The notes under the pieces were generated by a model that did no database searches, was not told where the DNA came from, and saw only the letters and a list, made by a program, of their open reading frames with translations. Of a DNA stretch of 64,000 nucleotides, positions 1 to 64,000 are shown piece after piece (the first letter of the stretch is position 1; each line of letters begins with the position of its first letter). The position numbers were made by a program, and so were the translations under genes. The stretch comes from Christensenellaceae bacterium (GTDB taxonomy: Bacteria; Bacillota; Clostridia; Christensenellales; CAG-138). The stretch is from assembly GCA_963667795.1 (NCBI GenBank), contig OY764017.1, forward strand, positions 1,460,079 through 1,524,078, read 5' to 3'.

Positions 1-2
1 CC

Positions 3-383
3 GTCCCAAAAGGAAGTTGCATCTATTATGCCGGGCCTTGTCCGGCTGCACCCGGCGAAGTCATCGGGCCATGCGGACCAACAACCTCCAAACGGATGGA
101 TGCTTTCATGCCCGCTATGCTGGACTATGGTTTGTTCCAGTTCATCGGCAAAGGACCGCGTGCGCCATATGTTTATGATGCGATGCGCGGCAATGCTGTC
201 GGATTTTCCGCCACCGGCGGCGCTGGCATGCTGTATGCCTCACGCATTACAGAGTGTGAACTCGTCGCATTCCCCGATCTTGGCGCCGAGGCCGTCTATC
301 GGCTAAGCGTCACCGACTTCCCCGTGATCGTGACGTTCGATCTTGCGGGAGTCGACCTTTATTCTGTGCATTCGGGCAAATAG
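3..383 (+). CDS. Fe-S hydro-lyase beta-type domain (class I fumarate hydratase / tartrate dehydratase beta-like), C-terminal fragment; 5' end off-window
   Basis: Frame 3 is open from the window edge. The translation ..YYAGPCPAAPGEVIGPCGPTTSKRMD..IGKGPR..AVYRLSVTDFPVIVTFD resembles the conserved C-terminal part of class I fumarase beta subunits (by eye). Confidence 0.55.
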   Translation, partial: VPKGSCIYYAGPCPAAPGEVIGPCGPTTSKRMDAFMPAMLDYGLFQFIGKGPRAPYVYDAMRGNAVGFSATGGAGMLYASRITECELVAFPDLGAEAVYRLSVTDFPVIVTFDLAGVDLYSVHSGK

Positions 384-454
384 CCCGTTTCAATGCCCGC
401 CGGTACAAAAACGGCGGACAATTATCGTGCTTGTAATTTGAAAGGAGCGGTAAC

Positions 455-1726
455 ATGGCAAATTGTGCAATCGTAGGTATCAACTGGGGTGATGAAGGGA
501 AAGGCCGTATGGTCGATCTCATCGCAGCCGATTACGACGTCGTTGTGCGCTATCAAGGCGGCAACAATGCGGGGCATACCGTCGTCAATGAATTCGGCAA
601 ATTCGCGCTGCATCTGTTACCATCCGGCATCTTCCGCAAGGGCGTTGTCAACGTGCTTGGCAACGGCACCGTTATCGACCCCGAAAAACTCATCGAAGAA
701 ATCGAGATCACGCAGAACGCCGGCATCTCCATTACGCCGGACAATCTGAAGGTGAGCGACCGCGCACCGATCGTTTTTCCGTATCATCGCGATCAGGACG
801 TGCTGGAGGAAGCGCGCCTGCGCGACGCAAAGTACGGCTCGACCAAGCGCGGCATCGCGCCCGTGTACGGCGACAAATATATGAAGAAAACCGTCATGCT
901 CGGCGAACTGTTCTATCCCGATTATCTGAAGAAGCGCCTAAGCGGCATCCTTGAGTGGAAAAACCTCACGCTCAAAAATGTTTACGGTGGAAAAACCTAC
1001 TCGCTTGACGAGCTTATGGATTGGCTCACGACCTATGGCAACAAGCTGAAGCCGTACATCTGTGACGCCGGTGCGTTTTTACGCGAAAACGACGGCGAGA
1101 AGAATATTCTGTTTGAGGCACAGCTTGGCGTACTGCGAGATGTGGACTTCGGTATCTATCCCTACACATCCAGTTCCGCTCCGTTGGCGGCATATGCACC
1201 CATCGGCTCCGGCATGCCCGGCGCACGGCTCGACCGCGTGATCGGCGTGGTCAAGGCATACTCCACCTGCGTCGGCGAAGGCCCGTTCACGGCTGAATGG
1301 TTCGGCGAGGAAGCGGACAAGCTCCGCGAAGAAGGCGCGGAGTATGGCGCATCCACCGGTCGTCCGCGCCGCGTCGGTCCAATGGACATCGTTGCAACGC
1401 GTTACGGCGTAGCCATGCAGGGTGCAACCGAAGTTGCCCTGACAAAAGTCGACATCCTTTCCTACATGGATAAGATTCCGGTTTGCGTGCAGTATGAGCT
1501 GGACGGCAAAAAGACGGACGATTTCCCGTTCCCGGCGGCAATCGGCGCGGCAAAACCCGTTTACGATTACCTCCCCGGCTGGAAATGCGACGTTTCGGAA
1601 TGCCGCAATTTTGGAGATCTGCCGAAAGCGGCGCAGGATTACGTGGACTTCATCGAAAAGAATATCCACTGCCCGATTACGAACATCTCTGTCGGCGCCG
1701 CGCGCGACGCGATTATTCGGAGGTAA
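455..1726 (+). CDS. purA: adenylosuccinate synthetase
   Basis: 423 aa. N-terminal P-loop-like NWGDEGKGR and GGNNAGHT motifs; AGGAG RBS upstream; followed 6 nt later by purB. Confidence 0.95.
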   Translation: MANCAIVGINWGDEGKGRMVDLIAADYDVVVRYQGGNNAGHTVVNEFGKFALHLLPSGIFRKGVVNVLGNGTVIDPEKLIEEIEITQNAGISITPDNLKVSDRAPIVFPYHRDQDVLEEARLRDAKYGSTKRGIAPVYGDKYMKKTVMLGELFYPDYLKKRLSGILEWKNLTLKNVYGGKTYSLDELMDWLTTYGNKLKPYICDAGAFLRENDGEKNILFEAQLGVLRDVDFGIYPYTSSSAPLAAYAPIGSGMPGARLDRVIGVVKAYSTCVGEGPFTAEWFGEEADKLREEGAEYGASTGRPRRVGPMDIVATRYGVAMQGATEVALTKVDILSYMDKIPVCVQYELDGKKTDDFPFPAAIGAAKPVYDYLPGWKCDVSECRNFGDLPKAAQDYVDFIEKNIHCPITNISVGAARDAIIRR

Positions 1727-1732
1727 CGAGCC

Positions 1733-3139
1733 ATGCATAACCGCTACGAAAGCCCGCTCGGCAGCCGTTATGCGTCGGACGAGATGCAGCGGCTCTTCTC
1801 GCCGGACATGCGCTACTCCACATGGCGCAGGCTCTGGGTGAGCCTTGCCAGGGCGGAGCACGCGCTTGGCCTTCCGGTGACCACCGAGCAGGTGGACGAG
1901 CTTGCCGCGCATGTGGACGATATCGATTACGAAGCGGTCGCCGCGCGCGAAAAGTTGGTCCGTCATGACGTAATGGCGCACGTATATGCCTATGGGCTTG
2001 TCTGCCCAAAGGCCGCAGGTATCATTCACCTTGGTGCAACGAGTTGCTATGTCACGGACAATGCGGATTTGATCATTTTACGCGATGCGCTGACAAGCAT
2101 CAAAAACAGCATCTACGCGGTGCTGTCCGCACTTAGCACGTTCGCGGACAAAACGAAGGCGATCCCGACCGTCGGGTATACGCATTTTCAGCCCGCGCAA
2201 CCCGTCACAATCGGCCGCCGCGCGTGTCTGTGGATGCAGGAATTGTTTCTCGATCTGGAAGAAATCGACGACACTTTGAACGCAATCCGCTTTCTCGGAA
2301 GCCGCGGCGCGACCGGTACGGAAGCCAGCTTTGTGTCGCTGTTCAACGGCGACACGGCGAAAATCGATGAACTCAACCATATGATCGCCACTGATTTCGG
2401 CTTTGAGCGGATCTATGACGTCAGCGGTCAGACTTATCCGCGCAAATTCGACAGCCGCGTACTGAACGCGCTTTCGTCCGTTGCGCAGAGTGCTTACCGA
2501 TTTGGCGACGACATCCGCCTGCTGCAACACGATGGCATCCTGTCCGAACCGTTTGAGTCAAAACAGATCGGTTCTTCGGCCATGGCGTACAAGCAGAACC
2601 CCATGCGTTCGGAGCGCATCTGCTCGCTTTCGCGCTTTGTGATGTCCACGTCGCTCAATGCGGCGATGACCGCAAGCACGCAGTGGTTGGAACGCACACT
2701 GGACGATTCGGCTAACCGCCGTATCGCTTTGCCGGAAGCATTTCTTGCAACCGACGCGGTGTTGCGGTTGATGGCGAACGTTGCGGGCGGCCTCGTTGTA
2801 CACGAGGCTGCGAACGCACGCATCCTCGGTGATGCGCTGCCATTCCTTGCAACAGAAAACCTGCTCATGGCCGCAGTTAAAAAAGGCGGCGACCGGCAGC
2901 TTCTGCACGAAATCATCCGCAAGCATTCTCTCGCGGCAAAGGAGCAGACGGCGCAGGGCAAGCCGAACGATCTCGCTGAACGGCTGATCGATGACCCGGA
3001 CTTCCCGCTTGAGCGGGCGGACGTCCTCTTTGAGCTTGACCCCGTCCGACACATCGGACGCTCTGTCGAACAGACAGAACGCTTCCTTGCTTGGCATCCG
3101 GTTCCCGAAACCAAACCGTTACAGGAGCTTATGGTGTAA
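1733..3139 (+). CDS. purB: adenylosuccinate lyase
   Basis: 468 aa. Fumarate-lyase superfamily signature GSSAMAYKQNP; N-terminus YESPLGSRYAS is typical of PurB. Confidence 0.93.
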   Translation: MHNRYESPLGSRYASDEMQRLFSPDMRYSTWRRLWVSLARAEHALGLPVTTEQVDELAAHVDDIDYEAVAAREKLVRHDVMAHVYAYGLVCPKAAGIIHLGATSCYVTDNADLIILRDALTSIKNSIYAVLSALSTFADKTKAIPTVGYTHFQPAQPVTIGRRACLWMQELFLDLEEIDDTLNAIRFLGSRGATGTEASFVSLFNGDTAKIDELNHMIATDFGFERIYDVSGQTYPRKFDSRVLNALSSVAQSAYRFGDDIRLLQHDGILSEPFESKQIGSSAMAYKQNPMRSERICSLSRFVMSTSLNAAMTASTQWLERTLDDSANRRIALPEAFLATDAVLRLMANVAGGLVVHEAANARILGDALPFLATENLLMAAVKKGGDRQLLHEIIRKHSLAAKEQTAQGKPNDLAERLIDDPDFPLERADVLFELDPVRHIGRSVEQTERFLAWHPVPETKPLQELMV

Positions 3140-3164
3140 ATTCACGATTGATAAAAGAATACAT

Positions 3165-3199
3165 AAAAGGCTCGAATCAAAGATGATTCGAGCCTTTTT
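3165..3199. terminator. bidirectional intrinsic terminator between convergent purB and the GH3 gene
   Basis: GGCTCGAATC-aaagat-GATTCGAGCC hairpin flanked by an A-run and a T-run. Confidence 0.8.
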
Positions 3200-3215
3200 G
3201 TTGCAAAAAGATCTT

Positions 3216-5477
3216 CTATCGGTTCAGTTCTTTAATCACTTCATCCAGTCGTTCTTTTGTAATTTCCCCTGGTGAAAAGCCAAACACCGCACGCAACGGC
3301 ATATAGTCCAGCATCGCGTTCTGCATCTCCTGTGTAATTGCTTCTCTTGCGGCTTCCGTCTCGTCATCATGCTCGCTGAATGCGCGCATCGCCTGCAACA
3401 CGTCCTGCATGCCGTCCTTTTCCATCTGTTTTCCTCTTTCACTTGCGAGGATATCCATCAGGATCGAGTTTTCATCGAATACAACAGGAATCTCCTTTGT
3501 CGATTGCACTGTTACGGGCGCTTCAAGGACGATATTCCGGCTGGATCGTCCAATTTGGATCAAAAACTCACCGCTTTCAACATGCCAGTCGTGCAGACGC
3601 GTTTCATAGTAGGCAAATGCGCGTTTGCCCAGTTCAAACGAAACCGTTCTTGTTTCGCCCGGCGCCAACGCAACTTTCTCAAACCTCTTCAGCTCGCGCA
3701 CAGGCCTGATCGCGGTACTTATGACATCCGCAACATAGAGTTGCACAACCTCTTTGCCGTATCGCTCGCCAGTATTCGTCACGTCGACGGTGACGGTGAG
3801 CGTGTCGGTATCATTCATTTCATTTTTGTCGAGCATAAGGTTCTTATATGTAAACGTCGTATAGCTCAACCCATGTCCGAACGGAAACAATACGTCCATC
3901 TTCTTTTTATCATAGTAGCGATACCCGACGAACACGCCTTCGCGGTATTCCGTCCGCTGGTCGTCGCCGCCAAAAAACGGATAGGACGGATTGTCCTCCA
4001 ACTGTTTTGGGAAAGTCTCCGGCAAACGCCCACTCGGATTTGCGTCGCCAAACAAAATTCGTACAATCGCACGGCCGCTGGCCTGTCCGCTCAGATACGC
4101 TTCCAGAACACCCTTCACACGCGTTATCCACGGCATTTCGACCGGTGAACCATTTTGCAGGACAACGATGGTGTTCGGGTTTGCCGCTACAACTGCCTCA
4201 ATCAATTGATCCTGGCAATTCGGCAGGCGCATATGTGTCCTGTCATATCCTTCGCATTCGTATGTATCTGGCAAACCAACAAATACGACGGCGACCTCCG
4301 CGTTCTTTGCGGCGTCTGCCGCTTCTTGCAGCCATGCATCGGTCGTCTCGTCGCGCTCTATGGAAAAGCCGCGCGCATAATTAATGTTTTCGATACCCTT
4401 TGCCGCGCTCAAAGCGCTTGTTATTTTCGCTGCGTTGATGTGCGAACTGCCACCGCCTTGAAAGCGCGGTTTTTCAGCAAACTCTCCAATAAACGCAACG
4501 GACATGCCTTTTTGCAATGGGAGCACGCCTTCATTTTTCAGCAGCACCATGCACTCCTCCGCAAGTTCGCCGGAAAGTGCGTCGTCTTCTTCCAAGTCCC
4601 AGCTCTCAGTCGGTATTGCACTCTCAAGATAGCGGGCATGTATCGTCAGCATGCGTTCGCAGGCACGATCCAGGATCGCTTCGTCCAATTGGCCGGAGCG
4701 CACAGCGTTGACGATCTGCGTGTCTCCTACGCCGCCCGAAGAGGGCATTTCAAGCTCTAGTCCGGCTATCAATCCCTTTGCCCGGTCGCCGGCAGCACCC
4801 CAGTCGCTCATCACAAATCCGTCGAATCCCCATTCGTCTCGCAGGACATCACTCAGCAACCAATGATTCTCGGACGCCAGCACGCCATTAATGCGATTGT
4901 AGGAGCACATCAGCGTCCACGGCTTTGCTTTTTTCACAACGGTTTCAAACGCAGCGAGATATATCTCCCGCATCGTGCGCTCATCCGCATCCGAGCTTTG
5001 CGACATTCGCCGGTACTCTTGATTGTTGAGCGCAAAGTGCTTCACGCATGCGCCGACGTCGTGCCGCTGTATGGCGGCAACATACGCCGCGGCTTCTTCT
5101 CCTGCCAAATACGGGTCTTCCGACAAGTATTCAAAGTTTCGTCCGCACAGCGGTGAGCGTTTCATATTGATTGCCGGTCCGAGCACAACGGCAACATCTT
5201 CTGCACGGCATTCTCTGCCAAGCGCGTCGCCGAGTCGCTCAAACAGTGTCCGGTCAAACGAAGCAGCAACAGCGCACCCAGTCGGGAAGCAGACCGCGCT
5301 TATGCTGTCATTGGCGCCGTCGCCAATCTGTTTGCGCAATCCGTGCGGCCCGTCGCTAACCATTATGGACGGTACGCGAAGCCGCTCCACCGGCTTTGTG
5401 TGCCAGGAGTCCAAGCCGGAACAAAGCCCGGCTTTTTCCTCCAGCGTCATCTTTTGTATCAGCCCTCGAACATCCAT
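3216..5477 (-). CDS. glycoside hydrolase family 3 beta-glucosidase
   Basis: 753 aa. GH3 N- and C-terminal domain features, nucleophile context FVMSDWGA, and a fibronectin-III-like C-terminal part. Confidence 0.9.
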   Translation of the reverse strand: MDVRGLIQKMTLEEKAGLCSGLDSWHTKPVERLRVPSIMVSDGPHGLRKQIGDGANDSISAVCFPTGCAVAASFDRTLFERLGDALGRECRAEDVAVVLGPAINMKRSPLCGRNFEYLSEDPYLAGEEAAAYVAAIQRHDVGACVKHFALNNQEYRRMSQSSDADERTMREIYLAAFETVVKKAKPWTLMCSYNRINGVLASENHWLLSDVLRDEWGFDGFVMSDWGAAGDRAKGLIAGLELEMPSSGGVGDTQIVNAVRSGQLDEAILDRACERMLTIHARYLESAIPTESWDLEEDDALSGELAEECMVLLKNEGVLPLQKGMSVAFIGEFAEKPRFQGGGSSHINAAKITSALSAAKGIENINYARGFSIERDETTDAWLQEAADAAKNAEVAVVFVGLPDTYECEGYDRTHMRLPNCQDQLIEAVVAANPNTIVVLQNGSPVEMPWITRVKGVLEAYLSGQASGRAIVRILFGDANPSGRLPETFPKQLEDNPSYPFFGGDDQRTEYREGVFVGYRYYDKKKMDVLFPFGHGLSYTTFTYKNLMLDKNEMNDTDTLTVTVDVTNTGERYGKEVVQLYVADVISTAIRPVRELKRFEKVALAPGETRTVSFELGKRAFAYYETRLHDWHVESGEFLIQIGRSSRNIVLEAPVTVQSTKEIPVVFDENSILMDILASERGKQMEKDGMQDVLQAMRAFSEHDDETEAAREAITQEMQNAMLDYMPLRAVFGFSPGEITKERLDEVIKELNR

Positions 5478-5721
5478 CCCATTGTATCCTCCAGTGCTTT
5501 TCTTGTTTCTATTTTAGCGTTCGGCGCCGATCGATTCAAATCTTTTTTCCATCCGTATATAAATATTTTCCTCTCATACGAAAAAAATGCTCCAGCGCAT
5601 CCCGTTTCGACCTTCACGCCTGCGCATAATAGCATTATTCTTGCTCATTTTCATTATATCTGATACAATTTCCATGTTGTCTGTAATAATACTTCTTTTT
5701 TAGAAAGGTTTGGTCCTTTTC

Positions 5722-6651
5722 GTGAAAGCCTTGCAATTATTGGATCTCTCTATCGGTCCGGACCTGCACGAATTGACGCGACACGGTACGTCATTATTCC
5801 CGTGTGCGGGATATGATGAAGACCCCGGCAAATACCTTACCGGAAAGATTCCCTGGCACTGGCATGAGGAGTTTGAGTTTATCCAGGTGACAGAGGGTGA
5901 AACCTGCGTGCTATGCAGAAATACGGAGTACGTCATTCACGCGGGCGACTGCGTTTTCATCAACAGCAACGTTATGCATAAGCTTAAACGTGCACATGCC
6001 GGACAGCCAACGCGAATCAACAGCTTCGTTTTTAAGCCGGAATTAGTCGCTGGATTTCCGCAGAGCATCGTGCAGCAACGTTACATTCAGCCGCTGATGC
6101 ACTGCAGTACACTAGCGGACGTGTTCTTACGCCAGGACATACCGTGGCAAAAGGAAGCAATCAAGCATTTCGAAAAAGCGTTTTCCGCATTCACCGGCGA
6201 TGTTTACGGCTTTGAAATCATCGTCCAGATCGAACTCATGCACATGCTGCATGGAATCATCTCCAACCTGAGTGATCGTATCGCTGAAAGCGACCTTATA
6301 CAAAACAAAGACTCCGCACGCATCAAGCAAATGATCGGTTATATTCAGGCGCATTATGCAGAGCCACTGACCGTTTCACAGATTGCCGGAGCGTCGTCTA
6401 TCAGCGAAAGTGAGTGCTATCGCTGTTTTCGGAAGCTGTTGGACACTTCCCCTATTGATTATCTGCTGCAATATCGCATCCGTGTGGCGGCCGGTATGCT
6501 TGCCAATACCGGCATGAGTATTTCCGACATTTGTTATGCAACCGGCTTCAACAGCCCGAGTTATTTCGCAAAAGTGTTTCGTCATGCTCTGCAGAGCAGT
6601 CCGCGTGCATATCGAACTGCAAGGCAAAGCGAAACGGATGTTCGTTACTAA
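5722..6651 (+). CDS. AraC-family transcriptional regulator (cupin sensor + HTH)
   Basis: The C-terminal AraC HTH (SQIAGASSISESECYRCFRK..SPSYFAKVFR) is divergent from the GH3 gene. The ORF track starts at TTG 5710; GTG 5722 has better spacing to AAAGG. Confidence 0.85.
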   Translation: MKALQLLDLSIGPDLHELTRHGTSLFPCAGYDEDPGKYLTGKIPWHWHEEFEFIQVTEGETCVLCRNTEYVIHAGDCVFINSNVMHKLKRAHAGQPTRINSFVFKPELVAGFPQSIVQQRYIQPLMHCSTLADVFLRQDIPWQKEAIKHFEKAFSAFTGDVYGFEIIVQIELMHMLHGIISNLSDRIAESDLIQNKDSARIKQMIGYIQAHYAEPLTVSQIAGASSISESECYRCFRKLLDTSPIDYLLQYRIRVAAGMLANTGMSISDICYATGFNSPSYFAKVFRHALQSSPRAYRTARQSETDVRY

Positions 6652-6997
6652 TCAAACGCTAGATTGGTTTTTACACAATAAATACCCAGCGTTACAACGC
6701 TCTTCACCAGATATATGTGTAATTCATTTTTATATGTTGTATTTCCGCGTTTGGAGATCGATTATTTCAATAACTTACACATTTTCTGACCCATACGGAT
6801 TGTATTCGAAGCCTCCGGCATATATAATAAAAAGAAGTAAACATCCCTAACGGAGTTTTAGCTTTTTACACAATGGTCGAATTCCGATCGTTCAGTATAA
6901 GAAGACGATTCCAACACAACGAGCTTTTCGTTGTTCACCGGTATGATTACGTTCTATTCACGCTTACTGTGCAGTTAGATCACGCGTTGTTGGTCGG

Positions 6998-7027
6998 TTG
7001 ACAAATATTCTGTTACAGTAATATAAT
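6998..7027 (+). promoter_or_regulatory. sigma-A-type promoter upstream of rex
   Basis: TTGACA (6998-7003), 18-nt spacer, TATAAT (7022-7027). Confidence 0.55.
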
Positions 7028-7054
7028 ATCGATAAAGCTTATCGGAGGTGTGCT

Positions 7055-7714
7055 ATGCAAAAAAATACCCCCGTCTCAATTTCGAGGCAAGCGCTCCAGC
7101 GGATGCCCTATTATCTGCAGACGTTGCGTGCGGCGCGTGATTCCGGCGCAGAGATTATTTCCGCACCAACTGTCGCTGGACAACTTGGCCTCAACGAGGT
7201 GCAGGTTCGAAAGGATTTTGCTTCCGTAAGCAATACCGCGGGAAAGCCGAAAACGGGCTTTCAAACAAACGAGCTCATCGCTGCGATTGAAAGTTGCCTC
7301 GGTTACGATAACTCCAACGATGCCGTTTTGGTCGGCGCAGGCAGCCTTGGACGTGCTTTGCTTTCCTATCGCGGATTTGAAGAATACGGTCTCAGCATCA
7401 TCGCCGCATTTGATGTTGACCCAAATTTGACCGGTGGTGAAATCTCCGGCAAGCAGGTATTACCGATGAACAAACTTTCCGGCATTTGCCGTAATATGAA
7501 CATCCACATCGGCATTATAACGGTTCCCGCTTCCCAGGCACAGGCCGTTTGCGATTCACTCGTTGAAAGCGGCGTGCTCGCCATCTGGAACTTTGCACCG
7601 ATGCACCTTAACACACCGGAAGGCATCCTTGTACAAAACGAAAACATGGCTGCTTCGCTGGCGGTGCTTTCAAAGCACCTTTCCGAGCAGCTTGAGTCAA
7701 GCTTGAAGGATTGA
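7055..7714 (+). CDS. rex: redox-sensing transcriptional repressor Rex
   Basis: 219 aa. N-terminal winged helix (RMPYYLQTLR..), Rossmann motif VLVGAGSLGRALL, and typical Rex length. Confidence 0.9.
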   Translation: MQKNTPVSISRQALQRMPYYLQTLRAARDSGAEIISAPTVAGQLGLNEVQVRKDFASVSNTAGKPKTGFQTNELIAAIESCLGYDNSNDAVLVGAGSLGRALLSYRGFEEYGLSIIAAFDVDPNLTGGEISGKQVLPMNKLSGICRNMNIHIGIITVPASQAQAVCDSLVESGVLAIWNFAPMHLNTPEGILVQNENMAASLAVLSKHLSEQLESSLKD

Positions 7715-7873
7715 TTCCCTTTCCACATTGATCACCAGGCAGTGCTGAAGACAGCACTGCCTTTATTTTATGCTGTTTTCGTATAATGATCTTCCACTGC
7801 ATGCTTTTCCAAAAAAATTGGTCTTCTTCTCATACACTGGAATAACTATTTTCACAAAATTGCAAATTTGGTA

Positions 7874-7902
7874 TTGACAGTCCCATATATCAGTGCTATA
7901 TT
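7874..7902 (+). promoter_or_regulatory. sigma-A-type promoter upstream of the alcohol dehydrogenase
   Basis: TTGACA (7874-7879), 17-nt spacer, TATATT (7897-7902). Confidence 0.55.
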
Positions 7903-7953
7903 ATCGATACAAGTTAACCGATAAAGAATTACTGATTACAAGGAGCATCGATT

Positions 7954-9129
7954 ATGGCACGTTTTACACTACCCAGAGACTTATATCACGGCAAAGGTTC
8001 TCTTGAAGCGCTAAAGACCCTGAAGGGTAAAAAAGCGATTGTCGTCGTTGGCGGCGGCTCCATGAAGCGGTTTGGTTTCCTCGACAAAGTGGAAGCGTAC
8101 CTGCGCGAAGCCGGCATGGAAGTACAGTTGTTTGAAGGCGTTGAGCCCGATCCTTCCGTCGATACCGTTATGCGCGGTGCAGAAGCCATGCGCAAGTTTG
8201 AGCCCGACTGGATCGTTTCCATCGGCGGTGGCTCTCCGATTGACGCGGCAAAAGCCATGTGGGCCTTCTATGAATATCCGGACACCACGTTTGACTCTCT
8301 CTGCATTCCATTTAACTTCCCGACACTGCGTACAAAGGCGAAGTTCTGCGCAATCCCGTCCACTTCCGGCACGGCGACCGAAGTAACCGCCTTCTCCGTT
8401 ATTACGGATTACAACAAGGGCGTAAAGTACCCGCTTGCCGACTTTAATATTACACCGGACGTCGCTATCGTCGATCCCGATCTGGCCGAAACCATGCCGA
8501 AGAAGCTGACCGCAAACACCGGCATGGACGCAATGACGCATGCGATTGAAGCATATGTTTCCACACTGCACTGCGATTACACCGATCCACTGGCCATTCA
8601 TGCCATTCGAATGATCAGCGAATTTTTGATTCCGTCCTACAATGGCGATATGGAAGCGCGTGACCGCATGCATAATGCGCAGTGTCTCGCGGGTATGGCC
8701 TTCTCCAATGCGCTGCTCGGCATCGTGCACTCCATGGCACACAAAACCGGCGCGGCATACAGCGGTGGCCACATCGTGCACGGTGCGGCAAACGCCATGT
8801 ACCTCCCCAAGGTCATCAAGTACAACGCGAAAGACCCCGAAGCCGCCAAGCGCTACGGTGAAATTGCAAAGTGCCTCGGTCTTGAGGCCACCGCAGATGC
8901 GCTCATCAAGCACATTTGCGAAATGAACGAAAAACTCGATATCGCAGCCAGCATAAAGGATTATGAAGGCGGCATCATCGACGAGAAAGAGTTTCTCGAA
9001 AAGCTGCCGAAGGTTGCCGAACTCGCCGTTGGCGACGCCTGCACCGGCTCGAACCCCAGAGCAATCACGCCGGCCGAGATGGAAAAGCTCCTCAAAGCCT
9101 GCTTCTATGATACAGATGTTGACTTCTAA
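7954..9129 (+). CDS. iron-containing (group III) alcohol dehydrogenase, butanol/1,3-propanediol dehydrogenase-like
   Basis: 391 aa. GGGSPIDAAKA motif and His-rich metal site (HAIEAY.., HSMAHK). Substrate not determinable. Confidence 0.9.
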   Translation: MARFTLPRDLYHGKGSLEALKTLKGKKAIVVVGGGSMKRFGFLDKVEAYLREAGMEVQLFEGVEPDPSVDTVMRGAEAMRKFEPDWIVSIGGGSPIDAAKAMWAFYEYPDTTFDSLCIPFNFPTLRTKAKFCAIPSTSGTATEVTAFSVITDYNKGVKYPLADFNITPDVAIVDPDLAETMPKKLTANTGMDAMTHAIEAYVSTLHCDYTDPLAIHAIRMISEFLIPSYNGDMEARDRMHNAQCLAGMAFSNALLGIVHSMAHKTGAAYSGGHIVHGAANAMYLPKVIKYNAKDPEAAKRYGEIAKCLGLEATADALIKHICEMNEKLDIAASIKDYEGGIIDEKEFLEKLPKVAELAVGDACTGSNPRAITPAEMEKLLKACFYDTDVDF

Positions 9130-9224
9130 GAAGTCAATGCCCAGACCACTATTCTTAATTCTCGGTACGGATGTCGGCTTTCCTTTGCGGAAGCCGGCTT
9201 CCCGTCATGAAACGGTAGTCCAAA

Positions 9225-9260
9225 CTTCCTGCCGGCATCGTCCGGAGGAAATTAGTTTTT
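9225..9260 (+). terminator. hairpin plus T-run between adh and the hydrogenase-like gene (terminator or attenuator)
   Basis: CTTCCTGCCGG-catcgt-CCGGAGGAA followed by ATTAGTTTTT; a second hairpin lies at about 9173-9200. Confidence 0.5.
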
Positions 9261-9274
9261 GAGGTCGACAGCGA

Positions 9275-10939
9275 ATGGACAGTGAATACCTGAAGCTCAA
9301 ACGTTCCAACTGCAAGAACTGCCATAAATGCATCCGCAACTGCCCCGTCAAGTCCATTCGCTTTTCGGACGGGCACGCGCAAATCATCGGCGAAGCCTGC
9401 CTGCTCTGCGGGCAGTGCTTTGTCGTTTGTCCGCAAAACGCAAAGATCATCCGCGACGATCTGCCGCTTGTAAAAGAAGCGCTTGCCTCCAAAAAGCCGG
9501 TCGTCGCTTGTCTTGCGCCGTCGTTTGTTGCAAATTACCGCGGTGCAACAATCAATTCCATGCGGCGTGCGTTGAAAACGCTCGGTTTTGCCGACGTTCA
9601 GGAAACCGCCATCGGTGCATCTATCGTGAAAACGCGTTACGAAGAGCTGCTTGAAGACCACAGCGTTTTAATTTCGTCCTGCTGCCCGGTCATCGACGAT
9701 TTAATTCGCGAATATTATCCCGATGCGCTGCCTTATCTTGCAAACGTCATTACACCGATGGAAGCGCATGCGCGATTGGTCAATCGCAATCAGCCGGATG
9801 CGGTCACGGTTTTCATTGGCCCCTGTATCGCAAAAAAGCGCGAGGCAGACCATTCGTCGTTTGTCGATATTTCGCTTACATTTGAAGATTTAACCCGTTG
9901 GCTGGTTGAGGAAGGCGTCATGCTCACGCCCGAGCCGGACGACCTCGCGGAAAGCCGGACGCGGCTCTTCCCCACCGCAGGCGGTATCTGGCGCACCATG
10001 AAGCGCGACCCCGCAATCACATATGTCAGCGTTGATGGCATGCAGAACTGCATCGCCGCCATCAAGGATATCATCTCCGGCGAGTTGGAGCATTGTTTTA
10101 TCGAAATGTCCTCCTGCGCAGGCAGCTGCATCGGCGGCCCTGCTATGGAGCGACGCACATTGCCGCTCCGCGATTATGCAATCGTCAATGCATATGCAGG
10201 TCGACAGGATTATGTAGTAGATCAGCCACCGGCGGACGATCTGCACGAGCAGTATGAGCCCATCTCCACGCAAGCCGCGCATATCGGTGAAACTGCAATT
10301 GAAGAAACACTCCGCAAAATGGGCAAGCTAAAGCCGGAAGATGAACTGAATTGCGGGTTCTGCGGGTACGACACCTGTCGCGAAAAAGCCGCCGCTGTCT
10401 GCCAGGGCAAGGCGGAAATCTCCATGTGCCTGCCTTACTTAATGGAAAAGGCTAAATCGTTTTCCGACATCATCCTGCAAAATTCGCCTAACGGCGTACT
10501 GGTGCTGAATGAATCGTTTGAAATTCAGGACCTCAACAATGCCGCATGCACCATACTCAACATCAAAAACCGCACGGACGTCGTCGGTCGTCCGGTGGTT
10601 TCACTATTGAACCCCATCGCCGCGGTGCAGGCCGCGCGCGAAGGCCGAACCGTCCGCCGTCCGCCGGAGTATCTTTCCGAATACGGACGCTATATCGAGC
10701 AGACTGTCATGTACGACAAGACGTACCGCATTGTGATTCTGCTGCTGCGCGACGTGACCGAGCAGGAGTCTGTCCGTACCCAGAAAGAGTCCGTCTCGGT
10801 CAGCACAGTGCAGGCGGCCGACCGTGTCATCGAGCATCAAATTCGCATGGCGCAGGAAATTGCATCGCTTCTTGGTGAAACCGTTGCGGAAACAAAGGCG
10901 GTGCTGACGACACTCAAGGAGTCGGTGCGCGATGAATGA
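9275..10939 (+). CDS. sensory-type [FeFe]-hydrogenase-like protein with C-terminal Cys cluster and PAS domain
   Basis: - Two ferredoxin motifs: CKNCHKCIRNCP and CLLCGQCFVVCP.
- H-cluster motifs: SSCCP, GPCIAKKRE, EMSSCAGSCIGGP.
- An extra CGFCGYDTC..C..C motif, followed by a PAS-like region.
- The gene overlaps the downstream PP2C gene by 8 nt. Confidence 0.8.
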   Translation: MDSEYLKLKRSNCKNCHKCIRNCPVKSIRFSDGHAQIIGEACLLCGQCFVVCPQNAKIIRDDLPLVKEALASKKPVVACLAPSFVANYRGATINSMRRALKTLGFADVQETAIGASIVKTRYEELLEDHSVLISSCCPVIDDLIREYYPDALPYLANVITPMEAHARLVNRNQPDAVTVFIGPCIAKKREADHSSFVDISLTFEDLTRWLVEEGVMLTPEPDDLAESRTRLFPTAGGIWRTMKRDPAITYVSVDGMQNCIAAIKDIISGELEHCFIEMSSCAGSCIGGPAMERRTLPLRDYAIVNAYAGRQDYVVDQPPADDLHEQYEPISTQAAHIGETAIEETLRKMGKLKPEDELNCGFCGYDTCREKAAAVCQGKAEISMCLPYLMEKAKSFSDIILQNSPNGVLVLNESFEIQDLNNAACTILNIKNRTDVVGRPVVSLLNPIAAVQAAREGRTVRRPPEYLSEYGRYIEQTVMYDKTYRIVILLLRDVTEQESVRTQKESVSVSTVQAADRVIEHQIRMAQEIASLLGETVAETKAVLTTLKESVRDE

Positions 10940-12098
10940 TCTTTTTACCGACATAAGCTATAAAAGCGTAAACAAGCACGGCGAAGAAGTCTGCGGAGAC
11001 CGCGTTGAAATTTCAGAACGAAACGGCGCGGTATCTGCCGTTTTGGCGGACGGTCTCGGCAGTGGCGTGCGCGCCAATATACTATCAACACTAACATCCA
11101 AAATATTTTCCACCATGATGGCGCAAAACATGCCCGTTGAGGAGTGCGTCGCCACCATGAATGCAACGCTGCCGTTTGCGCGGGAAAGCGCCGCTTATTC
11201 CACATTCACCGTCATGCGAGTCGATGAGAGCGAGCGAGCGGAAATCATTCGTTTTGATAATCCGCACGTCATTTGGCTGCGCAATGGCAACCGTATGGAT
11301 TATCCTGAGTCGCTTTCTTGTGTCGGCGCAAAAAATGTCTATACGGCTAATCTTGATCTCGTTTGCGGCGACACATTGATTTCGGTTTCGGACGGTGCGC
11401 TCTATGCCAGCGAAGGCCGAACGCTTGACTACAACTGGGATTTGGATGGTCTGACCGGTTTTGTGGAGGCGTTTTATCACCCTGATTACACAGCAAAGGA
11501 AATCTGCACCATCTTGCTTGACAAGCTGGTCGAACTCTACGGCGGGACACCGGGAGACGATACAACCGTTTGTGTCTGCCGGATTAAAAAACGCAACCAT
11601 GTCAACCTAGTGTTTGGCCCACCGCGCGCAAGCACAGACGACACGCTCATGATGGACTTGTTCTTTTCAAAGCGCGGCAAGCACATTGTGTGTGGCGGAA
11701 CGACCGCAAAAATTGCGGGGCGCTACCTTGGCCGTGCTGTCGTACCGCTGTTTGACGCGTCGGACGCGGATATTCCACCGGCCTCCAGCATAGAGGGTGT
11801 CGATCTGGTTACGGAAGGCGTATTGACTCTGTCGAGAGTGCTTGAAAGTGCTGAGGCCTATATTGCGCAGGATGGTGGTTCATCCTCCTGGCAGTCCAGG
11901 CAGGACGCAGCTTCAAAAATCTCCGCCATCCTTCTGGAGCAGGCGACAGACATCGATCTGTTCGTTGGTCGGGCGGAAAACGAAGCCTACGACAAGCCCG
12001 GCATGCCGGTGAGTTTGAACGCAAAAGTGCGCCTTGCAGAGCGTCTCGCCGCATGCCTTGAAAAAGCGGGCAAGCGTATCAAAGTCAGCTATTTTTAG
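10932..12098 (+). CDS. SpoIIE/PP2C-family protein phosphatase with an uncharacterised C-terminal domain
   Basis: 388 aa. The N-terminal half (GEEVCGDRVE.., ADGLGSG, DDTTV) fits PP2C/SpoIIE. I do not recognise the roughly 170-aa C-terminal part. Confidence 0.8.
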   Translation: MNDLFTDISYKSVNKHGEEVCGDRVEISERNGAVSAVLADGLGSGVRANILSTLTSKIFSTMMAQNMPVEECVATMNATLPFARESAAYSTFTVMRVDESERAEIIRFDNPHVIWLRNGNRMDYPESLSCVGAKNVYTANLDLVCGDTLISVSDGALYASEGRTLDYNWDLDGLTGFVEAFYHPDYTAKEICTILLDKLVELYGGTPGDDTTVCVCRIKKRNHVNLVFGPPRASTDDTLMMDLFFSKRGKHIVCGGTTAKIAGRYLGRAVVPLFDASDADIPPASSIEGVDLVTEGVLTLSRVLESAEAYIAQDGGSSSWQSRQDAASKISAILLEQATDIDLFVGRAENEAYDKPGMPVSLNAKVRLAERLAACLEKAGKRIKVSYF

Positions 12099-12111
12099 TA
12101 GAGCAATCGCC

Positions 12112-12148
12112 AAAAAGCGCCGCAGCATGCATGTTGTGGCGCTTTTTT
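12112..12148 (+). terminator. intrinsic terminator after the phosphatase gene
   Basis: AAAAAGCGCC..16 nt..GGCGCTTTTTT. Confidence 0.75.
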
Positions 12149-12159
12149 AGCGTGCCTGA

Positions 12160-12191
12160 TTCTTATAATAAATTTCTTTTTATTATAAGAA
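12160..12191. promoter_or_regulatory. perfect 13-bp AT-rich inverted repeat (operator-like) upstream of the tail-fibre-like cassette
   Basis: TTCTTATAATAAA-tttctt-TTTATTATAAGAA; a second hairpin CGGGGATA..TATCCCCG lies at about 12207-12233. Confidence 0.45.
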
Positions 12192-12257
12192 AATATTTCA
12201 CCTTTTCGGGGGATAATGAAATTGGATATCCCCGATTGATTTTACCGGGAGGAGTTT

Positions 12258-13190
12258 ATGCAAACAAAAGACTATTCCATCACGCTCGATATGCTGCGGA
12301 CGCTTCCATTCCGCCCATTCGAAATCGTGGAAGGAGACACCGGCAACGTTCTGCATGTAACGTTGCTAAACAACGGTGACGCAATGGACCTGACCAACAG
12401 CAAGCTCTGCATCACCTTTGCTTCCAGCAGTGGGTTTGCCATGCAGGACGAGACCAGCGGCATCGTGAAAACCGAGGAAACGGGTACGTTTGATATCGCG
12501 CTTTTACCGACGGCATACGGCGCTGGTAACGTCAGCGCGGACGTACAAGTATACAGCGGCGAAGACGACGCAACACTGATCACCAGCACGCGGTTTGATT
12601 TCCGCTGTAGAAAGTCACTTATCAGCGGGGACATCATTCTCGCCAATAGTGCATATCCACCGTTGGTGGAAGCCACACGCATTGCAAACGAAGCCGCCGC
12701 ATCCGCTCTGGCGGCAGCCGAACGGATTGGCACCGACATCGGCGAACTCAACGTCCAGGCAGACTGGTTGGAGTTGGATGATGCGTCCGACGCGTTCATC
12801 CGAAACAAGCCGGACATACCGGCCGAACCGGCCGATATTGGCGCGGCGGATGACTCGCATGCCGCCCGGCATGCATCCGGCGGTGCGGACACAATTTCGC
12901 CCGCAAGCATTCTTGCCGCGGCCAAATCGTCGCTCATCACGGAAACGCTGCTTGCGACGAACTGGGCTGACACGAGCTATACGCTGGCGGTTACAGGGGT
13001 GCGTATCGATTCCGCGGTCGAAATTCTGCCGGGATCAGCGATCACGGAAGACCAGCTGGAGGCGCTGCAGGGCGCAAACATACAAGACGGCGGGCAGGCC
13101 GCGGGCAGTATCACGTTGAAGGCGTTCGACGAAGTACCGACGGTCGATATCCCAATCCGTATAATTGTGAGAGGAGATTTGTACACATGA
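12258..13190 (+). CDS. phage BppU/tail-fibre-like protein
   Basis: 310 aa. The N-terminus (ITLDM..FEIVEGDTGNVLHVTLLNNGDAMDL) resembles the baseplate-upper-protein Ig-like N-domain, followed by an Ala-rich coiled stretch. There is a 4-nt overlap with the next gene. Confidence 0.55.
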   Translation: MQTKDYSITLDMLRTLPFRPFEIVEGDTGNVLHVTLLNNGDAMDLTNSKLCITFASSSGFAMQDETSGIVKTEETGTFDIALLPTAYGAGNVSADVQVYSGEDDATLITSTRFDFRCRKSLISGDIILANSAYPPLVEATRIANEAAASALAAAERIGTDIGELNVQADWLELDDASDAFIRNKPDIPAEPADIGAADDSHAARHASGGADTISPASILAAAKSSLITETLLATNWADTSYTLAVTGVRIDSAVEILPGSAITEDQLEALQGANIQDGGQAAGSITLKAFDEVPTVDIPIRIIVRGDLYT

Positions 13191-14038
13191 GCGAAATTGT
13201 AAAAAAGTTGTACGCATGGTGCTTGGATAAGGTACGATTTGTCGCGGGCGCGATCATCGCATTTTTACCACGGGCTTTGCCGAACAAAAAGAAAAGCGTA
13301 GCGTTTTTGAAGCGAGTGTTTCTAGTACTTGCAATGATACTGCTTATGTGCCCGGTTATTATGCGCGTTGGGGGTAAAGCGGCAACAGGGGGCTTTCCAG
13401 AATTTACTTATACTGGGTCTTATACATTGGTAGATGATGGAGGCGGTGACTGGCGAATTAAGTTTTTGACCAGCGGCACGCTTGTTGTAACGAGCGGTAG
13501 CGTTACAGTCGACGTATTTCTTGTAGGAGGTGGAGCAAGCGGAGCGAAAGGAAACACAGCTGTTTATCGACGCTTGGGCGGAAACGGCGGATTCACATAT
13601 GCTGGCACTTATGTAGTTTCAAAAAATACTTCTTACAATATCATCGTAGGCGCAGGGGGGAACGGAGCATCTGCAGGAGTAGATAGTTCAGTTGGAGGCG
13701 GAACCTCCACTGCATTCGGTTTATCTGCCGCAGGCGGGCAGTCACGTGATCATGGTTCTGCATACGGTGGATCAGGGGGTTCTGGACACGAAGGAACGGC
13801 TGGCTCCAATGGATCGAATGGTACCGGATTATACTATGGTATCGGTCAAGGCACAACAACTCGTGAATTTGCAGAATCGTCAGGGGCGTTATATGCGGCT
13901 GGAGGTGCTGCTGGAGGATCTGTTTCTGGTGCGAGTAATACGGGGAACGGTGGACGTGGTGGCGACAACAATAATTATACTGCTGGATCTGGTGGATCCG
14001 GCATTGTCATCATTCGCAATCATCGCGCGGCGGCATAA
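13187..14038 (+). CDS. glycine-rich domain protein (phage tail-fibre-type Gly-rich domain) with an N-terminal TM segment
   Basis: 283 aa. VFLVGGGASGA..GGNGG..GAGGNG..GGSGGSG..GSGGSGIVIIR pattern; hydrophobic segment VFLVLAMILLMCPVIM. Confidence 0.55.
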   Translation: MSEIVKKLYAWCLDKVRFVAGAIIAFLPRALPNKKKSVAFLKRVFLVLAMILLMCPVIMRVGGKAATGGFPEFTYTGSYTLVDDGGGDWRIKFLTSGTLVVTSGSVTVDVFLVGGGASGAKGNTAVYRRLGGNGGFTYAGTYVVSKNTSYNIIVGAGGNGASAGVDSSVGGGTSTAFGLSAAGGQSRDHGSAYGGSGGSGHEGTAGSNGSNGTGLYYGIGQGTTTREFAESSGALYAAGGAAGGSVSGASNTGNGGRGGDNNNYTAGSGGSGIVIIRNHRAAA

Positions 14039-14050
14039 GGAGAAAGATAC

Positions 14051-14269
14051 ATGAATTATGCAATCATTGAAAACAATGTAGTAACAAACATAATTGTCGG
14101 TCCAATGCCGAATGGCATGAGCGGCATTGCACTAGACGATCGCCCTGTAGCCATCGGTGACAGCTATTCAGACGGTGTATTTACACGCAACGGCGAACCT
14201 GTGCTGACACCCAATGAAAAAATTTTGGAGTTGGAAGCGCATATTGCAGAGCTGGAGGCTTCGGTCTGA
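14051..14269 (+). CDS. small hypothetical protein (phage-associated type)
   Basis: 72 aa, directly downstream in the same cassette. The C-terminal heptad-like sequence is ILELEAHIAELEA. Confidence 0.4.
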   Translation: MNYAIIENNVVTNIIVGPMPNGMSGIALDDRPVAIGDSYSDGVFTRNGEPVLTPNEKILELEAHIAELEASV

Positions 14270-14296
14270 AAGTTTACGCATTCCCCTCTGAACATC

Positions 14297-14341
14297 GTGT
14301 GACAAAAGAAGACGGCGGGAAACCGCCGTCTTCTGTGTCAC
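14297..14341. terminator. bidirectional terminator between the cassette and the convergent permease gene
   Basis: GTGTGACAAAAGAAGACGGCGG-gaaa-CCGCCGTCTTCTGTGTCAC long hairpin. Confidence 0.8.
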
Positions 14342-14376
14342 GAGAAATGGAGTGTTGGGATAGTGAAAGTACTTAT

Positions 14377-15678
14377 TTATTCTTCAAGCGAGAACTCATA
14401 ATCCTTGCCGGGGAGGATTGCGTTGACAACGATGCCAACGATTGCAGCGGTCGCAAGGCCGGAGAAACTTAGCGTTCCAATATGGACAACGCCCCATGTC
14501 AATGCCGCAGAGTCGGAACCCATTGCGGAACTGGTTTGGATGCCAAGGCCGGTTACAAGGATCAACGCCGCCACCAGAACATTGCGCATGTTCTTGAAGT
14601 CAACTTTGTGTTCAACGATTGTGCGGACGCCGGTCGCGGTAATCATGCCGTAAAGCACGATGGAAATACCGCCGATAATGGCAGCCGGAATCGTATTGAC
14701 AAACGCTTCAAAAATGCTGACAAACGAAAGGATGATCGCAAAGCAAGCAGCAATAAACATGACTTTCGGGTCAAAAACGCGGGTCAGTGCAACAACGCCG
14801 GTGTTCTCGGAATAGGTTGTGTTTGCCGGGCCGCCAAGAAGGCCGGCAACCGACGTGCCGACGCCGTCGCCGAGAAGTGTACGGGTCAGACCCGGGTCTG
14901 CAATAAAGTTCTTGCCACAGGTTGCCCCGATTGCGCAAACATCGCCGATATGCTCAACCATAGCGGCAACTGCAACAACGATGAATGTTAGGATCGTGCT
15001 GAGGTCAAACTTCGGGAGGAAGAACGGCGGAACCGCAAGGATATCGCTGAACCCCGAGACCTTCAGGCCGGAGAAATCAATCCATGCAGGACCAAATGCC
15101 GTAACTATGCAAGCAACGATGTAGGCACCGAAAATACCAATCAGGACCGGTAGGATTTTAATCATTCCCTTGCCCCAGATGTTCGCGACAATAACGATAA
15201 CGACTGTCAGAATCGCAAGCCACCAGTTGTTAGACGCCTGGTTAAACGCGAAATACGCCAAGCCAAGGCCGATCAACATGATAATCGGGCCGGTGACAAC
15301 CGGCGGGAAGAGTTTCATGACACGTTTCGGTCCAAAGATTGCGAACAACGCAGCAAAAATCACATACGTTAAACCGGCTGAAACGATGCCGCCGGTCGCG
15401 TACGGCATGCCCAGTGTTCCCGCCGCCGCCGTGATGGCTCCGATGAATGCAAACGACGAACCCAGGAATACCGGAACCTTCTGCTTGGTGATGAAGAAAA
15501 ACCAGATCGTAGCAATACCGGCGCAGAACAGGGTAACGGAGATTGACATTCCGCAGATTATTGGGACAAGGACTGTGGCTCCAAACATTGCAAATACGTG
15601 CTGGAGGCCCAAAACGAGCATTTTGCCCGTTCCAAGCTCTTTAAAGCCATCGTAAATGCCTTCGACTTTCTTTTCCAT
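14377..15678 (-). CDS. NCS2-family nucleobase (uracil/xanthine-type) permease
   Basis: 433 aa, polytopic. The overall sequence pattern is typical of uracil-xanthine permeases (..ENTGVVALTRV..). Confidence 0.88.
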   Translation of the reverse strand: MEKKVEGIYDGFKELGTGKMLVLGLQHVFAMFGATVLVPIICGMSISVTLFCAGIATIWFFFITKQKVPVFLGSSFAFIGAITAAAGTLGMPYATGGIVSAGLTYVIFAALFAIFGPKRVMKLFPPVVTGPIIMLIGLGLAYFAFNQASNNWWLAILTVVIVIVANIWGKGMIKILPVLIGIFGAYIVACIVTAFGPAWIDFSGLKVSGFSDILAVPPFFLPKFDLSTILTFIVVAVAAMVEHIGDVCAIGATCGKNFIADPGLTRTLLGDGVGTSVAGLLGGPANTTYSENTGVVALTRVFDPKVMFIAACFAIILSFVSIFEAFVNTIPAAIIGGISIVLYGMITATGVRTIVEHKVDFKNMRNVLVAALILVTGLGIQTSSAMGSDSAALTWGVVHIGTLSFSGLATAAIVGIVVNAILPGKDYEFSLEE

Positions 15679-15732
15679 TGAATTACCTCCTAATATTTTT
15701 GATTCAATTAGGTCTCCATTTCTCAGGGTATA

Positions 15733-15755
15733 TCAAAAGAGCGTGTTCGCTCTTC
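15733..15755 (-). terminator. terminator-like hairpin inside the permease leader (candidate attenuator)
   Basis: The minus strand reads AAGAGCG-aaca-CGCTCTTTTGAT about 55 nt upstream of the permease start codon. Confidence 0.5.
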
Positions 15756-15946
15756 GATACCGAGCATGTGAAATCACGAGCTCACTGTTTTGCATTATTT
15801 TGCTCGCAATCACAGGTAGTTCACGGGTTTATCAAGGTGCAATTGTCGGTTGGGGAATGTGAAAACTTTCAGCGGGCCGGAGATGCACACCAAACCCTAT
15901 CCCGCCTAATATACATCATCCGGCCTTTTGAATCAAGAACAATATA

Positions 15947-18277
15947 CTATTTTTTCTTGTCGCGCAGTGCCTTCAATACGTCGTCAGGCGTAATCGGCAT
16001 CCGGGTGAATCGCATACCGATTGCATTGTACACTGCGTTCGCAATCGCCGGCGCGCCTGGCACCATCAGCGGTTCGCCGACGCCGCGCGCACCATACGGC
16101 CCGGTCGGTTCGGCATGCTCAACATACTTGATGGAGAGTTCAGGAATATCGTCCGCCGTCGGGATTTTGTAATCCATAAAGCTCTTGTTCAGTACACGCC
16201 CGTTCTTCAGCTTGAGTTCCTCAAAAATCGCCGTGCCGAGTGCCTGCACCATCGCGCCTTCCGCCTGTGCACAATACAGCGCAGGATTGACGACCTTGCC
16301 TGCGTCAAAGCAGGAGGACATCTTTAAAACGCGAATGTTGCCTGTTTCGGTATCAACTTCGACCTCTGCCGCGTTGGCGCCCATCGTCCAATACGCCGCC
16401 GGGTGCCCGTTTGCAAGGCCTGTTTTTTTGTCCGTGTTGATGTTGTTTTCCAGCGTAAACGTACCGACGCCGATTGCTGGTCCGCCGTAGCCGGAACCGT
16501 CCGGGAATGATATACCGAGTGCAAACTCAGAAATTGGGTAACGCCGTTCCGGATAGATTTTATGTACGACATAGCCGTCCCGGAATTCAAGGTCACGCTT
16601 GACCGCGCCCATCTTAATTTCGGCAAGGTCGAGCACTTTATCGCGCAAGTCCTCCGCCGCAAGTTTAACGGCGTTGCCCGCGCAGTATGTCGTGCGGCTC
16701 GCAACCGTTTGCCACTCATATGGCGTATATTCCGTGTCGCCGCAGCAGAACGAAATCTTATCCGGCGATACCGAAAGGACTTCCGCAGCGATCTGCGGCA
16801 AAACAGTGGAAACGCCCTGCCCCATCTCCTGTCCGCTGGACATGAGGATGAATGTTCCATCCTCGTTCATGCGGAGAATCGCCGCACTGCCCGCGTTAGT
16901 CGGCATGGACGGTGCCTTCCATCCGCCGGCGATACCCTTTGCGCGGATCTTGGTCGGGCTGCCGGACGGTTTGGAAGGTTTGTCGTACTCTATGTCCTTA
17001 ACAACCTCTTCCAGACACTCCTGAAATCCAGCGATGTCCACTTGCTCATTCATCCCGGTGTGTCCGCCGGGCCGGATACCGTTGATCCTGCGAACCTCCA
17101 GTTCGGAAACGCCGATGGCTTTTGCAACCATATCGATGTTTTGTTCAATGGCAAAATGGATTTCGCACATACCAAACCCACGGTACGGCCCACCGACCGG
17201 ATGGTTCGTATAGACACAATAGCTGTCCGTCCAGACGTTATCGATATCATACGGGCCTGCGGATGCCCATCCGCCCGCTTTGGTGATGTTTACGCCATAC
17301 TCGGTGTATGCACCGCCGTCCCAGACAAAGCGGTTTTGCACACCAAGTATTTTGCCGTCTTTACGGACAGCTGTTTTAATCGTCGCGTGCATGCCCTGAC
17401 GGACATATGCGTTGACAAACTCATCCTCACGCGTGTAGATCAGCTTGACCGGTCGCCCCTGGCAGTGTTTTGCCAACGGGATGACGATGCCTTCCAACGT
17501 GGTCCCGGCTTTGCTGCCGAAACCGCCGCCGACCGCCGGTGAAATGACGCGGATCTTATTGAGCGCAACGCCGAATGCAACAGACAGCGCCTGCCGAACG
17601 GCATATGGTGACTGGCAACTCGACCACACGGTCAGCTTTCCGTCGGCATCGCATTTCGCCATACAGGCGTGCGGTTCGAGCGGTACATGCTGCACGTGCG
17701 GCACATAGAACGAGTGCTCCAGCACCTTGTCCGCCTGCTTGCAGGCTTCCTCAAAATCACCCTTGCGCAAAACATAGTGATGCGAGATATTCGTGCCTTC
17801 TTCCGGCAGGAAGATCGGCGCAATTTTATATTTTGTAAGGTCAGGATGAATAATCGGCGCGTTCGGTTTCATACCTTCCAATGCGTTGGTCACAGCGGGC
17901 AGCTCCTCATATTCTACCTTGATGAGTCTGCAGGCCTCCTCCGCAATTTCCGGCGTTTCCGCTGCGACCGCCGCAACCGCCTCACCCATATATTTTGCCG
18001 TGTCGCCGGGTTTTGCCATGAAGTAACGGTCTTCCAGATACAGGCCCGCACGATTGGGATATTCGTCCCCGCAGATTGCGGCGCGTACGCCCGGAAGTTT
18101 CAGTGCTTCCGACATGTCCACGGAGATAATCTTTGCGTGCGCATACGGGCTGCGAACGCATTGTGCGTACAGCATGCGCTGAAAATGCATGTCGTCTACA
18201 AATTCGAGTGCGCCCGTGACTTTTTTGACCGCGTCGGAGCGTTCAAACGTCTTGCCGACATATTTGAGCTCTTCCAT
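15947..18277 (-). CDS. xanthine dehydrogenase-family molybdopterin-binding large subunit
   Basis: 776 aa. Aldehyde oxidase/xanthine dehydrogenase a/b-hammerhead and Mo-binding domain pattern. The start overlaps the stop of the 2Fe-2S subunit gene. Confidence 0.88.
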
Positions 18278-18762
18278 CAGTTCGCACCTCCTTTGTTCTG
18301 GTTCACAACATCTTCAATCGCCTCGATGATGCGAATGTATCCGGTGCAGCGGCAGAGATTGCCCGCGATTGCGTGCTTGATCTCGTCGCGTGACGGGGCC
18401 GGATTATCGTTGAGCAGCGCGGTCGCGCTCATGATAAAGCCCGGCGTGCAGAAGCCGCACTGCAACGCGGCATGATCGATAAACGCCTTTTGCAGCGGCG
18501 AAAGGTTCCCGTCATGATCAGCTATGCCTTCAATGGTCGTAATATGCATGCCATCCATCTCCGGCGCAAGTACGAGACACGCGTTGAGCGGCTTGCCGTC
18601 CACAATAACCGTGCAGGCGCCGCATTCACCAGCGCCGCAGCCGACTTTCGTGCCGGTCAGGTGCAGCTCGTCCCGGATGACGCTAAGCATGGTACGGTTC
18701 GGCTGAACGTCCAGCTCGTTGAGGTCTTCGTTGATATAGAAACGAACGTGAATTTTTTTCAT
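18277..18762 (-). CDS. (2Fe-2S)-binding small subunit of the molybdoenzyme
   Basis: 161 aa. [12 protein letters not shown] and CRCTGY motifs. Confidence 0.9.
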
Positions 18763-18779
18763 AATTTTATCGCACCCCC

Positions 18780-19619
18780 TTACCTGAGCGATCTGAGGCT
18801 GTTCTTCACGACGACCTCGACCACATCCAGACGGTAAGCCTTGGAAGCGCGTACGTCGTCGATCGGTGAAACCTCGGTCCGCGCGAGTTTGCCGGCTTCT
18901 TCGATCAGTTGATCGGTCAGATCTTTGCCTTTGACCAGCGCTTCGGTTTTCGGCATACGAACGGGCGTCGGCGCGACCGCACCAAACGCTATGCGATATT
19001 CATCATTGATTTTAACGGCGGTCCCGCAGATGGTCGAAAGATCAACCTCCTTGCGGCGCGCAACTTTTGTGAAAACACCTTTGGCGCCTTCAACATACGG
19101 TACACGGATCGCTGTGACCAGCTCGTCGTCCTTGAGTACGGTTTTACGTACGAATGTGATAAACTCCGCAATCGGGACTTCACGCTTTCCGTCCTTGCTT
19201 TCAAGGCATACGGCTGCATCCATTGCGTAAAGCGGCGTGCCCGTGTCGCAGAGTGGAGATGCGTTGACAATGTTGCCGATACAGGTTGCGCGGTTACGCA
19301 CCTGTGTGCTGCCGATGGATTCGGCGGCATCCGCAAGATACGGATAATATTTTCTTACGCTCTCGTCCTCGGCCAGTCTTGCCACGGTTACGCATGCACC
19401 GATGGTCAGGCCGTTTGTTTTGTCAAATGTGAGCTGGTCAAGCCCCGGGATATGCTTGATGTCAATCACATAATCCGGCGCAATCAGCTTTTCGCGCAGT
19501 TGAATGACGAGATCCGTTCCGCCGTTGAACAATACGGCCGCTTTTCCATACTGCGCACGCAGTTCGGAAGCTTCCGCAATCGTCTTCGGCTGTAGATAAT
19601 CAAACTCCTTCATTTGCAA
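18780..19619 (-). CDS. FAD-binding medium subunit (CoxM/XdhB-like)
   Basis: 279 aa. FAD_binding_5-type N-terminus (FDYLQPKTIAEA..NGGTDL); first gene of the three-subunit set. Confidence 0.85.
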   Translation of the reverse strand: MQMKEFDYLQPKTIAEASELRAQYGKAAVLFNGGTDLVIQLREKLIAPDYVIDIKHIPGLDQLTFDKTNGLTIGACVTVARLAEDESVRKYYPYLADAAESIGSTQVRNRATCIGNIVNASPLCDTGTPLYAMDAAVCLESKDGKREVPIAEFITFVRKTVLKDDELVTAIRVPYVEGAKGVFTKVARRKEVDLSTICGTAVKINDEYRIAFGAVAPTPVRMPKTEALVKGKDLTDQLIEEAGKLARTEVSPIDDVRASKAYRLDVVEVVVKNSLRSLR

Positions 19620-19921
19620 CCCTCCGTTGTGTTTCCGGCTGTCTCAAAACGTTATCCTGATTACTCTTTGAAACAGCTTTAACAGATCGTATGCCGTTTC
19701 GTTCTTTTGGAAACCAAAATAAGGCCCCTGAAAAAAACAGATCGGTTCTTCCGTTCCATGGCGGTTTGAAACAGCGCTATGATTAAGCGGCTGATCCCAT
19801 GGAAACGGGTCAACAGGTTCATTCCATTGCGGTCGAGTTCGTTCTTCGTTGATTATGTAACGTGTAGATTATCGTTTTGAAATGCATTTCAATCGTTATG
19901 CGCCGATCCGAACGATCCGCT

Positions 19922-20467
19922 TTACATAACGGTGATTTTTTCGCTGCAATCCTTGGAAACGATAGATGGCAAAGTCACGTTTCGAATATGTTTTTGGTTT
20001 TGTAAGTAGTAATGAAAATTGTCCAAGTCTTTTTGAGAAAATGTTGCTTCGGGATGGTTAAGAATCGAAAAGAATGTGTTTGCGGAGTCGAACAACTGAT
20101 TGGTAATAGCGTTATATTTATTTTTTGAAAGGCTTCCGTTGCTTGCGCGGGCTTGAATGTCGTCCCGCAGCAGATACAGATCCCGCATGGCTGCGAGGAC
20201 GGCGTCGTCCACTGGTTTACCCAGAATTTCCCGCATGAGCATGGTTTGCTCCTCAAGCGGTTTCATTCTCAGCAAATCGCCGCCGAGCGCTTCAACATGA
20301 AGGCTCGCCGTGGCGGAGTCGTCCGTCAGCACGCTGTCCGCAAGATCGCAATAGCGCATTGCGAACCGATCGCATGTCGGCATAAGCTTCCATCGCCTGT
20401 AATAGGATATAAGAAAGAACGCTGCCGCTACGACCGCAACCATCAGAATTGCCAGGTATTGATCCAT
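19922..20467 (-). CDS. hypothetical membrane-anchored protein
   Basis: 181 aa. A single N-terminal TM segment (LAILMVAVVAAAFFLISYY) and an AGGAGG RBS. No family recognised. Confidence 0.5.
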   Translation of the reverse strand: MDQYLAILMVAVVAAAFFLISYYRRWKLMPTCDRFAMRYCDLADSVLTDDSATASLHVEALGGDLLRMKPLEEQTMLMREILGKPVDDAVLAAMRDLYLLRDDIQARASNGSLSKNKYNAITNQLFDSANTFFSILNHPEATFSQKDLDNFHYYLQNQKHIRNVTLPSIVSKDCSEKITVM

Positions 20468-20546
20468 CTGTTCGCCTCCTGTTTACAAAGGAGTCGGAAG
20501 CGACCGGAACGACTCAGCTCGTTCCGGCCGCCCTTGAATTAGTTCA

Positions 20547-21347
20547 TTATACATCATCAAAGCCGTCGAATGCAACGACTCTGGAGATGCAGCTTTCGCC
20601 TTCAACCAACTTCCAAGGAAAGATGCCGATGACGCAGCGTTTGTTGGAAAGTTCTTCAATATCTCCGCCAAGGCACTCTGCATGAATCGCTTCATACGGC
20701 TTGCAGAACAGTTCGATATGCATCGCCTGGTAATGATCCGGCCACGGATACACTTCGTCGAGCGTCTTTCCATACTTTTTTTGGAAAATTGCGTCGCACT
20801 TCTTTGCTTCCATGGGTTCCCAGTCACGAATCTTCGTGTTCATCGGATGATCTGCGCTGCCGCAGTCCACGCCGATCCAGCGAATCTTCTTATCGCGTAC
20901 CCACTGAATGAAATCCAGCGACGGGCCGGGATGCCGCAGCATGTAGCGGCGCTCGTCCGCGGTCGGTGAATCCCAACCATAAATATGATAGCCGGTATTG
21001 ATGATAAGAACGTCTCCTTCTTTCACTTCGACGCGTTTTTCAATATCTTCCGGCGTATAAATACCGAAATCTTCCGCCTGATCGGACAGGTCGACAACGA
21101 CGCCGGGCGCACAAAGCTTTGTGAGCTCAAGCGATGCAACGTCGCGTCCTGCGGTGTCGAAGTGCAGCGGGCCGTCGAGATGCGTACCGACATGGTTGGA
21201 GTGCGTCAGCAGCTGCCCGTTCGCACCGTTGGGCGCTAAACGTTTGAAGAATTTCATCTGAAGCGGTTCATACGTCGGCCACGGCGGCGTGCAGATGCCG
21301 ATTGGGATCGTGAGGTCGTACATCTTGATATCAGACCATTTGCTCAT
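20547..21347 (-). CDS. cyclase-family protein (kynurenine formamidase-like metal hydrolase)
   Basis: 266 aa. HSNHVGTHLDGPLHF matches the HxGTHxDxPxH cyclase-family motif. Confidence 0.85.
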   Translation of the reverse strand: MSKWSDIKMYDLTIPIGICTPPWPTYEPLQMKFFKRLAPNGANGQLLTHSNHVGTHLDGPLHFDTAGRDVASLELTKLCAPGVVVDLSDQAEDFGIYTPEDIEKRVEVKEGDVLIINTGYHIYGWDSPTADERRYMLRHPGPSLDFIQWVRDKKIRWIGVDCGSADHPMNTKIRDWEPMEAKKCDAIFQKKYGKTLDEVYPWPDHYQAMHIELFCKPYEAIHAECLGGDIEELSNKRCVIGIFPWKLVEGESCISRVVAFDGFDDV

Positions 21348-21460
21348 TTTTGTTTGCCTCCTAACATGCTTTTGAGTTTATTTCGATAGCTTCAATCCCA
21401 TATGTATCATACTCCGCAACGGAGTCGGGATTCGTTGTAAGAACAACGATTTTCGAGAAA

Positions 21461-22885
21461 TTATCCCCAGGCCTGTGCGCAGGCTTCCAGCGCCGTTTTA
21501 AAGCACTCTTCCGGAGGATGTACCAGTCCCGCGCCAACCTGACCCACGCCAGGGTCTTTATGCGCTATCCCGGTGTTGATGATTGGACGGATGCCGGTTT
21601 CGATGACTTTCAGCAAGTCGATGCCCGTCGCGCTTCCACGGAAGTTGAGCGCAGGAATCTTGTATGCCTGGCCCTCGCCGACCGTGATTTCATACATCTT
21701 GGTCGAAAAGTTGATTGCGTCGCTGACCTGCCCGCCGACGAACTGGACGATCGCAGGCGCCGCCGCCATGCAAAAACCGCCGATGCCCGCCGTTTCCGTG
21801 ATGCAGGAGTCTCCGAGGTCGGGCGCTGCGTCTTCTTCGTCATATCCGGGGAAATAAAGGCCTTTGACCAATTCCGCCGGACCGGTGAACCACTTGTCCT
21901 TGCCGAGTCCTGCGATGCGGGTACCGAAGTCCGTGCCGTTGCGGCACATGGTCGCCAGCACCGTGCAATACGGAATATCGAAAATCGGGTCCATCGTGCA
22001 TTTCATTGCCGGCATGGAGATGTTCAGGAACGTATGGTTGTTGCCGTTGATGAAGTTATACGCAGCAACCTTTTGTTCCTGCGGTTTGGAGCAGGACATG
22101 ATCGCGGGAACCAATTCGCGAATCAGCAGCGACGTTCCCGCTTCGTTGCGGTTGTGTCCTTCGTCGCCCATCTGCAACAACTTGGATACAAGAACCTTGA
22201 CGTCGATCTCTTTTTTGATCTCCATGGCTTCCTTCAGCACTGGATAGAGTTCCTTCTCCATCCAGCTCAGGCGGTCGAGCACCTCGTTGTCGCAAGCCCC
22301 AAAGCGGAGCACTTTACCGAGACCTTCGTTGACCGTGCAATACGCGCGGTTTCCAAACGCTTTGTTCTCCATGATCCAAACCGGCATGCTGTATGTAACC
22401 ACGCCCGCCATCGGCCCGACAGCATCGTGCATGTGGCAGGGCTCAAACTTGATTTCGCCACTGGCGGCAAGTTTTTCCGCCTCTTCCAAATCGTTCGCAA
22501 GGCCTTCGTAGATAAGTCCGCCCATAACGGCGCCGCGCTGCGGCCCACACATGCGTTCCCATGTGACCGGCGGGCCTGCGTGTAAAATCGTCTTCTTCGT
22601 CATGCCGGGGATGGTGTCGCCCGCGATGCCGAGGCCGATCAATGTCGGCTGTGCAGCGAGGATGCGGCGGAGCGCTTCCTGATTTGCTTCTGCAATCTTC
22701 TGCGCCAGTTCCGGCTTTTTCAACTTACGCAGATTGCCCGCGGCAACCTTGTCGCCGCCCGCAATCGGTTTCCAGTCTACATGCACGGCGGCTTCCTTCT
22801 GGCTGATCAGGTCGTCGTAAAACGACTCTATACCGAAGTTGACAACGTGCAGTTTCTTTCCGAATAATTCGTTTAATTTACTCAT
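21461..22885 (-). CDS. DUF1116 protein (E. coli YlbE/AllG-like)
   Basis: The ORF runs to 22915. ATG 22885 (MSKLNELFGKK) has an AAGGAGG RBS inside the end of fdrA. The overall sequence resembles YlbE (by eye). Confidence 0.75.
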   Translation of the reverse strand: MSKLNELFGKKLHVVNFGIESFYDDLISQKEAAVHVDWKPIAGGDKVAAGNLRKLKKPELAQKIAEANQEALRRILAAQPTLIGLGIAGDTIPGMTKKTILHAGPPVTWERMCGPQRGAVMGGLIYEGLANDLEEAEKLAASGEIKFEPCHMHDAVGPMAGVVTYSMPVWIMENKAFGNRAYCTVNEGLGKVLRFGACDNEVLDRLSWMEKELYPVLKEAMEIKKEIDVKVLVSKLLQMGDEGHNRNEAGTSLLIRELVPAIMSCSKPQEQKVAAYNFINGNNHTFLNISMPAMKCTMDPIFDIPYCTVLATMCRNGTDFGTRIAGLGKDKWFTGPAELVKGLYFPGYDEEDAAPDLGDSCITETAGIGGFCMAAAPAIVQFVGGQVSDAINFSTKMYEITVGEGQAYKIPALNFRGSATGIDLLKVIETGIRPIINTGIAHKDPGVGQVGAGLVHPPEECFKTALEACAQAWG

Positions 22886-22898
22886 CGCCGTGCCCTCC

Positions 22899-24461
22899 TT
22901 ACTGTAAGTTGGCAAGCACGCGCTGAACGAACCGCGTTGCCTGCGCGTTGCTCGGCAGCACGACCGCGCCCGCTTCTTCCAGCTGCTTCTGTGTTTTGCT
23001 CAGACACTGCGGGTCGCCTTCCGTGCCGCAGACCGCACAAACGCAGCAAAGGTGCCTTCCCTGCTTTTCCGCTTCGGCTTTGGCTTCTTTAATTGCCGCC
23101 GCAAGGTCTTCCGCAGGATTCGGATGCGAGCCGTAGCCGATGACACAATCCGTCATGATCACCGCACACTCTGGGTCTTTGCCGTCCACAATCACGCGTT
23201 CGGCGCGCAGGCTCGGGTCAATCATCGGGTGCGGGCGGCCGACAGTAAATTCGTCGTCACCAAAGTCGAGGAATGTGTGCTCCCGGCTCTTGCCGCCCTT
23301 TGCATCGGGTAATTTGTCCTCCGTGTGCAGCGGAATATTGCTATAAATATGCTCAAGACTGCTGATCATGAGCTTCATGGCTTCGTCGCAAAGCGTGCCG
23401 CCGGTATAGAATCCGCGCACATACTTCTGTCCTTTTGCCATCTTGCCCGCAATCTCTTTTGCAAGCGCATCCGCCTTATCGTCACCCATCGTGAACTCGA
23501 CGAAGTCCGCAACCGGCTTCCCTTTGCTGATTGCGACGGCTTTGTGCGCCGCGTCCTCCAGCGAAACCGCAGCCGTCAGCCCAAAGGACTCGATTTCCTT
23601 GCGATCCCCGCCAATAAAGTTAACGACGACCGGCTTGCCTGCCTTAGCGGCGATACCAAGAATCTCGGTCGCAATCTCTTTGGCCGGGGGTTTGCTGATG
23701 AGCACGATCACCTTCGTCTTCGGATCATTGATCAGTGCGTCAAGGCCAAGTTTCATCATAAGACCGCCGATTTCCTTCTTCAGATCGCGACCGCCAGTGC
23801 CAAGCACCTGACTGACCCCGCCGCCAAGCTGGTCGACGATGCTGGAAACTTCCTGCGTGCCCGTGCCGGATGCGGCGACGATGCCGATGTTACCGGACGC
23901 AACCACGTTTGCAAACGCAAGGGGCACATTATTGACAATCGCCGTTCCACAGTCCGGTCCCATCATAAGCAATTCGCGCTCATATGCATATTGCTTGAGC
24001 GCGCGCTCTTCGTCGATGGTCACATTGTCTGAGAACAGCATAACGTTGATACCGTTGTCGAGGCAGCTCTGCGCAACATCCGCGGCAAACTTGCCGGGAA
24101 CGGAGATGACCGCCATGTTCAGCTCGGGATCGATCTTAATCGCGCCCTCGAGCGTCGGCGGCATATACGCAGCAGCTTTGGATTCCGTCTTTTTATTGAG
24201 CAGCTGCTCAACCGTGTTCATCACCTCGTCGAACACCGCTTCGTCGGCGCATTCCACGGCGACAAAGAAGTCGTTTGCGCCAACTTGCTCGTTGAACTCC
24301 GGCGTAGCAACGCCGATGTTGTGCGCGATCTCAATGTTGAGGTCCGTGCCCATGCCGACCAGCGCTTCGCTCACGCCGTCGAGTTTTTTGAGTTCTTTGG
24401 AGATGAGCATGAGGGTTACGGAATCATAATAGGCATTTTTTCTGATTTCCAGTTGAACCAC
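22899..24461 (-). CDS. fdrA: FdrA-family acyl-CoA synthetase-like protein (AllF-like; succinyl-CoA-synthetase-alpha fold)
   Basis: 520 aa. The N-terminus KNAYYDSVTLMLISKELKKL is typical of FdrA; CoA-binding/ligase-type GxG-rich segments are present. Confidence 0.8.
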   Translation of the reverse strand: MVQLEIRKNAYYDSVTLMLISKELKKLDGVSEALVGMGTDLNIEIAHNIGVATPEFNEQVGANDFFVAVECADEAVFDEVMNTVEQLLNKKTESKAAAYMPPTLEGAIKIDPELNMAVISVPGKFAADVAQSCLDNGINVMLFSDNVTIDEERALKQYAYERELLMMGPDCGTAIVNNVPLAFANVVASGNIGIVAASGTGTQEVSSIVDQLGGGVSQVLGTGGRDLKKEIGGLMMKLGLDALINDPKTKVIVLISKPPAKEIATEILGIAAKAGKPVVVNFIGGDRKEIESFGLTAAVSLEDAAHKAVAISKGKPVADFVEFTMGDDKADALAKEIAGKMAKGQKYVRGFYTGGTLCDEAMKLMISSLEHIYSNIPLHTEDKLPDAKGGKSREHTFLDFGDDEFTVGRPHPMIDPSLRAERVIVDGKDPECAVIMTDCVIGYGSHPNPAEDLAAAIKEAKAEAEKQGRHLCCVCAVCGTEGDPQCLSKTQKQLEEAGAVVLPSNAQATRFVQRVLANLQ

Positions 24462-24463
24462 TT

Positions 24464-25357
24464 TTATTTCCCTCCATCATGATGTGCTATGGCGAGTATC
24501 AGTCCTGTGAGTATGTCGCCACCGGATGTCGAACCGATCGACATCACGCGCGCCGCCGCCCGCCGGACTGTCTCGTCGTCCGCGTTGGAAAATACGGAAC
24601 TAATCAGCGTGAGGACGGCGTCATTGGCAAGTCCTTCGCCGCTTTGCCGCAAAAACGCAGCGCTGACGCGTGTCGTTCTTTCCGCCGCACGCTTTGCCAT
24701 TTGGGACAGGAGCGTATCCTTCCCTTGTTTGTTCTGTACACGCCATAAAACGCGTAGCATCGTAAAGTATCCCGTCAGCAAATCGTCCGACGACGGTGTC
24801 AGCCCAACGCCGCAGCCCGCCATGCGTCCGGCGACATGCAACGCACGCGCTTCGTCGCCGAAGGAGATTGCGTTCGTCAGCTCCAACAATCGCGGTTTTA
24901 AAAATTCACTGTAGACATTCCCACCGTTGCCCGTTGCCAGTGCGGAAATACCGAATTCAGCATCCGCATTTCCGAGTGCGTCCCGTAAAATCGGAAGTCT
25001 GTCTGCCACCGATCGCCGCATAACGGCGATTGTGTCCACACTCAGGTCTTTTCGCCCGGAACCGGAAAAATCAATTTCGATTCCGGCTCCGGAAATTTTG
25101 ACTCTTCCATCCGCAATCGTCGCTTCCATGCCGTTGCAGATGCCGAACCACGTCAGCAAAACGTCTGTCCGCAGGGACACGGCATACGGCGTTAAAGGTC
25201 TGTCGTCTTTTATCAGTCCGATCAGTCCGTCGTTCCCGTTTGGCGCAATGTTAACCGCATGGTCAAACACGGAATGTACCGTGCCGCCGATCGGTTCCCG
25301 CTTTGCCATGTACGCGAGTCGACTGCAGATCGCGACCGCCTGGATTGATTGCTTCAT
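24464..25357 (-). CDS. DUF2877 protein (YlbF/AllH-like)
   Basis: 297 aa, 2 nt upstream of fdrA. The sequence pattern (SVFDHAVNI.., GxGxTPSxDD) resembles the DUF2877 family. Confidence 0.65.
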   Translation of the reverse strand: MKQSIQAVAICSRLAYMAKREPIGGTVHSVFDHAVNIAPNGNDGLIGLIKDDRPLTPYAVSLRTDVLLTWFGICNGMEATIADGRVKISGAGIEIDFSGSGRKDLSVDTIAVMRRSVADRLPILRDALGNADAEFGISALATGNGGNVYSEFLKPRLLELTNAISFGDEARALHVAGRMAGCGVGLTPSSDDLLTGYFTMLRVLWRVQNKQGKDTLLSQMAKRAAERTTRVSAAFLRQSGEGLANDAVLTLISSVFSNADDETVRRAAARVMSIGSTSGGDILTGLILAIAHHDGGK

Positions 25358-25394
25358 GAGCGCTTTGTCAATTCAAAAACATCTTTCAGAAGGC

Positions 25395-25760
25395 TTAAGC
25401 CTTCTGAAAGATGAATCCATATTCCTTGGAATCAATGGTTTCTTTATAGAGGATGCGGCGCGTGCGAACGACACCAACAGTCGCGACAAGTTCCATGCCG
25501 CTTTCAATGCCGTCGTCAAAGCCGATCTGCCCGGTCGCGCGGACACCGTTTTCAAACTCGACAATGCCGAAGTTCAACCACGGGCACATATAGCCTTCCG
25601 GCAGGTTGTATACGCGCGTCCAAGTCAACAGTTTGCACTTGCCTTCCAGCGGGATTTCTTCAAACTCGCGACCGTCACAGTCTGGATTCTGGCAGACGAT
25701 GTAGCGAGGATGATGCAGTTTGCCGCATTTTTTGCACTTGTATGCGTACATTTGTTCCAT
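25395..25760 (-). CDS. DUF35 Zn-ribbon/OB-fold protein
   Basis: 121 aa. CKKCGK..CQNPDC zinc ribbon followed by an OB-like region. It lies directly downstream of the thiolase-like gene, as in known thiolase/DUF35 pairs. Confidence 0.85.
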   Translation of the reverse strand: MEQMYAYKCKKCGKLHHPRYIVCQNPDCDGREFEEIPLEGKCKLLTWTRVYNLPEGYMCPWLNFGIVEFENGVRATGQIGFDDGIESGMELVATVGVVRTRRILYKETIDSKEYGFIFQKA

Positions 25761-25773
25761 TTCATTCTCCTCC

Positions 25774-26970
25774 TTACTTCGTGGTCAGAATCGTGGAAAC
25801 GACGTTGTTGCCGAATCCGCCGAAGTTCACGGCCAGGCCGGTTTTTGCGCCTTCCACTTGACGGTCGGTCGCTTCACCGCGGAGCTGCTTGACCAGCTCG
25901 ACAATCTGCGAAACACCCGTTGCGCCCAGTGGATGGCCCTTTGCCTTCAGCCCGCCGGATGTGTTGACCGGTATCTTTCCGCCGATTTGCGTGTCGCCTC
26001 TGCGCACGGCAAGATGTCCTTCACCGCGCGGGAAGAACCCGACTTCCTCAGCTTCCTCGATCTCGAGGATTTGGAATGCGTCGTGCAGTTCAGCCACATC
26101 GATATCGTCCGGACCCATGCCCGCCATCTCATACGCTTTCTGTGCGCTCATGCGGACGGCCAATAGATCGGTCGGCACCTCGCGGTTGGCAACAACGTGC
26201 GTGTCAGTCGCGGATGCGATGCCCGCAACACGAACGAACTTCTTCTCGCCAAAGCCGAACTCTTCCTGCTTATCCTTGGCAACGAGCAACACAGCGGCCG
26301 CGCCGTCGGAAACGGGGCACATATCAAACTGCCGCAACGGATCAGCCACGAGCGGGTTGGTCGCGTTGATATAGGCCGGGTTCGTGATGCGCTCCAGCAC
26401 TACCTTACGCTGGATATGTGAAACCGGATTGTGGCACGCGTTCTCATGGTTCTTGACGGCGACGATTGCAAGGTCCTTGCTCTCCACGCCGAATTTATCC
26501 ATGCAAAGGCGGGTGAACAGTCCCGCAAACGACGGGAGCGTACAACCGTATTTATACTCTGCATCGGGATGCAGCATAGTCGCAACAAAATCCGTGCCTT
26601 CCCATCCACTGACCGCGCGCATGCCTTCACCGCCGATGACCAGCACACAGTCGCTCATGCCGGAGGCAATCGCCATCACACCGAGCTTGACCGCGGAAGC
26701 ACCGGACGCCGGTCCGTTTTCAACGGTTTCCGCACCGGCCGGTCGAATATTCAACGCATCCACAACCGCGCTGGCAGCGCCGCTGATACGGCTGACCATA
26801 CCGGAACCCATCGATCCGACAAACACCTGATCGATAACGTTCCTGCGTCCCGTTTTGGCGCCTGCATCGTCCATTGCCTGAAGCGCCGCCTCGCAAAGCA
26901 TATCAAGGAACGGAACGGTGGACTTTCCGAACTTGGTATGGCCGACGCCAACGATTCCTACTTGTCTCAT
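25774..26970 (-). CDS. thiolase-fold (SCP2-type) protein that apparently lacks the canonical catalytic cysteines
   Basis: 398 aa. NTSGGLKAKGHPLGATG is retained. However, VENGPASGAS sits where thiolases carry ..C-A-S-G.., and ELHDAF sits where SCP2-type thiolases carry HDCF (alignment by eye). Confidence 0.8.
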   Translation of the reverse strand: MRQVGIVGVGHTKFGKSTVPFLDMLCEAALQAMDDAGAKTGRRNVIDQVFVGSMGSGMVSRISGAASAVVDALNIRPAGAETVENGPASGASAVKLGVMAIASGMSDCVLVIGGEGMRAVSGWEGTDFVATMLHPDAEYKYGCTLPSFAGLFTRLCMDKFGVESKDLAIVAVKNHENACHNPVSHIQRKVVLERITNPAYINATNPLVADPLRQFDMCPVSDGAAAVLLVAKDKQEEFGFGEKKFVRVAGIASATDTHVVANREVPTDLLAVRMSAQKAYEMAGMGPDDIDVAELHDAFQILEIEEAEEVGFFPRGEGHLAVRRGDTQIGGKIPVNTSGGLKAKGHPLGATGVSQIVELVKQLRGEATDRQVEGAKTGLAVNFGGFGNNVVSTILTTK

Positions 26971-26999
26971 TTCCCTTTTCCTTTCTTCCGTGTAACGAA

Positions 27000-27671
27000 T
27001 TAAACCTTAATCTGGGCAGGCATACGCGCGATTTTATTCGCCTCGATAACGTCTTCAAAAGCAGGACGGATACCGACGTTTTTGTTCGCCTTATGTTTCT
27101 CCCAGAGTGCGCGCGTCAAAACGAAAGTAGGCACGCCGCCGAGTTCATGCGGGGACTGCGGACGGGATTCGAGTTCATACTCGATCATCCAGCGTTTGAA
27201 TCCGTTCGGGCTCTCCGCGACGATCCAAACTTCGTCCTGATTCATAAAGTCAAAATGATATTCCATCTTGGCGGCAAACAATTGCGCGCCGACGCGTGCA
27301 CCACGCTTGAGCGTCATGGTGTGGTAGCTCATGCCGACTTTTTCGTTGACCATGCGGCCGTTCACGATGCCGGCGACTTCGCCGTCAACCAAGCCCAGGA
27401 ACAGGTATTCGTCCTGTACGCGGTAGCGCAGCATCCCGAGCAGCTCCGCAACGATACGAGCGGAAACGATGTCGTAAAAATCTTTTTCGTGGTCAAGCAG
27501 AACCTTGATACCATTCATGACCATTTCCGTTTCTTCACGGGTCGCTTCACGAACGAGCATGTCTTCGCCGGTCGTCAGCGGAATAACTTTTGGTTCGTAG
27601 GGTTTTAACCCGATTGTCGGTGGCCGAAGCGTAGCTTCCATTTCGTCTACGGAGATATCATACTTGCTCAT
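27000..27671 (-). CDS. hypothetical protein, GNAT-like acyltransferase fold suspected
   Basis: 223 aa, first gene of the operon. The segment GLVDGEVAGIVNG..LKRGARVGAQLF resembles GNAT motif A. Weak assignment. Confidence 0.45.
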   Translation of the reverse strand: MSKYDISVDEMEATLRPPTIGLKPYEPKVIPLTTGEDMLVREATREETEMVMNGIKVLLDHEKDFYDIVSARIVAELLGMLRYRVQDEYLFLGLVDGEVAGIVNGRMVNEKVGMSYHTMTLKRGARVGAQLFAAKMEYHFDFMNQDEVWIVAESPNGFKRWMIEYELESRPQSPHELGGVPTFVLTRALWEKHKANKNVGIRPAFEDVIEANKIARMPAQIKV

Positions 27672-28098
27672 ATTGTGTGCCTCCTTTATTGATATGAAGA
27701 GATGTGATAGGATATCGCCTTCATCCGGCGACTACAGCTCTATTGTAGCGTCTAAATGAAGCCTTGTCTAGTATTTCTTGCAAAAATTTTATTTTCAGAT
27801 AAAAACACCTTTCGTTCTTTGATGATTGCTTATTTTCCATCCTTATTTTATTGTTATTCAATAAATATATATCTTTTTGCCCACTAAACAAGGCTTTATA
27901 GCGTTTGCGGCGACGCATTTTGTCCTGCACGCGCATAGATCATATCAATTTTCAATTGCGTTTTTTCGTATGTTCTAGTTATTTATTTAACACTGTGTTT
28001 ATTATTAATGCATATTTTTGTGTACAATCCTGCATTTTGAGTATTGAAATTTCTTTGGGTAGCATTTGAGTTTTATCTGCTGGCGTAGTATACTATTT

Positions 28099-28128
28099 TT
28101 GGTAAATATGTTTCAAAATAGCTATAAT
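28099..28128 (+). promoter_or_regulatory. candidate pfkA promoter
   Basis: TTGGTA, 18-nt spacer, TATAAT (28123-28128), 27 nt upstream of the start codon region. Confidence 0.45.
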
Positions 28129-28154
28129 ATCCATCAGAAAGGATTTTTAAACCT

Positions 28155-29129
28155 ATGTCAGATAGAATTCGCCGTATCGGCGTTCTCACAAGCGGCGGCG
28201 ACGCCCCCGGCATGAATGCCGCGATCCGCGCCGTCGTGCGCACCTGTGTTCTACACGACGTTATTCCCGTCGGCGTTCACCGTGGTTACAATGGATTGAT
28301 CCATTCGGATGTCGTCGAGTTGGACGCGCGTGCCGTCAACGGTATCACCTCCCGCGGCGGAACCATTCTGTATACCGCACGCAGCGAAGAATTCCGGACG
28401 GATGCGGGTGTTCAGGCCGCCGTTTCCAATTGCAAGTACCTCGGCATCGACGGCATCATCGCTATCGGTGGCGACGGCACATTCCGTGGCGCGCGCGAAC
28501 TGGCGAAATACGGCATCAACACCGTCGGCATCCCGGGTACGATTGATAACGACATCGGTTGTTCGCATTATTCCATCGGTTTCGACACGGCGGCAAACAC
28601 CGCAATCGAGGCGATCGACAAACTTTCCGACACCATGCAGTCCCACCAGCGCACATCCGTTGTTGAGATCATGGGTCGCGAGGCGGGTCATCTCGCCATC
28701 TATGTCGGTATCTCCGTCGGCGCAACCGCCATCATCATTCCGGAGCGCCCGTTCGATTTCCAGCGGGACGTGGTCGAGCATATCCGCGAAGGACAATACC
28801 GCGGGAAGCACCACCACCTCATCATCGTAGCTGAAGGCGTTGGCAACACCAATGAAATCGCGCAGCAAATTCGCGACGATCTCGGCCTCGATACGCGCGT
28901 GACCATCATTGGCCACGTACAGCGCGGCGGAAGCCCCTCCGCACGCGACCGCGTTATGGCAACGCGCATGGGACACCGTGCTGTGGAAGAAATTCTGGCG
29001 GGCAACTCAAATCTGGTTGTGTGTTATCGCAATTCACAAATTATGACACTCCCGATCGACGAGGCGCTTGAAATGGCCAAGGACCTTGACGAATATATGT
29101 ACCGCGTGGCGCAAGAAATCACGATTTAA
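28155..29129 (+). CDS. pfkA: ATP-dependent 6-phosphofructokinase
   Basis: 324 aa. RIGVLTSGGDAPGMNAAIRAVVR and GIPGTIDNDI motifs. Confidence 0.95.
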   Translation: MSDRIRRIGVLTSGGDAPGMNAAIRAVVRTCVLHDVIPVGVHRGYNGLIHSDVVELDARAVNGITSRGGTILYTARSEEFRTDAGVQAAVSNCKYLGIDGIIAIGGDGTFRGARELAKYGINTVGIPGTIDNDIGCSHYSIGFDTAANTAIEAIDKLSDTMQSHQRTSVVEIMGREAGHLAIYVGISVGATAIIIPERPFDFQRDVVEHIREGQYRGKHHHLIIVAEGVGNTNEIAQQIRDDLGLDTRVTIIGHVQRGGSPSARDRVMATRMGHRAVEEILAGNSNLVVCYRNSQIMTLPIDEALEMAKDLDEYMYRVAQEITI

Positions 29130-29137
29130 CGCACTGT

Positions 29138-29168
29138 AAAGCGCCCGGATTAAGTCCGGGCGCTTTTA
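29138..29168 (+). terminator. intrinsic terminator after pfkA
   Basis: GCGCCCGGA-ttaag-TCCGGGCGC followed by TTTT. Confidence 0.85.
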
Positions 29169-29196
29169 TCAATATTCAAAGCGGGAGAAAACTAGT

Positions 29197-29958
29197 ATGA
29201 TGTTTGATCAATATGGTGATGTGCATTCCCCCGTTCTTGTTTTGCTGCACGGCGCGGCAGCATTGGATACGTTCGCCAATCAATACGATATGCTCGCCGA
29301 CCATTTTCGCGTACTTGTGCCACATCTGCCCGGCGCGGGAAGTGCCGCGGCCGAGCCTTATGACCCACAGCAGACCTGCGACGCATTGGCGGAGTGGATC
29401 ACCTCGCTTAATGCCGGTAAAGTTGCGCTCATGGGGCATTCCGTCGGTGCGGAACTCGCATTCCGGCTCGTTTGCGAACACGAGTCTCTCTTTTCCAGCG
29501 CGGTGTTTCTCAGCCCGTGGCTGACGGCGAGCACACGCAGCACAAAACTCTACGCCGCAATCGCGAAGCTGACCCACTCCTCGCTGAAGCGCGAAAACTT
29601 GTTGCGAATGCAGGCAAAATACTGGCACCTAAACGAAGAGCAAACGCAAAAACTCGTTGCATACAGTGCGCGCATTCCGCTTGAAACATACGTTGCCTTC
29701 TTTGAAAAGCGTACACGCCTTGCCGACGAGCCGCAGTATTCGTCCGTCTCCATCCCTATGCTTGCCATGTGCGCAAGGGGTGATACGCGTGAAACGAAAG
29801 CGTCCATTCGTGCACTTGGGGAAAACAAAAACTGCCTGACGGTGATTTTCCCGCTGGGCAGTCATGATTTTGTTTTGCGTTGTGCCGACGAGTTGAACCC
29901 GATTTTGTTGGATTACCTGCTCGCCGATCATGCATCCGCATTCCTGCGCGGCCAGTAA
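29197..29958 (+). CDS. alpha/beta-fold hydrolase
   Basis: 253 aa. Nucleophile elbow GHSVGA; N-terminal VLVLLHG oxyanion region. Confidence 0.8.
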   Translation: MMFDQYGDVHSPVLVLLHGAAALDTFANQYDMLADHFRVLVPHLPGAGSAAAEPYDPQQTCDALAEWITSLNAGKVALMGHSVGAELAFRLVCEHESLFSSAVFLSPWLTASTRSTKLYAAIAKLTHSSLKRENLLRMQAKYWHLNEEQTQKLVAYSARIPLETYVAFFEKRTRLADEPQYSSVSIPMLAMCARGDTRETKASIRALGENKNCLTVIFPLGSHDFVLRCADELNPILLDYLLADHASAFLRGQ

Positions 29959-30470
29959 AAAATAATCGTAAACGGAATCACATTATGTTTTGTCAGGAAA
30001 CCGGCCATCGTGTCAAAATGATCTTCTTTCCCCGCAATTGCGTTTAAAAAACGAAAGCGGGGTTTTTCATTCTCAATCTGCGGAACGTTTTCATCTCGAT
30101 AGAACGAAACAAAATGAAAACCGCGCTTGTGTCGATAATAGATCACGCCCGCTTTCACAGTCTCCGGCAACACGGCGTTTTTGTTTCCCGTTACCGTAAC
30201 GCCCGTCCGGTAACCGCGTCGGGCCAGATAGACCCAGAGATGGAACAGCTCTGTTCCAAATAACCCGCGAAACAGCGTCCAGCGGATTAAATCCCCCGCT
30301 ACACGTCTCTCGGTTACGTTCTCTCCTTGCTGCTTCAAAAAGTTATACGCCGCAATCCAACCACATCCGTTAGCGCTACTTTTGCGCAGGCCATAGCGGA
30401 TGTTCGTCAGTTTGCCCTGGTACACGATATAGCCGTCTGAAGCATACGGCGTTTTCTCTTTAACGTCCAT
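29928..30470 (-). CDS. hypothetical protein, possible papain-fold (C39-like) cysteine peptidase
   Basis: 180 aa. Candidate Cys (SANGCGWIAAYN) and His (RGFHFVSF) contexts. There is a 31-nt convergent overlap with the hydrolase gene. Weak assignment. Confidence 0.35.
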   Translation of the reverse strand: MDVKEKTPYASDGYIVYQGKLTNIRYGLRKSSANGCGWIAAYNFLKQQGENVTERRVAGDLIRWTLFRGLFGTELFHLWVYLARRGYRTGVTVTGNKNAVLPETVKAGVIYYRHKRGFHFVSFYRDENVPQIENEKPRFRFLNAIAGKEDHFDTMAGFLTKHNVIPFTIIFYWPRRNADA

Positions 30471-30476
30471 AATTCC

Positions 30477-32243
30477 TTAGTACACCACACGATAAACAGT
30501 ATAGTTTACATCGATTACGTCTATTGCTTCCAGTCCGCTCGCGCCGTTGTGCTTTTTTAGATAGCGCAGCAACACCTGCAGATCGCTTGCTTCCGCATTG
30601 CCGAGCAAAAGCACATTATCCTGTCGGAACATATTCATCGTAAACGACTCGATCCCGTTTTGCTCGATTTGCAGCGTTTTCCAGCCGGAATACATGCCCG
30701 TGTCGCCCCAGTCGATCAGATTTGTCGGCTTCTCATCCGGATACACTTTGAACGCTTCATAGTTTTTTAATGACCACGGCGCATAGAGATATGCGTTTTC
30801 CGAATGCTCCATAACATATGTTTCCACACCGCGCACGTTCGCATTCAATTCCGATGGATCATATGTCCCAAGCCAGAGCCAACTTTTCGCCACGCTCCAG
30901 CCAAGCGCAGTCACGCTCAGCGCGATCAAGCCCATACGTAATATCTTTTTCAGTGCACGTTTTTTGCGCGGTGAATTTTCCGCGCGAATGCGCAGTGCAA
31001 GCGGCACACACGACGCCGCCATCGGGATTGCAATCACCTGAAACGAACGTACGATCAGCCGCTCTTTGATGCACAGAAAGAAGCAAAGCACAAATGCGCC
31101 AAATGCAAGGCCCAGGACGATCAACGCGTCCACAGTACGTTTCCTCCCCCGAAAAAACCAGACGAGCGACCAGAGCACCAGCAAGACCGGAAAAACCAGC
31201 ATATATTCCGCCGTGCCATTGCCGCGAAAGAACGTTTCCCCATAAGCAAGCGCACCTAAAAGTTGCTCCGAAACTCTTGGTTGCTCCGTTTGCGTGTGTT
31301 CGACAATCGCGTTCAATGCATCCGCCGTCACCTGATCGTCCAGATAGCACGACCACTCGACAAGATCGTAAGTCTCCTCATCCCAGCCAATCGTTGTAAA
31401 AAACGCAGGGTCTTCTTCGTAACGCACGTGCGGAAAATCCATATACTGCCCGCGCGCACTTTCAAACGCAGCGTATTCCGGCGGGTTCAGATTCGTATTC
31501 GCCCAGCCGTTGAGCAAAACCAGCGCAAGGAACAGCACCACGCCGGACAGGGCATATCCGCCCAATCGAAGGGTTGTCTTCTTCTTGTCCGGTTTTTGCA
31601 GATAAATCACATCGTTGAGCGCATGGTAAACGACCGCCGCCACCCAAAAACAAGCCAGCGAGTAGCCGGTTGAGTTTCGAAACAGAAAGCACAATGCCAT
31701 CAAAACGAGGCTTGAAACATACACGCCGCGCATACGCTTTGGTTTAATTTCATAGCGCGTGTCTGTCGAAAGCAGCCGTACGACACCTGCCGTACCGAGC
31801 AAACAGGCCGTCATTGTAAAGGAAAGACGCGCGACGGCATAGACGAATACCGTTGCATACAACAGCACGCTTGCGCTAAGCGCAAACAGCGGCTGTCGAC
31901 CTTCTCCAAGAATGGAAAAAAAGATCACCCAGAGCGAAACGCTGACCGCCAGCAGCTGAAGCACCGGCCACCATGGGATACCGGGAGTGATCGTGTATAA
32001 AAAGCTCGTTAGATAACCCAGCGGCAGGCTGATAAACCCATGTATAGGATAAGGATTGCCCGTAAAGTAACCCGCAAGTGTGTACATGATGTTTGTGTCG
32101 TCGTTGGTTAAAAATGTAACCGGAAACAGCGTCGCCGTCAGGCCGACCAGCACCAGCGTCAGGAGTGCGCTCACCAACATCCTGCCGGATTTTGTTTTGC
32201 ATATGCGTGTAATCAATCCAATTTTGTTGGAATTTTCGCTCAT
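30477..32243 (-). CDS. polytopic membrane protein, GT-C-like glycosyltransferase candidate (paralog 2)
   Basis: 588 aa with more than 10 TM segments. It has an early-loop FLTNDD motif and a C-terminal soluble domain with YPDEKPTNLIDWG and MFRQDNV, both shared with the upstream paralog. Confidence 0.55.
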   Translation of the reverse strand: MSENSNKIGLITRICKTKSGRMLVSALLTLVLVGLTATLFPVTFLTNDDTNIMYTLAGYFTGNPYPIHGFISLPLGYLTSFLYTITPGIPWWPVLQLLAVSVSLWVIFFSILGEGRQPLFALSASVLLYATVFVYAVARLSFTMTACLLGTAGVVRLLSTDTRYEIKPKRMRGVYVSSLVLMALCFLFRNSTGYSLACFWVAAVVYHALNDVIYLQKPDKKKTTLRLGGYALSGVVLFLALVLLNGWANTNLNPPEYAAFESARGQYMDFPHVRYEEDPAFFTTIGWDEETYDLVEWSCYLDDQVTADALNAIVEHTQTEQPRVSEQLLGALAYGETFFRGNGTAEYMLVFPVLLVLWSLVWFFRGRKRTVDALIVLGLAFGAFVLCFFLCIKERLIVRSFQVIAIPMAASCVPLALRIRAENSPRKKRALKKILRMGLIALSVTALGWSVAKSWLWLGTYDPSELNANVRGVETYVMEHSENAYLYAPWSLKNYEAFKVYPDEKPTNLIDWGDTGMYSGWKTLQIEQNGIESFTMNMFRQDNVLLLGNAEASDLQVLLRYLKKHNGASGLEAIDVIDVNYTVYRVVY

Positions 32244-34006
32244 GAATCCGCCTCGAACGCAAATTGAATCACAACGATATTGTCAATGATTGTTGCAACG
32301 GTGTCATATCCCGTTGCGCCGCATGTTTCCATCATGTATTCTGCAAACAGCTCAACATACCGGTCGCTTAAATCTCCAATGTAATAGACATTGTCCTGCC
32401 GGAACATGTCGGCTGCACAGGTGCTGCTGAGTTTGTTGACAGTGAGTTGTGCTTCCCTTGTGGCAGTGTTCATGTCACATCCGCCCCAGTCCATCAGGTT
32501 TGTCGGCTTTTCATCCGGGTAAACGCTCAGCGCATCCACATTGTTTGCGGCATAGACGTCCCGGACGTATACATTCTCCGGATGGTCGAGCGCATATGCA
32601 ACGACCGCCTGTGAGTTTGCCAGCATATCGTCCGACTCATAACTCATCACGGTGCGGAACACTTTGTAGCCAAAACCGAGCGATAGAACTACAGCGACCC
32701 CTACGATCAGTACACGAACGATGCGCGTTGCCGGTTTCTCGCTTGTCTGCTCCGCCGATTGGTATAGCGCCAGCGCACAAAGCCAGATTGCGACCGCTGC
32801 GGGAATGCAAACCGACATCCAAACGCGCAGATTGATCCGTCCCGCATAACAAAGGTATGCAATCAATACGCCTGTGCCGACCAAAAAGGCACTGCCAGCC
32901 GCAAACGCAAGCGCCCGCTTTCGGTTGAATAAAAACAATCCCAGCGCCGCCAGCCAGCTTGCGGCGACGATACCGCCGATGTAAACTGCCAGCGGATATG
33001 CACCGAGGAACGTCTTTAACACACTCAGCCCGTTCGAAATACGCTCTCCAATGCCCATTTGCATAAATTGAGAGCCCTGCACAATGGTGTTGAACGCCTC
33101 CGTCGTAACCCGTTCGTCCATGTAAAACCAACTGCCGACCAGCGCGTTAAGCGTTCCGTCCCAGCCGACGGACTCATACAACTCCGGGTTTTCACCGTAA
33201 CTGTCGTGTGGATAGTCCATAAACGAGGCGCGCGCTTCGTCATAGGCGGTAAATCCTTTCGGATTCTGTGCGCTGCGACCGATCGCGTTGACACCGGCCA
33301 GCACGACCGTGACCGCCGTCGCAGCCGCCAGATAGCGAAGCATACGTTTCGTCAAAGCCCGCCCGCCGTTCATTCCTGCTTCCACGGCGCGGTAAACCAA
33401 TGCGCCGCCGACAAAGCACGCCGCCGCAATGCCGGACGAATTGCGCACAAGCATGCTGCCCGCGAGCAAAACAACAGCAAACGTCAGATATCTGCGTTGT
33501 ATCTTTGGCGGGTCTTTTGAATCTACCGCAAGAGCCAACGCCACCGCACCGGAACCGATCACACCGGAGCTGATCGTAAACGTCACCAATACGATTCCGT
33601 AAAAATACAATCCTGCGCCGAGAGCCACGATCAACCCGATTACGAGCAACAATGGAACATTGTTGCGATGGCCGCTTTTCAACAAGGCCGCAAACACGGC
33701 AGACATGCCGAGAAGAACCGCAAACAGCTGCACAAGCAGCCACCACGGCAATTGCGGAATAATCGTATACAGTCCGCTGACGATAAACGCCATGATGCAG
33801 TTGATAAACGGATGTCCAAAAGACGGCATGCCACTGCGATATCCCGCAAGCGCCCAAGCAACGTTGAGATCGTCATTATCAAAGAATGTGATCGTCCGCG
33901 TTGCCGCCGCAAATACAATCAAAGCCAGCGCAGCGAAAAACGCAAAGCACCAGCGGAATCGTTCACTTCCATATCCTTTTTGAATCAGTACGCCAAGTTT
34001 TTTCAT
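32240..34006 (-). CDS. polytopic membrane protein, GT-C-like glycosyltransferase candidate (paralog 1)
   Basis: 588 aa, the same length and architecture as its neighbour (FFDNDD, YPDEKPTNLMDWG, MFRQDNV). 4-nt overlap with the paralog. Confidence 0.55.
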   Translation of the reverse strand: MKKLGVLIQKGYGSERFRWCFAFFAALALIVFAAATRTITFFDNDDLNVAWALAGYRSGMPSFGHPFINCIMAFIVSGLYTIIPQLPWWLLVQLFAVLLGMSAVFAALLKSGHRNNVPLLLVIGLIVALGAGLYFYGIVLVTFTISSGVIGSGAVALALAVDSKDPPKIQRRYLTFAVVLLAGSMLVRNSSGIAAACFVGGALVYRAVEAGMNGGRALTKRMLRYLAAATAVTVVLAGVNAIGRSAQNPKGFTAYDEARASFMDYPHDSYGENPELYESVGWDGTLNALVGSWFYMDERVTTEAFNTIVQGSQFMQMGIGERISNGLSVLKTFLGAYPLAVYIGGIVAASWLAALGLFLFNRKRALAFAAGSAFLVGTGVLIAYLCYAGRINLRVWMSVCIPAAVAIWLCALALYQSAEQTSEKPATRIVRVLIVGVAVVLSLGFGYKVFRTVMSYESDDMLANSQAVVAYALDHPENVYVRDVYAANNVDALSVYPDEKPTNLMDWGGCDMNTATREAQLTVNKLSSTCAADMFRQDNVYYIGDLSDRYVELFAEYMMETCGATGYDTVATIIDNIVVIQFAFEADS

Positions 34007-34019
34007 ATCGGTTACTCCA

Positions 34020-34373
34020 TTACAGCGGCAAGGAGAAAATCACAATACCGCAGAGAATTATGCCAAGGCCCAGCAACTTTTTACGGTTTGGTTTCTCCTT
34101 CATGACCAAATAGGCAAATACGGTAACAAAAATATAGGATGACGAATTCCAAACCGGCATCAGTGAAAGCGGCAGCACACGCAGCGCAATCACAGAGCAC
34201 AAAGACGATAAAAAGAAGATGAAGTACGCAAAGATCACCGGGAAATTCAAGTACTGTTTCAGCACAGTGTCATAGTGCTTCATCGCCGCTTTTTTCAGTA
34301 TGACCTGGCTCAGCGCCGCTATCAGCACGCCGAATACCATAATGGCAAAATTAAAAGCAAATCCGTCAAACAT
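34020..34373 (-). CDS. small EamA/SMR-like 4-TM protein (ArnE/ArnF-type flippase subunit candidate)
   Basis: 117 aa, hydrophobic. It overlaps the similar upstream gene by 8 nt. Confidence 0.6.
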   Translation of the reverse strand: MFDGFAFNFAIMVFGVLIAALSQVILKKAAMKHYDTVLKQYLNFPVIFAYFIFFLSSLCSVIALRVLPLSLMPVWNSSSYIFVTVFAYLVMKEKPNRKKLLGLGIILCGIVIFSLPL

Positions 34374-34746
34374 CGCTCGTCACCACCAGATAGATTCCGC
34401 CGAAGATGACAAGCACTCCGACCAGCATATTCCACGTAATCGTTTCATGAAAGATCAACACGCCGAACAGCATGCTCCAAAACATTACACTCGCGCGGTT
34501 TGCATAAACGGTGACCAGCGGCATCCGCTTTAAAAACTGTTGCCAACAGAGCGCATATACGCCCAGCAGGAAAACACTTGCACCGTAAAGCAATATCCAC
34601 GACCAGCTTAAAATCGCGTACTGCGCGGCAAACTTGGTTAACAGCGTGCTGCATGCGAACAGCAAAATTGCCAACTGCAAAAGCAGAATCAGACGCAAGT
34701 TCACACGTTTTTGCGACGCAACCTGCGGTTCGTTTTCAATGCTCAT
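34366..34746 (-). CDS. small EamA/SMR-like 4-TM protein (second flippase subunit candidate)
   Basis: 126 aa, hydrophobic. It overlaps the GT2 gene stop by 4 nt. Confidence 0.6.
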   Translation of the reverse strand: MSIENEPQVASQKRVNLRLILLLQLAILLFACSTLLTKFAAQYAILSWSWILLYGASVFLLGVYALCWQQFLKRMPLVTVYANRASVMFWSMLFGVLIFHETITWNMLVGVLVIFGGIYLVVTSDV

Positions 34747-35726
34747 GCGTCGTCCTCCGTATCAACGCTTGGCAGTTTTCCGTAGTATACATCCCGCACC
34801 ACATACTGCGGCGAACGGTTAATGCTGATGTAGATGCGCCCGATATACTCACCAACCAACCCTAACATCAGCATCAGCACTCCACCGACGACAAGGATGA
34901 CCGCCATCAGCGAAGAATAGCCGGCAAGAATCTCGGCAGGATTGACGATTTTTCGAATTACGATGATCAGGCCCCATAAAAAGCCGACGATTGCCGTAAA
35001 AAAGCCAAATACGGTCGCAAGCCGGAGCGGCTTGACCGAAAATGCAGTGAAACCGTTCATCCAGAGACTGACCAGTTTTTTAAAGGTGTAGGTTGTTCCG
35101 CCGTACAGACGGTCGCGCTCCTCCATGGGGATGTTTATGATGCGCCGTGTTGTGCGCAATACGAGCCCGGTCAGGTATGGATACGGGTTTTCGTAACGCA
35201 TGACCTCGTTGACGACGTACCGTCGCATGGCGAGGAAGTTATTGAAACGAACGTCTTTTGGTTTTTCAAGTATGATGCGCGTCATCCGTTCGTTAACCTT
35301 GCTGCCGATACTTTTGAAAAATCCCTGCTTCTTAACCGGATAATCGGCGATGGCGACATCATAATCCGTATCACCCGTAACGGGTTCCAGCAGATCGAAC
35401 ACGCGGTCCATCGGGCACTGTCCGTCGTCGTCCAGCACCACGACAATGTCGCCTTTGCTTAAACGAAACCCGGCCATCAACGCAGGAATTCGCCCCATGT
35501 TCTTGGCGAGATTGGCTGCCATAACGTGCTCGTTTGCGTCTGCCGCGTCGCGCAGAACGTCCCACACATTGTCCGGCGAGCTGTCGTTCACCAGAATCAG
35601 TTCATAATCATAAATGTTGCTTGTTTCAAACGTGGCTGCGATTTCGTCAACGACCGTCTGTATCGTGTGTTCGCTGCGATAGCACGCAATCACGAGGCTA
35701 ACTAAAGTCTTTTTCATGCTCTCCAT
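34743..35726 (-). CDS. family-2 glycosyltransferase, polyprenyl-phosphate sugar synthase type (GtrB/ArnC/DPM1-like)
   Basis: 327 aa. N-terminal GT-A features (SLVIACYRSE, VNDSSPD, LDDDGQ) plus two C-terminal TM helices. Confidence 0.85.
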   Translation of the reverse strand: MESMKKTLVSLVIACYRSEHTIQTVVDEIAATFETSNIYDYELILVNDSSPDNVWDVLRDAADANEHVMAANLAKNMGRIPALMAGFRLSKGDIVVVLDDDGQCPMDRVFDLLEPVTGDTDYDVAIADYPVKKQGFFKSIGSKVNERMTRIILEKPKDVRFNNFLAMRRYVVNEVMRYENPYPYLTGLVLRTTRRIINIPMEERDRLYGGTTYTFKKLVSLWMNGFTAFSVKPLRLATVFGFFTAIVGFLWGLIIVIRKIVNPAEILAGYSSLMAVILVVGGVLMLMLGLVGEYIGRIYISINRSPQYVVRDVYYGKLPSVDTEDDA

Positions 35727-36403
35727 CCCCAGATGTAATACGGCGCTTCGTCGCCGGTATTCAGTATCAAATCAAGAATCGACACGGCGTACTCACCCGC
35801 GCTGAACTGCTGCGGATAATCAGGATAGCCGGAATAGTCCTTCCAGATCAACTCGATACCGGCTTTGTTGTAATCGTCCGCCTGAATATAGTCCTTTGCC
35901 GCCGGGCCGGATACATAGGTCGTCGCGCCCGCGGACTGCAACATGGTTAAAAGTTTTTCGTGCTTGACGCCGTGGAAATCGAAATCCCGACTGTCGGCAA
36001 ATTTCGTTGTAATCCCCAGATAATCCCGCGAAATAGCCTCTATTAAATATCGGTCGAGTTCATAGAGATATTCCCATTTTCTTTCCAGATAGACATGCTC
36101 TAAAAACGGCCTGAGCTTTTCATAGTAAGGCGCTTTGCGATAGGACGCCCTTAGCATATCGAAGTGCTTTTTCTGCCAGGACGAATCATTCATCGTCACG
36201 TCCAGAATCAATCGGTGCTCATCGGTGCCGACCGGAATCGAAAGCCACTTAGTTCCGCCTTCAGTAACGATCTTGTTGCGGTTGCGCCAGTCGTTTTTCG
36301 TGTATTGCAAATCGTCATGGAAGATAAAAAGCTCCACGTCGTGGATGATGTCGAAATACCCGCGCCAGGGGATATAGTTGGACTGTAAAACAGCAACTTT
36401 CAT
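35714..36403 (-). CDS. WbqC-family protein
   Basis: MKVAVLQSNYIPWRGYFDII is the typical WbqC N-terminus. The ORF track extends to 36496, but ATG 36403 fits the family start. Confidence 0.8.
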   Translation of the reverse strand: MKVAVLQSNYIPWRGYFDIIHDVELFIFHDDLQYTKNDWRNRNKIVTEGGTKWLSIPVGTDEHRLILDVTMNDSSWQKKHFDMLRASYRKAPYYEKLRPFLEHVYLERKWEYLYELDRYLIEAISRDYLGITTKFADSRDFDFHGVKHEKLLTMLQSAGATTYVSGPAAKDYIQADDYNKAGIELIWKDYSGYPDYPQQFSAGEYAVSILDLILNTGDEAPYYIWGWRA

Positions 36404-36539
36404 AGTATATGTATGATCCTCTCGTTTCGTGCTTAACGTAGCCATATAAAATAAAAAACGGCGGTCAAGCAGGCTTCGTTGTATTTTTCCTTGCAAAGAA
36501 AAATACTAAAAGAACATTCCTCAAATTAACGTCTGGTTT

Positions 36540-36568
36540 ATTATATCGGATTCACCCCGCAATTTCAA
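36540..36568 (-). promoter_or_regulatory. candidate promoter of the wbqC-GT2-flippase-GT-C operon
   Basis: The minus strand reads TTGAAA, 17-nt spacer, TATAAT. Confidence 0.5.
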
Positions 36569-36599
36569 TTTCACAATCTGCTGCAGCGTGTCCGCAGAA

Positions 36600-36630
36600 T
36601 AAAAGCGCAGCATTCTGCGCTGCGCTTTTA
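36600..36630. terminator. hairpin terminator downstream of the epimerase gene
   Basis: AAAAGCGCAGC-attct-GCGCTGCGCTTTT, with A/T runs on both sides. Confidence 0.75.
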
Positions 36631-36664
36631 TAAAGTTCAGGTGCTGTACGTTGGAGATGAGCCG

Positions 36665-37675
36665 TTATGCAAAAATCGTCGGCTTGTCTTCCGGCTTGAT
36701 GAAATGGTAGCTCTTGTAAAGCCGCTGTTCCCATTCCTTCCGATAATCCGCATACATCACCTCAAGGTCGGTGAATTGCGGCGTCCAGTCCATGTCCCGC
36801 TTGATTTTTTCAATGCTGTAGGAATATCCGCGCCGCAGACTCGGTTTCTCCGGCTTCAGAATGATCTCGCTTACACCTTTATCCGTCGCAAACGCTTTTG
36901 CAACCGCCATCGCATCCTCAAGCTGGCTATGCGCCACGCCGCTTGCAACATTGTATACGCCCTTCGTGCCGTCCGGTGCATCGATCGACGCTTCGATTGC
37001 GCCAAGAACATCCTTAATATAAATGTGGTCGCGTTTGATGTTCGTGTCTCCCCATACTTCGATGGGCTTCCCTTCCAGCGCGCGGTCGATAAACACCTCG
37101 ATCGCCGTGCGCGTATAGCTGCCGTCTTTTTCAAGGAATCCCATCAATGCGCCGAATCCATGCACACCCGTAAAGCGCAGCACGATACAGTCCATGTTAA
37201 AATCCTTACTATACCATTGCAGGAAATTCTCCGCGGCAATCTTGCTGATGATATAGGGAGAGTGCGGCCCGACAAAGCACGGCAGGTCTTCTTCCGTAAT
37301 CGGCGTGTCACGCGTGATGTCCCAGTAAACCTTATGAGAGCTCGCCATCACGTAGCGTTTCACACCATTTTTGCGTGCAAACTCCAGCAGCTTGTAGTTG
37401 CCGGTCATGTTTACATCAAAAAACGCTTCCAGCGGCGCTTCATGCTCCGGCAGGCAGACGGCGAGGTTGACAACCGCCTCGATGTTTTCCGTCGGCAGTT
37501 TTTCGTAATCCGTGTCGTTGAGCAGGTCGAACTCCATAAACGGTACGCCCTGTTCCTTTAAAAACGCCGCGGCCTTCGGGTTGCGCCCGAGTGCGAGCAC
37601 GTCCCGTCCTTTTTTCGTCAGTTCCACGGCAAGATACTTTCCGACGTATCCTGTTGCACCGGCAATGATAATCAT
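36665..37675 (-). CDS. NAD-dependent sugar epimerase/dehydratase (SDR family)
   Basis: 336 aa. GATGYVG Rossmann motif; catalytic YxxxK (SPYIISK). Confidence 0.88.
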   Translation of the reverse strand: MIIIAGATGYVGKYLAVELTKKGRDVLALGRNPKAAAFLKEQGVPFMEFDLLNDTDYEKLPTENIEAVVNLAVCLPEHEAPLEAFFDVNMTGNYKLLEFARKNGVKRYVMASSHKVYWDITRDTPITEEDLPCFVGPHSPYIISKIAAENFLQWYSKDFNMDCIVLRFTGVHGFGALMGFLEKDGSYTRTAIEVFIDRALEGKPIEVWGDTNIKRDHIYIKDVLGAIEASIDAPDGTKGVYNVASGVAHSQLEDAMAVAKAFATDKGVSEIILKPEKPSLRRGYSYSIEKIKRDMDWTPQFTDLEVMYADYRKEWEQRLYKSYHFIKPEDKPTIFA

Positions 37676-37778
37676 CTGCTGGTTCGCTCCTTTTCATTTT
37701 TCGCTTTGGTGATACGTATCAGCCATCGTTTTCACGATAGCATCCCGCTGTTTATCGTGTCAAGCAAACAGGTTTCGT

Positions 37779-38063
37779 TCAGCCTGCCTGCCGCTGTTTC
37801 TCTCGTGCTTCTTCAATGGCACATACCAACTGATCCGCACAGGATGTTTGCTTATATCCGCATGTAGTGCCCTTGAGCAGACCGATCACCTCGTCGATCG
37901 GTTTGCCTTCAACAAGTTTACCGATAGCTTTAAGGCTTCCGTTGCAACCGCCGCAGAAAACCACATTCTTCAGTTTTCCGTCCTCAATTTCAAACTCGAT
38001 CTGCCGTGAGCAGACACCCTTGGGAATAAACCGATATTTCGTCGCAGTAGTTTTTTTACTCAT
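37779..38063 (-). CDS. TSCPD-domain small Cys protein (TIGR03905-like)
   Basis: The ..KGVCSRQIEFEIEDGKLKNVVFCGGCNG..GTTCG pattern is present. ATG 38063 (MSKKTT) is preferred over the longer ORF start. Confidence 0.7.
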   Translation of the reverse strand: MSKKTTATKYRFIPKGVCSRQIEFEIEDGKLKNVVFCGGCNGSLKAIGKLVEGKPIDEVIGLLKGTTCGYKQTSCADQLVCAIEEAREKQRQAG

Positions 38064-39405
38064 CTGAATATTTTTCCGTGTCCTTTCGATCCGTTCTATC
38101 ATTATCGTCCTTTTGCGGAATCTCCTCCACCCAAACAGAGATCATCGGTTCGCGCGGTTTTTCTGTCCAAAGTTTCAAAATCCGCTTTGCAAGAGGTTTT
38201 TCCACAAAGTATGTTGCAAAGATTGCCGCCGAAAACGCCGTCAGCATGATCAACAACGTATATGTCCATTGCCAGGCGCGGTCCCCTGTTATATTCGGCG
38301 GGGTAGCACCGCTCCAGTATGGAATTCGCCACTCCTTGAATCTGACGGCGATCCACTGGTGCCAAATATAAAGGTTATACGAAATGGCGGCTAAAAACCG
38401 CATGATCGCGTTGGAAAACAGGAACCGAATACCTTTGAACGTCAGCGCCGACGACATGACGATCAGCGCGAATACGAGCGACAGCCGGAAGCGATACTCC
38501 GCCTGCCATATATACACCGGATTCATGTACATCGCGGTTTTCATCATGCCGGTCAAAAGCCAAATTCCTGTAACCAGCCCGCAGAGCGCAAACGCAGATA
38601 ATTGCGCGCTGCGCTTAACATGCCGTGAAATCAATACAAACAGATACGAGAACGCCATTCCGTTGGCAAATACCCCGAAAAATGCGGGTAGTTGGTTCAG
38701 CGTTGTACGGATTGAACCCGGGTCGTTCAGCGCATACCCGCGCAGGTACAGCAGCGATATTGCCACCATTCCAAGATATGTCCAAACCGGTTTCTTCGTA
38801 AACCACCGTGCCAGCAGCGGGAAAAATAGATAAAACTGCATCTCTATTGCAGCCGTCCAGAGTACGCCGTTCAGCTTTGTTGCAAGCAGTACGTTTGGAA
38901 AAAACGTCTGGGTAAACGTCAGCGTCGGAAGTAAATCTCCAAGGCACCCCTGCCACGAGCGATACGCCCCCGACGGAATCGTCACTGCAAACAGGATCAC
39001 CAGCACGCTGAAATAGTAACTCGGCACAATGCGTGCGATTCGCTTTTTAAAAAACAGCTGAGTCTGTGGAAGCGCCGCGCCGTCCAGCGTTGCCCTTGCA
39101 AACGGTAAACACAGGCAGAATGCCGATAAAAACAGCATCAGATCCACAAACAAAAAACCCGTGCGCGCCAAAAACTCCAGACTGACCATGGTCGACAGCC
39201 CGAACGCTCGTAAAAATGGAAGCTTGAAAGACGGCGAGATCCAGTTCTGTTGCCAGAAGTGAAACCACAAAACCCCCAGAACCGCCAGCGCACGGATGCC
39301 GTCCAAAACGTCGATATGCCCGGTTTCGATCGTACCTTTGCCGGTCGTCTTTGATATCGTTTTCAGTGCGGGAATGTCCGCCGTTTCGGGCGCCGAATTT
39401 TCCAT
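38056..39405 (-). CDS. acyltransferase family 3 membrane protein (O-acyltransferase)
   Basis: About 10 TM segments. The VLDGIRALAVLGVLWFHF motif is typical of acyltransferase-3. ATG 39405 is preferred over the ORF start 39543. Confidence 0.8.
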   Translation of the reverse strand: MENSAPETADIPALKTISKTTGKGTIETGHIDVLDGIRALAVLGVLWFHFWQQNWISPSFKLPFLRAFGLSTMVSLEFLARTGFLFVDLMLFLSAFCLCLPFARATLDGAALPQTQLFFKKRIARIVPSYYFSVLVILFAVTIPSGAYRSWQGCLGDLLPTLTFTQTFFPNVLLATKLNGVLWTAAIEMQFYLFFPLLARWFTKKPVWTYLGMVAISLLYLRGYALNDPGSIRTTLNQLPAFFGVFANGMAFSYLFVLISRHVKRSAQLSAFALCGLVTGIWLLTGMMKTAMYMNPVYIWQAEYRFRLSLVFALIVMSSALTFKGIRFLFSNAIMRFLAAISYNLYIWHQWIAVRFKEWRIPYWSGATPPNITGDRAWQWTYTLLIMLTAFSAAIFATYFVEKPLAKRILKLWTEKPREPMISVWVEEIPQKDDNDRTDRKDTEKYSDE

Positions 39406-39635
39406 GGAGCTATAATACCACAAAGCCGCCTGCTTGTGAATGCCGCTGGGTCTGCCCTTCGCGGACCCAACTAAATCAACTGCCCGCGCATGCGTAATTA
39501 CGCAAAACACCACGATTCTTTCCCTGCACCCCTTTTCGCACATGCAAATCTGTACTATAATTGAGCAGGCGGTTCTCCAGCTCCGCTAAACATATTTTCA
39601 TCACATCCATATCGACAGGAAGGAATCATCACAAA

Positions 39636-40682
39636 ATGAGCGTAACCGAAACCGTATTTGGAAAGCTGCCGGACGGCGAAGACGTCCTTTGCTATACCAT
39701 AACCAACAAATCCGGCGCGTCCGCCGCCATCCTTACCTATGGTGCAACCTTGCAGAGCCTGCTCGTGCCAAACCGCAAAGGCGACCTCGTGGACGTCGTG
39801 CTCGGCTACGATACGCTAGAAGACTATCAAACAAACACCATGTATCTCGGCGCAACGATCGGCCGTGTGGGAAACCGCATTGAAAATGCACACTTCACGC
39901 TGAACGGCAAGGAATACAAGCTCTTTGCAAACAATGGCGCGGCGTGTCTGCACGGCGGCAAGGTAGGCTTTGATAGAAAGAACTGGTCGGCAAAAGCGGC
40001 CGACGATTCCGTTGCGTTCACACTGCTGAGTCCGGACGGTGACGAGGGCTTCCCCGGCAATCTCACCGTTACGGTCATCTATACGCTGTCGGAAGACAAC
40101 GCGCTGTCCCTCCGCTATTTCGCCGTTTCCGATCAGGATACTATCGTAAACCTTACGAACCATTCCTATTTTAATCTTGCCGGTCAGGGTTCCGGTTCTG
40201 TTCTCGATCAAACGTTGATGATCAACGCGGACAGCTTCACCCGGATCGATTCCAAAATCGTTCCCACCGGCGACATTGTACCCGTTGCGGGCACCGCGCT
40301 CGATTTTCGGAAAGCAAAACCGATCGGCCAGGATATCGACGCGACGGAAGAGAACATGGACGCGGCGCCAGGTTATGACCACAACTTTGTGCTCAATAAT
40401 AAAAAAGACGGACTTACACTCGCCGCAAAGGCAGCCGATCCGACCGGTGGAATCATCATGGAAACCTATACCGATCAACCCGGCATACAGCTCTTTACTG
40501 CAAACGATTTTACCGGTATGCCCGGCAAAGGCGGTGTGGAATACGGTCTTCGCCCATCTTTCTGTTTGGAGACACAGCATTTTGCAAACGCCATGGAGCA
40601 CCCGAATTTCCCAAGCATCATCTTGCAGGCGGGCGAAGTGCTTAATTCCGAAACGATCTATCGCTTCCTCACAGATAAATAA
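39636..40682 (+). CDS. galM: aldose 1-epimerase (galactose mutarotase)
   Basis: GFPGNL and NHSYFNL motifs. ATG 39636 has a GGAAGGA RBS; the ORF track starts at 39561. Confidence 0.9.
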   Translation: MSVTETVFGKLPDGEDVLCYTITNKSGASAAILTYGATLQSLLVPNRKGDLVDVVLGYDTLEDYQTNTMYLGATIGRVGNRIENAHFTLNGKEYKLFANNGAACLHGGKVGFDRKNWSAKAADDSVAFTLLSPDGDEGFPGNLTVTVIYTLSEDNALSLRYFAVSDQDTIVNLTNHSYFNLAGQGSGSVLDQTLMINADSFTRIDSKIVPTGDIVPVAGTALDFRKAKPIGQDIDATEENMDAAPGYDHNFVLNNKKDGLTLAAKAADPTGGIIMETYTDQPGIQLFTANDFTGMPGKGGVEYGLRPSFCLETQHFANAMEHPNFPSIILQAGEVLNSETIYRFLTDK

Positions 40683-40698
40683 CATATATTGAACAAAA

Positions 40699-40735
40699 GA
40701 GCTTCCGTTTTGTTTTCAAGCGGAAGCTTTTTTTA
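40699..40735. terminator. terminator between convergent galM and the rlmI-like gene
   Basis: GCTTCCG..13 nt..CGGAAGC followed by TTTTTTT, with an A-run on the other side. Confidence 0.75.
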
Positions 40736-40742
40736 TGAATAT

Positions 40743-41981
40743 TTAAACGATCTGGAATAGATAAAACTTCAGGTAGTCCGTCTCCGGCACATTCATCAGC
40801 GTCGGGTGATCGGGTGCCTGCCGCCTGGCCTCAATCAGTTTGAGTGAAACGTTTGCGTCCCGTGCCGCTGAAAGCAGCATCTTCACAAAGAGATCGTTGT
40901 CCATAAAGTGCGAACACGAACACGTCGCAAGATATCCGCCGCGCGGCAAAAGTTTCATGGCGTTATAGTTGATCGCCTTGTAGCCGCGCTCCGCTCCGCG
41001 TATCGTCTTGCGGCTCTTCGTAAACGCGGGCGGATCGAGGATGATCATATCGTATGACGCACGTTCTTCAATCAGCTTCGGAAGCAGATCAAACACGTCC
41101 GCCGTCAAGAAATCGATGTTTTCCTCCATACCGTTTCGTGCCGCATTTGCTTTTGCAAGGCCGATCGCCGCTTCGGAGACATCCACTGCGGTCACGTGTG
41201 CCGCACCGCCCCTCAGCGCATTAAGCGCAAACGACCCGGTGTGTGTGAAGCAATCCAACACACGTTTGCCACGCGCGATTTTCGCCGCGGCGAGGCGATT
41301 GTATTTCTGGTCAAAGAAAAAACCTGTCTTCTGTCCGTTTTCAACGTCCGCTTCATAGCGGATGCCGTTTTCCGTGATCTCAATGATCGGGCTCGGTGGT
41401 TCCGGCAAATACTCCGCCCGATACCATCCCTTTTCAAGCGGAAGTCCTTCCAGCTCGCGAATGGAGACCTCGTTTCGCTCAAAAATTCCCGTTACCGTTA
41501 CACCATCTTCCTTTAGCAGCTCCGTCAACAGGCGATATAGCATGTCTTTTCGTTGGTCCATGCCGATCGAGAGCACCTGCGTAACCAATATATCGTTGTA
41601 GCGATCGACGGTCAGTCCCGGCAGGCCATCCGCCTCGCCAAAGATCAGTCGGCAGCACGCATAGTCGTCACCCATCACCGTTTTGCGATAATCCAGCGCG
41701 TAACGCAATCTTCGTAAAAAGAACGTTTCATCAAAGCGTTCGTTTGCGTTATCTGAAAGCAAGCGGATGCGAATCTTGCTTTTTTTACTCAACAAACCCG
41801 TACCAAGATATGATCCTTTTTCGCTGAATACGTCGACAAGTGTGCCGTTTTCAGCCGCATCAAAGTCCCCCGTTATCTCCGCATCATAAATCCATGGGTG
41901 CCCGCGACGCACGGAAGCCTCCGCTTTTTTCGTTATGGCAGCATGTGGAAATACGCGCTCCTGCTTCATTGTCTTCTCCAT
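40743..41981 (-). CDS. class I SAM-dependent rRNA (cytosine-C5) methyltransferase, RlmI-like (PUA + MTase)
   Basis: 412 aa. VLDCFTHTGSF and ILDPPAF motifs, with an N-terminal PUA-like region. Confidence 0.8.
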   Translation of the reverse strand: MEKTMKQERVFPHAAITKKAEASVRRGHPWIYDAEITGDFDAAENGTLVDVFSEKGSYLGTGLLSKKSKIRIRLLSDNANERFDETFFLRRLRYALDYRKTVMGDDYACCRLIFGEADGLPGLTVDRYNDILVTQVLSIGMDQRKDMLYRLLTELLKEDGVTVTGIFERNEVSIRELEGLPLEKGWYRAEYLPEPPSPIIEITENGIRYEADVENGQKTGFFFDQKYNRLAAAKIARGKRVLDCFTHTGSFALNALRGGAAHVTAVDVSEAAIGLAKANAARNGMEENIDFLTADVFDLLPKLIEERASYDMIILDPPAFTKSRKTIRGAERGYKAINYNAMKLLPRGGYLATCSCSHFMDNDLFVKMLLSAARDANVSLKLIEARRQAPDHPTLMNVPETDYLKFYLFQIV

Positions 41982-42074
41982 CCGTGGCCGCTGGTTTTCG
42001 CGCTTTTTTCAAGCACCTACGGCGAGTCCGGGCTCATGGTAACACGTCGCATAGTCTTTGTCAAAACACGTAGA

Positions 42075-42108
42075 TAATAACAACCGCCGCGATGGTTCGC
42101 GGCGGTTG
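42075..42108 (-). terminator. terminator after the diguanylate cyclase gene
   Basis: CAACCGCCGCG-atggtt-CGCGGCGGTTG hairpin, followed by a T-rich tract on the minus strand. Confidence 0.65.
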
Positions 42109-42131
42109 CTTTCTATATAAAAAGTTGACTC

Positions 42132-43031
42132 TCACAAGATGGTCGCGCGATTTCTTCCACTGTTTTTACTCAGATAAAGTGCACGGTCGGCGCGCTGCAC
42201 GACGGACGAGGGTGTATCGCCTTTCTTAACGGTGGTCGCTCCGATCGATACTGTTACGCCGACATGACAACCGTCCCTCACCAGATCGGATTCATTAATC
42301 AGCATACAGATTTTTTCCGCCACCTTCTGCAGCTGTGCATGCGGCACGCCGCGCAGTATGGCAACGAATTCCTCTCCGCCCCACCGTCCGACAAAATCGT
42401 TGCTGCGTAACGCTTCGTGGAATGTCTTTGCAACCATTTTAAGTGTTGCGTCACCCACATCATGCCCGTGGCTGTCGTTGACATGCTTGAAAAAATCGAT
42501 ATCAATCATCAAGAATGAAAATGATAGTCCAAGTTCTTTATAATCCCGCATTCGATGGCCCAGATAAGTATCGATATATCGCCTGTTCGGCAATTCCGTC
42601 AGTTGGTCATACAGCGCCAGATACTCCAGCTCTTTTAACGATAAATCGCGGATTTCTCCGTCGTTTGCGGTCGAAAACACCTCGGCAGCGCCAACGATTT
42701 CACCGTTCTTTATAACGGGACGCACCTTTATTTCAACAGGAACGCGATGCCCATCCCTATGGTGCAAATAGACGCTTGCCTTGCGCAGCCGACCGTCTTC
42801 CAAGGTCGCATGCAGCGGACAGCCCTGCAAACAAAGCTTGCGCCCGTCTTCACTCACGTGCATCAGCAAGTTGTCGTAGCAGTGTTTACCGATTACGGCG
42901 CTTGCCGAATAACCCGAAATCTCCTCCGCGCCTTTGTTCCAGAACGTAATGGAACGCTCCTGATCGACGAAGTACACACCATCGGAAAGATCATTGATCA
43001 GTTCTTCAATGAAGTCGGATTCCTTGTCCAT
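42132..43031 (-). CDS. PAS-domain diguanylate cyclase (GGDEF)
   Basis: Intact RWGGEEF active-site motif and an N-terminal PAS region (ITFWNKGAEEISGY). ATG 43031 is preferred. Confidence 0.88.
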   Translation of the reverse strand: MDKESDFIEELINDLSDGVYFVDQERSITFWNKGAEEISGYSASAVIGKHCYDNLLMHVSEDGRKLCLQGCPLHATLEDGRLRKASVYLHHRDGHRVPVEIKVRPVIKNGEIVGAAEVFSTANDGEIRDLSLKELEYLALYDQLTELPNRRYIDTYLGHRMRDYKELGLSFSFLMIDIDFFKHVNDSHGHDVGDATLKMVAKTFHEALRSNDFVGRWGGEEFVAILRGVPHAQLQKVAEKICMLINESDLVRDGCHVGVTVSIGATTVKKGDTPSSVVQRADRALYLSKNSGRNRATIL

Positions 43032-43157
43032 GTTTAGCCTCCCGGCCTGCGTCACAAAAAAGCTGCAAAAAGGCACGTAGTTTTGAATTATATCAGTAAT
43101 TCCACATCTTGACCAGTATCCCGCTTGAAAATTCCTACTTTATTTAAGGATTGCTGT

Positions 43158-43194
43158 CAAAAAAACAGGCATCCGGTTAATTTTCGGATGCCTG
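43158..43194 (-). terminator. terminator after the SH3b-repeat protein gene
   Basis: CAGGCATCCG..CGGATGCCTG hairpin followed by TTTTTTT on the minus strand. Confidence 0.8.
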
Positions 43195-43215
43195 ATCTGT
43201 ATTGTCGGATTGTTA

Positions 43216-43395
43216 TTATTCGCCTGCCGAGCTTGTTGGCGTTGGTGTCGGTGTTGGTGTGGGTGTGGGTGTGGGCGTCGGCGTCGGTGTTGCAGTTGGC
43301 GGTGCGGTCGGTGTAACGGTCGGTGCTACCGTTGGCGTCGCTGTCGGTGTAACGGTCGGTGCTGTCGTCGGCGTAGGTGTCGGCGTCGCCGCTGC
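43216..43395 (-). repeat. low-complexity (ACN-CCN)n Thr-Pro coding microsatellite-like tract
   Basis: The plus strand shows GGTGTTGGTGTGGGTGTGGGTGTGGGCGTCGGCGTCGGTGT.., encoding PTPTPTPTPTPT. Confidence 0.85.
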
Positions 43396-44586
43396 GCCCG
43401 TGATGGTCACATACCGACTATACACATAGCCTCTTGCACCGGTTGAATTGATCGTCAGTTTATACCAGTTCCCGGATAGACCGAGAATTGTAATCGCTGT
43501 ATTTTTATCCAACTTTCCCTGACTCTTGTAGCTTGTCGACGGCCCGGTACGGAAGTTGACGCCGCTGGCATTGATAATGCCCGTTGCACCGCTTGTCGGT
43601 GTTGGCGTCGGTGTTGCGGATGTACCGCTCAGCGTTACATACCTACCATAAACGTAGCCCGATTTCCCTGTTGCATTCACGGTAAGCTTATACCAGTTAC
43701 CAGACGTTCCAAGAATCGTAACCGCTTCGTTTTTGTTCAGCTTGCCCTGACTCTTGTAGCTTGTCGACGGCCCGGTTCTAAAATTCACGCCGGTTGCGTT
43801 GATCGCCCCTGCACTGCCGCTTGTTGCTGTCGGTGTTGGTGTTGCGGAAGAGTCGCTCAACGTCACATATCTGCTGTATACATAACCGGATTTCCCGGTC
43901 GCGTTTACCGTCAGTTGATACCAGTTGCCAGACGTTCCCTTCACCGTCACCGCGTCGTTTCGCTGTAGCTTCGCCTGGCTGGTATAGTTTGTAGAAGGGC
44001 CCGTACGGAAGTTGACGTTTGTCGCGTTGATATAGCCGTTTTGACTCCCGGTTGAAGTGGTCGAACCTTCTACTTTGCATACAATTGAAACGTAACGTGG
44101 CGAAATATAGCCTTCCTTCCCACTAGAGTGCACCTTTAGCTTGTACCAGCCCGACGTTTGATCCGCTGAATAGATGGTCAGGCCCGATTTGCTGTCAACA
44201 ATAGCGAGACTATCGCTGCTTGCCGTCGCCTCTTTTCTCAAGTGTACTTTCCCCGTCGTTGTGCCGAGCGCATATGCCGAAAGACTTGATCCATTGACCG
44301 TGATATACTTTCCATAAACATAACCGCTTTTTCCGCTCGAAGGAACGTCAATCCGCAGCCACATGCCGCTCACCTCATAAACGTTGACTGACGTATTGCG
44401 TGAAAGCGTATCGTCAATATCATAATTGGTGCCTGCGCCCTTTCTCAAATGAAGTTTTGACGCATTCACATAACCTGTCGCAAGTGCGGTTTCCGCATGC
44501 GCGGAACGCATTGGCAGCACCGCAACGATCAATGCGGCGCACATTAGAAGTATTAAAGATCGTCCAATACCATTTCGTTTCATCAT
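43216..44586 (-). CDS. secreted multi-SH3b (bacterial SH3_3) repeat protein with a Thr/Pro-rich C-terminal tail
   Basis: 456 aa. It has a signal peptide (LILLMCAALIVAVLPMRSAHA), about six SH3b units (..LRKGAGTNY.., INATNVNFRTGPSTNY..) and ends in (TP)n. Confidence 0.85.
   Translation of the reverse strand: MMKRNGIGRSLILLMCAALIVAVLPMRSAHAETALATGYVNASKLHLRKGAGTNYDIDDTLSRNTSVNVYEVSGMWLRIDVPSSGKSGYVYGKYITVNGSSLSAYALGTTTGKVHLRKEATASSDSLAIVDSKSGLTIYSADQTSGWYKLKVHSSGKEGYISPRYVSIVCKVEGSTTSTGSQNGYINATNVNFRTGPSTNYTSQAKLQRNDAVTVKGTSGNWYQLTVNATGKSGYVYSRYVTLSDSSATPTPTATSGSAGAINATGVNFRTGPSTSYKSQGKLNKNEAVTILGTSGNWYKLTVNATGKSGYVYGRYVTLSGTSATPTPTPTSGATGIINASGVNFRTGPSTSYKSQGKLDKNTAITILGLSGNWYKLTINSTGARGYVYSRYVTITGAAATPTPTPTTAPTVTPTATPTVAPTVTPTAPPTATPTPTPTPTPTPTPTPTPTSSAGE
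43380..44070 (-). repeat. three tandem ~228-bp near-identical intragenic repeats (SH3b unit + TP linker)
   Basis: The 32-mer CCCTGACTCTTGTAGCTTGTCGACGGCCCGGT occurs at 43517 and again at 43745 (period 228). The protein units INA[TS][GN]VNFRTGPST.Y.SQ.KL are nearly identical. Confidence 0.85.
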
Positions 44587-44730
44587 GAACCCCCTGGCGG
44601 AAATATCCGTCCATAGTGTACTATTCGTACTAATACGCTTGTATGCTACTGCCGTTTCCCGTTATTGTCAAGGCAAAAGACGAATTCTGGCGGTAGTTTC
44701 ACAAAAGGGTCACAATGCGACGACTTCCCA

Positions 44731-44781
44731 GAAAAAAAACAAAGCCCGAAATGCTGTGCAACACGGCACTTCGGGCTTTGT
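44731..44781 (-). terminator. terminator after the lipid kinase gene
   Basis: CAAAGCCCGAA..TTCGGGCTTTG hairpin followed by TTTTTTTT on the minus strand. Confidence 0.8.
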
Positions 44782-44793
44782 TATTGCGATATG

Positions 44794-45729
44794 CTATTCT
44801 TCTTTTTTCACTATTAAATTGATTGCCCTCTTCTGATTTTTAACCTCGATCGTTTCGCCGGAACCACCGCCCTCGTATTCGCCATCCAGCGCCCATGCGA
44901 CTGTTTCATCCGACTCGATCGTCAGCTTCTCACTTTGAAAAAAGTCGATGGAGTTCGCATCGAAGTTACCGGTCATCACCGCACTGATGGTCGCCTGCCA
45001 CTGAATCAACGTACCGGGTTCGCGTATCAAAACGACCTCAAACGCGCCGTCGTCCGTCTTTACCGTTCCGGCGGGGAATTTCAACAGTCCGGGAAAGCCG
45101 TAGATATTGCTGACCGCGCCGAACAGATACGCGCCTTCATAAACAGCGTTTCCAGAGGTGATTTTCATATGGATCGGCTTAATTTTCGGCAGGCTCATCA
45201 CACCGTCAAAGAAATACGCAGAGGGTCCGAAAACGTTCTTCAGATTTTGCGGCGTTGTATAGGATGTCCAAGAAAACGCACCGAACGCTGCAATGAACGC
45301 AAAACTCCGTGCATTGAACCACCCAAGGTCAATTTGCTTGATTCGTCCGGTTGCTATATCGTTCGCCGCAGTCATGATGTCGGTTGAAATGCCATGGCAA
45401 GATGAAAACACATTTGTGCTCCCCGCCGGAATGTATCCAAGTGGAACCGACGTGCCGCACCGCGCAATACCCGCAACCGTTTCGCTCAGCGTCCCATCGC
45501 CACCGACGCAAACGACCGCATCAAAATCGGTGGCATAACGCTCCGCAAGCCACGTTGCATCCCGCTGTGCATTGGTTACCATCAGCGTTACAAAATAGCC
45601 GTTATTCATAAAGATACGCGTGATCTCCGGAATATAGCGGAGTGCCTGTCGCCGTCCCGCAACCGGATTGACGATCAGCATCATGCGCCGATGAAGGATT
45701 GTTTCCGTAAGTGCTTCCATAAACGCCAA
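44794..45729 (-). CDS. diacylglycerol kinase-family lipid kinase (YegS/DagK type)
   Basis: 311 aa. MLIVNPVAG and VGGDGT motifs. Confidence 0.88.
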   Translation of the reverse strand: MAFMEALTETILHRRMMLIVNPVAGRRQALRYIPEITRIFMNNGYFVTLMVTNAQRDATWLAERYATDFDAVVCVGGDGTLSETVAGIARCGTSVPLGYIPAGSTNVFSSCHGISTDIMTAANDIATGRIKQIDLGWFNARSFAFIAAFGAFSWTSYTTPQNLKNVFGPSAYFFDGVMSLPKIKPIHMKITSGNAVYEGAYLFGAVSNIYGFPGLLKFPAGTVKTDDGAFEVVLIREPGTLIQWQATISAVMTGNFDANSIDFFQSEKLTIESDETVAWALDGEYEGGGSGETIEVKNQKRAINLIVKKEE

Positions 45730-45813
45730 ACGAACCTTCTTTCTTATGCAGCGTACTCAATCGGGATTTGCCCGCAAGCAAACCCGCTTTCGTTCTGCGT
45801 CTTTACTCTTTTA

Positions 45814-46059
45814 TTATATCCGCATTTCCCGGCGCCGGAACACCTTCCACAAAAGCTTCACGAACGTTTCACAACACACAAAGTATCCGGCTTTCGCCAA
45901 TGCTCGTAGTTCTGTTAATCCTGTATTTTTATCTCCGCCAAGATACGGAATCCAAAGCGCGATGGTACCATTCGTAAATTTGGGATCGGGCTTGCAAAAA
46001 GCTACCGGTATTTCATCGACAGCCGCATATTCTATTGCCGTAGAATTTATCTCCATCAC
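45814..46059 (-). pseudogene. N-terminal remnant of an alpha/beta (dienelactone-type) hydrolase
   Basis: The 81-aa ORF reads ..IALWIPYLGGDKNTGLTELRALAKAGYFV, then loses similarity. There is no room for a full-length gene before dagK. Confidence 0.35.
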
Positions 46060-46220
46060 TATTCTCCGAATGTGATTCTATTCCCTGCCGCGTCAAATAC
46101 GAATAACCTGTATACCGGAACCGAGCTTATCGTCCTATGGGCGTGTGGTGTAGATCCAATTTGCCACGCTTTTCAACATATAGAAAGACATATCCTCCAT
46201 CAAAGGGAAGACATGTCTTT

Positions 46221-46270
46221 TGGCGTCCCCGGCGCGATTCGAACGCGCGGCCTTTCGCTTAGGAGGCAAT
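46221..46270 (-). tRNA. 3' portion only of tRNA-Arg(CCU): anticodon arm, variable loop, T-arm, acceptor 3' strand and CCA. Probable att-site copy.
   Basis: The minus strand reads ATTGC-CTCCTAA-GCGAA AGGCC GCGCG-TTCGAAT-CGCGC CGGGGAC G CCA. No D-arm and no GTCCCCG 5' acceptor strand lies upstream. Confidence 0.6.
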
Positions 46271-46392
46271 AGGTCTACCTTTCGAAACATAGTCGATGAA
46301 ACCCGGAAAAACGCCTATTTAAAGGGATCCTGAGGGTTTCCACTGTGTCCATATGGTCTAAAAGGTACCCCGAAATCCATGGTTTACTACAA

Positions 46393-46414
46393 AAAATGTG
46401 GTAAAAATGTGGTA
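46393..46414. repeat. perfect tandem direct repeat 2 x AAAATGTGGTA (candidate arm-type recombinase site)
   Basis: Exact 11-bp duplication between the element end and the int stop codon. Confidence 0.5.
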
Positions 46415-46458
46415 CAAAAAACCTGGCTGCTCCCAATTGCTCCGTTTTTCTAAGGTTT

Positions 46459-47658
46459 TCATCTTTCGAGATTCTCTCTTTTTTTATTCTTTTTATGTTC
46501 CGATCCCTTCGGTTTACTTGCTTGGGGCTCTAAAGTTGCTATTTTATCCAGATGTGCGTTCAATGAGTTGATGGCTTCGTCCTCTTTAAATTTCGTCAGG
46601 TGGGTATAGACCGCAAGCGTCATCTCAATGTCTGAATGACCCAAAAAACGCTGAGCGGACTTTATATCAACACCGGCCTCATATAACATGGATGCGTAAG
46701 TGTGACGGAGCATATGCGCTGTGATGTTGTCAATCGCCTGTATCTTTTCACGGGAGCGGGAGGCATCCTTACCTCCCGCTTTCAGATTCAGGTAATGGCG
46801 GTAGCTGTTCCAAGCCCGTCGATACGCGGTATCGGACATCATTTGCCCCTTAGCATCAGGACAAACCAAAGGATTATGATGGGGCAGTTCGCGAAGAACA
46901 TCCACCAAAAAATTGGGGATGGGGACCTCTCGTGTTCCCGCTTTTGATTTTGGCTTTTTAACATGGGGTTGATTCTTGATCATGGTTATGGATTTATTCA
47001 CTAAGAGCGCTTTCCTATCAAGGTTGATATCCTTCCAAGTGAGAGCCAGCAACTCCCCGCGACGCAATCCGCAATACATCATGATCATGACGGCATGCCC
47101 CATACGATGCCCGCGCCATGTACGGTTGACCAACTCTTTTTCCTCTTCCGTCAAAGCCCGCCGCTCATGCGGTTCGATGGTCGGAACCTTGACGTTGGCA
47201 AAAACATTGCGCATAATCAGGTCATTTTCCACGCCAACATTCAATATCCGTACTGCGGTTTGCTTGGCTTTTTTCATCGTGCTGGTGGAAAGGCTGTCCT
47301 TGGCCATTTTGTTAATAATGCTCTGGAGATGATAGGGCTTTAAGTCTTTCAGCTTCATGTATTTCAGCGTCGGAAGCAGGTGTTTGTTGATCACACCTTT
47401 CTGCCGGTATATCCATTTTTCATTTGCGGTAGGGTTATATTGCGTCAGCCAGATTTCAGCCATTTCTCCGAAGGTAGTTTTATTTTCAGGAACGTAGATA
47501 CCTTGGTAAACTTGCTGTGTAATCTCCGCGACCTTCAACTCAAGTTCTTTTTTTGTTTTTCCATAAATAGTTTTTCGAAGATAAGCACCATTCTCTTTTC
47601 TTCCGACAATAATGTTCTTTTGATAAAGCCCATTCGACCGTCGTTTGTTTTTAGCCAC
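46459..47658 (-). CDS. int: tyrosine-type site-specific integrase
   Basis: 399 aa. Catalytic contexts GLRRGE (Arg), HMLRHTYAS (HxxR) and LAVYTH (Tyr), with an N-terminal SAM-like/arm-binding region. Confidence 0.93.
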   Translation of the reverse strand: MAKNKRRSNGLYQKNIIVGRKENGAYLRKTIYGKTKKELELKVAEITQQVYQGIYVPENKTTFGEMAEIWLTQYNPTANEKWIYRQKGVINKHLLPTLKYMKLKDLKPYHLQSIINKMAKDSLSTSTMKKAKQTAVRILNVGVENDLIMRNVFANVKVPTIEPHERRALTEEEKELVNRTWRGHRMGHAVMIMMYCGLRRGELLALTWKDINLDRKALLVNKSITMIKNQPHVKKPKSKAGTREVPIPNFLVDVLRELPHHNPLVCPDAKGQMMSDTAYRRAWNSYRHYLNLKAGGKDASRSREKIQAIDNITAHMLRHTYASMLYEAGVDIKSAQRFLGHSDIEMTLAVYTHLTKFKEDEAINSLNAHLDKIATLEPQASKPKGSEHKKNKKRENLER

Positions 47659-47869
47659 GATATGCCTCCTCGGTGTGCTCGCATTTCTCCAACCAATCCA
47701 GAAACTTATCCTTGTTCACGACTCGCCGTTTTCCAATCACAATGACCGGCAGGGATTTGGCATGTAGTATGTTGTAAGCAAATGCCCGCGATATACCAAG
47801 CATATTCATAATGTCATTGGCGTTGAGCATAATGGGAAGCTCTTCAATATTTTTGTATGTGGCTTTCAT
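47651..47869 (-). CDS. xis: excisionase-family helix-turn-helix DNA-binding protein
   Basis: 72 aa. LNANDIMNMLGISRAFAYNIL HTH; overlaps int by 8 nt; GGAGG RBS. Confidence 0.8.
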   Translation of the reverse strand: MKATYKNIEELPIMLNANDIMNMLGISRAFAYNILHAKSLPVIVIGKRRVVNKDKFLDWLEKCEHTEEAYRG

Positions 47870-47949
47870 GATCTGCCCTCCTTTTTCAGTGTAAATATGA
47901 TGACGGTATAATACAAAGGTGTGGATTGATTAATACATAACGAATCACA

Positions 47950-48300
47950 AATATCAGGCAAGGGTGCGCGGCCATTCGTCGGTACGTTTGCACCACTGGG
48001 CGCACCCTTGCCTGAACCTCCGATTTGGTTCTATATGTTCTTGGAGCTTGTCCGGCGAACGGCGGCTAACCGCTCCATAGGAATCACACCTCCCCGTCAA
48101 CGACCGGGGCGCACCTTGGGACCTAACCTCAGCTATGCGCAAGTATCATTGTTTCCTCCGCATGTATCATCGCCGTAAATGCTGCCGGCATTTACTCATT
48201 GCATAGGTATCCTCGCTCGCGCCTTCAGGTGGTCATGGCGTACCTGCAATCTGGCTTTCCCTCCCCGGGACATGTGGGGAACGTACCGATTTTGCTCCTA
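47950..48300. ncRNA. GC-rich, ORF-free, highly structured region (candidate ncRNA or DNA recognition structure; class unknown)
   Basis: - Perfect 15-bp inverted repeat: 47955-47969 / 48000-48014.
- 8-bp hairpin: 48175-48195.
- 10-nt long-range complement: 47979-47988 / 48280-48289.
- No credible ORF on either strand. Confidence 0.4.
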
Positions 48301-48400
48301 TGAAATTGTCAAGGTTCCGTTCACAAGGGGGGGATAGTTATATCCCTCTAATAATCAGGACATTTTTTACCAAAAAACGGGACTGTTTTGTGCAAATCTA

Positions 48401-48820
48401 TTACGGATGTTTTAAGAACATCACCATTCGTTGTAATCCTGTTCTAATTGACTTGCGCACTGAGCTTTCATCAACTTTCTCCAGCTTTGCTATGGCTCGC
48501 TTACTCAAGCCAAGAAAGTAATGGGCATAGATGCGTTTAGCTTGTTTGTCAGATAGGCGGTTCAGTGCTGAGTACAACTCCTGATTTGTGAGCTTTCGCT
48601 CATAAATTTCCGGAGGAGTCAGGACGACAAATATGATGTTGTTTTCAATTCCGTCATTTCGGTCGAGGGAATAATATGCCTTATGCCTATTTATACGTTT
48701 CTGATAGGCTTTATCACGACGTTCAAAAGCTTTCAGAGCTGCTGCGATGATATCTTCAACTTCGATAAAATGATCATGAGTATAAATAGGGTAGTAGTCC
48801 CTTAAATTGATTTTTATCAT
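48401..48820 (-). CDS. sigma-70 region-4-type regulator (Tn916 Orf7-like)
   Basis: ATG 48820 (MIKINLRDYY) has a GGAGG RBS. The C-terminal LSDKQAKRIYAHYFLGLSKRAIAKLEKVDESSVRKSI is a sigma r4 HTH. Confidence 0.75.
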   Translation of the reverse strand: MIKINLRDYYPIYTHDHFIEVEDIIAAALKAFERRDKAYQKRINRHKAYYSLDRNDGIENNIIFVVLTPPEIYERKLTNQELYSALNRLSDKQAKRIYAHYFLGLSKRAIAKLEKVDESSVRKSIRTGLQRMVMFLKHP

Positions 48821-49248
48821 TTGGAAACCTCCGTCTTTGATTTTTTTGAAGAACCAAAAAAGGAGGGGAGGAGAACGGATTTTGACAGATCCACTTTTTT
48901 TGCGATAAAAAAGGCCCGACTGGGTATAATCCAATTGGGCCCTGATAAAAACATTTCCTGTTATATAATGTATATGGGTACATAAACAGCCATAATCATG
49001 CGATACGTACTGATAATTTTGTCTTAATGGATTACTGGTTAAAGCATTACATAAGATGATGTCCGCTTCATCACGCCGTGCCGCTATTCAGTAGCGGCTG
49101 ATGACTTTTTACGGCACGAAAGATGCACATAAATACCCTCCAACCTCGTTAAGCTCGGAGGGCTATATTCATAATTAAGGTACAAGAAAAAGGCTCGCCA
49201 AACTCGCGTTTTTTTTATTTAGTGAGCGGGGATTATATATTAATCATC

Positions 49249-49632
49249 TTACTTCGTAATCGTTTCAATCTTCTCGAGGGTCTGTGCGCTAATAATATGC
49301 TCCATTGAACAGGCGTCTATTTCTGAACTCTTGCTGTCTACGCCCAAGACTTCGGTTAAGAATCTTTTGATAAGCAAATTACGGTTTTGTATATCGATCG
49401 CTTGTTCTTTGCCGGATTCCGTCAGCCGAATTGAACCGTAGTTCTCTTTTTGCACCAAACCGAAAGCCGCCAGTTTTTTTACAGTTCGTGATACAGTGGC
49501 TTTTGAAACACCAAGTCTTTTTGCAATATCCGTGACTCTTGCCTCGCCCTTGTTTTCACGAAGCTTCAGTATTATTTTTAAATAGTTTTCCAAAACAGGA
49601 GTCAGTGTCATTTTAACCGCCGCACCCTTCAT
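49249..49632 (-). CDS. DtxR/MntR-family metal-dependent repressor (short form)
   Basis: 127 aa. HTH (VTDIAKRLGVSKATVSRTVKKL) and metal-site-like EIDACSMEH. Its ATG overlaps the upstream stop (ATGA). Confidence 0.8.
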   Translation of the reverse strand: MKGAAVKMTLTPVLENYLKIILKLRENKGEARVTDIAKRLGVSKATVSRTVKKLAAFGLVQKENYGSIRLTESGKEQAIDIQNRNLLIKRFLTEVLGVDSKSSEIDACSMEHIISAQTLEKIETITK

Positions 49633-50243
49633 TGGTTCAAGGTAAACAACGCCATATAATTCGTCCCCAGATCGACATGATGAGTCTTTATAAAACCAGG
49701 GGCTTCAAGTTTCTTTTCAAGCTCCTCCGGAGATATCCGCATATGCAGGGGAGGGCCGAACGGGCTGTCGTCTTTTTTACACTCGATAACGGCCAGCTTT
49801 CCACCCGGCTTTAAGACCCGTTTGATTTCAGCATACAGTTTCGTTTTTTCATAAGCATCATTCAACGTGTGAAGCACGGTTGCAGCCAGACAGACATCAA
49901 TACAGTTATCCGTAATATCAATTCCCAGGCGAATATCCGAAACCACCGGATGAATGTTCTTCAGCCCGCGGGCAGCGCCTTCCTCGCATATTTTATTCAG
50001 CATGTCCGGCCAAAGGTCTAATGCGTATATGCTCCCCGAATCACCCACTATTTCTGCGGCGCGGAGTGAATAGTCTCCCGCGCCACATCCCAAGTCCAAA
50101 AAGGCATCTCCCTTTTTCAAAGCAAGTATCCCAAAAACCATTGCCGAATCATGCATATGAAAGCTGCTTGGCCCGCGCCTATGATGGTCCTTCCGATGGC
50201 AATGATGTCGCTGTCCGCCCCGGCAATGATAATCCCTGTTCAT
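49629..50243 (-). CDS. class I SAM-dependent methyltransferase with a His/Cys/Arg-rich N-terminal tract
   Basis: 204 aa. SAM motif I FLDLGCGAGDYS. The first ~35 aa are MNRDYHCRGGQRHHCHRKDHHRRGPSSFHMH. Confidence 0.8.
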   Translation of the reverse strand: MNRDYHCRGGQRHHCHRKDHHRRGPSSFHMHDSAMVFGILALKKGDAFLDLGCGAGDYSLRAAEIVGDSGSIYALDLWPDMLNKICEEGAARGLKNIHPVVSDIRLGIDITDNCIDVCLAATVLHTLNDAYEKTKLYAEIKRVLKPGGKLAVIECKKDDSPFGPPLHMRISPEELEKKLEAPGFIKTHHVDLGTNYMALFTLNQ

Positions 50244-50258
50244 ACAAGTTTCCTCCTT

Positions 50259-53200
50259 TTAAAGGTAGTACATAAACGATTCCACTTTAATGAGATCGTT
50301 CTCATTCTTATTTCCGTCAAAGGTCAGATTTAATACAGGCTTCGTATTTTCGTCTTCAAAGCCTTTCTGCAGCATCCCCAGCACGATTCCCGTGTTCTCG
50401 TAAATAGAGGCCGCTGTAATAATGCCATCAAGCCTGCGGGATTTGCATAGCTGTTTGGCCTGCCTGTATCTTCCGTGTGCGCCGGAAAAATAGCCAAGCG
50501 TTCCGTCTGCTCTTTGTATCAGTTCATCCGGCTCCGTTTCAAATGGGGTCCAGCCGGACAGCGCGTTGGATATGGCTAGCATATTGTTTTTATGCTCCGC
50601 AAGCCTTTGCGCCATGAGCGGCGACAGGTCGCTCTTGTTTTGATCGGCATAATCCTTCCACATCATCCACATGGCTTCGCCCAAAGGGCTGTATACGACC
50701 CGGTGTCCTTTGCTTTCAAGCTCCCTGAACGTATAGTTGTTAAGCAACTCGTCAAACAGAATGTTGACTTCGCCAACCGCCAGAATCGTTTTATCGAATC
50801 TTTTTTCATCCAGCTCTTTTGACACGACCTGTGCTATCTGCTTTATGCGCTCCAAACCAAGATGATCTTTCCCTATCAGGTCAACAAATGTACGCAAATG
50901 CTTTTCCCTTGATTCTCGGGGCGCGTTCCAGACAACATCTCCGGCAAGCAGCCCCAAGCTGATTTCACGGAAGGTTTTTTCGTCTTCGCAGAGCACATCC
51001 TCTAAGAAGGGCGACACCACATCCACGCCTTCAAAGCCCTCCTCATCCAGCTTTGTCCGAAGCATCCGGCCGTACTGCCCGTTCGTTTCCGCTCCTTCGT
51101 TCTGGGGAATCAGGAGGGTTGTATGATCCGCCTGCGACCTGCCAAGTTTATTCAGCATCGTAAATACATTCCCCAGCAAGGCCGTAAGAGAAAAGTACTC
51201 TTCCGTGATCGTGAACTTGCGGCCAGCTTCTATGGAAGTCCGGCTTGAAGCGGGCAGCGCTTTTGCGTTGATTCCTTTGCGCAGCAGGATTTCTTTAAAT
51301 ATCTCGGAATACGGATACAAGTATGGTAAATATACGGTTTTCTTACCATCAATATCACTTAGGCGGCTCTTTATATTCGTTTTCCTGTGCGTCATACTGT
51401 CGATATACGTTTTTATATCGGCGGCCTTCTTGGTCTTGATGTTTTTCAGGCTGTTGATAAAGGCCTCCACACGGGTAATGATGCCGACGCCGGAGGAATG
51501 TTCATCAATTTCAATGTGCAGATAGGGTTTGCCTCTCATTTCCTCCCTGAAGTAATGCGACAGAACAGAATCCGGGCCGCACCCATGATGGCTGAGGAAA
51601 ATTGCATACAGGTTGGGATGCCGGCGAATCAGCTGGGCAGGCTCTAAGATATGCTGTCCAAACGGCCAGAACATGTTGGGATGCTCCTTCGAAATATCCC
51701 CCTCCGGCAAATCGTAGAACGGCAGCACCTTATAACCCATATCCGCAAGCTTTTCCGGTATGCCCATATTCAGTACCGGGTCGGCAACGCCGTATATCTT
51801 CGAAATTATGACAAACGCGATTTCGTCAGGCTTTAACTGGCTCATGATTTTTTTGCTGTTTTGCGCCATTCGCTCTTCAAAGCGATCGGCCGCCTCCAAT
51901 CCCTTCTGCAGCGCTTTTTTCGTTTGTTCGGGCGATTTTCCAAGCTGTTCTCCAATTTCAAGGAAGCTTTTCATAATGGATTCCTGCCCCACATGAAAAG
52001 CCATAGTGGGCGACAGCAGAGCAATCCCTTTTTTATCAAGCTCCATGGCCCTGTTCATCACCTTGAAAGCAAGCTGCATGAAGGCGCAGCCATAGTTTTT
52101 TCGGCTCGCGGAACCCGGGTGGTCAACAGTGACCAGATCCGGGAAAAAGATATAATCCACCTTTTTCTCCATTAACTCGGCGACATGCCCGGTAATAAGC
52201 TTCATGGGGTAGCAGGTTTCATCCATCGCATACTGCTGACCCAGGGCAATTGTATTTTCGTCGGTTGGATCGGATAAAATCACATTCAAGCCCAGCTCTT
52301 TAAAAAACGCGTTGAACATGGAAAACATTCCGAAAGTAAACAAGGCTCTTGGAATTCCGACTGTTTTTTTCGAAGATGGCTCCGGCCTATAATCTTCAAA
52401 TACAAGCTTTTTGACATTGTCGCTGAAATCATCCTTGCACTTTTCTTTCTTATACTTGTTCAGCTGAGTCAAACTATCAACGGTAATATCAAAGCCCTTG
52501 AAAGCGCTCTGCTGCCCGGTCATTTCTTCTTTGGTAAAAAGAGCGGCTCCGTAAGCCCCCGTCACGCTGAAAAACGACGGGACGATGATTTCTTTACCCG
52601 TTACGGCCCTGAACGCGTTTATGACGCCCTGATTGTAGGCAAGCCCTCCCTGAAAGAAGATTTTGCTGCCGACCTTCTTCTGACCAACAACCCGGTCAAG
52701 GTAGTTATTGACGATCGAGTAACATAACCCGGATACGATGTCTTTAAGCTCTGTACCCCGGGACAGGCAGGCGGCAATACTTGTTTCAATGAACACGGTA
52801 CACCGCTCGCCCAGGCCGATTGGCTTGTAGCTTGAAAGGGCGATATCGCCAAACTCCTCAATGGGGATATTAAATTTCTTTGCCTGTTCTTCGATGAAGG
52901 AGCCGGTACCGGCCGCGCATATTTTGTTCATCTGGAAATCGACGACGGCGCCTTTTTCTATGCTGATGAATTTTGAATCCTGCCCGCCGATTTCAAAAAC
53001 GGTATCCACACTGCCGTCGATATGAACCGCCGCTTTTGCCTGCGCCGTGATTTCATCCTTGACAACGTCGGCCCCGATCATTCTGCCGATCATATGCCTG
53101 CCGGAGCCGGTTGTGCCAGCGCCGATGATCCTTATCTTTTTTCCGTACTCATTCTTTATTTCCCTGAACCCTCTCAGTACAGCATCAACAGGATTACCAA

Positions 53201-54251
53201 GCGTCCTGAGATATTTATAGGCAATGAGCTCTTCATTTTCATTCATTAATACAAGGTTCGTGCTGGTTGAACCAACATCGACGCCCAGATAACAGCCAAT
53301 CGTGCCGCTTTCTGCGGAAATGTCCTTGTATACATGCTTGCCAAGGCTGTCGTTTTGTCCGTACGAAAACAGTGGGGCCAGTTCAATTTCGTCCCCGTTG
53401 TTTGCCAGCCATTCTTCCGCCCGCTCAGTTAATGATAAAATCGTATTCATGTTGACAGGCCAGCGCTCTTTGTTTGCCATAACAGCCGCGCCCAAAGCGC
53501 CGACGCATCCCAAATGGCAGGGGAAAACAAGGTCTTCATCCGCCAGCTTCAAAACATTCTTCAGCGCGGTAATAATGCCTTCGTTGTGGGCGACGCCGCC
53601 GGAAAACAGGATCGGTTTAGCGACGGGAAGCTTTTTCATGACCGTTCCCTTGTAGTTGCGGACAAGCGCGTACGCCAGCCCCAGCAGTATATCCGGAGCC
53701 GGAACGCCTTCCTGCTGATGGTGCGTAATATCCGTTTTCGCAAACACGCTGCAGCGCCCCGCGATCCTCGGAATGGACTTCGCTTTTTTGATTAGCTCCG
53801 AATAATCCGTAAGCTTTAAATTCAGCCGGGACATCTGCTCCTCCAGAAAAGAGCCCGTCCCCGACGAACAATTTGAGTTCATTGAAATTTCAATGCGGGA
53901 CTTATCGCTGCCACCGAGTCCGGTGATATATCTTGCGCTTTCCCCGCCGATATCAATAATGGAGCCGATCTTCAGGTTTTCCGCGATCGCGCCTTCCACA
54001 ACGGCCGTTACGCCATTGATGGATTTGACGGCGTCGTCTGCGCTTAAGAATTTGCTTCCGCTTCCCGTTACGGCCCCGTACCCGATTTCCTGCGGATCAA
54101 ACGATGCCGATAGTTCCTTAAGAATGCTGGTCAGCGTATTTTTTATCCGGCCCTTATGCATTTGATAACGATTGAATCGGGTTTCATTCTTTTCGTCGAT
54201 CAGGATGACCTTCAACGATGAATAGCCGATGTCGATTCCGATGCTGTACAT
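50259..54251 (-). CDS. 1330-aa fusion: two BcrA/BadF/HgdC-type activase ATPase modules plus an HgdB/BcrC-like (DUF2229-type) dehydratase/reductase-component region
   Basis: - Two ASKHA starts: IGIDIGYSSLK and LGVDVGSTSTN.
- Each ASKHA module has cluster-Cys contexts: NCSSGTGSF/RCSVFA and ICAAGTGSF/RCTVFI.
- The C-terminal ~700 aa carry DETCYPMK and YLHIEIDEHSSG. Confidence 0.8.
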   Translation of the reverse strand: MYSIGIDIGYSSLKVILIDEKNETRFNRYQMHKGRIKNTLTSILKELSASFDPQEIGYGAVTGSGSKFLSADDAVKSINGVTAVVEGAIAENLKIGSIIDIGGESARYITGLGGSDKSRIEISMNSNCSSGTGSFLEEQMSRLNLKLTDYSELIKKAKSIPRIAGRCSVFAKTDITHHQQEGVPAPDILLGLAYALVRNYKGTVMKKLPVAKPILFSGGVAHNEGIITALKNVLKLADEDLVFPCHLGCVGALGAAVMANKERWPVNMNTILSLTERAEEWLANNGDEIELAPLFSYGQNDSLGKHVYKDISAESGTIGCYLGVDVGSTSTNLVLMNENEELIAYKYLRTLGNPVDAVLRGFREIKNEYGKKIRIIGAGTTGSGRHMIGRMIGADVVKDEITAQAKAAVHIDGSVDTVFEIGGQDSKFISIEKGAVVDFQMNKICAAGTGSFIEEQAKKFNIPIEEFGDIALSSYKPIGLGERCTVFIETSIAACLSRGTELKDIVSGLCYSIVNNYLDRVVGQKKVGSKIFFQGGLAYNQGVINAFRAVTGKEIIVPSFFSVTGAYGAALFTKEEMTGQQSAFKGFDITVDSLTQLNKYKKEKCKDDFSDNVKKLVFEDYRPEPSSKKTVGIPRALFTFGMFSMFNAFFKELGLNVILSDPTDENTIALGQQYAMDETCYPMKLITGHVAELMEKKVDYIFFPDLVTVDHPGSASRKNYGCAFMQLAFKVMNRAMELDKKGIALLSPTMAFHVGQESIMKSFLEIGEQLGKSPEQTKKALQKGLEAADRFEERMAQNSKKIMSQLKPDEIAFVIISKIYGVADPVLNMGIPEKLADMGYKVLPFYDLPEGDISKEHPNMFWPFGQHILEPAQLIRRHPNLYAIFLSHHGCGPDSVLSHYFREEMRGKPYLHIEIDEHSSGVGIITRVEAFINSLKNIKTKKAADIKTYIDSMTHRKTNIKSRLSDIDGKKTVYLPYLYPYSEIFKEILLRKGINAKALPASSRTSIEAGRKFTITEEYFSLTALLGNVFTMLNKLGRSQADHTTLLIPQNEGAETNGQYGRMLRTKLDEEGFEGVDVVSPFLEDVLCEDEKTFREISLGLLAGDVVWNAPRESREKHLRTFVDLIGKDHLGLERIKQIAQVVSKELDEKRFDKTILAVGEVNILFDELLNNYTFRELESKGHRVVYSPLGEAMWMMWKDYADQNKSDLSPLMAQRLAEHKNNMLAISNALSGWTPFETEPDELIQRADGTLGYFSGAHGRYRQAKQLCKSRRLDGIITAASIYENTGIVLGMLQKGFEDENTKPVLNLTFDGNKNENDLIKVESFMYYL

Positions 54252-54273
54252 TTATTTTCCTCCAAGTGATTAT

Positions 54274-54717
54274 TTATTTTTTGTATGTGCATTTTTTACA
54301 TATTCCGAAAAACTGTACCCGGTGGTCCTTTACGGTAAACCCCATTTCCGATAACAGCTTTTTTTCAAAGAGCTCCAGCATATCCTCTTCCACATCGATC
54401 ACGTCACCGCAAACCTCACAGACCAGATGATGGTGCTGATGCTTTTCCTGTGAGCCCAGTATTTGAAACCGCATGCAGCCGTCATCCAGCATAATGTGAT
54501 GAACAAGCCCGAGCTTTTCAAACAGCTGCAGGTTGCGGTATACCGTCGCAAGCCCAATTCGGGGATAAGCCTTTTTGACCTCGTCGTATATTTCTTCCGT
54601 GCATAAATGCTTATCCTTCTCATCCTGAATGATTTCAAGTATTGCCTGTCGCTGTGCCGTCAGCTTATATCCGCCTGAATGGAGCATGCTCTCAAAATCA
54701 GCCGTATTCATATTCAT
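54274..54717 (-). CDS. Fur-family metalloregulator (copy 1)
   Basis: HQHHHLVCEVCG and CKKC motifs with a winged-helix N-domain. ATG 54717 lies 8 nt after GGAGG; the ORF track extends to 54774. Confidence 0.85.
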   Translation of the reverse strand: MNMNTADFESMLHSGGYKLTAQRQAILEIIQDEKDKHLCTEEIYDEVKKAYPRIGLATVYRNLQLFEKLGLVHHIMLDDGCMRFQILGSQEKHQHHHLVCEVCGDVIDVEEDMLELFEKKLLSEMGFTVKDHRVQFFGICKKCTYKK

Positions 54718-54760
54718 AAGCATGACCTCCCCATCAATACTGTTGAACCATCTGTAAAAG

Positions 54761-54779
54761 AAAATGATTATCATTTACT
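54761..54779. promoter_or_regulatory. Fur-box-like palindrome in the divergent fur/crp promoter region
   Basis: AAAATGATTATCATTTAC contains the AATGATTATCATT core. It overlaps the -35 (TTACTT) of a plus-strand promoter whose TATAAT is at 54797-54802. Confidence 0.5.
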
Positions 54780-54848
54780 TTTCAATGGTATTCTAGTATA
54801 ATCAAAGCAAAAATAGAGTATCGCCAGATACTTTTTCAGGAAGTTTTT

Positions 54849-55541
54849 TTGATGGATAAGATAAAGTATAGATTATCAATATTGCAAAAATGCGCTTTAT
54901 TCAAAGATAAATGCACAGATGAAATAGAAGCCCTGCTATCCAACATCAATTTGAGGATAAGCAGTATAACTGAAAATGAAGTCATATTTTCGCCCCTGGA
55001 AGATGCCGATAAAATGGGGATTATACTATCGGGCACTGTGGACGTACAAAAGCTTTTCCCCAAAGGCAAGGTTGTGATGATAGAAAGAAAGAAAACCGCC
55101 GACATGATCGCCGAATCATCGATATTTACCAAGCTGGGTTACTATTCCGATACTTTTGTTGCCTCCAAGCCGTGTGAGGTGCTGCTGCTAACAAAAAAAG
55201 AGCTGCTCAAACTATTCAAGCTTAACAACACAATATTGCTGAATTATCTGGAGCATGTCTCCAATTCGACACTCATACTGAAAAACAAAATTGGAATCCT
55301 GTCGCTGGATTCCATCCGGGAGAAAATATGCGGATATTTAATTCATGATTATAAGATGAACGGTTCTGCTGCCATTACGCTTCCGTTTTCCAAGAAGGAG
55401 TGGGCGGAGTACATGGATGTTTCAAGGACATCGCTGTCCCGTGAGCTAAGGGGCCTTAAGGAGGACGGGATATTGTCTTTCGATAAACGGACAATTGAAA
55501 TCAGGGATATGGACAGGCTGGAGAAGGCGCTTTCATTATAG
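54849..55541 (+). CDS. Crp/Fnr-family transcriptional regulator (copy 1)
   Basis: 230 aa. cNMP-binding-like beta-barrel plus C-terminal HTH (EWAEYMDVSRTSLSRELRGLKEDGIL). Confidence 0.85.
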   Translation: MMDKIKYRLSILQKCALFKDKCTDEIEALLSNINLRISSITENEVIFSPLEDADKMGIILSGTVDVQKLFPKGKVVMIERKKTADMIAESSIFTKLGYYSDTFVASKPCEVLLLTKKELLKLFKLNNTILLNYLEHVSNSTLILKNKIGILSLDSIREKICGYLIHDYKMNGSAAITLPFSKKEWAEYMDVSRTSLSRELRGLKEDGILSFDKRTIEIRDMDRLEKALSL

Positions 55542-55547
55542 CTGATG

Positions 55548-56270
55548 TTAATGCACCAGAGCATTATCCTTCTCCATTATCCCGATGATTTCACTTCTTG
55601 TTTCAATCAGATCCCTGTCTGTTAAGCCTCTTTCCCGTTTTGGTTTGCTTAAACAAAATTCCCTCTCTGCCTTTGCCGGCCTGTTGGAGAGCAAAAGAAT
55701 CCTGTCGCCGAGCAACAGCGCTTCATCAATTTCATGCGTCACAAATACGATAGTCTTTTTCGTGCTGCTCCAAAGGGTGAGTAAATAGCGTATCATGCCG
55801 ATCCTTAAGTTGTAATCGAGAGACTTAAAGGGCTCATCCATCAGCAGCAGGTCGGCTTCATAGTTGAAGGCTCTTGCTATGGAACACCGCTGACGCATTC
55901 CGCCGCTTAATTCATGCGGGTAAAAGCCTTCGAATCCTTTAAGCCCGACTTTTTCAATCAGCTCCATACAGTATTCATGAGAGCTTTGCTTGTTAACGAT
56001 ACGAATATTCTCATATGCGTCCTTCCATGGCAAAAGCCTGTCTTCCTGAAAAACGTAACTTGTATTTTGACTGTTATTCATCACCTTTCCACCGGAAGGA
56101 TGGGTGAGTCCGGAAATAATATTCAATATCGTAGATTTGCCACAGCCAGACGGTCCTATGATGCATAATATTTCTTCTTTGGCCGCTTCGATGGATAAGT
56201 CCTGCAAAACACGAACGTCTCCAAAGTGCTTTTCTACGCTTTGCAGTTTCAGTATCGTTCTATCGCTCAT
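55548..56270 (-). CDS. ABC transporter ATP-binding protein, NitT/TauT (sulfonate/nitrate/taurine-type) family
   Basis: Walker A GPSGCGKST, signature LSGGMRQR, Walker B LLLMDEP. ATG 56270 has an AAGGAG RBS. Confidence 0.88.
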   Translation of the reverse strand: MSDRTILKLQSVEKHFGDVRVLQDLSIEAAKEEILCIIGPSGCGKSTILNIISGLTHPSGGKVMNNSQNTSYVFQEDRLLPWKDAYENIRIVNKQSSHEYCMELIEKVGLKGFEGFYPHELSGGMRQRCSIARAFNYEADLLLMDEPFKSLDYNLRIGMIRYLLTLWSSTKKTIVFVTHEIDEALLLGDRILLLSNRPAKAEREFCLSKPKRERGLTDRDLIETRSEIIGIMEKDNALVH

Positions 56271-57099
56271 GGCTTTTTCTCCTTTTTGGTTTGTATTCAA
56301 ATAGCTTAGAAGTTATCTTTTGAAACAGAAAGCAAAGCAGAACCACGATGATTCCCCATGCAAACACCCTGTCCGTTTCAAGGTTCATTCTGGCGTCGGT
56401 AATTTGTGAGCCAAGCCCGGTGCTGGCGCTTAATACTTCTCCCATAACCACCAGCTTCCACCCAAAACTAAAAACGGTAATGAGCCCGGCTTTAAAGTAA
56501 GCCCCTAAAGACGGCAAAACTATTTTCGTGATCATTTCTGTTTGTGTAAACTTAAACGCCTTTCCCATTTCAACGAGCTTTGGGTCTATGTTTTCAAATC
56601 CCTCTTTAATTGTGATGGCCATAACCGGGGCGCTCCCTATAAAGACAATAAAAATGGTCGCTTTTCCATTCAGCCCAAACCATATCATGGCAATCGCCAT
56701 GTACAAAATAGGTGGTATCGCTTGAACAATATATACAAGCGGCTCAAAATATTCTTTTAGCTTTTTACTGCTCCCCATCAGAATCCCCAATATAGTCCCG
56801 GTTATTATTGACACCAGCAGGGCCAATACAAGCCTTTGCAGCGTGATGGCGACTTCCGGCAACAGCTTCCCACTTTGAGCGATTTCAAGCAGAGTTTCAA
56901 GCGTCAAAACGGGGCCGGGAAGAACCAGCGGCGTGTATACCATTGATAATCCCTGCCATGCCAGCAGGAGGATGCCCAGAGACAAAAAAATCCTTATATT
57001 GAGCTTCTTCCTGCCTGATATATCTGCAATCGTTTTTTCTTTTTTTATATTATCAGTGTTCGGACTCATTAACGGCTTCACTTGTTGTATCCCTTTCAT
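56260..57099 (-). CDS. ABC transporter permease (NitT/TauT family)
   Basis: 279 aa, about 6 TM segments, binding-protein-dependent transport inner-membrane-component pattern. Confidence 0.85.
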   Translation of the reverse strand: MKGIQQVKPLMSPNTDNIKKEKTIADISGRKKLNIRIFLSLGILLLAWQGLSMVYTPLVLPGPVLTLETLLEIAQSGKLLPEVAITLQRLVLALLVSIITGTILGILMGSSKKLKEYFEPLVYIVQAIPPILYMAIAMIWFGLNGKATIFIVFIGSAPVMAITIKEGFENIDPKLVEMGKAFKFTQTEMITKIVLPSLGAYFKAGLITVFSFGWKLVVMGEVLSASTGLGSQITDARMNLETDRVFAWGIIVVLLCFLFQKITSKLFEYKPKRRKSHER

Positions 57100-57278
57100 T
57101 TATAAAAACTTCTTGTAAAATTTGGCCAGATACAATACACGGGACATCTGCGCAGCCAAGCAGCCTCGCTTATCCCGTGTACTGAATAGATGACCAATAC
57201 CCAATATTCTTTTCTATTTCATAGCGCAGATAAATCCTTTTCTCTGTCCTTTATACGCCTGCACCATGCCTTCGTCTA

Positions 57279-57446
57279 CTAATTTGACCATATCTGCAGC
57301 AGATACATACTTAGCATCTTTTCAATTTCGGACGGAGAACATCCGCATTCTCCGCTGTAAGAATACGGATTAATGAAGGCGGTCTCTTCATCCCAGGAAG
57401 CCATTACGTTCACGCTTTCAATCAACATTTTCCGTCCGTCTTTCAT
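57279..57446 (-). CDS. small hypothetical ORF (55 aa) in the SBP-permease gap
   Basis: MKDGRKMLIESVNVMASWDEETAFINPYSYSGECGCSPSEIEKMLSMYLLQIWSN. No convincing RBS; it may be a gene remnant. Confidence 0.2.
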   Translation of the reverse strand: MKDGRKMLIESVNVMASWDEETAFINPYSYSGECGCSPSEIEKMLSMYLLQIWSN

Positions 57447-57513
57447 TCGACAATTCAAATGATTTGTGTTTGAAGCGCCTTCTGTTTCATCTGCGCATCC
57501 TCGCTGCTTCCAT

Positions 57514-58563
57514 TTATTCGGCTGTATAATAGAAGCTGTCGTCGGGCATCTTGTCCCCAATGCTCTCAGGCTTTAGTTCCAATAAGACCTTGAAATATTC
57601 TTCAACATCATTCTTGGCGTCAGCCGCAGATTTATAATCCAAGCAAAAGCCCGGCATAGCTGCGGCGATCAGCTCTGCGTTTGCATTCAGATATGTGTTC
57701 GCAAGAGCGCCCGCTTCATCAGGGTTTTCAACCGTCCATTTTATCGCGTCGGAAAATTTCTTATTAAAATCCAGCACAACGCTTTCATTCTCGCTTAAGT
57801 AATCAGAATTGACTACGGTACAATTACCCGGCATTGAGTACGCTTCCCCCTGCGTCAGCTTCCAGTCTTCGGCAAACTCAGAGATCACCCTATAACCGTC
57901 CACATTTTTAAGGTTTGAAGTCACGAATGGCTGAGCGTCAACAGCATACTGAATCGTCCCCGCCGCAATTAACTGCGCGATCTCGGCGTGAGACGAATAG
58001 ACCACCTCAACATTTTTCCCGATCTCAAGTCCATTTTGACTTAGGAAGTATTGCGTCATTATATCCGGGACTGAGCCTTTCGCTGGAACGTATAGTTCCT
58101 TTCCCTCAAGGTCTTTCCAGCTGTTACAGTCGGGGTCGGTTGTACTCAGATACATTCCGCCCCAACCAAACGCATTGACCATCTTAACGTCTATGCCTTT
58201 ATTTTTGAGATTGGCGGCGGTATGTACAGGCACAATGAGAATCCCATAATCCCCGCCGGAAGCCAATGCCATCATAGCCTCCATGTCGCCGTAAAGCTGG
58301 AGATCAAGCTTTATGTTCTCGCCCATGCAATCGTTCTCGATCATTCTCAATACCGGAATTGTAGCGGGCGATTTTGGCGCAACTACGGTAACAACTGTTT
58401 GAGTATTCGGGTCATTTGTTTTCGTATCGTCAGCACTCGTGTCTGCGTTTGCAGTGCTTGTTTCCGTATTCCCCGGGTTTGCTTCCTGTATGTCTGCGGT
58501 TTGTCCGCATCCGGCGAATATGCTGATACACAATATAAGCAATATTGCTATTATTCTTTTCAT
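57514..58563 (-). CDS. ABC transporter substrate-binding lipoprotein (NMT1/THI5-like, NitT/TauT family)
   Basis: Signal peptide with lipobox (MKRIIAILLILCISIFAGC) and a low-complexity T/D/N linker. ATG 58563 is preferred over 58596. Confidence 0.8.
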   Translation of the reverse strand: MKRIIAILLILCISIFAGCGQTADIQEANPGNTETSTANADTSADDTKTNDPNTQTVVTVVAPKSPATIPVLRMIENDCMGENIKLDLQLYGDMEAMMALASGGDYGILIVPVHTAANLKNKGIDVKMVNAFGWGGMYLSTTDPDCNSWKDLEGKELYVPAKGSVPDIMTQYFLSQNGLEIGKNVEVVYSSHAEIAQLIAAGTIQYAVDAQPFVTSNLKNVDGYRVISEFAEDWKLTQGEAYSMPGNCTVVNSDYLSENESVVLDFNKKFSDAIKWTVENPDEAGALANTYLNANAELIAAAMPGFCLDYKSAADAKNDVEEYFKVLLELKPESIGDKMPDDSFYYTAE

Positions 58564-58676
58564 GTCTTGTTTCTGCCTCCTTATTGATATTGACATGCAT
58601 TTTCATTTAGGATATATTATCTTTGGTAAAAGTACAGTATCTGTGGATACAATATTGAAATTGGGATGAAACGCAA

Positions 58677-59354
58677 ATGAATGATGTTATTGAGGCGTGC
58701 TGCCATTGTGAAATATTTAAAGGCCTTGACAAGGCCAGGATTCAACATGTTTTATCTATTGCCGACTGCCAGATAAAAACCTATGATAAAAACGAATTCA
58801 TATGCAGGGAAGACCAATCCTCGGTTTATGTTGGCATTATTATTTTCGGCTGCGTTGAAATACAGAAAATATTGCCGTCCGGCAACATTGTATGTTTATT
58901 TAATAGAAATAAAGGCGATATGTTCGGGGGGGCTGTTGTTTTTGCTGGTAAAGCTTCATACCCTTGCGATGTATTTTCAAGAGATAAAAGCAAAATACTG
59001 TTTCTGCACAAGAAGGATATTTTAGAAATGTGCAAATGTTCATTTGTAGCAAATAATTTACTAAAAGCTTTTGCTGATAGTATTTTTAATTTTGAAAAAA
59101 GAGTGGAACTATTTTCATATTCATCTATTCAAAAAAAGATAGCGTTTTATCTGCTTGATGAGCAAAAAGCGTTAAATGTAAATATGATTCGCTTACCTTT
59201 CACAAAAAAGGCGTGGGCGGAATACTTATGCGTATCACGTCCATCGCTTTGCCGAGAATTAAAGAAGCTTAGCAATGACAATATAATAAAAGTAAATGGA
59301 AATATTATTTCTATTAAAAGCGAAGAAGGTCTCATAAGCTTACTGCAACAATAA
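58677..59354 (+). CDS. Crp/Fnr-family transcriptional regulator (copy 2, Cys-rich N-terminus)
   Basis: 225 aa. The HTH AWAEYLCVSRPSLCRELKKLSNDNII is paralogous to copy 1. The N-terminus is MNDVIEACCHCEIF. Confidence 0.85.
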   Translation: MNDVIEACCHCEIFKGLDKARIQHVLSIADCQIKTYDKNEFICREDQSSVYVGIIIFGCVEIQKILPSGNIVCLFNRNKGDMFGGAVVFAGKASYPCDVFSRDKSKILFLHKKDILEMCKCSFVANNLLKAFADSIFNFEKRVELFSYSSIQKKIAFYLLDEQKALNVNMIRLPFTKKAWAEYLCVSRPSLCRELKKLSNDNIIKVNGNIISIKSEEGLISLLQQ

Positions 59355-59804
59355 TTATTCTTTATCCTTGCAGTTCTTACACAACCCGAAAAATTTCAGA
59401 CGGTGATCCTTTATCATAAAATCATAATTATCAACGATATATTGTTCTAAGTCTTCCAATAAATCGCTTTTAATATCTGTTATTGAGCCGCATTTCGTAC
59501 AAATCAAATGATGGTGGGTATGTTCTTCGTTATCATTGACAAGCTCATATCTGGTAAAGCCATCCTCAAAGTTTGTCCCTTGAACAATCTGCATTTTTTC
59601 AAGCATGACCAGTGTTCTGTAAACGGTAGATTGTCCAATGTTTATTTGTTTCTGTTTAAGTAATTCACAGATATCATTACTGCTTAAGTGTGAACCGAGA
59701 TGTGCTGATAAAACATCCAACACTAACTGACGCTGCCCTGTATATTTATATCCGAACTGATGAAATTTTTCCTTAATATTTGATATTTTAAAATTATTAT
59801 TCAT
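59355..59804 (-). CDS. Fur-family metalloregulator (copy 2)
   Basis: 149 aa. HTHHHLICTKCG and CKNC motifs. Its stop codon abuts the crp copy 2 stop. Confidence 0.85.
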   Translation of the reverse strand: MNNNFKISNIKEKFHQFGYKYTGQRQLVLDVLSAHLGSHLSSNDICELLKQKQINIGQSTVYRTLVMLEKMQIVQGTNFEDGFTRYELVNDNEEHTHHHLICTKCGSITDIKSDLLEDLEQYIVDNYDFMIKDHRLKFFGLCKNCKDKE

Positions 59805-60223
59805 GTTGATTTTCCTTTAGACTTTTCTTTGAAAATGCATGTCAGTTTCATTATACTAAATAAGATGTATTAGTCAACTCATGGAAGGCGCTTTGCACCT
59901 TGGTTAAGGCGAATCAACAGGGCTATATATGAGCAGCTGCTGTAGCGTTGTACAATATCTTGTTGGGGTCTATGTACCATTTTTTTACCCTCTGTTGCAC
60001 AGACCACATATTAAAGTATTTACCTTTCTTAGCCACCAGCTCGCCGTGTTTTTCGTTTTTAAAGATTGCTTACCATCCAATTTACACATACGGACGAGTA
60101 TAAGCATGTTTATAGGAAAGTATTCAGTCTTTGCAACCTGATACATAGTAAAGAATACCAGTAGTAATGGTCGGAAGCAGTCATCCGGCAGATCTCCCGA
60201 CCATAATCTATTTCTTTACTTGG

Positions 60224-60823
60224 CTATACTAAATCGAACATAAAAAATAAGCTGTGCTTTGAAGTATATGCCTGATCGAACGCCAGGCCGTGATTAGCGA
60301 CCAGCGTGAAAACGCCCATGCAGTTATGATTCAATGTTCCAAACTCTACAAGCATCATATCCGCGGCATAGTATGTGTTTTCATTGTAGCCTGTGTTCCA
60401 TTCCATAACGCTTGGAATTTTTATACCAAGAGCTATGAACTCTTTCGACTCGGCAACATTAAGATTTGCCCAGTCCTTATCCGTCGGCAGTACATCGGTA
60501 AACTGCAGTGTTCCGCCTGGAGTAGAGAACATTGACTCGACTCTGACTCTAATGGGAGCGAGCGTGTTGTTTACGAGCGTAATTTCTGGTGCAATAATTC
60601 CATACTGGTCTCCGGTGTTCGGATCGATTGTATATGAGATAGTTGCAGGATGCGTTACCGAAACAGTTAATGCAGATATCGAACCTTCAATCGGTATTGG
60701 TGTTGACGCGTCTCCTTCACCTGTTGTAGTTGTATCGTCCGCGAGGGCCGTAACAGATGTTGCTGCCACGAGCAGCGCCACGACAACCATCATAATAAAG
60801 GCTTTCTTTAGTTTCAGTTTCAT
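60224..60823 (-). CDS. secreted hypothetical protein
   Basis: 199 aa. Signal peptide (MMVVVALLVAATSVTALA) and a beta-rich mature part. No family recognised. Confidence 0.55.
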   Translation of the reverse strand: MKLKLKKAFIMMVVVALLVAATSVTALADDTTTTGEGDASTPIPIEGSISALTVSVTHPATISYTIDPNTGDQYGIIAPEITLVNNTLAPIRVRVESMFSTPGGTLQFTDVLPTDKDWANLNVAESKEFIALGIKIPSVMEWNTGYNENTYYAADMMLVEFGTLNHNCMGVFTLVANHGLAFDQAYTSKHSLFFMFDLV

Positions 60824-60866
60824 TAAAATACCTCCATAAAATATATTTTTCTGTAAAGCCGGATGA

Positions 60867-61436
60867 CTATCTTATCGTAATATGAATTGAATATCCCGCC
60901 CTGCTTATGAACTCCTGTGTCTCCATGTCGTAGTAGTCGATATAAGCAATACCGTCATATTCGCCGGTTTGCATATCCTGCAGAAGTTCAATTTTTTCGA
61001 TGTGCTGATTCGGGTAAATAGGAACTGATGTAGCTATCAGTTGATCTTCAAAATAGACCTTAGCTTGCTGGATGATATTGTTCGATGACGGGTTCTCAAC
61101 GATCCAGTCTCCGATTGTCCCTGAATTTCCGGAAGGGAACGTAATATTCGAGCTTAGCTTGTCCGTAACGACAAGCTGCTGCTTTTCCAGGTCATCGAGA
61201 ATTTCTTCCCTTGATTTTGGGCTTGCAACTCCGTCTATAGCGCTGCCGCTTTGATCCAAGTTGGATGCTGGAGTATTTGAGTTTCCCATTGACGGGTCAG
61301 GACACAGGGTATTAACATAGGCCAGAAACAGGATAACCATTAATAGGCACATAAAAATTATGATCAGCATTTTCTTCGTTCTCTTTTTCTTCTCGTCAGC
61401 GTTTTGCTTATCCCTGGACAATAGATTTGTATTCAT
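60867..61436 (-). CDS. membrane-anchored hypothetical protein
   Basis: ATG 61436 (MNTNLLSRDK) lies 6 nt after GGAGG. There is a single TM segment (MLIIIFMCLLMVILFLAYV) followed by an extracytoplasmic domain. Confidence 0.55.
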   Translation of the reverse strand: MNTNLLSRDKQNADEKKKRTKKMLIIIFMCLLMVILFLAYVNTLCPDPSMGNSNTPASNLDQSGSAIDGVASPKSREEILDDLEKQQLVVTDKLSSNITFPSGNSGTIGDWIVENPSSNNIIQQAKVYFEDQLIATSVPIYPNQHIEKIELLQDMQTGEYDGIAYIDYYDMETQEFISRAGYSIHITIR

Positions 61437-61517
61437 AAAATTCCTCCTAAAATCTGATAAAATAAAAGGCCTTTTGGCCATACGTTGCTATGCAACCAAT
61501 TTGTATAACTATATAAA

Positions 61518-63326
61518 CTACACATATGGCCTCGCAAAAGCATAGATAGGATAGCTGGCGTTTTCCCATAAATCGCGTACGACAACGCATCCTCTGCTGC
61601 TGCTCGCTTCAATGGCTTTGCCGTCTCCAATATAAATGCCAACATGATGTATTTCATTCCACCTGCCGCAACCGGGGCAACTAAGGTTCTGCCAGAAGAT
61701 CAGATCGCCCGGCTGAAGTTCGATTCTGCCGACGGCTTTGCCATTCTCAATGCACCACTTCGCCTGTCCCGCAGCGTTGGTGTACATGATGGAGCCAAGC
61801 TCGGGATCAACCCCATTGATTGCCCAATAAGCTAAACCTGAGCAATCAAACTTATATGGGCCTTTTGCACCCATAACGTAGGGTGCGCCCAATTTCGTTA
61901 TCGCAGCCTTTACGACCTCTGTGCCCTCGGTGCCCACCGGCAGGTTGGATATAATCTCCGTCAGATCAGCTCCGCCCAGAAGATCAACGCCGAGAAGCTC
62001 CGCGTAAAGGGTATAATAATCGGGGGACATCATTTCATCCGCTATCTCCATTTGCTCGGAAGTAAATCCGTATTCCGTAGCGCCTTCTTCATAGGTCAGG
62101 CTGTTGACCATTATATAGATGATAAGCGTAGTATGAGTGACGGTTTCTTCCTCGCCGTCATCGCCCGTAACCGTGGTTTCTTCAGACACGGTTTCCGTAC
62201 GCGTAGACAGCTTGTTCATATCATTAAATACATTTCTCAGTTCGTCTACCTTTTCAGGCGTGATGGTGATGACCTCCACGTTTTCACCCATGTACTTGGC
62301 GGCAAATACGGTCAACACATCCGTCCAGTTGTTGCATACCGCACTGTCACCGTCTATATCGCCCTCATAAACAATCTTGACTTCATCATATGAATCGCCC
62401 GAGGAAAGCTCATGGATCTTGCCGGCTATCTTCGCCTGAAAATCTGCGCTAATTTCAGTGACGGCCTGACTTATCGGAATGCCGTCGCCCGCTTCATCCG
62501 AAAAGAAAATGCCAAACGCCGAGCCGAGGATGAGCGCGATGACGGCTACCACAATAATGATAAGGACGGCTACCCATCCGCCTGCCGCAATTGCAACAAT
62601 AAGCGCCTTGACCGCAGCGATAATCGCTTTAACAATCGCTGTTATGGCTTTGGCCGTTGCCTTGGCCGCGGCAGCAGCCGCTTTTGCCGCTGCACGGGCA
62701 GCCCGAGTGGCTATCTGCGCAGCTCGGGCTGTGGCTTGCGCCGTTTTCTGAGCCGTCTTTGCCGTACGTTGTGCCGTCTTAACGGCCTTTTGTCCTGATT
62801 TTACGGTAGTGCGTGCAGCTTTCACTGTTTTCTGCGTAGTTTTCACCGTACCTTTTCCGGCAGCTTTTGCGGTTTGCGTAGTCTGCTTGGCAGTTTGCCC
62901 CGTATACCGTGCATTTTGAGCTGTTCGGCGCGCGCCCTGCGCGGTATGCTGTGCGCGCTCCTGACCGGCACGGTAAGCGTTGCTCCCAGATGAAAAAGAG
63001 GAACGGCTTCCCGTTCCTCTCTCATTCTTACGTTTCTGTTTATGTGCTTCCCGAGCCTTTTGAGCAAGTTGTTTGCCGCGATGCTGCACCTCCTGTCCCG
63101 TGCGATGCATGGTATCATCGGCGGTGTGCTCCAAGCGGTTTTCGGCATATTGCTCCGGCGATTCACCTATTGGTTGTGAATGTTCCGCCGCTTCCTGTGC
63201 ATTTTTGTGTGTTTGCTCAATGGATTTACGTAAAAGCTCTTTAGGCATCTTTGTGGATCGGGAAAGTTCTCGTGGCGTTTTCTCAGTCGGCTTGGTTTTA
63301 ATATCTTTCAAATAAATCATCTCCAA
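61518..63326 (-). CDS. conjugative-element cell-wall hydrolase (NlpC/P60 C40 peptidase, Tn916 Orf14-like) with a K/A/T/Q-rich N-terminal region and a TM segment
   Basis: 602 aa. The C-terminal catalytic contexts are KFDCSGLAYWA (Cys) and HHVGIYIGDG (His); the N-terminal half is repetitive (TAQ/KTAQ). Confidence 0.8.
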   Translation of the reverse strand: MEMIYLKDIKTKPTEKTPRELSRSTKMPKELLRKSIEQTHKNAQEAAEHSQPIGESPEQYAENRLEHTADDTMHRTGQEVQHRGKQLAQKAREAHKQKRKNERGTGSRSSFSSGSNAYRAGQERAQHTAQGARRTAQNARYTGQTAKQTTQTAKAAGKGTVKTTQKTVKAARTTVKSGQKAVKTAQRTAKTAQKTAQATARAAQIATRAARAAAKAAAAAAKATAKAITAIVKAIIAAVKALIVAIAAGGWVAVLIIIVVAVIALILGSAFGIFFSDEAGDGIPISQAVTEISADFQAKIAGKIHELSSGDSYDEVKIVYEGDIDGDSAVCNNWTDVLTVFAAKYMGENVEVITITPEKVDELRNVFNDMNKLSTRTETVSEETTVTGDDGEEETVTHTTLIIYIMVNSLTYEEGATEYGFTSEQMEIADEMMSPDYYTLYAELLGVDLLGGADLTEIISNLPVGTEGTEVVKAAITKLGAPYVMGAKGPYKFDCSGLAYWAINGVDPELGSIMYTNAAGQAKWCIENGKAVGRIELQPGDLIFWQNLSCPGCGRWNEIHHVGIYIGDGKAIEASSSRGCVVVRDLWENASYPIYAFARPYV

Positions 63327-63387
63327 AAGGGTATAAAAATAGGCACCGTTTAAGTGCCACCAAAATTATATATACTATTTTGTTTTC

Positions 63388-64000
63388 CTATTTAAGTTTA
63401 TCAAACTCAATACGATATTTATATAGATTATTATCTTTTAAAATTTCCGGATCAAATTCTTCTTTATCCTTTTTTGTTGAAACCATATACTTAAGTCGAA
63501 ATAAATGATTTTCAATATAGTCATCTATTGCCTCCATGATTTGATCATGCATTTCAAAAAAGTCATTTTTTATAACAATTCCAACCTGCGGCATTGAAGA
63601 ATCTGGTAATTCGTTAATTGCGGTTTCAAGATTAAGAATATAATTTAAGCAATAAAACAATGTTTTATTTAGTTTATTGTAGTTCAATTTATTTAATGTT
63701 TGAAACGCTGCATTTTGCTGCAATCTCCAATTATCAAAATACTCATGATTTTGCATAATAATTAAGGATCTCAATGTAGGCGCAGACGAATCTTGCACTG
63801 TTGGCGAATAGTTAATCTTCAAAGTTTTAGTTGTATACTCTGTATAGGTGGTCATTTTCATAAACTCAATAATAGCACGAGATGTGTTAATATCATCTAA
63901 TCGCATAGAAGCCATTTTTGCTTTTAGCTTAATTATTTCTTGACGCCTAATTGAATAGTGATTTACTAAAATAGGTATTAGTGCACCAAGAAAAATAGAA
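63388..64000 (-). CDS. hypothetical protein, very low G+C, 5' end off-window
   Basis: The frame stays open upstream of Met 63915 to the window edge (..SIFLGALIPILVNHYSIRRQEIIKLKAKMASMRL..), which suggests an N-terminal TM segment. No family recognised. Confidence 0.5.
   Translation of the reverse strand, partial: SIFLGALIPILVNHYSIRRQEIIKLKAKMASMRLDDINTSRAIIEFMKMTTYTEYTTKTLKINYSPTVQDSSAPTLRSLIIMQNHEYFDNWRLQQNAAFQTLNKLNYNKLNKTLFYCLNYILNLETAINELPDSSMPQVGIVIKNDFFEMHDQIMEAIDDYIENHLFRLKYMVSTKKDKEEFDPEILKDNNLYKYRIEFDKLK

Follow-up and report, generated by a model that had tools for sequence, protein, structure and literature searches.

A conserved triad of GNAT-fold, cysteine-less thiolase-fold and DUF35 proteins within a probable ureide or N-heterocycle catabolic cluster of anaerobic bacteria

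The HMGS/ACAT/DUF35 complex of archaea and the bacterial complexes derived from it, PhlACB (PpATase) and SmaATase (MucABC), each combine an archaeal-type ACAT-fold protein with an adjoining stand-alone DUF35 protein and a third co-transcribed subunit, as does the locus described here. These complexes offer a precedent for one catalytically degenerate subunit and also for channelling that links an unfavourable step to a favourable one, and their HDxF and GHP motifs are also kept in the present protein. The resemblance is incomplete, as they belong to mevalonate or antibiotic biosynthesis rather than to a catabolic ureide cluster, their third subunit has an HMGS/KAS-III fold instead of a GNAT fold, and PhlC, MucB and archaeal ACAT all retain the nucleophilic cysteine that is missing here (CxS to PxS). 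The histidine of HDxF, the motif of archaeal-type ACATs, has been shown to be essential in PfACAT (PMC12960953). A second point of comparison is provided by the steroid side-chain aldolases Ltp2-ChsH2(DUF35) and Sal-Shy(DUF35) and by TbSLP, which are likewise Cys-less SCP2-type folds associated with CoA thioesters, DUF35 and the absence of an acyl-enzyme intermediate; the HDCF of SCP2 thiolases has been equated with YDHF and YDCY in this group (PMC12329534). The DUF35 partner of Ltp2 and Sal is, however, a domain of a MaoC hydratase (ChsH2, Shy), whereas here it stands alone. ST0096 from Sulfolobus tokodaii (4.8e-65), whose structure has been solved (PDB 4YZO), is among the closest Cys-less relatives, together with other ACAT-like proteins of archaea and bacteria.

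Aerobic actinobacteria have an oxidative pyrimidine pathway composed of uracil dehydrogenase, barbiturase and ureidomalonase. In Escherichia coli, anaerobic ureide catabolism involves AllFGH, an oxamate carbamoyltransferase characterised in 2024 that acts on oxalurate, an N-acylurea, and is co-operonic with a carbamate kinase, AllK (PMC11326118).

The locus lies within a 64,000-nucleotide stretch of DNA from a Christensenellaceae bacterium, hereafter the window (Table 1). Its three central genes are found where the sequence-only reading placed them, all on the minus strand, and run from U223, the GNAT-fold protein, through the thiolase-fold protein to the DUF35 protein. This triad is a conserved and uncharacterised module of near-obligate linkage: in the 59 loci where the thiolase-like gene has 8 kb or more of sequence to either side, a DUF35 gene adjoins it directly on the 3' side in all 59, and U223 occurs in 58. 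Neighbouring triad genes are separated by a median of 18.5 nt and 9.5 nt (28 of 118 and 14 of 122 pairs overlap, respectively), the latter value being that between the thiolase-like and DUF35 genes. When U223 was used as bait, the other two genes adjoined it in all loci of at least 9 kb except two, in both of which the contig stops just past U223. A perfect hairpin followed by a T-run at the 3' end of the triad is a possible terminator or attenuator parting it from the downstream genes.

Table 1. Features of the triad and of the surrounding cluster, in order of transcription.
Feature	Coordinates	Strand	Basis and remarks
U223, 223-aa divergent GNAT-fold protein, first triad gene (predicted fold)	27000..27671	-	AF2 model and Foldseek
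Thiolase-fold protein, archaeal/SCP2-type, 398 aa	25774..26970	-	Pfam, PDB homology; Pro87 at nucleophile Cys site; His296 (HDAF) and His346 (GHP) kept
DUF35 protein, 121 aa, C4 zinc ribbon and OB region	25395..25760	-	Pfam zf-ChsH2, NCBIfam BbsA
15-bp perfect hairpin then T-run	25380..25413	-	Consensus scan; overlaps DUF35 stop codon
AllH-like (DUF2877) subunit	24464..25357	-	Pfam AllH 1.1e-24, 87.6 bits; 29% identity to E. coli YlbF over 114 aa
AllF/FdrA-like subunit, succinyl-CoA-synthetase-alpha-like	22899..24461	-	NCBIfam FdrA 482.3 bits > 433; 37% identity to E. coli FdrA
AllG-like (DUF1116) subunit	21461..22915	-	Pfam AllG 8.3e-92, 307 bits; 43% identity to E. coli YlbE
Cyclase-family (PF04199) metal-dependent amidohydrolase	20547..21347	-	Pfam Cyclase 2.4e-34, 119 bits
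181-aa protein, hydrophobic N-terminus, no family	19922..20467	-	No Pfam/NCBIfam match; in 17/59 loci
Molybdenum hydroxylase FAD subunit	18780..19619	-	Pfam FAD_binding_5, CO_deh_flav_C; below XdhB equivalog cut-offs
Molybdenum hydroxylase [2Fe-2S] subunit	18277..18762	-	Pfam Fer2_2, Fer2
Molybdenum hydroxylase MoCo subunit, xanthine-dehydrogenase family	15947..18277	-	Pfam MoCoBD_1/2; below all NCBIfam equivalog cut-offs
NCS2 nucleobase:cation symporter	14377..15678	-	TIGR00801 316 bits > 291.8
Terminator-like hairpin after permease gene, cluster end	14311..14327	-	Consensus scan

The thiolase-fold protein matches Thiolase_C_1 (1.1e-45) and Thiolase_N (7.1e-25) in Pfam and aligns end to end with the solved thiolases 7YVY (8.5e-76, residues 1-395) and 6ESQ (3.9e-60) in a phmmer search of the PDB, while reaching none of the NCBIfam thiolase cut-offs (PRK06064, the best, scores 372.8 against 420; AcCoTHIOL_METTL 307.9 against 600). 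The sequence-only reading had proposed, from an alignment by eye, that the nucleophilic cysteine is replaced by proline, and two alignments agree on this register. VENGPASG lies opposite IEAACASG and VEAACASG of 7YVY and 6ESQ, with Pro87 in the place of the cysteine, and in an independent MAFFT alignment with 60 cluster representatives Pro87 falls into the cysteine column (C 31, S 12, P 11, D 2, G 1); neither assigns a cysteine of this protein to the nucleophile position. Because Pro87 replaces the cysteine, an acyl-Cys intermediate is impossible. The loss is not in itself novel, since Cys-less relatives are common: among the window protein and the nearest 50%-identity cluster representatives spanning the nucleophile column, 25 of 56 aligned sequences lack the cysteine. 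ST0096 and other Cys-less ACAT-like proteins share with the window protein an HDxF in which x is not cysteine, a THPxxE-like segment and a GGFGN(N/S) C-terminal loop, but carry serine or glycine at the nucleophile position rather than proline. A second cysteine had been thought lost where ELHDAF stands opposite EVHDCF of 6ESQ; the alanine is real, but it is not diagnostic, because 7YVY and five other Cys-bearing relatives read HDAF as well.

From the alignments, the protein retains both of the histidines predicted to stabilise an enolate, His296 and His346. Among 78 homologues, drawn from 80 genome loci in several phyla at 56-95% identity, Pro87, His296 and His346 are invariant, and ENGPASG, AELHDAF, KGHP.GATG and NFGGFGNN vary little or not at all. 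The loops of the former active site (ENGPASG, HDAF, NTSGGLKAKGHP and NFGGFGNN) are among the best-conserved segments. Identities of 56-60% persist between phyla, a degree of conservation equal to that of any enzyme of the cluster, and the clade is tight, the next cluster representatives being at most 47% identical. This cross-phylum conservation argues for a working active site. ENGPASG also occurs in a methanogen clade, where the gene stands alone beside a trp operon, unlike the triad context. The AF2 monomer model of the protein has a pLDDT of 41.

It is highly improbable that the protein is still a thiolase with an alternative nucleophile, such as Cys218 or Ser89. Both residues are invariant among the homologues, Cys218 within CPVSDGAAA, but the cysteine of C-(S/P)-x-(S/T)-DGAAA is likewise found in ordinary relatives with a Cys nucleophile and so is not compensating, Ser89 is the usual third residue of CxS, and no thiolase is known to use such a nucleophile. 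The retro-aldolase chemistry of Ltp2 and Sal, in which a β-hydroxyacyl-CoA is cleaved, had been raised by analogy, and the Cys-less SCP2-type fold, the DUF35 partner and the detectable homology to Ltp2 (6OK1, 4.1e-28) are all in keeping with it. The analogy breaks down at the defining residues, as the catalytic tyrosine of YDHF in Ltp2 and YDCY in Sal is His296 here, and Cys304 of Sal is Ala298 (PMC12329534). The tyrosine of YDCF, a further form of the motif in this group, is likewise replaced by histidine, and no second catalytic residue is present: 50 positions past the start of the motif lies His346 and not Tyr344 of Ltp2, an equivalence drawn from spacing only. Ltp2 is also far more distant in sequence than 7YVY, the closest solved relatives being archaeal ACATs, and neither a MaoC hydratase nor an acyl-CoA dehydrogenase is found in the cluster. 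An Ltp2-type aldolase is therefore not supported, the catalytic tyrosines being absent, and we regard this reading as improbable.

The DUF35 assignment of the sequence-only reading is borne out by Pfam zf-ChsH2 (25.5 bits against a cut-off of 23.2, E 1.2e-5), and Cys9, Cys12, Cys23 and Cys28 can be read in the sequence; NCBIfam gives a weak match to BbsA (1.1e-10, residues 5-101). The pair does not reach the equivalog levels of the benzoylsuccinyl-CoA thiolase BbsAB, scoring 177.9 bits against 750 for BbsB and 41.7 bits against 250 for BbsA. The leading gene product, U223, has no Pfam or NCBIfam match; Acetyltransf_1 appears below threshold in 7 of 35 homologues (best E-value 0.026), and none of the 2383 members of its family carries a Pfam domain. 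Its AF2 model (pLDDT 89.5, pTM 0.88) nevertheless allows a confident prediction of a GNAT fold, in line with the earlier suggestion of a GNAT-like protein: Foldseek matches the model to GNAT structures in the PDB with a probability of 1.0, E-values of about 1e-7 to 1e-5 and TM scores of 0.45-0.55, and the best 50 PDB matches listed all have the acyl-CoA N-acyltransferase (GNAT) fold. Ser115-x-His117-Thr118 on strand β4 and an R-G-x-R-x-G-A loop are invariant, the loop (R-G-A-R-V-G-A) being an approximate match to the canonical Q/R-x-x-G-x-G/A acyl-CoA loop.

The genes that had been read downstream of the triad, DUF2877, FdrA, DUF1116 and a cyclase-family hydrolase, are all confirmed by Pfam or NCBIfam, and the first three correspond to AllH, AllF and AllG of E. 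coli, which gives the cluster a functional handle. They match the three-subunit make-up of E. coli AllFGH, but differ in that no allantoin or oxalurate genes accompany them and in forming a distinct, separately conserved subfamily: identities are 37-43% to E. coli AllFG and about 37-61% among themselves between phyla, so the substrate may differ. The boundary between AllF and AllG is also shifted, with the N-terminus of the AllG-like protein matching the FdrA model at its C-terminal tail; translation of the AllG-like protein may begin either at the TTG at 22915 or at an ATG 30 nt further downstream, and in the spirochaete Sphaerochaeta loci AllG is fused to AllF. The cyclase-family protein, the most conserved of the cluster (59-96% identity), is a candidate ring-opening enzyme, with kynurenine formamidase and isatin hydrolase as its closest solved relatives. 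Its translation contains H-V-G-T-H-L-D-G-P-L-H, corresponding to HxGTHxDxPxH, which we take to be the metal-binding motif of the family as defined from kynurenine formamidase. The sequence-only reading stopped at this gene; the operon continues into a three-subunit molybdenum hydroxylase, whose MoCo subunit has 4-hydroxybenzoyl-CoA reductase alpha as its best PDB match (2.6e-97), and an NCS2 permease. Against specific models the permease scores 274 bits as uracil permease, 251 as RutG and 212 as xanthine permease, all below the cut-offs.

As a module, the triad forms part of a larger conserved gene cluster that occurs in hundreds of anaerobes, gut bacteria among them. Across the 59 well-flanked loci it recurs with the cyclase (55), AllG (54), AllF (47, with fused forms in addition), the FeS subunit of Xdh (42) and the permease (30). 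The gene order is reshuffled among Clostridia, Coriobacteriales, Spirochaetes, Eisenbacteria and Acidobacteriota. A molybdenum hydroxylase, a nucleobase permease and a PucR regulator usually accompany these genes, and regulators of the PucR type are present in 27 loci. Carbamate kinase is absent from the 64-kb window; of 160 related loci, 13 carry a bona fide one within the cluster, at varying positions, and its scores of 394 and 374 bits lie above the arcC equivalog cut-off of 358. An HMGS-like gene was not found in any of the loci, and no homologues of allB, allC, allD or allE are among the conserved cluster neighbours. In agreement with the sequence-only reading, which recognised no described pathway in this gene combination, no paper describing the cluster or the combination was found in the library of papers searched.

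The triad very probably sits inside a cluster for the catabolism of ureides or N-heterocycles that makes carbamoyl phosphate. Our best explanation overall, which we hold tentatively, is that it provides the carbon-processing end of an anaerobic pathway, itself conserved, for a ureido-containing N-heterocycle. The NCS2 permease would import a base, which the molybdenum hydroxylase, if present, would oxidise, the preferred case being uracil to barbiturate; the cyclase-family hydrolase would then open the ring to an N-acylurea (ureidomalonate), and the AllFGH-like enzyme would phosphorolyse the ureido group to carbamoyl phosphate, with ATP made through carbamate kinase and an amide or malonyl C3 unit (malonamate) left as the remnant. 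Ureidomalonate is the ring-opened product of barbiturate and, on chemical grounds, the CH2 homologue of oxalurate. The proposed logic would be that of the oxidative pyrimidine pathway, namely oxidation by a molybdenum hydroxylase, ring opening to an N-acylurea and removal of the urea part to give a malonyl unit, but other families would act after the oxidation, with a cyclase fold replacing the Toblerone fold of barbiturase and, instead of hydrolysis to urea, phosphorolysis to carbamoyl phosphate.

A uracil-like substrate is favoured because uracil permease and RutG are the specific models that the permease matches best and because PucR regulators occur, yet a pyrimidine or barbiturate is at present only a possible substrate. 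In close relatives whose flanking synteny is preserved, the cluster lacks the molybdenum hydroxylase, so oxidation need not occur at this locus; this agrees poorly with uracil to barbiturate unless another hydroxylase serves. This dispensability would suit a hub substrate such as xanthine, which arises from several purines, and the PucR-type regulator and the NCS2 permeases of other loci, only 29-46% identical to that of the window, also agree with another ureide. Such a substrate could be xanthine, giving 4-ureidoimidazole-5-carboxylate, or a hydantoin- or parabanate-type ring, giving oxalurate and then oxamate, with the triad decarboxylating an aminoimidazole carboxylate or converting oxamate. 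A purine would, however, leave an imidazole needing several further enzymes that are absent from every locus, the clostridial xanthinase pathway of Tong et al. 2023 reportedly uses other enzyme families, and the uracil/RutG-type score of the permease again counts against xanthine. Oxalurate is the proven substrate of the E. coli homologue (PMC11326118), but oxalurate-forming genes such as allD are lacking from the cluster, and on balance we consider these other ureides rather unlikely.

Within the preferred carbon-processing explanation, gene linkage and analogy suggest that the triad would be a DUF35-bridged complex like HMGS/ACAT/DUF35. Its GNAT subunit would move an acyl group onto or off CoA, and the Cys-less thiolase-fold subunit would carry out non-thiolytic enolate chemistry on the thioester, most likely a malonyl-type decarboxylation to acetyl-CoA that would pull the unfavourable amide-to-thioester step. 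An amide-to-thioester transfer by a GNAT protein is not known to have a precedent. Malonyl-thioester decarboxylation is established both for the Cys-to-Gln ketosynthases (KSQ/CLF) and for the GNAT-fold enzymes malonyl-CoA decarboxylase and CurA GNAT_L. Slow decarboxylation of malonyl-CoA by TbSLP, a Cys-less SCP2-thiolase-like protein, is cited in PMC12329534. A decarboxylase-type role for the thiolase-fold subunit, which we put forward as doubtful but possible, is favoured because in two loci (L045 and L065) a FabD/MdcH-like malonyl transferase replaces the GNAT gene directly upstream of the thiolase-like and DUF35 genes.

The thiolase-fold protein might instead be a dead scaffold or CoA-binding platform that, with DUF35, holds the GNAT subunit, to which all the catalysis would fall, for instance the exchange of an acyl group between CoA and urea, ammonia or an amine from ring opening. 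The change of the nucleophile to proline fits this, and a proline at that site also deprives the thioester oxyanion hole of a backbone NH; U223, moreover, equals the thiolase-like protein in its strict conservation, with many invariant polar residues. In PhlACB and SmaATase the HMGS-like subunits (PhlA, MucA) are degenerate and purely structural, lacking catalytic residues, although all three subunits are required (PMC6392133, PMC12960953), which likewise speaks against a catalytic role here. A pure scaffold would, however, be expected to relax exactly at the former active-site loops, and these, like the cross-phylum identity of the whole protein, have been maintained, so that we find a mere platform rather improbable. 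The same is indicated by four loci (L045, L065, L053 and L064) in which the thiolase-like and DUF35 genes are kept while the GNAT gene is swapped or missing.

The 398-residue thiolase-fold protein of the window carries a proline where thiolases have their nucleophilic cysteine. Full-length alignment to solved archaeal-type thiolases (7YVY, 8.5e-76; 6ESQ, 3.9e-60) sets its V-E-N-G-P-A-S-G segment opposite I/V-E-A-A-C-A-S-G, which puts Pro87 at the nucleophile position, and aligning it independently in MAFFT with 60 cluster representatives (clusters at 50% identity) leaves this register unchanged, the column holding C in 31 sequences, S in 12, P in 11, D in 2 and G in 1. The loss of cysteine claimed in a sequence-only reading of this DNA is thereby borne out. 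The same reading took the alanine of HDAF as a second cysteine loss; the alanine is there, but it is uninformative and was dropped as an argument, since HDAF is likewise found in 7YVY and in five representatives that have the Cys. The motif has been defined as HDxF, with histidine as the essential residue (PMC12960953). Relatives without the cysteine are not rare: the nucleophile column is covered by 56 aligned sequences (the window protein and cluster representatives), of which 25 lack it, and for one of these, the S. tokodaii thiolase-like protein ST0096 (4YZO), a structure has been solved (PMC6392133).

The window protein belongs to a sharply separate clade, with 430 bits and 54% identity for its own representative against 311 bits and at most 47% for the next. 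Across 78 homologues from 80 genome loci (56-95% identity), from hosts that include Clostridia, Coriobacteriales, Spirochaetes, Eisenbacteria, Acidobacteriota and Caldiserica, the motifs ENGPASG, AELHDAF, KGHPxGATG and NFGGFGNN show no or almost no variation, and the window protein reaches none of the curated NCBIfam thiolase cut-offs. An AF2 model built on 29 sequences that are 86-95% identical was unusable (pLDDT 41), so that the fold assignment rests on homology to the solved thiolases. Proline in the nucleophile position also takes away a backbone NH, and together with the missing cysteine this makes the acyl-enzyme ping-pong of thiolases impossible for the protein; judged from sequence, members of this family could not act as acetyl-CoA acetyltransferases. 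ENGPASG also occurs in a small methanogen-like archaeal clade (loci L162, 8001-9131, and L163, 7563-8693; 45% identical to the window protein), where it may have arisen by a separate Cys-to-Pro change or mark an old lineage. The nearest outgroup with this motif (P0242 and P0424, on methanogen-like contigs) was considered as a clue to function and found uninformative: in L162 and L163 the gene stands alone beside a tryptophan operon, followed by at most one tiny ORF, with neither GNAT nor AllFGH.

Both partner assignments of the sequence-only reading hold. The DUF35 protein encoded after the thiolase-fold gene passes the Pfam zf-ChsH2 cut-off and has a weak BbsA match across its OB region. For the 223-residue protein, here U223, searches of Pfam and NCBIfam gave only sub-threshold GNAT matches, in 7 of 35 homologues. 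The AF2 model of U223 is confident (pLDDT 89.5, pTM 0.88), and the best 50 Foldseek matches listed are all GNAT-fold acyl-CoA N-acyltransferases (probability 1.0, 9-17% identity, TM ~0.41-0.56), so that the label GNAT-like is correct at the level of the predicted fold. The U223 family has 2383 members (>2,000 protein clusters), none with a Pfam domain, and one variant, named from Flavonifractor, is present on 739 contigs. Ser115-x-His117-Thr118, on strand beta4 just ahead of an R-G-x-R-x-G-A loop, is invariant, in the region where GNATs usually hold acyl-CoA.

These three genes open an unbroken minus-strand run that extends to an NCS2 permease, bounded upstream by divergent pfkA and downstream by a terminator-like hairpin. 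The span originally marked covers the first three genes correctly, but the accompanying description ended at the cyclase and so fell short of the cluster.

Genes of the minus-strand cluster, with their occurrence among 59 related loci having at least 8 kb either side of the thiolase-like gene (sampling conditional on the bait genes)
Product	Position	Strand	Loci (of 59)	Remark
U223 (223 aa)	27671-27000	minus	58	GNAT by predicted fold; no Pfam or NCBIfam match
Thiolase-fold protein (398 aa)	26970-25774	minus		
DUF35 protein (121 aa)	25760-25395	minus	59	
AllH-like (DUF2877)	25357-24464	minus	44	
AllF/FdrA-like	24461-22899	minus	47	AllF-AllG fusions in addition
AllG-like (DUF1116)	22915-21461	minus	54	
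Cyclase-family amidohydrolase	21347-20547	minus	55	
Orphan (181 aa)	20467-19922	minus	17	hydrophobic N-terminal segment; no family match
Xanthine-dehydrogenase-family hydroxylase	19619-15947	minus	42 (FeS subunit)	FAD, [2Fe-2S] and MoCo subunits
NCS2 nucleobase permease	15678-14377	minus	30	

A metagenome collection baited with U223 instead gives the same linkage picture. Gaps within the triad are short (medians 18.5 and 9.5 nt), with overlaps common. Gene order varies by lineage, from AllHFG-cyclase-triad-Xdh-permease in Clostridium to divergent halves in some Bacillota, which argues that the linkage is functional rather than merely inherited. Relatives of the thiolase-like protein were found in at least 465 species-level genomes (one genome scanned per species), among them human-gut Flavonifractor, Christensenellaceae and Oscillospiraceae. 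PucR-type regulators lie alongside 27 loci and were the only recurrent real family to stand out when unassigned ORFs were clustered all-against-all, most of the remainder being antisense artefacts.

Several smaller features accompany the run. A perfect 15-bp hairpin followed by TTTTT (25380-25413, minus) overlaps the DUF35 stop codon 22 nt ahead of the AllH-like start, and could serve as an internal terminator or attenuator separating triad expression from the remaining cluster. Upstream of the operon (27672-28154) no riboswitch was found, with only noise at E up to 10; across the whole window the sole Rfam match at gathering score is a pemK RNA motif (RF02913; 48075-48152, minus; 54.5 bits vs a gathering score of 34.8), unrelated to the operon. 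The AllF/AllG gene boundary is shifted, since some 50 residues at the AllG-like N-terminus (about 15-65) correspond to the C-terminal tail in the E. coli-type FdrA model; the two ORFs (21461-24461) overlap by 17 nt if a TTG start is real, and in Sphaerochaeta and related loci (L073, L078; ~5200-8350) they are fused into a single protein of ~1030 residues. The orphan between the cyclase and hydroxylase genes is poorly conserved (24-65% identity).

DUF1116 and DUF2877 now carry the Pfam names AllG and AllH. The E. coli enzyme FdrA-YlbE-YlbF is an oxamate carbamoyltransferase that converts oxalurate and Pi to oxamate and carbamoyl phosphate, and is co-operonic with carbamate kinase (PMC11326118). 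Compared with their E. coli counterparts, the AllF-, AllG- and AllH-like proteins of the window show 37%, 43% and 29% identity, the FdrA-like one exceeding its NCBIfam cut-off. Carbamate kinase was not found in the 64-kb window; in 13 related loci the cluster includes a gene for it, which scores above the cut-off of the arcC equivalog (394 and 374 bits vs 358) and varies in position (cyclase-CK-U223, DUF35-CK-Xdh or permease-CK). Together, these kinase genes and the AllFGH homology are good evidence that the pathway frees a ureido group as carbamoyl phosphate.

The permease scores highest against uracil permease and RutG models. Taken with the hydroxylase, the ring amidohydrolase and the AllFGH-like enzyme, whose sole characterised homologue acts on an N-acylurea, it fits a pathway in which a ureido heterocycle undergoes oxidation and then ring opening to give an acylurea. 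From chemistry and context, the simplest complete scheme would run from uracil through barbiturate to ureidomalonate, the CH2 homologue of oxalurate. Phosphorolysis of ureidomalonate would yield carbamoyl phosphate and malonamate, and the C3 amide/acid left could be turned into acetyl-CoA, CO2 and NH3 by a three-protein CoA-dependent module. Counting against this scheme, close relatives lack the three hydroxylase genes at this syntenic locus, so that other ureides, with xanthine, parabanate or oxalurate-type rings, are possible substrates. The molybdenum hydroxylase is a presence/absence polymorphism at a single locus: L004, L006, L008-L011, L013 and L018, all loci of close relatives, keep the cyclase, the 181-residue orphan, the permease and a BppU_N/glycine-rich pair (12258-14038 in the window) around the gap.

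Extended to its full length, the uracil scheme would describe an undescribed anaerobic, energy-conserving oxidative pyrimidine fermentation, which with all four steps taken together we regard as unlikely. A molybdenum uracil/thymine dehydrogenase, an activity to which we know of no assigned gene, would form barbiturate; a cyclase-fold "barbiturase" would open the ring; AllFGH-type phosphorolysis would supply ATP by way of carbamoyl phosphate; and the GNAT/Cys-less-thiolase/DUF35 complex would be a new channelling machine from malonamate to acetyl-CoA, coupling uphill amide-to-thioester transfer to malonyl-CoA decarboxylation. The enzymes of the reductive uric-acid pathway (PMC12507026) are unrelated to those of the cluster.

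As for the triad itself, the thiolase-fold protein keeps His296 and His346, whose thiolase counterparts polarise the thioester and stabilise the enolate. The steroid aldolases Ltp2 and Sal, also without the cysteine, need for retro-aldol cleavage a tyrosine at the first motif position and a second tyrosine or a cysteine (PMC12329534); both are absent here, and the suggested likeness to an Ltp2-type retro-aldolase is rejected. TbSLP, another Cys-less relative, is credited with slow malonyl-CoA decarboxylation in work cited in PMC12329534. In two variant loci, L045 (8889-11397) and L065 (9035-12071), a FabD/MdcH-like acyltransferase (246-248 bits to the fabD model, just below its cut-off of 261) directly precedes a Pro-type thiolase-like gene (67-71% identical) and a DUF35 gene; this malonyl transferase in the place of the GNAT hints at a malonyl acyl group. 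Decarboxylation of malonyl thioesters is an activity of Cys-to-Gln ketosynthases and also of several enzymes with the GNAT fold. The related complexes with DUF35 gather three subunits round fused CoA sites, and some drive an unfavourable step by a favourable one (PMC6392133, PMC12960953). By analogy with these precedents we favour a complex whose GNAT subunit would load the remnant on CoA for decarboxylation by the thiolase-fold subunit. The main rival has the latter as a scaffold, as are the degenerate HMGS-like subunits PhlA and MucA; its former active-site loops are, however, highly conserved, and the thiolase-like/DUF35 pair persists without the GNAT in some loci, two observations that make the rival less likely. 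The L045/L065 operon is divergent from nadA; L065 also carries nadB and nadC, and has a small canonical GNAT after DUF35. Locus L047 (9313-16379), in a Coriobacteriales MAG, has the triad but no AllFGH, cyclase or hydroxylase; after the triad come instead a sodium:solute symporter, a nitrilase/amidase-family CN-hydrolase and a PucR regulator.

Cys-less thiolase folds with DUF35 are already known, as is AllFGH. Within an incomplete coverage of the literature we found no description of the GNAT/PxS-thiolase-fold/DUF35 triad, of its AllFGH-cyclase-hydroxylase-permease embedding or of the implied pathway, in agreement with the initial impression that the combination belongs to no described pathway. 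The cluster is widespread, strongly conserved and systematically mis-annotated, its triad proteins being entered as "acetyl-CoA acetyltransferase", "hypothetical" or "OB-fold protein". Elucidating it would correct the acetyltransferase label, reveal a new anaerobic route by which gut and sediment communities turn over N-heterocycles (possibly pyrimidines), extend the recently discovered AllFGH carbamoyltransferase class to a second role in physiology and to a new substrate, and add a third architecture of DUF35-bridged thiolase complexes (GNAT partner and Cys-less ACAT), relevant to C-C bond biocatalysis.

Elsewhere in the window, two tandem 588-residue ORFs rich in hydrophobic segments (30477-34006, minus), the first with no Pfam match, lie beside a glycosyltransferase-type gene region and are possibly related to the cell envelope. 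On the plus strand (9275-12098), a 554-residue [FeFe]-hydrogenase-like protein with a PAS domain is directly followed by a 388-residue SpoIIE-type phosphatase, a pair that looks like redox or H2-sensing signalling. Clostridium magnum has a comparable hydrogenase-like sensor, one fused with an MCP signalling domain, immediately upstream of the cluster (L039, 1714-3648).

Follow-up and report, generated by a model that had tools for sequence, protein, structure and literature searches.

A self-activating single-chain protein of the BCR/HAD/PlsA superfamily and its putative methyltransferase partner in a mobile cassette of a Christensenellaceae bacterium

The locus raises the question of what is reduced by a 1330-aa protein (BIG) in which two ASKHA activator modules and an acceptor half form one chain, and which is encoded together with a small SAM methyltransferase (MT) and Fur- and DtxR-type regulators. 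The window (the whole stretch of DNA analysed, 64 kb in length) was examined together with homologous loci from other genomes.

The operon and its mobile cassette

All four minus-strand open reading frames of the operon described in the initial annotation were recovered (Table 1), with 22 nt between fur1 and BIG, 15 nt between BIG and MT, and an ATGA stop/start overlap between MT and dtxR. The open frame of fur1 continues to 54774. The peptide motifs quoted in that annotation were all present in the translation. The genes of the four-gene unit thus stood as described, but the functional unit was found to be larger, comprising 10 genes that encode BIG, MT, an ABC importer, and five regulators.

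A conjugative or integrative element carries this cassette as its cargo. Across 10,659 nt the cassette shared 92.3% DNA identity with positions 4370–15013 of another locus (L081); the similarity ended at both edges, the flanking backbones were unrelated, and the gene order was identical in L081 and L082. The presence of such a copy in an unrelated mobile backbone bore out the horizontal mobility previously claimed for the operon. The element context was likewise upheld, as integrase, excisionase-like, and sigma-like genes were located on one side of the cassette and an NlpC/P60 hydrolase gene, taken as the start of the transfer region, on the other, and GC content fell at about 46 kb of the window. 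On the right, the element extends past the window, and its boundaries therefore cannot be placed.

Table 1. Positions of the features of the element and the cassette in the window.
Feature	Position	Strand	Remarks
Element backbone	46459–48934	-	Integrase, excisionase-like, pemK motif, sigma-like gene
Tyrosine integrase	46459–47658	-	
Excisionase-like HTH gene	47651–47869	-	
pemK RNA motif	48075–48152		Within element backbone
Sigma-70 region-4-like gene	48401–48934	-	
10-gene cassette	49233–59883	.	Discrete 10.65-kb element cargo; 92.3% DNA identity to L081
DtxR/MntR-family repressor, 127 aa	49249–49632	-	Pfam Fe_dep_repress + Fe_dep_repr_C; no SH3 domain
Class I SAM methyltransferase (MT), 204 aa	49629–50243	-	Pfam Methyltransf_31/25/11
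BIG, 1330 aa	50259–54251	-	Two ASKHA activator modules + DUF2229/HGD-D acceptor half
Fur-family regulator 1 (fur1), 147 aa	54274–54717	-	First gene of fur-BIG-MT-dtxR; Pfam FUR 125.9 bits, E 1e-36
Fur-box-like palindrome AATGATTATCATT	54763–54775	.	Upstream of fur1; overlaps -35 element of crp1 promoter
Inverted repeat GTATCGCCAGATAC	54818–54831	.	Probable Crp-family operator of the fur-BIG operon
Crp/Fnr-family regulator 1 (crp1)	54849–55541	+	Pfam cNMP_binding + HTH_Crp_2; divergent from fur-BIG
ABC transporter ATPase, NitT/TauT type	55548–56300	-	Pfam ABC_tran
ABC transporter permease	56260–57099	-	Pfam BPD_transp_1
Substrate-binding lipoprotein, NMT1/SsuA-like	57514–58596	-	Pfam NMT1; lipobox FAGC
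Fur-type box TGACATGCATTTTCA	58591–58605	.	Upstream of binding-protein gene; repeat I1
Second GTATC-N4-GATAC box GTATCTGTGGATAC	58637–58650	.	ABC operon/crp2 divergent promoter region
Crp/Fnr-family regulator 2 (crp2)	58677–59354	+	Pfam
Fur-family regulator 2 (fur2), 149 aa	59355–59804	-	Pfam FUR 115 bits
Fur-type box TGAAAATGCATGTCA	59830–59844	.	Just downstream of strong fur2 promoter (59877–59850)
NlpC/P60 cell-wall hydrolase, 602 aa	61518–63326	-	Pfam + NCBIfam

Architecture of BIG and its relation to PlsA and Ger

Profile-HMM searches confirmed the expected architecture of BIG, namely two BcrAD_BadFG domains (E 4e-69), DUF2229 (2e-59), and an HGD-D tail (1e-7), with the ASKHA modules at residues ~1–260 and ~320–575 and the acceptor half at ~630–1330. 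The ATPase and cluster-ligand motifs were intact and not degenerate. In alignments, the activator cysteines C128, C167, C445, and C484 fall at the positions of the cluster cysteines in HgdC (1HUX) and related activators, and they were kept in 84/84 homologues compared. The acceptor half, which contains C680, C722, and C891, had been likened to HgdB/BcrC, and a HAD/BCR/double-cubane fold was supported; in the structural model, this catalytic half had a pLDDT of 71 with low-confidence loops. Within the BCR/HAD/PlsA superfamily, BIG is a single-chain protein that activates itself. Its two ASKHA modules would form an intramolecular pseudo-dimer with one bridging [4Fe-4S] cluster on C128, C167, C445, and C484, and ATP hydrolysis would power the transfer of a low-potential electron to the only acceptor [4Fe-4S] cluster, on C680, C722, and C891.

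The earlier statements that the fused architecture had no assigned substrate and that characterised relatives keep the ATPase as a separate homodimer were not supported, the first being outdated. Plasmalogen synthase (PlsA/PlsR) and glycerol ester reductase (Ger) are fused in the same way and act on a defined lipid, and single-gene forms of PlsA are present in E. faecalis, L. cremoris, and B. longum (PMC12838417, PMC13159169). BIG might accordingly be a plain PlsA/Ger orthologue that converts the sn-1 ester of membrane glycerolipids to a vinyl or alkyl ether, with incidental neighbours. It shares full-length homology and the identical BBD(H) fused architecture with these proteins, both of which have been experimentally tested (PMC12838417, PMC13159169, PMC9702350).

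Several lines of evidence make such a role highly improbable. In a neighbour-joining tree of 84 homologues, the BIG clade was separate from PlsA/Ger, with BIG showing 24% identity to Listeria PlsA and about 35–36% to Ger-like sequences. PlsA/Ger-like proteins possess three invariant C-terminal cysteines as a second triad (C/C/C in 55/55 Ger-like and 13/13 PlsA-like sequences), whereas BIG has Y1019, E1055, and E1285 instead, residues treated as one site from the alignment and not from coordinates. The Y/E/E triad was found in 17/17 BIG-clade sequences and in 16/16 of a second, partly overlapping sample. The clade (~1330 aa) includes members from Clostridia, Desulfobacterota, Bacteroidales, one spirochaete, and methanogens, the lipids of which are isoprenoid ethers. 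In addition, MT, Fur, Crp, and the ABC importer were tied to the BIG clade and occurred in 0/56 PlsA/Ger-like loci. Because of the different clade, the missing second Cys triad, and the different neighbours, the lipid role of PlsA/Ger leaves the BIG gene unexplained.

Further, H711, H867, H888, H889, R1261, and R1263 were specific to the BIG family, and H918 was also present in the Ger-like clade. Together with the Tyr/Glu/Glu triad, the family-specific His and Arg residues suggest a polar substrate site, possibly one binding a hard metal or an anion, instead of a lipid-ester site.

The methyltransferase and neighbouring genes in other genomes

The survey of homologous loci revealed an MT gene within 10 kb of BIG in 14/18 family loci, directly adjacent in 10, and near a BIG homologue in 1/11 sister or intermediate loci and none of the PlsA/Ger-like loci. 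Natural BIG-MT fusions were also identified (P0091, one contig; P0103, three contigs). The proposed functional link between the two proteins was borne out by this adjacency and these fusions, and BIG belongs to a distinct clade partnered with a small predicted SAM methyltransferase. When counted from MT, BIG was located within 10 kb in only 9/30 well-flanked loci; MT can therefore work without BIG in cis. Of the four-gene linkage assumed previously, the full Fur-BIG-MT-DtxR order was restricted to Clostridia-type modules, but the BIG-MT and MT-DtxR pairs were distributed more widely, the latter also in L081–L084, L086, L093, and L143.

The AF2 model of MT had a mean pLDDT of 87.5, with residues 1–21 below 50. 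The His/Cys/Arg-rich N-terminus noted at first was present but poorly conserved and predicted to be disordered; Cys was frequent in the N-terminal part of the family alignment. The conserved features were RGPSSFxMHD, C118, H125, and the IECKK Cys. In alignment A2, S26, S27, C118, T122, V123, H125, G163, P164, and R169 were invariant, and the IECKK Cys nearly so.

The best NCBIfam matches of MT were arsenite methyltransferase models (69.8 versus a cut-off of 263), covering only the Rossmann core, with a weak match to TehB. These matches and the conserved cysteines would fit the detoxification or volatilisation of an inorganic metal or metalloid (As, Se, Te, Sb, Hg-like), reduced by BIG and handled by MT in an ArsM/TehB-like manner, as would the genes that lie downstream of MT in Vallitalea (two ABC exporter pairs, an ArsP_1 permease), a CMD/AhpD-like gene adjoining the P0103 fusion, and MatE and PadR neighbours in other loci. 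We consider this role quite improbable, since ArsM was absent from the top 50 structural neighbours of MT, there is no ArsR or MerR regulator, and the cassette encodes an importer and no exporter. Moreover, as is established for the chemistry of these families, inorganic metal and metalloid reductions do not require an ATP-energised electron. MT was rejected as ArsM-like beyond the Rossmann core.

Elsewhere, the BIG/MT pair was accompanied by FmdE, TrmO-like proteins, metal-chelate importers, CbiX, and cobalamin riboswitches. The Methanolobus locus contained Nik/Opp ABC, CbiX, BIG, PadR, TrmO_N, FmdE, MT, and DtxR, and that of Desulfosarcina contained SufBC, CooT, a CooC-like ATPase, FmdE, MT, and DtxR. 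In Desulfonema, one cobalamin riboswitch was located directly upstream of MFS-FmdE-BIG-MT and a second preceded two TonB-dependent receptors; riboswitches adjoined the cluster in L055, L138, and L159. The MT-centred neighbours included FmdE (34 loci), TrmO_N (26), Peripla_BP_2 (14), SBP_bac_5 (13), DtxR (13), and FecCD (11). These neighbourhoods speak for a role in the handling of metals or metal chelates and not for lipid synthesis, the substrate class being drawn only from neighbours that vary among lineages.

Such neighbours are also reminiscent of metallophore clusters, with SAM-using enzymes, MatE/ABC/MFS exporters, NikA/CntA-like and Fec-type importers, and metalloregulators. BIG and MT, with FmdE, TrmO-like, and CooC-like proteins elsewhere, could build or mature a metallophore or metallocofactor that is exported and then re-imported under Fur/DtxR control. 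This is distinctly unlikely, as the cassette and several minimal loci offer only BIG, MT, and an importer, without an exporter or scaffold-building enzymes, and a radical reductase driven by ATP would be out of the ordinary in a biosynthetic route.

Regulation, import and possible function

Both cassette operons carried conserved putative operators of Crp and Fur type. Exact matches to GTATC-N4-GATAC occurred only twice in the window, one per divergent promoter region. The box upstream of (fur-)BIG was kept in 14 loci, including sister-clade loci, and the second box was also present in L081, L082, and L092. The divergent Crp gene was kept in L002, L081–L083, L087, L088, L091, L092, L102, L116, and L124. 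ATGATAATCAT was found at the orthologous position in L081, L082, and L083, with one mismatch in L092 and L102, and the TGACATGCATTTTCA box at orthologous positions in L081, L082, and L092. Strong promoters were identified for fur2, crp1, and crp2, and the fur1-BIG operon lacked a good -35 element. The proposed wiring to Fur and DtxR, and also to Crp, was thus supported by conserved operators and by synteny.

The best NCBIfam matches were Bacillus-type Fur for Fur1 (152.9 bits) and Fur2 (169 bits), both below the cut-off of 220, and MntR for the DtxR-family protein (104.5 bits; cut-off 153). As all equivalog cut-offs were missed, no metal specificity was assigned. For the importer, the ATPase matched TauB (160 bits) and SaoA (151 bits), both under cut-off, and the permease matched SaoP best (111 bits; cut-off 295); a conserved gating Cys was looked for in the permease and not found. 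The true start of the binding protein is likely M12, at 58563, and its sole solved relative, 3HN0, was uninformative.

A sister clade shares the Crp operator and ABC transporter type with BIG loci, and on a Paraclostridium plasmid it lies with two hcp genes, two hemerythrin genes, NifU, and DUF1858, a context that suggests nitrosative-stress or repair chemistry. A module for stress response or repair, controlled by Crp/Fnr (HcpR-like) and Fur/PerR-like regulators, in which BIG uses ATP-driven electrons to reduce nitrogen-oxide-derived or oxidatively damaged species or a damaged metallocentre, would also accord with the HSP20 genes flanking the BIG/MT pair in Pleomorphochaeta, with SufBC adjoining it in Desulfosarcina, and with the weaker matches of the Fur proteins to PerR models. 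It is unlikely, however, because it leaves no role for the importer or the methyltransferase, both Fur paralogues score higher as Bacillus-type Fur than as PerR, and the hcp context was seen in only one paralogue locus.

The explanation that we favour, with somewhat less than even confidence, is that the BIG/MT system performs ATP-driven reduction and methylation of an imported metal-associated compound. The original hypothesis of reduction coupled to methylation under metal control thereby survives in strengthened form, although it is not proven. Our guess is that the substrate belongs to the chelates that carry a metal, similar to a metallophore or to a tetrapyrrole/corrinoid; if this is correct, it would be processed to gain or handle its metal when metal is limiting in anoxic habitats. 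Counting against a metal chelate are the NitT/TauT type of the importer, unlike classical haem, B12, or siderophore systems, the lack of an assigned metal specificity for the Fur/DtxR proteins, and the sister-clade context; further, a riboswitch search of the window gave no hit, and no paper or experiment on the BIG clade was found in the literature.

In the favoured scheme of reduction and methylation, the substrate would be a small compound taken up by the co-regulated ABC system. BIG would reduce it, and MT, docked at or fused to the C-terminus of BIG, would methylate the reduced product or a released ligand. Expression would require a Crp/Fnr-type activator acting on GTATC-N4-GATAC and would be gated by the Fur-family repressors, with the operon also encoding its putative DtxR-family repressor.

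Domain architecture and phylogenetic placement of BIG

The four minus-strand open reading frames reported in the initial annotation, encoding a Fur-family regulator, the 1330-aa fused protein (hereinafter referred to as BIG), a 204-aa class I SAM methyltransferase (MT), and a DtxR-family repressor, were found to be correctly placed, with intergenic gaps of 22 nt and 15 nt and an ATGA overlap between MT and dtxR. In one homologue (P0005; 1485 aa, 77% identical), Fur reads straight into BIG as a single product. Loss of a stop codon or a miscalled gene is the probable cause, rather than a true fusion; the product nevertheless confirms the adjacency of fur and BIG in another lineage.

Pfam and NCBIfam searches recovered the expected domains in BIG, namely two BcrAD_BadFG modules (233 bits in Pfam; TIGR00241, 273 bits against a cut-off of 125), DUF2229 (residues 630-844), and an HGD-D tail. 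The ASKHA phosphate- and adenosine-binding motifs were intact in both modules, and D7, G9, G102, G218, G219, D325, G327, G422, G423, and G535 were invariant or nearly so among 84 homologues. C128, C167, C445, and C484, proposed as cluster ligands, were invariant among 84 homologues and aligned with the cluster cysteines of HgdC, HadI, and MbdQ (C445 and C484 of the second module with those of HgdC 1HUX, HadI 4EHT, and MbdQ). Placed in pairs, one pair per activator module, they are predicted to ligate a bridging [4Fe-4S] cluster.

The acceptor cysteines C680, C722, and C891 were invariant across all clades compared. From the DUF2229 and HGD-D matches and Foldseek, the acceptor half is predicted to adopt the HgdAB/BcrBC/DCCP fold with a three-cysteine [4Fe-4S] site. 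The best Foldseek matches of the structure model, which covered residues 600-1330 only (pLDDT 71), were DCCP (7YYL, 6ENO), BzdNO (8S02), and MbdON (9G87). A profile of this catalytic half found no true match among PDB sequences, that is, no solved relative at the sequence level. Electrons would pass from the cluster of the activator pseudo-dimer to the single acceptor cluster.

The ATPase modules aligned with those of HgdC/HgdAB, HadI/HadBC, BcrABCD, BzdNOPQ, and MbdONQP (E values of 1e-33 to 1e-36) and carried the same cluster cysteines. BIG shares the modelled acceptor fold (BzdNO and MbdON in Foldseek) and the predicted ATP-driven injection of a low-potential electron with the 2-hydroxyacyl-CoA dehydratases and class I benzoyl-CoA reductases. 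In those enzymes, however, the activator is a separate homodimer or subunit pair and the substrates are CoA thioesters, whereas BIG is one chain; no genes of CoA metabolism were found near it. DCCP (DCCP/DCCP-R; YjiM/YjiL in Escherichia coli) was the best structural match of the modelled acceptor half, but the 7-Cys motif for the [8Fe-9S] double-cubane cluster (Haft preprint) was absent. BIG was therefore rejected as a double-cubane protein (NF040772): it has only three conserved acceptor cysteines, and NF040772 was not among its NCBIfam matches.

It had also been stated that no substrate was assigned to the fused architecture and that the characterised relatives have a separate ATPase. The first statement is wrong, and the second does not hold as a universal, since the same fused layout has an assigned function in PlsA/PlsR and Ger, each a single chain. 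PlsA/PlsR is the anaerobic plasmalogen synthase, known as CPE1194/1195 in C. perfringens and as one gene in E. faecalis, L. cremoris, and B. longum (PMC12838417, PMC13159169) and in Listeria (PMC9702350). Ger is the glycerol ester reductase of T. maritima (Tmari_0479) and D. alkenivorans (PMC12838417, PMC13159169), with an architecture given as BBDHDDH (PMC13159169). Comparison with the latter study showed that BIG shares the BBD(H) architecture of both, a single chain that joins two ASKHA modules to a DUF2229/HGD-D acceptor. Judged by sequence, BIG can be grouped with them as an anaerobic, ATP-dependent, oxygen-sensitive member of the BCR/HAD family. The enzyme kind and the fused layout are thus already known.

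The homologue search identified a tight family of about 1330 aa (hereinafter the window family), 55-95% identical to BIG, in Clostridia, Desulfobacterota, Pleomorphochaeta, Halanaerobiales, and the methanogens Methanolobus and Methanofollis (the Methanofollis homologue, P0099, has no contig on record). A genome scan added Methanospirillum, Bacteroidales, Synergistaceae, and many proteins at 32-47% identity to BIG. In a neighbour-joining (NJ) tree of 84 sequences, the window family was monophyletic, with a group of about 1290 aa (Paraclostridium, Tepidibacter, Pelosinus) as its sister. The Ger group is probably represented by a clade of its own comprising 55 sequences (about 1400 aa; Brocadia, Scalindua, Syntrophaceae, and others), and the single-gene Listeria protein was outermost. 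With Listeria PlsA as the query, the best 120 matches all came from Listeria, Paenibacillus, and Bacillus. Orthology of BIG to PlsA or Ger was rejected: it fell in its own clade and shared 24% identity with the PlsA anchor, the Listeria protein whose orthology rests on PMC9702350, and 35-36% with the Ger anchor, the clade inferred to be Ger.

The activator cysteines and the first acceptor triad were kept alike in the PlsA-like, Ger-like, and window-family proteins. A second cysteine triad (C/C/C) in the C-terminal domain was present in all 55 Ger-like and all 13 PlsA-like sequences and, by analogy with two-cluster HAD enzymes, may hold a second [4Fe-4S] cluster. Every window-family member instead has Y1019, E1055, and E1285 at these positions, and Tyr/Glu/Glu also occurred in the sister clade and in all but one of the intermediate-group members. 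H711, H867, H889, R1261, and R1263 were common to the window family and its sister; H888 was confined to the window family, and H918 was found in the Ger-like clade as well. Compared with PlsA/Ger, BIG is 70-150 residues shorter, its pocket is rich in His and Arg, and it is associated with MT, Fur/Crp/DtxR regulators, and importers but never with lipid genes. The presence of the window family in methanogens, which also sets it apart from PlsA/Ger, argues against conversion of glycerolipid esters to ethers by BIG, and a lipid function is very unlikely. BIG is a self-contained ATP-dependent reductase with predicted [4Fe-4S] clusters, forming a distinct clade of the BCR/HAD/PlsA superfamily. Its substrate may bind at the polar Tyr/Glu/His/Arg site.

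The methyltransferase partner and gene neighbourhoods

The linkage of BIG to MT, first noted in the window, was borne out by the neighbourhood survey: of 18 family loci, 14 carry MT no more than 10 kb from BIG, and in 10 of them it is the next gene downstream. None of the 56 PlsA/Ger-like loci had MT nearby, against one of the 11 sister or intermediate loci. Two cluster representatives, P0091 (on one contig) and P0103 (on three), were natural BIG-MT fusions in which the His/Cys/Arg-rich N-terminus of MT forms the linker, and FmdE adjoins one of the fusion genes. In the reverse test, BIG was within 10 kb in only 9 of 30 metagenomic MT-family loci having at least 5 kb of flank on both sides.

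The MT family was tight (48-89% identity), with S26, S27, C118, T122, V123, H125, G163, P164, and R169 invariant in the motifs RGPSSFxMHD, IDVCLxATVLH, and FGPP...R; the Cys of IECKK was nearly invariant. The His/Cys-rich tract highlighted previously is indeed present in the N-terminus, but it varied within the family and was predicted to be disordered. Pfam and NCBIfam assigned class I methyltransferase domains, and the closest solved relative was an uncharacterised Aquifex methyltransferase (3DH0) that lacks both conserved cysteines.

Methylation by MT may follow reduction by BIG, and the gene context points to an imported metal-associated compound as the substrate. Metalloid detoxification is a rival explanation. 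In this respect, MT was considered as an ArsM and rejected: its score was 69.8 against a cut-off of 263, with only profile positions 73-181 covered. Its profile match to ArsM structures (39 bits) was limited to the Rossmann core, and ArsM was not among its best 50 structural neighbours.

In an unbiased clustering of the neighbours over 99 loci, the families seen most often were FmdE (34 loci), TrmO/TsaA-like proteins (26), PadR (16), Peripla_BP_2 (14), DtxR (13), NikA/CntA-like SBP_bac_5 (13), FecCD (11), MatE (10), and a CooC-like ATPase (8). The last was encoded directly before MT in seven loci, and in L086 FmdE lies between the two. The Methanolobus locus contained Nik/Opp ABC, CbiX, BIG, PadR, TrmO_N, FmdE, MT, and DtxR, and that of Desulfosarcina contained BIG, MarR, SufC, SufBD, CooT, a CooC-like ATPase, FmdE, MT, and DtxR. 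Metallophore or cofactor biosynthesis is a further rival to the reduction and methylation of an imported metal-associated compound.

Cobalamin riboswitches flanked or preceded the FmdE-BIG-MT cluster in four loci; none occurred in the window or in the archaeal or Bacteroidales loci. In Desulfonema, tetrapyrrole methylases are followed by one riboswitch immediately upstream of MFS-FmdE-BIG-MT, and a second precedes two TonB-dependent receptors.

Genes resembling those of TonB-dependent receptors, and one for an O-methyltransferase that weakly matches BchU, follow several of these riboswitches. A recurrent cassette of PadR, TrmO_N (TsaA-like), FmdE, and MT was observed beside Peripla_BP_2/FecCD and NikA-like ABC genes in metagenomes and methanogens (L003, L084, L096-L101, L104, L109, L119, L123, L127, L148, L167, and others), and no literature was found on it. 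Methanolobus vulcani B1d has two family members on different contigs (L005, L084). One is accompanied by FmdE, MT, and DtxR; around the other are Peripla_BP_2/FecCD/ABC genes and a TrmO-like gene, and MT is missing from the surrounding 10 kb.

The mobile cassette, its predicted operators, and its importer

Ten genes occurred in the same order in the window, L081 (the locus of a 95% homologue), and L082 (Desulfoscipio): fur2, crp2 (divergent), an NMT1-type binding lipoprotein, permease, ATPase, crp1 (divergent), fur1, BIG, MT, and dtxR. The window cassette and L081 shared 92.3% DNA identity over 10,659 nt, with similarity ending at both edges. The backbones differed, with an integrase, an excisionase-like gene, a sigma-like gene, and an NlpC/P60 hydrolase in the window (right end beyond it), and a relaxase, a coupling protein, a serine recombinase, and TnpV in L081. 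Its occurrence in differing backbones indicates that the cassette is a discrete unit that moved between mobile elements. The window backbone is a candidate Tn916-like integrative conjugative element. No terminal repeats were found at the cassette ends. The drop in GC from about 0.52 to about 0.44 at about 46 kb, beside the integrase, marks the left end of the element. No tRNA insertion target was found, the window contains no tRNA gene, and the backbone DNA showed no similarity to known plasmids. On the chromosomal side lie genes for a PAS-GGDEF protein, a five-SH3-repeat protein, and a diacylglycerol kinase. The sole Rfam match in the window, a pemK RNA motif (RF02913), lies between the excisionase-like and sigma-like genes; the Rfam scan detected no riboswitch in the cassette.

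The palindrome GTATC-N4-GATAC, a Crp-type box, has no exact copies in the 64-kb window other than the two in the divergent promoter regions, one in each. Fourteen loci, some of the sister clade among them, retain this box ahead of (fur-)BIG. Each Crp box has a Fur-type box (AATGATTATCATT or TGAAAATGCATGTCA) at a distance of about 50-55 bp, a further one precedes fur2, and these boxes were kept at orthologous positions. The cassette encodes two Fur and two Crp paralogues; as the Fur boxes come in two variants, each Fur may have its own operator. Strong sigma-70-like promoters of fur2, crp1, and crp2 touch the Crp/Fur boxes, and fur1-BIG lacks a good -35 element, as expected for an activator-dependent promoter. 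BIG is coupled to MT on a mobile cassette, and its co-regulation with the ABC importer is predicted from these Crp- and Fur-type operators.

Pfam confirmed the Fur and DtxR/MntR-type regulators (FUR, 125.9 bits for fur1 and 115 bits for fur2; both DtxR-family domains, the N-terminal winged helix and the metal-binding dimerisation domain, above cut-off), and the CxxC pairs CEVC and CKKC of the Fur family were seen in translation. The Fur proteins missed the equivalog cut-offs that would assign a metal specificity. The DtxR-family repressor did not reach the MntR equivalog (104.5 against 153); by eye, it retains CxxEH, which resembles the DtxR primary site, and its MntR and ancillary-site ligands are replaced.

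The importer was of the NitT/TauT type, with SaoP/SaoA and TauB/TauC as the best NCBIfam matches, all below cut-off, and the binding protein had no informative relative. SaoP and SaoA belong to the selenocysteine-assisted organometallic (SAO) system, in which an imported compound is modelled to be reduced by a HAD-family reductase (Haft preprint). The window permease and ATPase were most similar to SaoP/SaoA, but the importer lacks a gating Cys or Sec, and the reductase is fused to its activator. Identity with the SAO transporter was rejected (SaoP, 111 against 295; SaoA, 151 against 360; no gating Cys): a Met is conserved in the permease, and the four-Cys site of the binding protein was kept only among close orthologues. 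No saoL, saoC, saoT, saoD, or saoE gene was found in the cassette. A 50-aa open reading frame (MLIESVNVMASWDEETAFINPYSYSGECGCSPSEIEKMLSMYLLQIWSN), annotated as a gene in L081 and absent from the Desulfoscipio cassette, occupies part of the 415 bp that separate the genes for the binding protein and the permease.

Coordinates of the cassette, its regulatory features, and features of related loci
Feature	Sequence	Position (nt)	Strand	Remarks
Chromosomal flank	window	42132-45729		
pemK RNA motif	window	48075-48152	-	54.5 bits; gathering score 34.8
Ten-gene cassette	window	49233-59883		
dtxR	window	49249-49632	-	
MT	window	49629-50243	-	
BIG	window	50259-54251	-	
fur1	window	54274-54717	-	
Fur-type box	window	54763-54775		
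Crp box	window	54818-54831		
crp1	window	54849-55541		
50-aa ORF	window	~57279-57431	-	within ORF 57279-57560
Binding lipoprotein	window	57514-58563	-	
Fur-type box	window	58591-58605		
Crp box	window	58637-58650		
crp2	window	58677-59354		
fur2	window	59355-59804		
Fur-type box	window	59830-59844		
Cobalamin riboswitches	L085 (Desulfonema)	5008-5191, 12754-12937		
Cobalamin riboswitches	L055 (Desulfobacterium)	20312-23883		
Cobalamin riboswitch	L138 (metagenome contig)	12631-12818		
Cobalamin riboswitch	L159 (metagenome contig)	10671-10855		
Sister-clade cluster	L090 (Paraclostridium bifermentans plasmid)	8212-21846		

Possible role of the BIG-MT pair

A functional analogy is offered by ChuW/HutW/HmuW, which act in anaerobic, Fur-regulated haem degradation, where SAM-dependent methyl transfer and reductive opening of the chelate free the iron. 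These enzymes, HemN-like members of the radical-SAM group, are not homologous to BIG or MT, and, in contrast to such systems, the window cassette has no haem-type importer. A more specific, rather improbable version of the favoured reading is that BIG and MT form an unrecognised anaerobic route that demetallates highly stable chelates (haem, corrinoids, or metallophores, for example) after their import. The energised electron would dearomatise or reduce the ligand at one [4Fe-4S] cluster by the Tyr/Glu/His site, and SAM-dependent methylation would then trap the reduced ligand, freeing the metal. If true, the route would parallel ChuW-type haem degradation without using radical-SAM enzymes, and it would be spread among gut Clostridia by conjugative elements and present also in sulfate reducers and methanogens.

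The literature search found no paper on the BIG clade, and only the PlsA/Ger papers and the Haft preprint on SAO were relevant. The distinction of the Tyr/Glu/Glu clade, the MT partnership with its natural fusions, the metal/Crp regulatory logic, and the mobile cassette are new; no paper describing any of them was found. Homology surveys count any protein of BBD architecture, archaeal matches included, as a PlsA/Ger ether-lipid enzyme. A large, widespread clade of bacteria and methanogens differs in lacking the second triad, in being coupled and sometimes fused to MT, and in its metal-regulated importer neighbourhoods, which makes such proteins unfit as markers of ether-lipid synthesis. The compact mobile cassette with its predicted operators provides a tractable system for a new substrate class of ATP-driven [4Fe-4S] reductases, and its dedicated binding protein may serve as bait for ligand fishing.

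Stress repair is another rival to the reduction and methylation of an imported metal-associated compound. The neighbourhoods outside Clostridia were metal-flavoured, but the NitT/TauT-type importer of the window and the hcp/hemerythrin/NifU context of L090, on plasmid pHD0315_2-2 of Paraclostridium bifermentans, cut the other way. This plasmid encodes a sister-clade reductase (1282 aa as annotated, 41% identical) with the Tyr/Glu/Glu triad and no methyltransferase. Its neighbours are a Crp/Fnr regulator, the same type of ABC transporter, two cupins, two hcp and two hemerythrin genes, a ferredoxin, NifU, and DUF1858, and the cluster looks like a locus for nitrosative stress or Fe-S repair.
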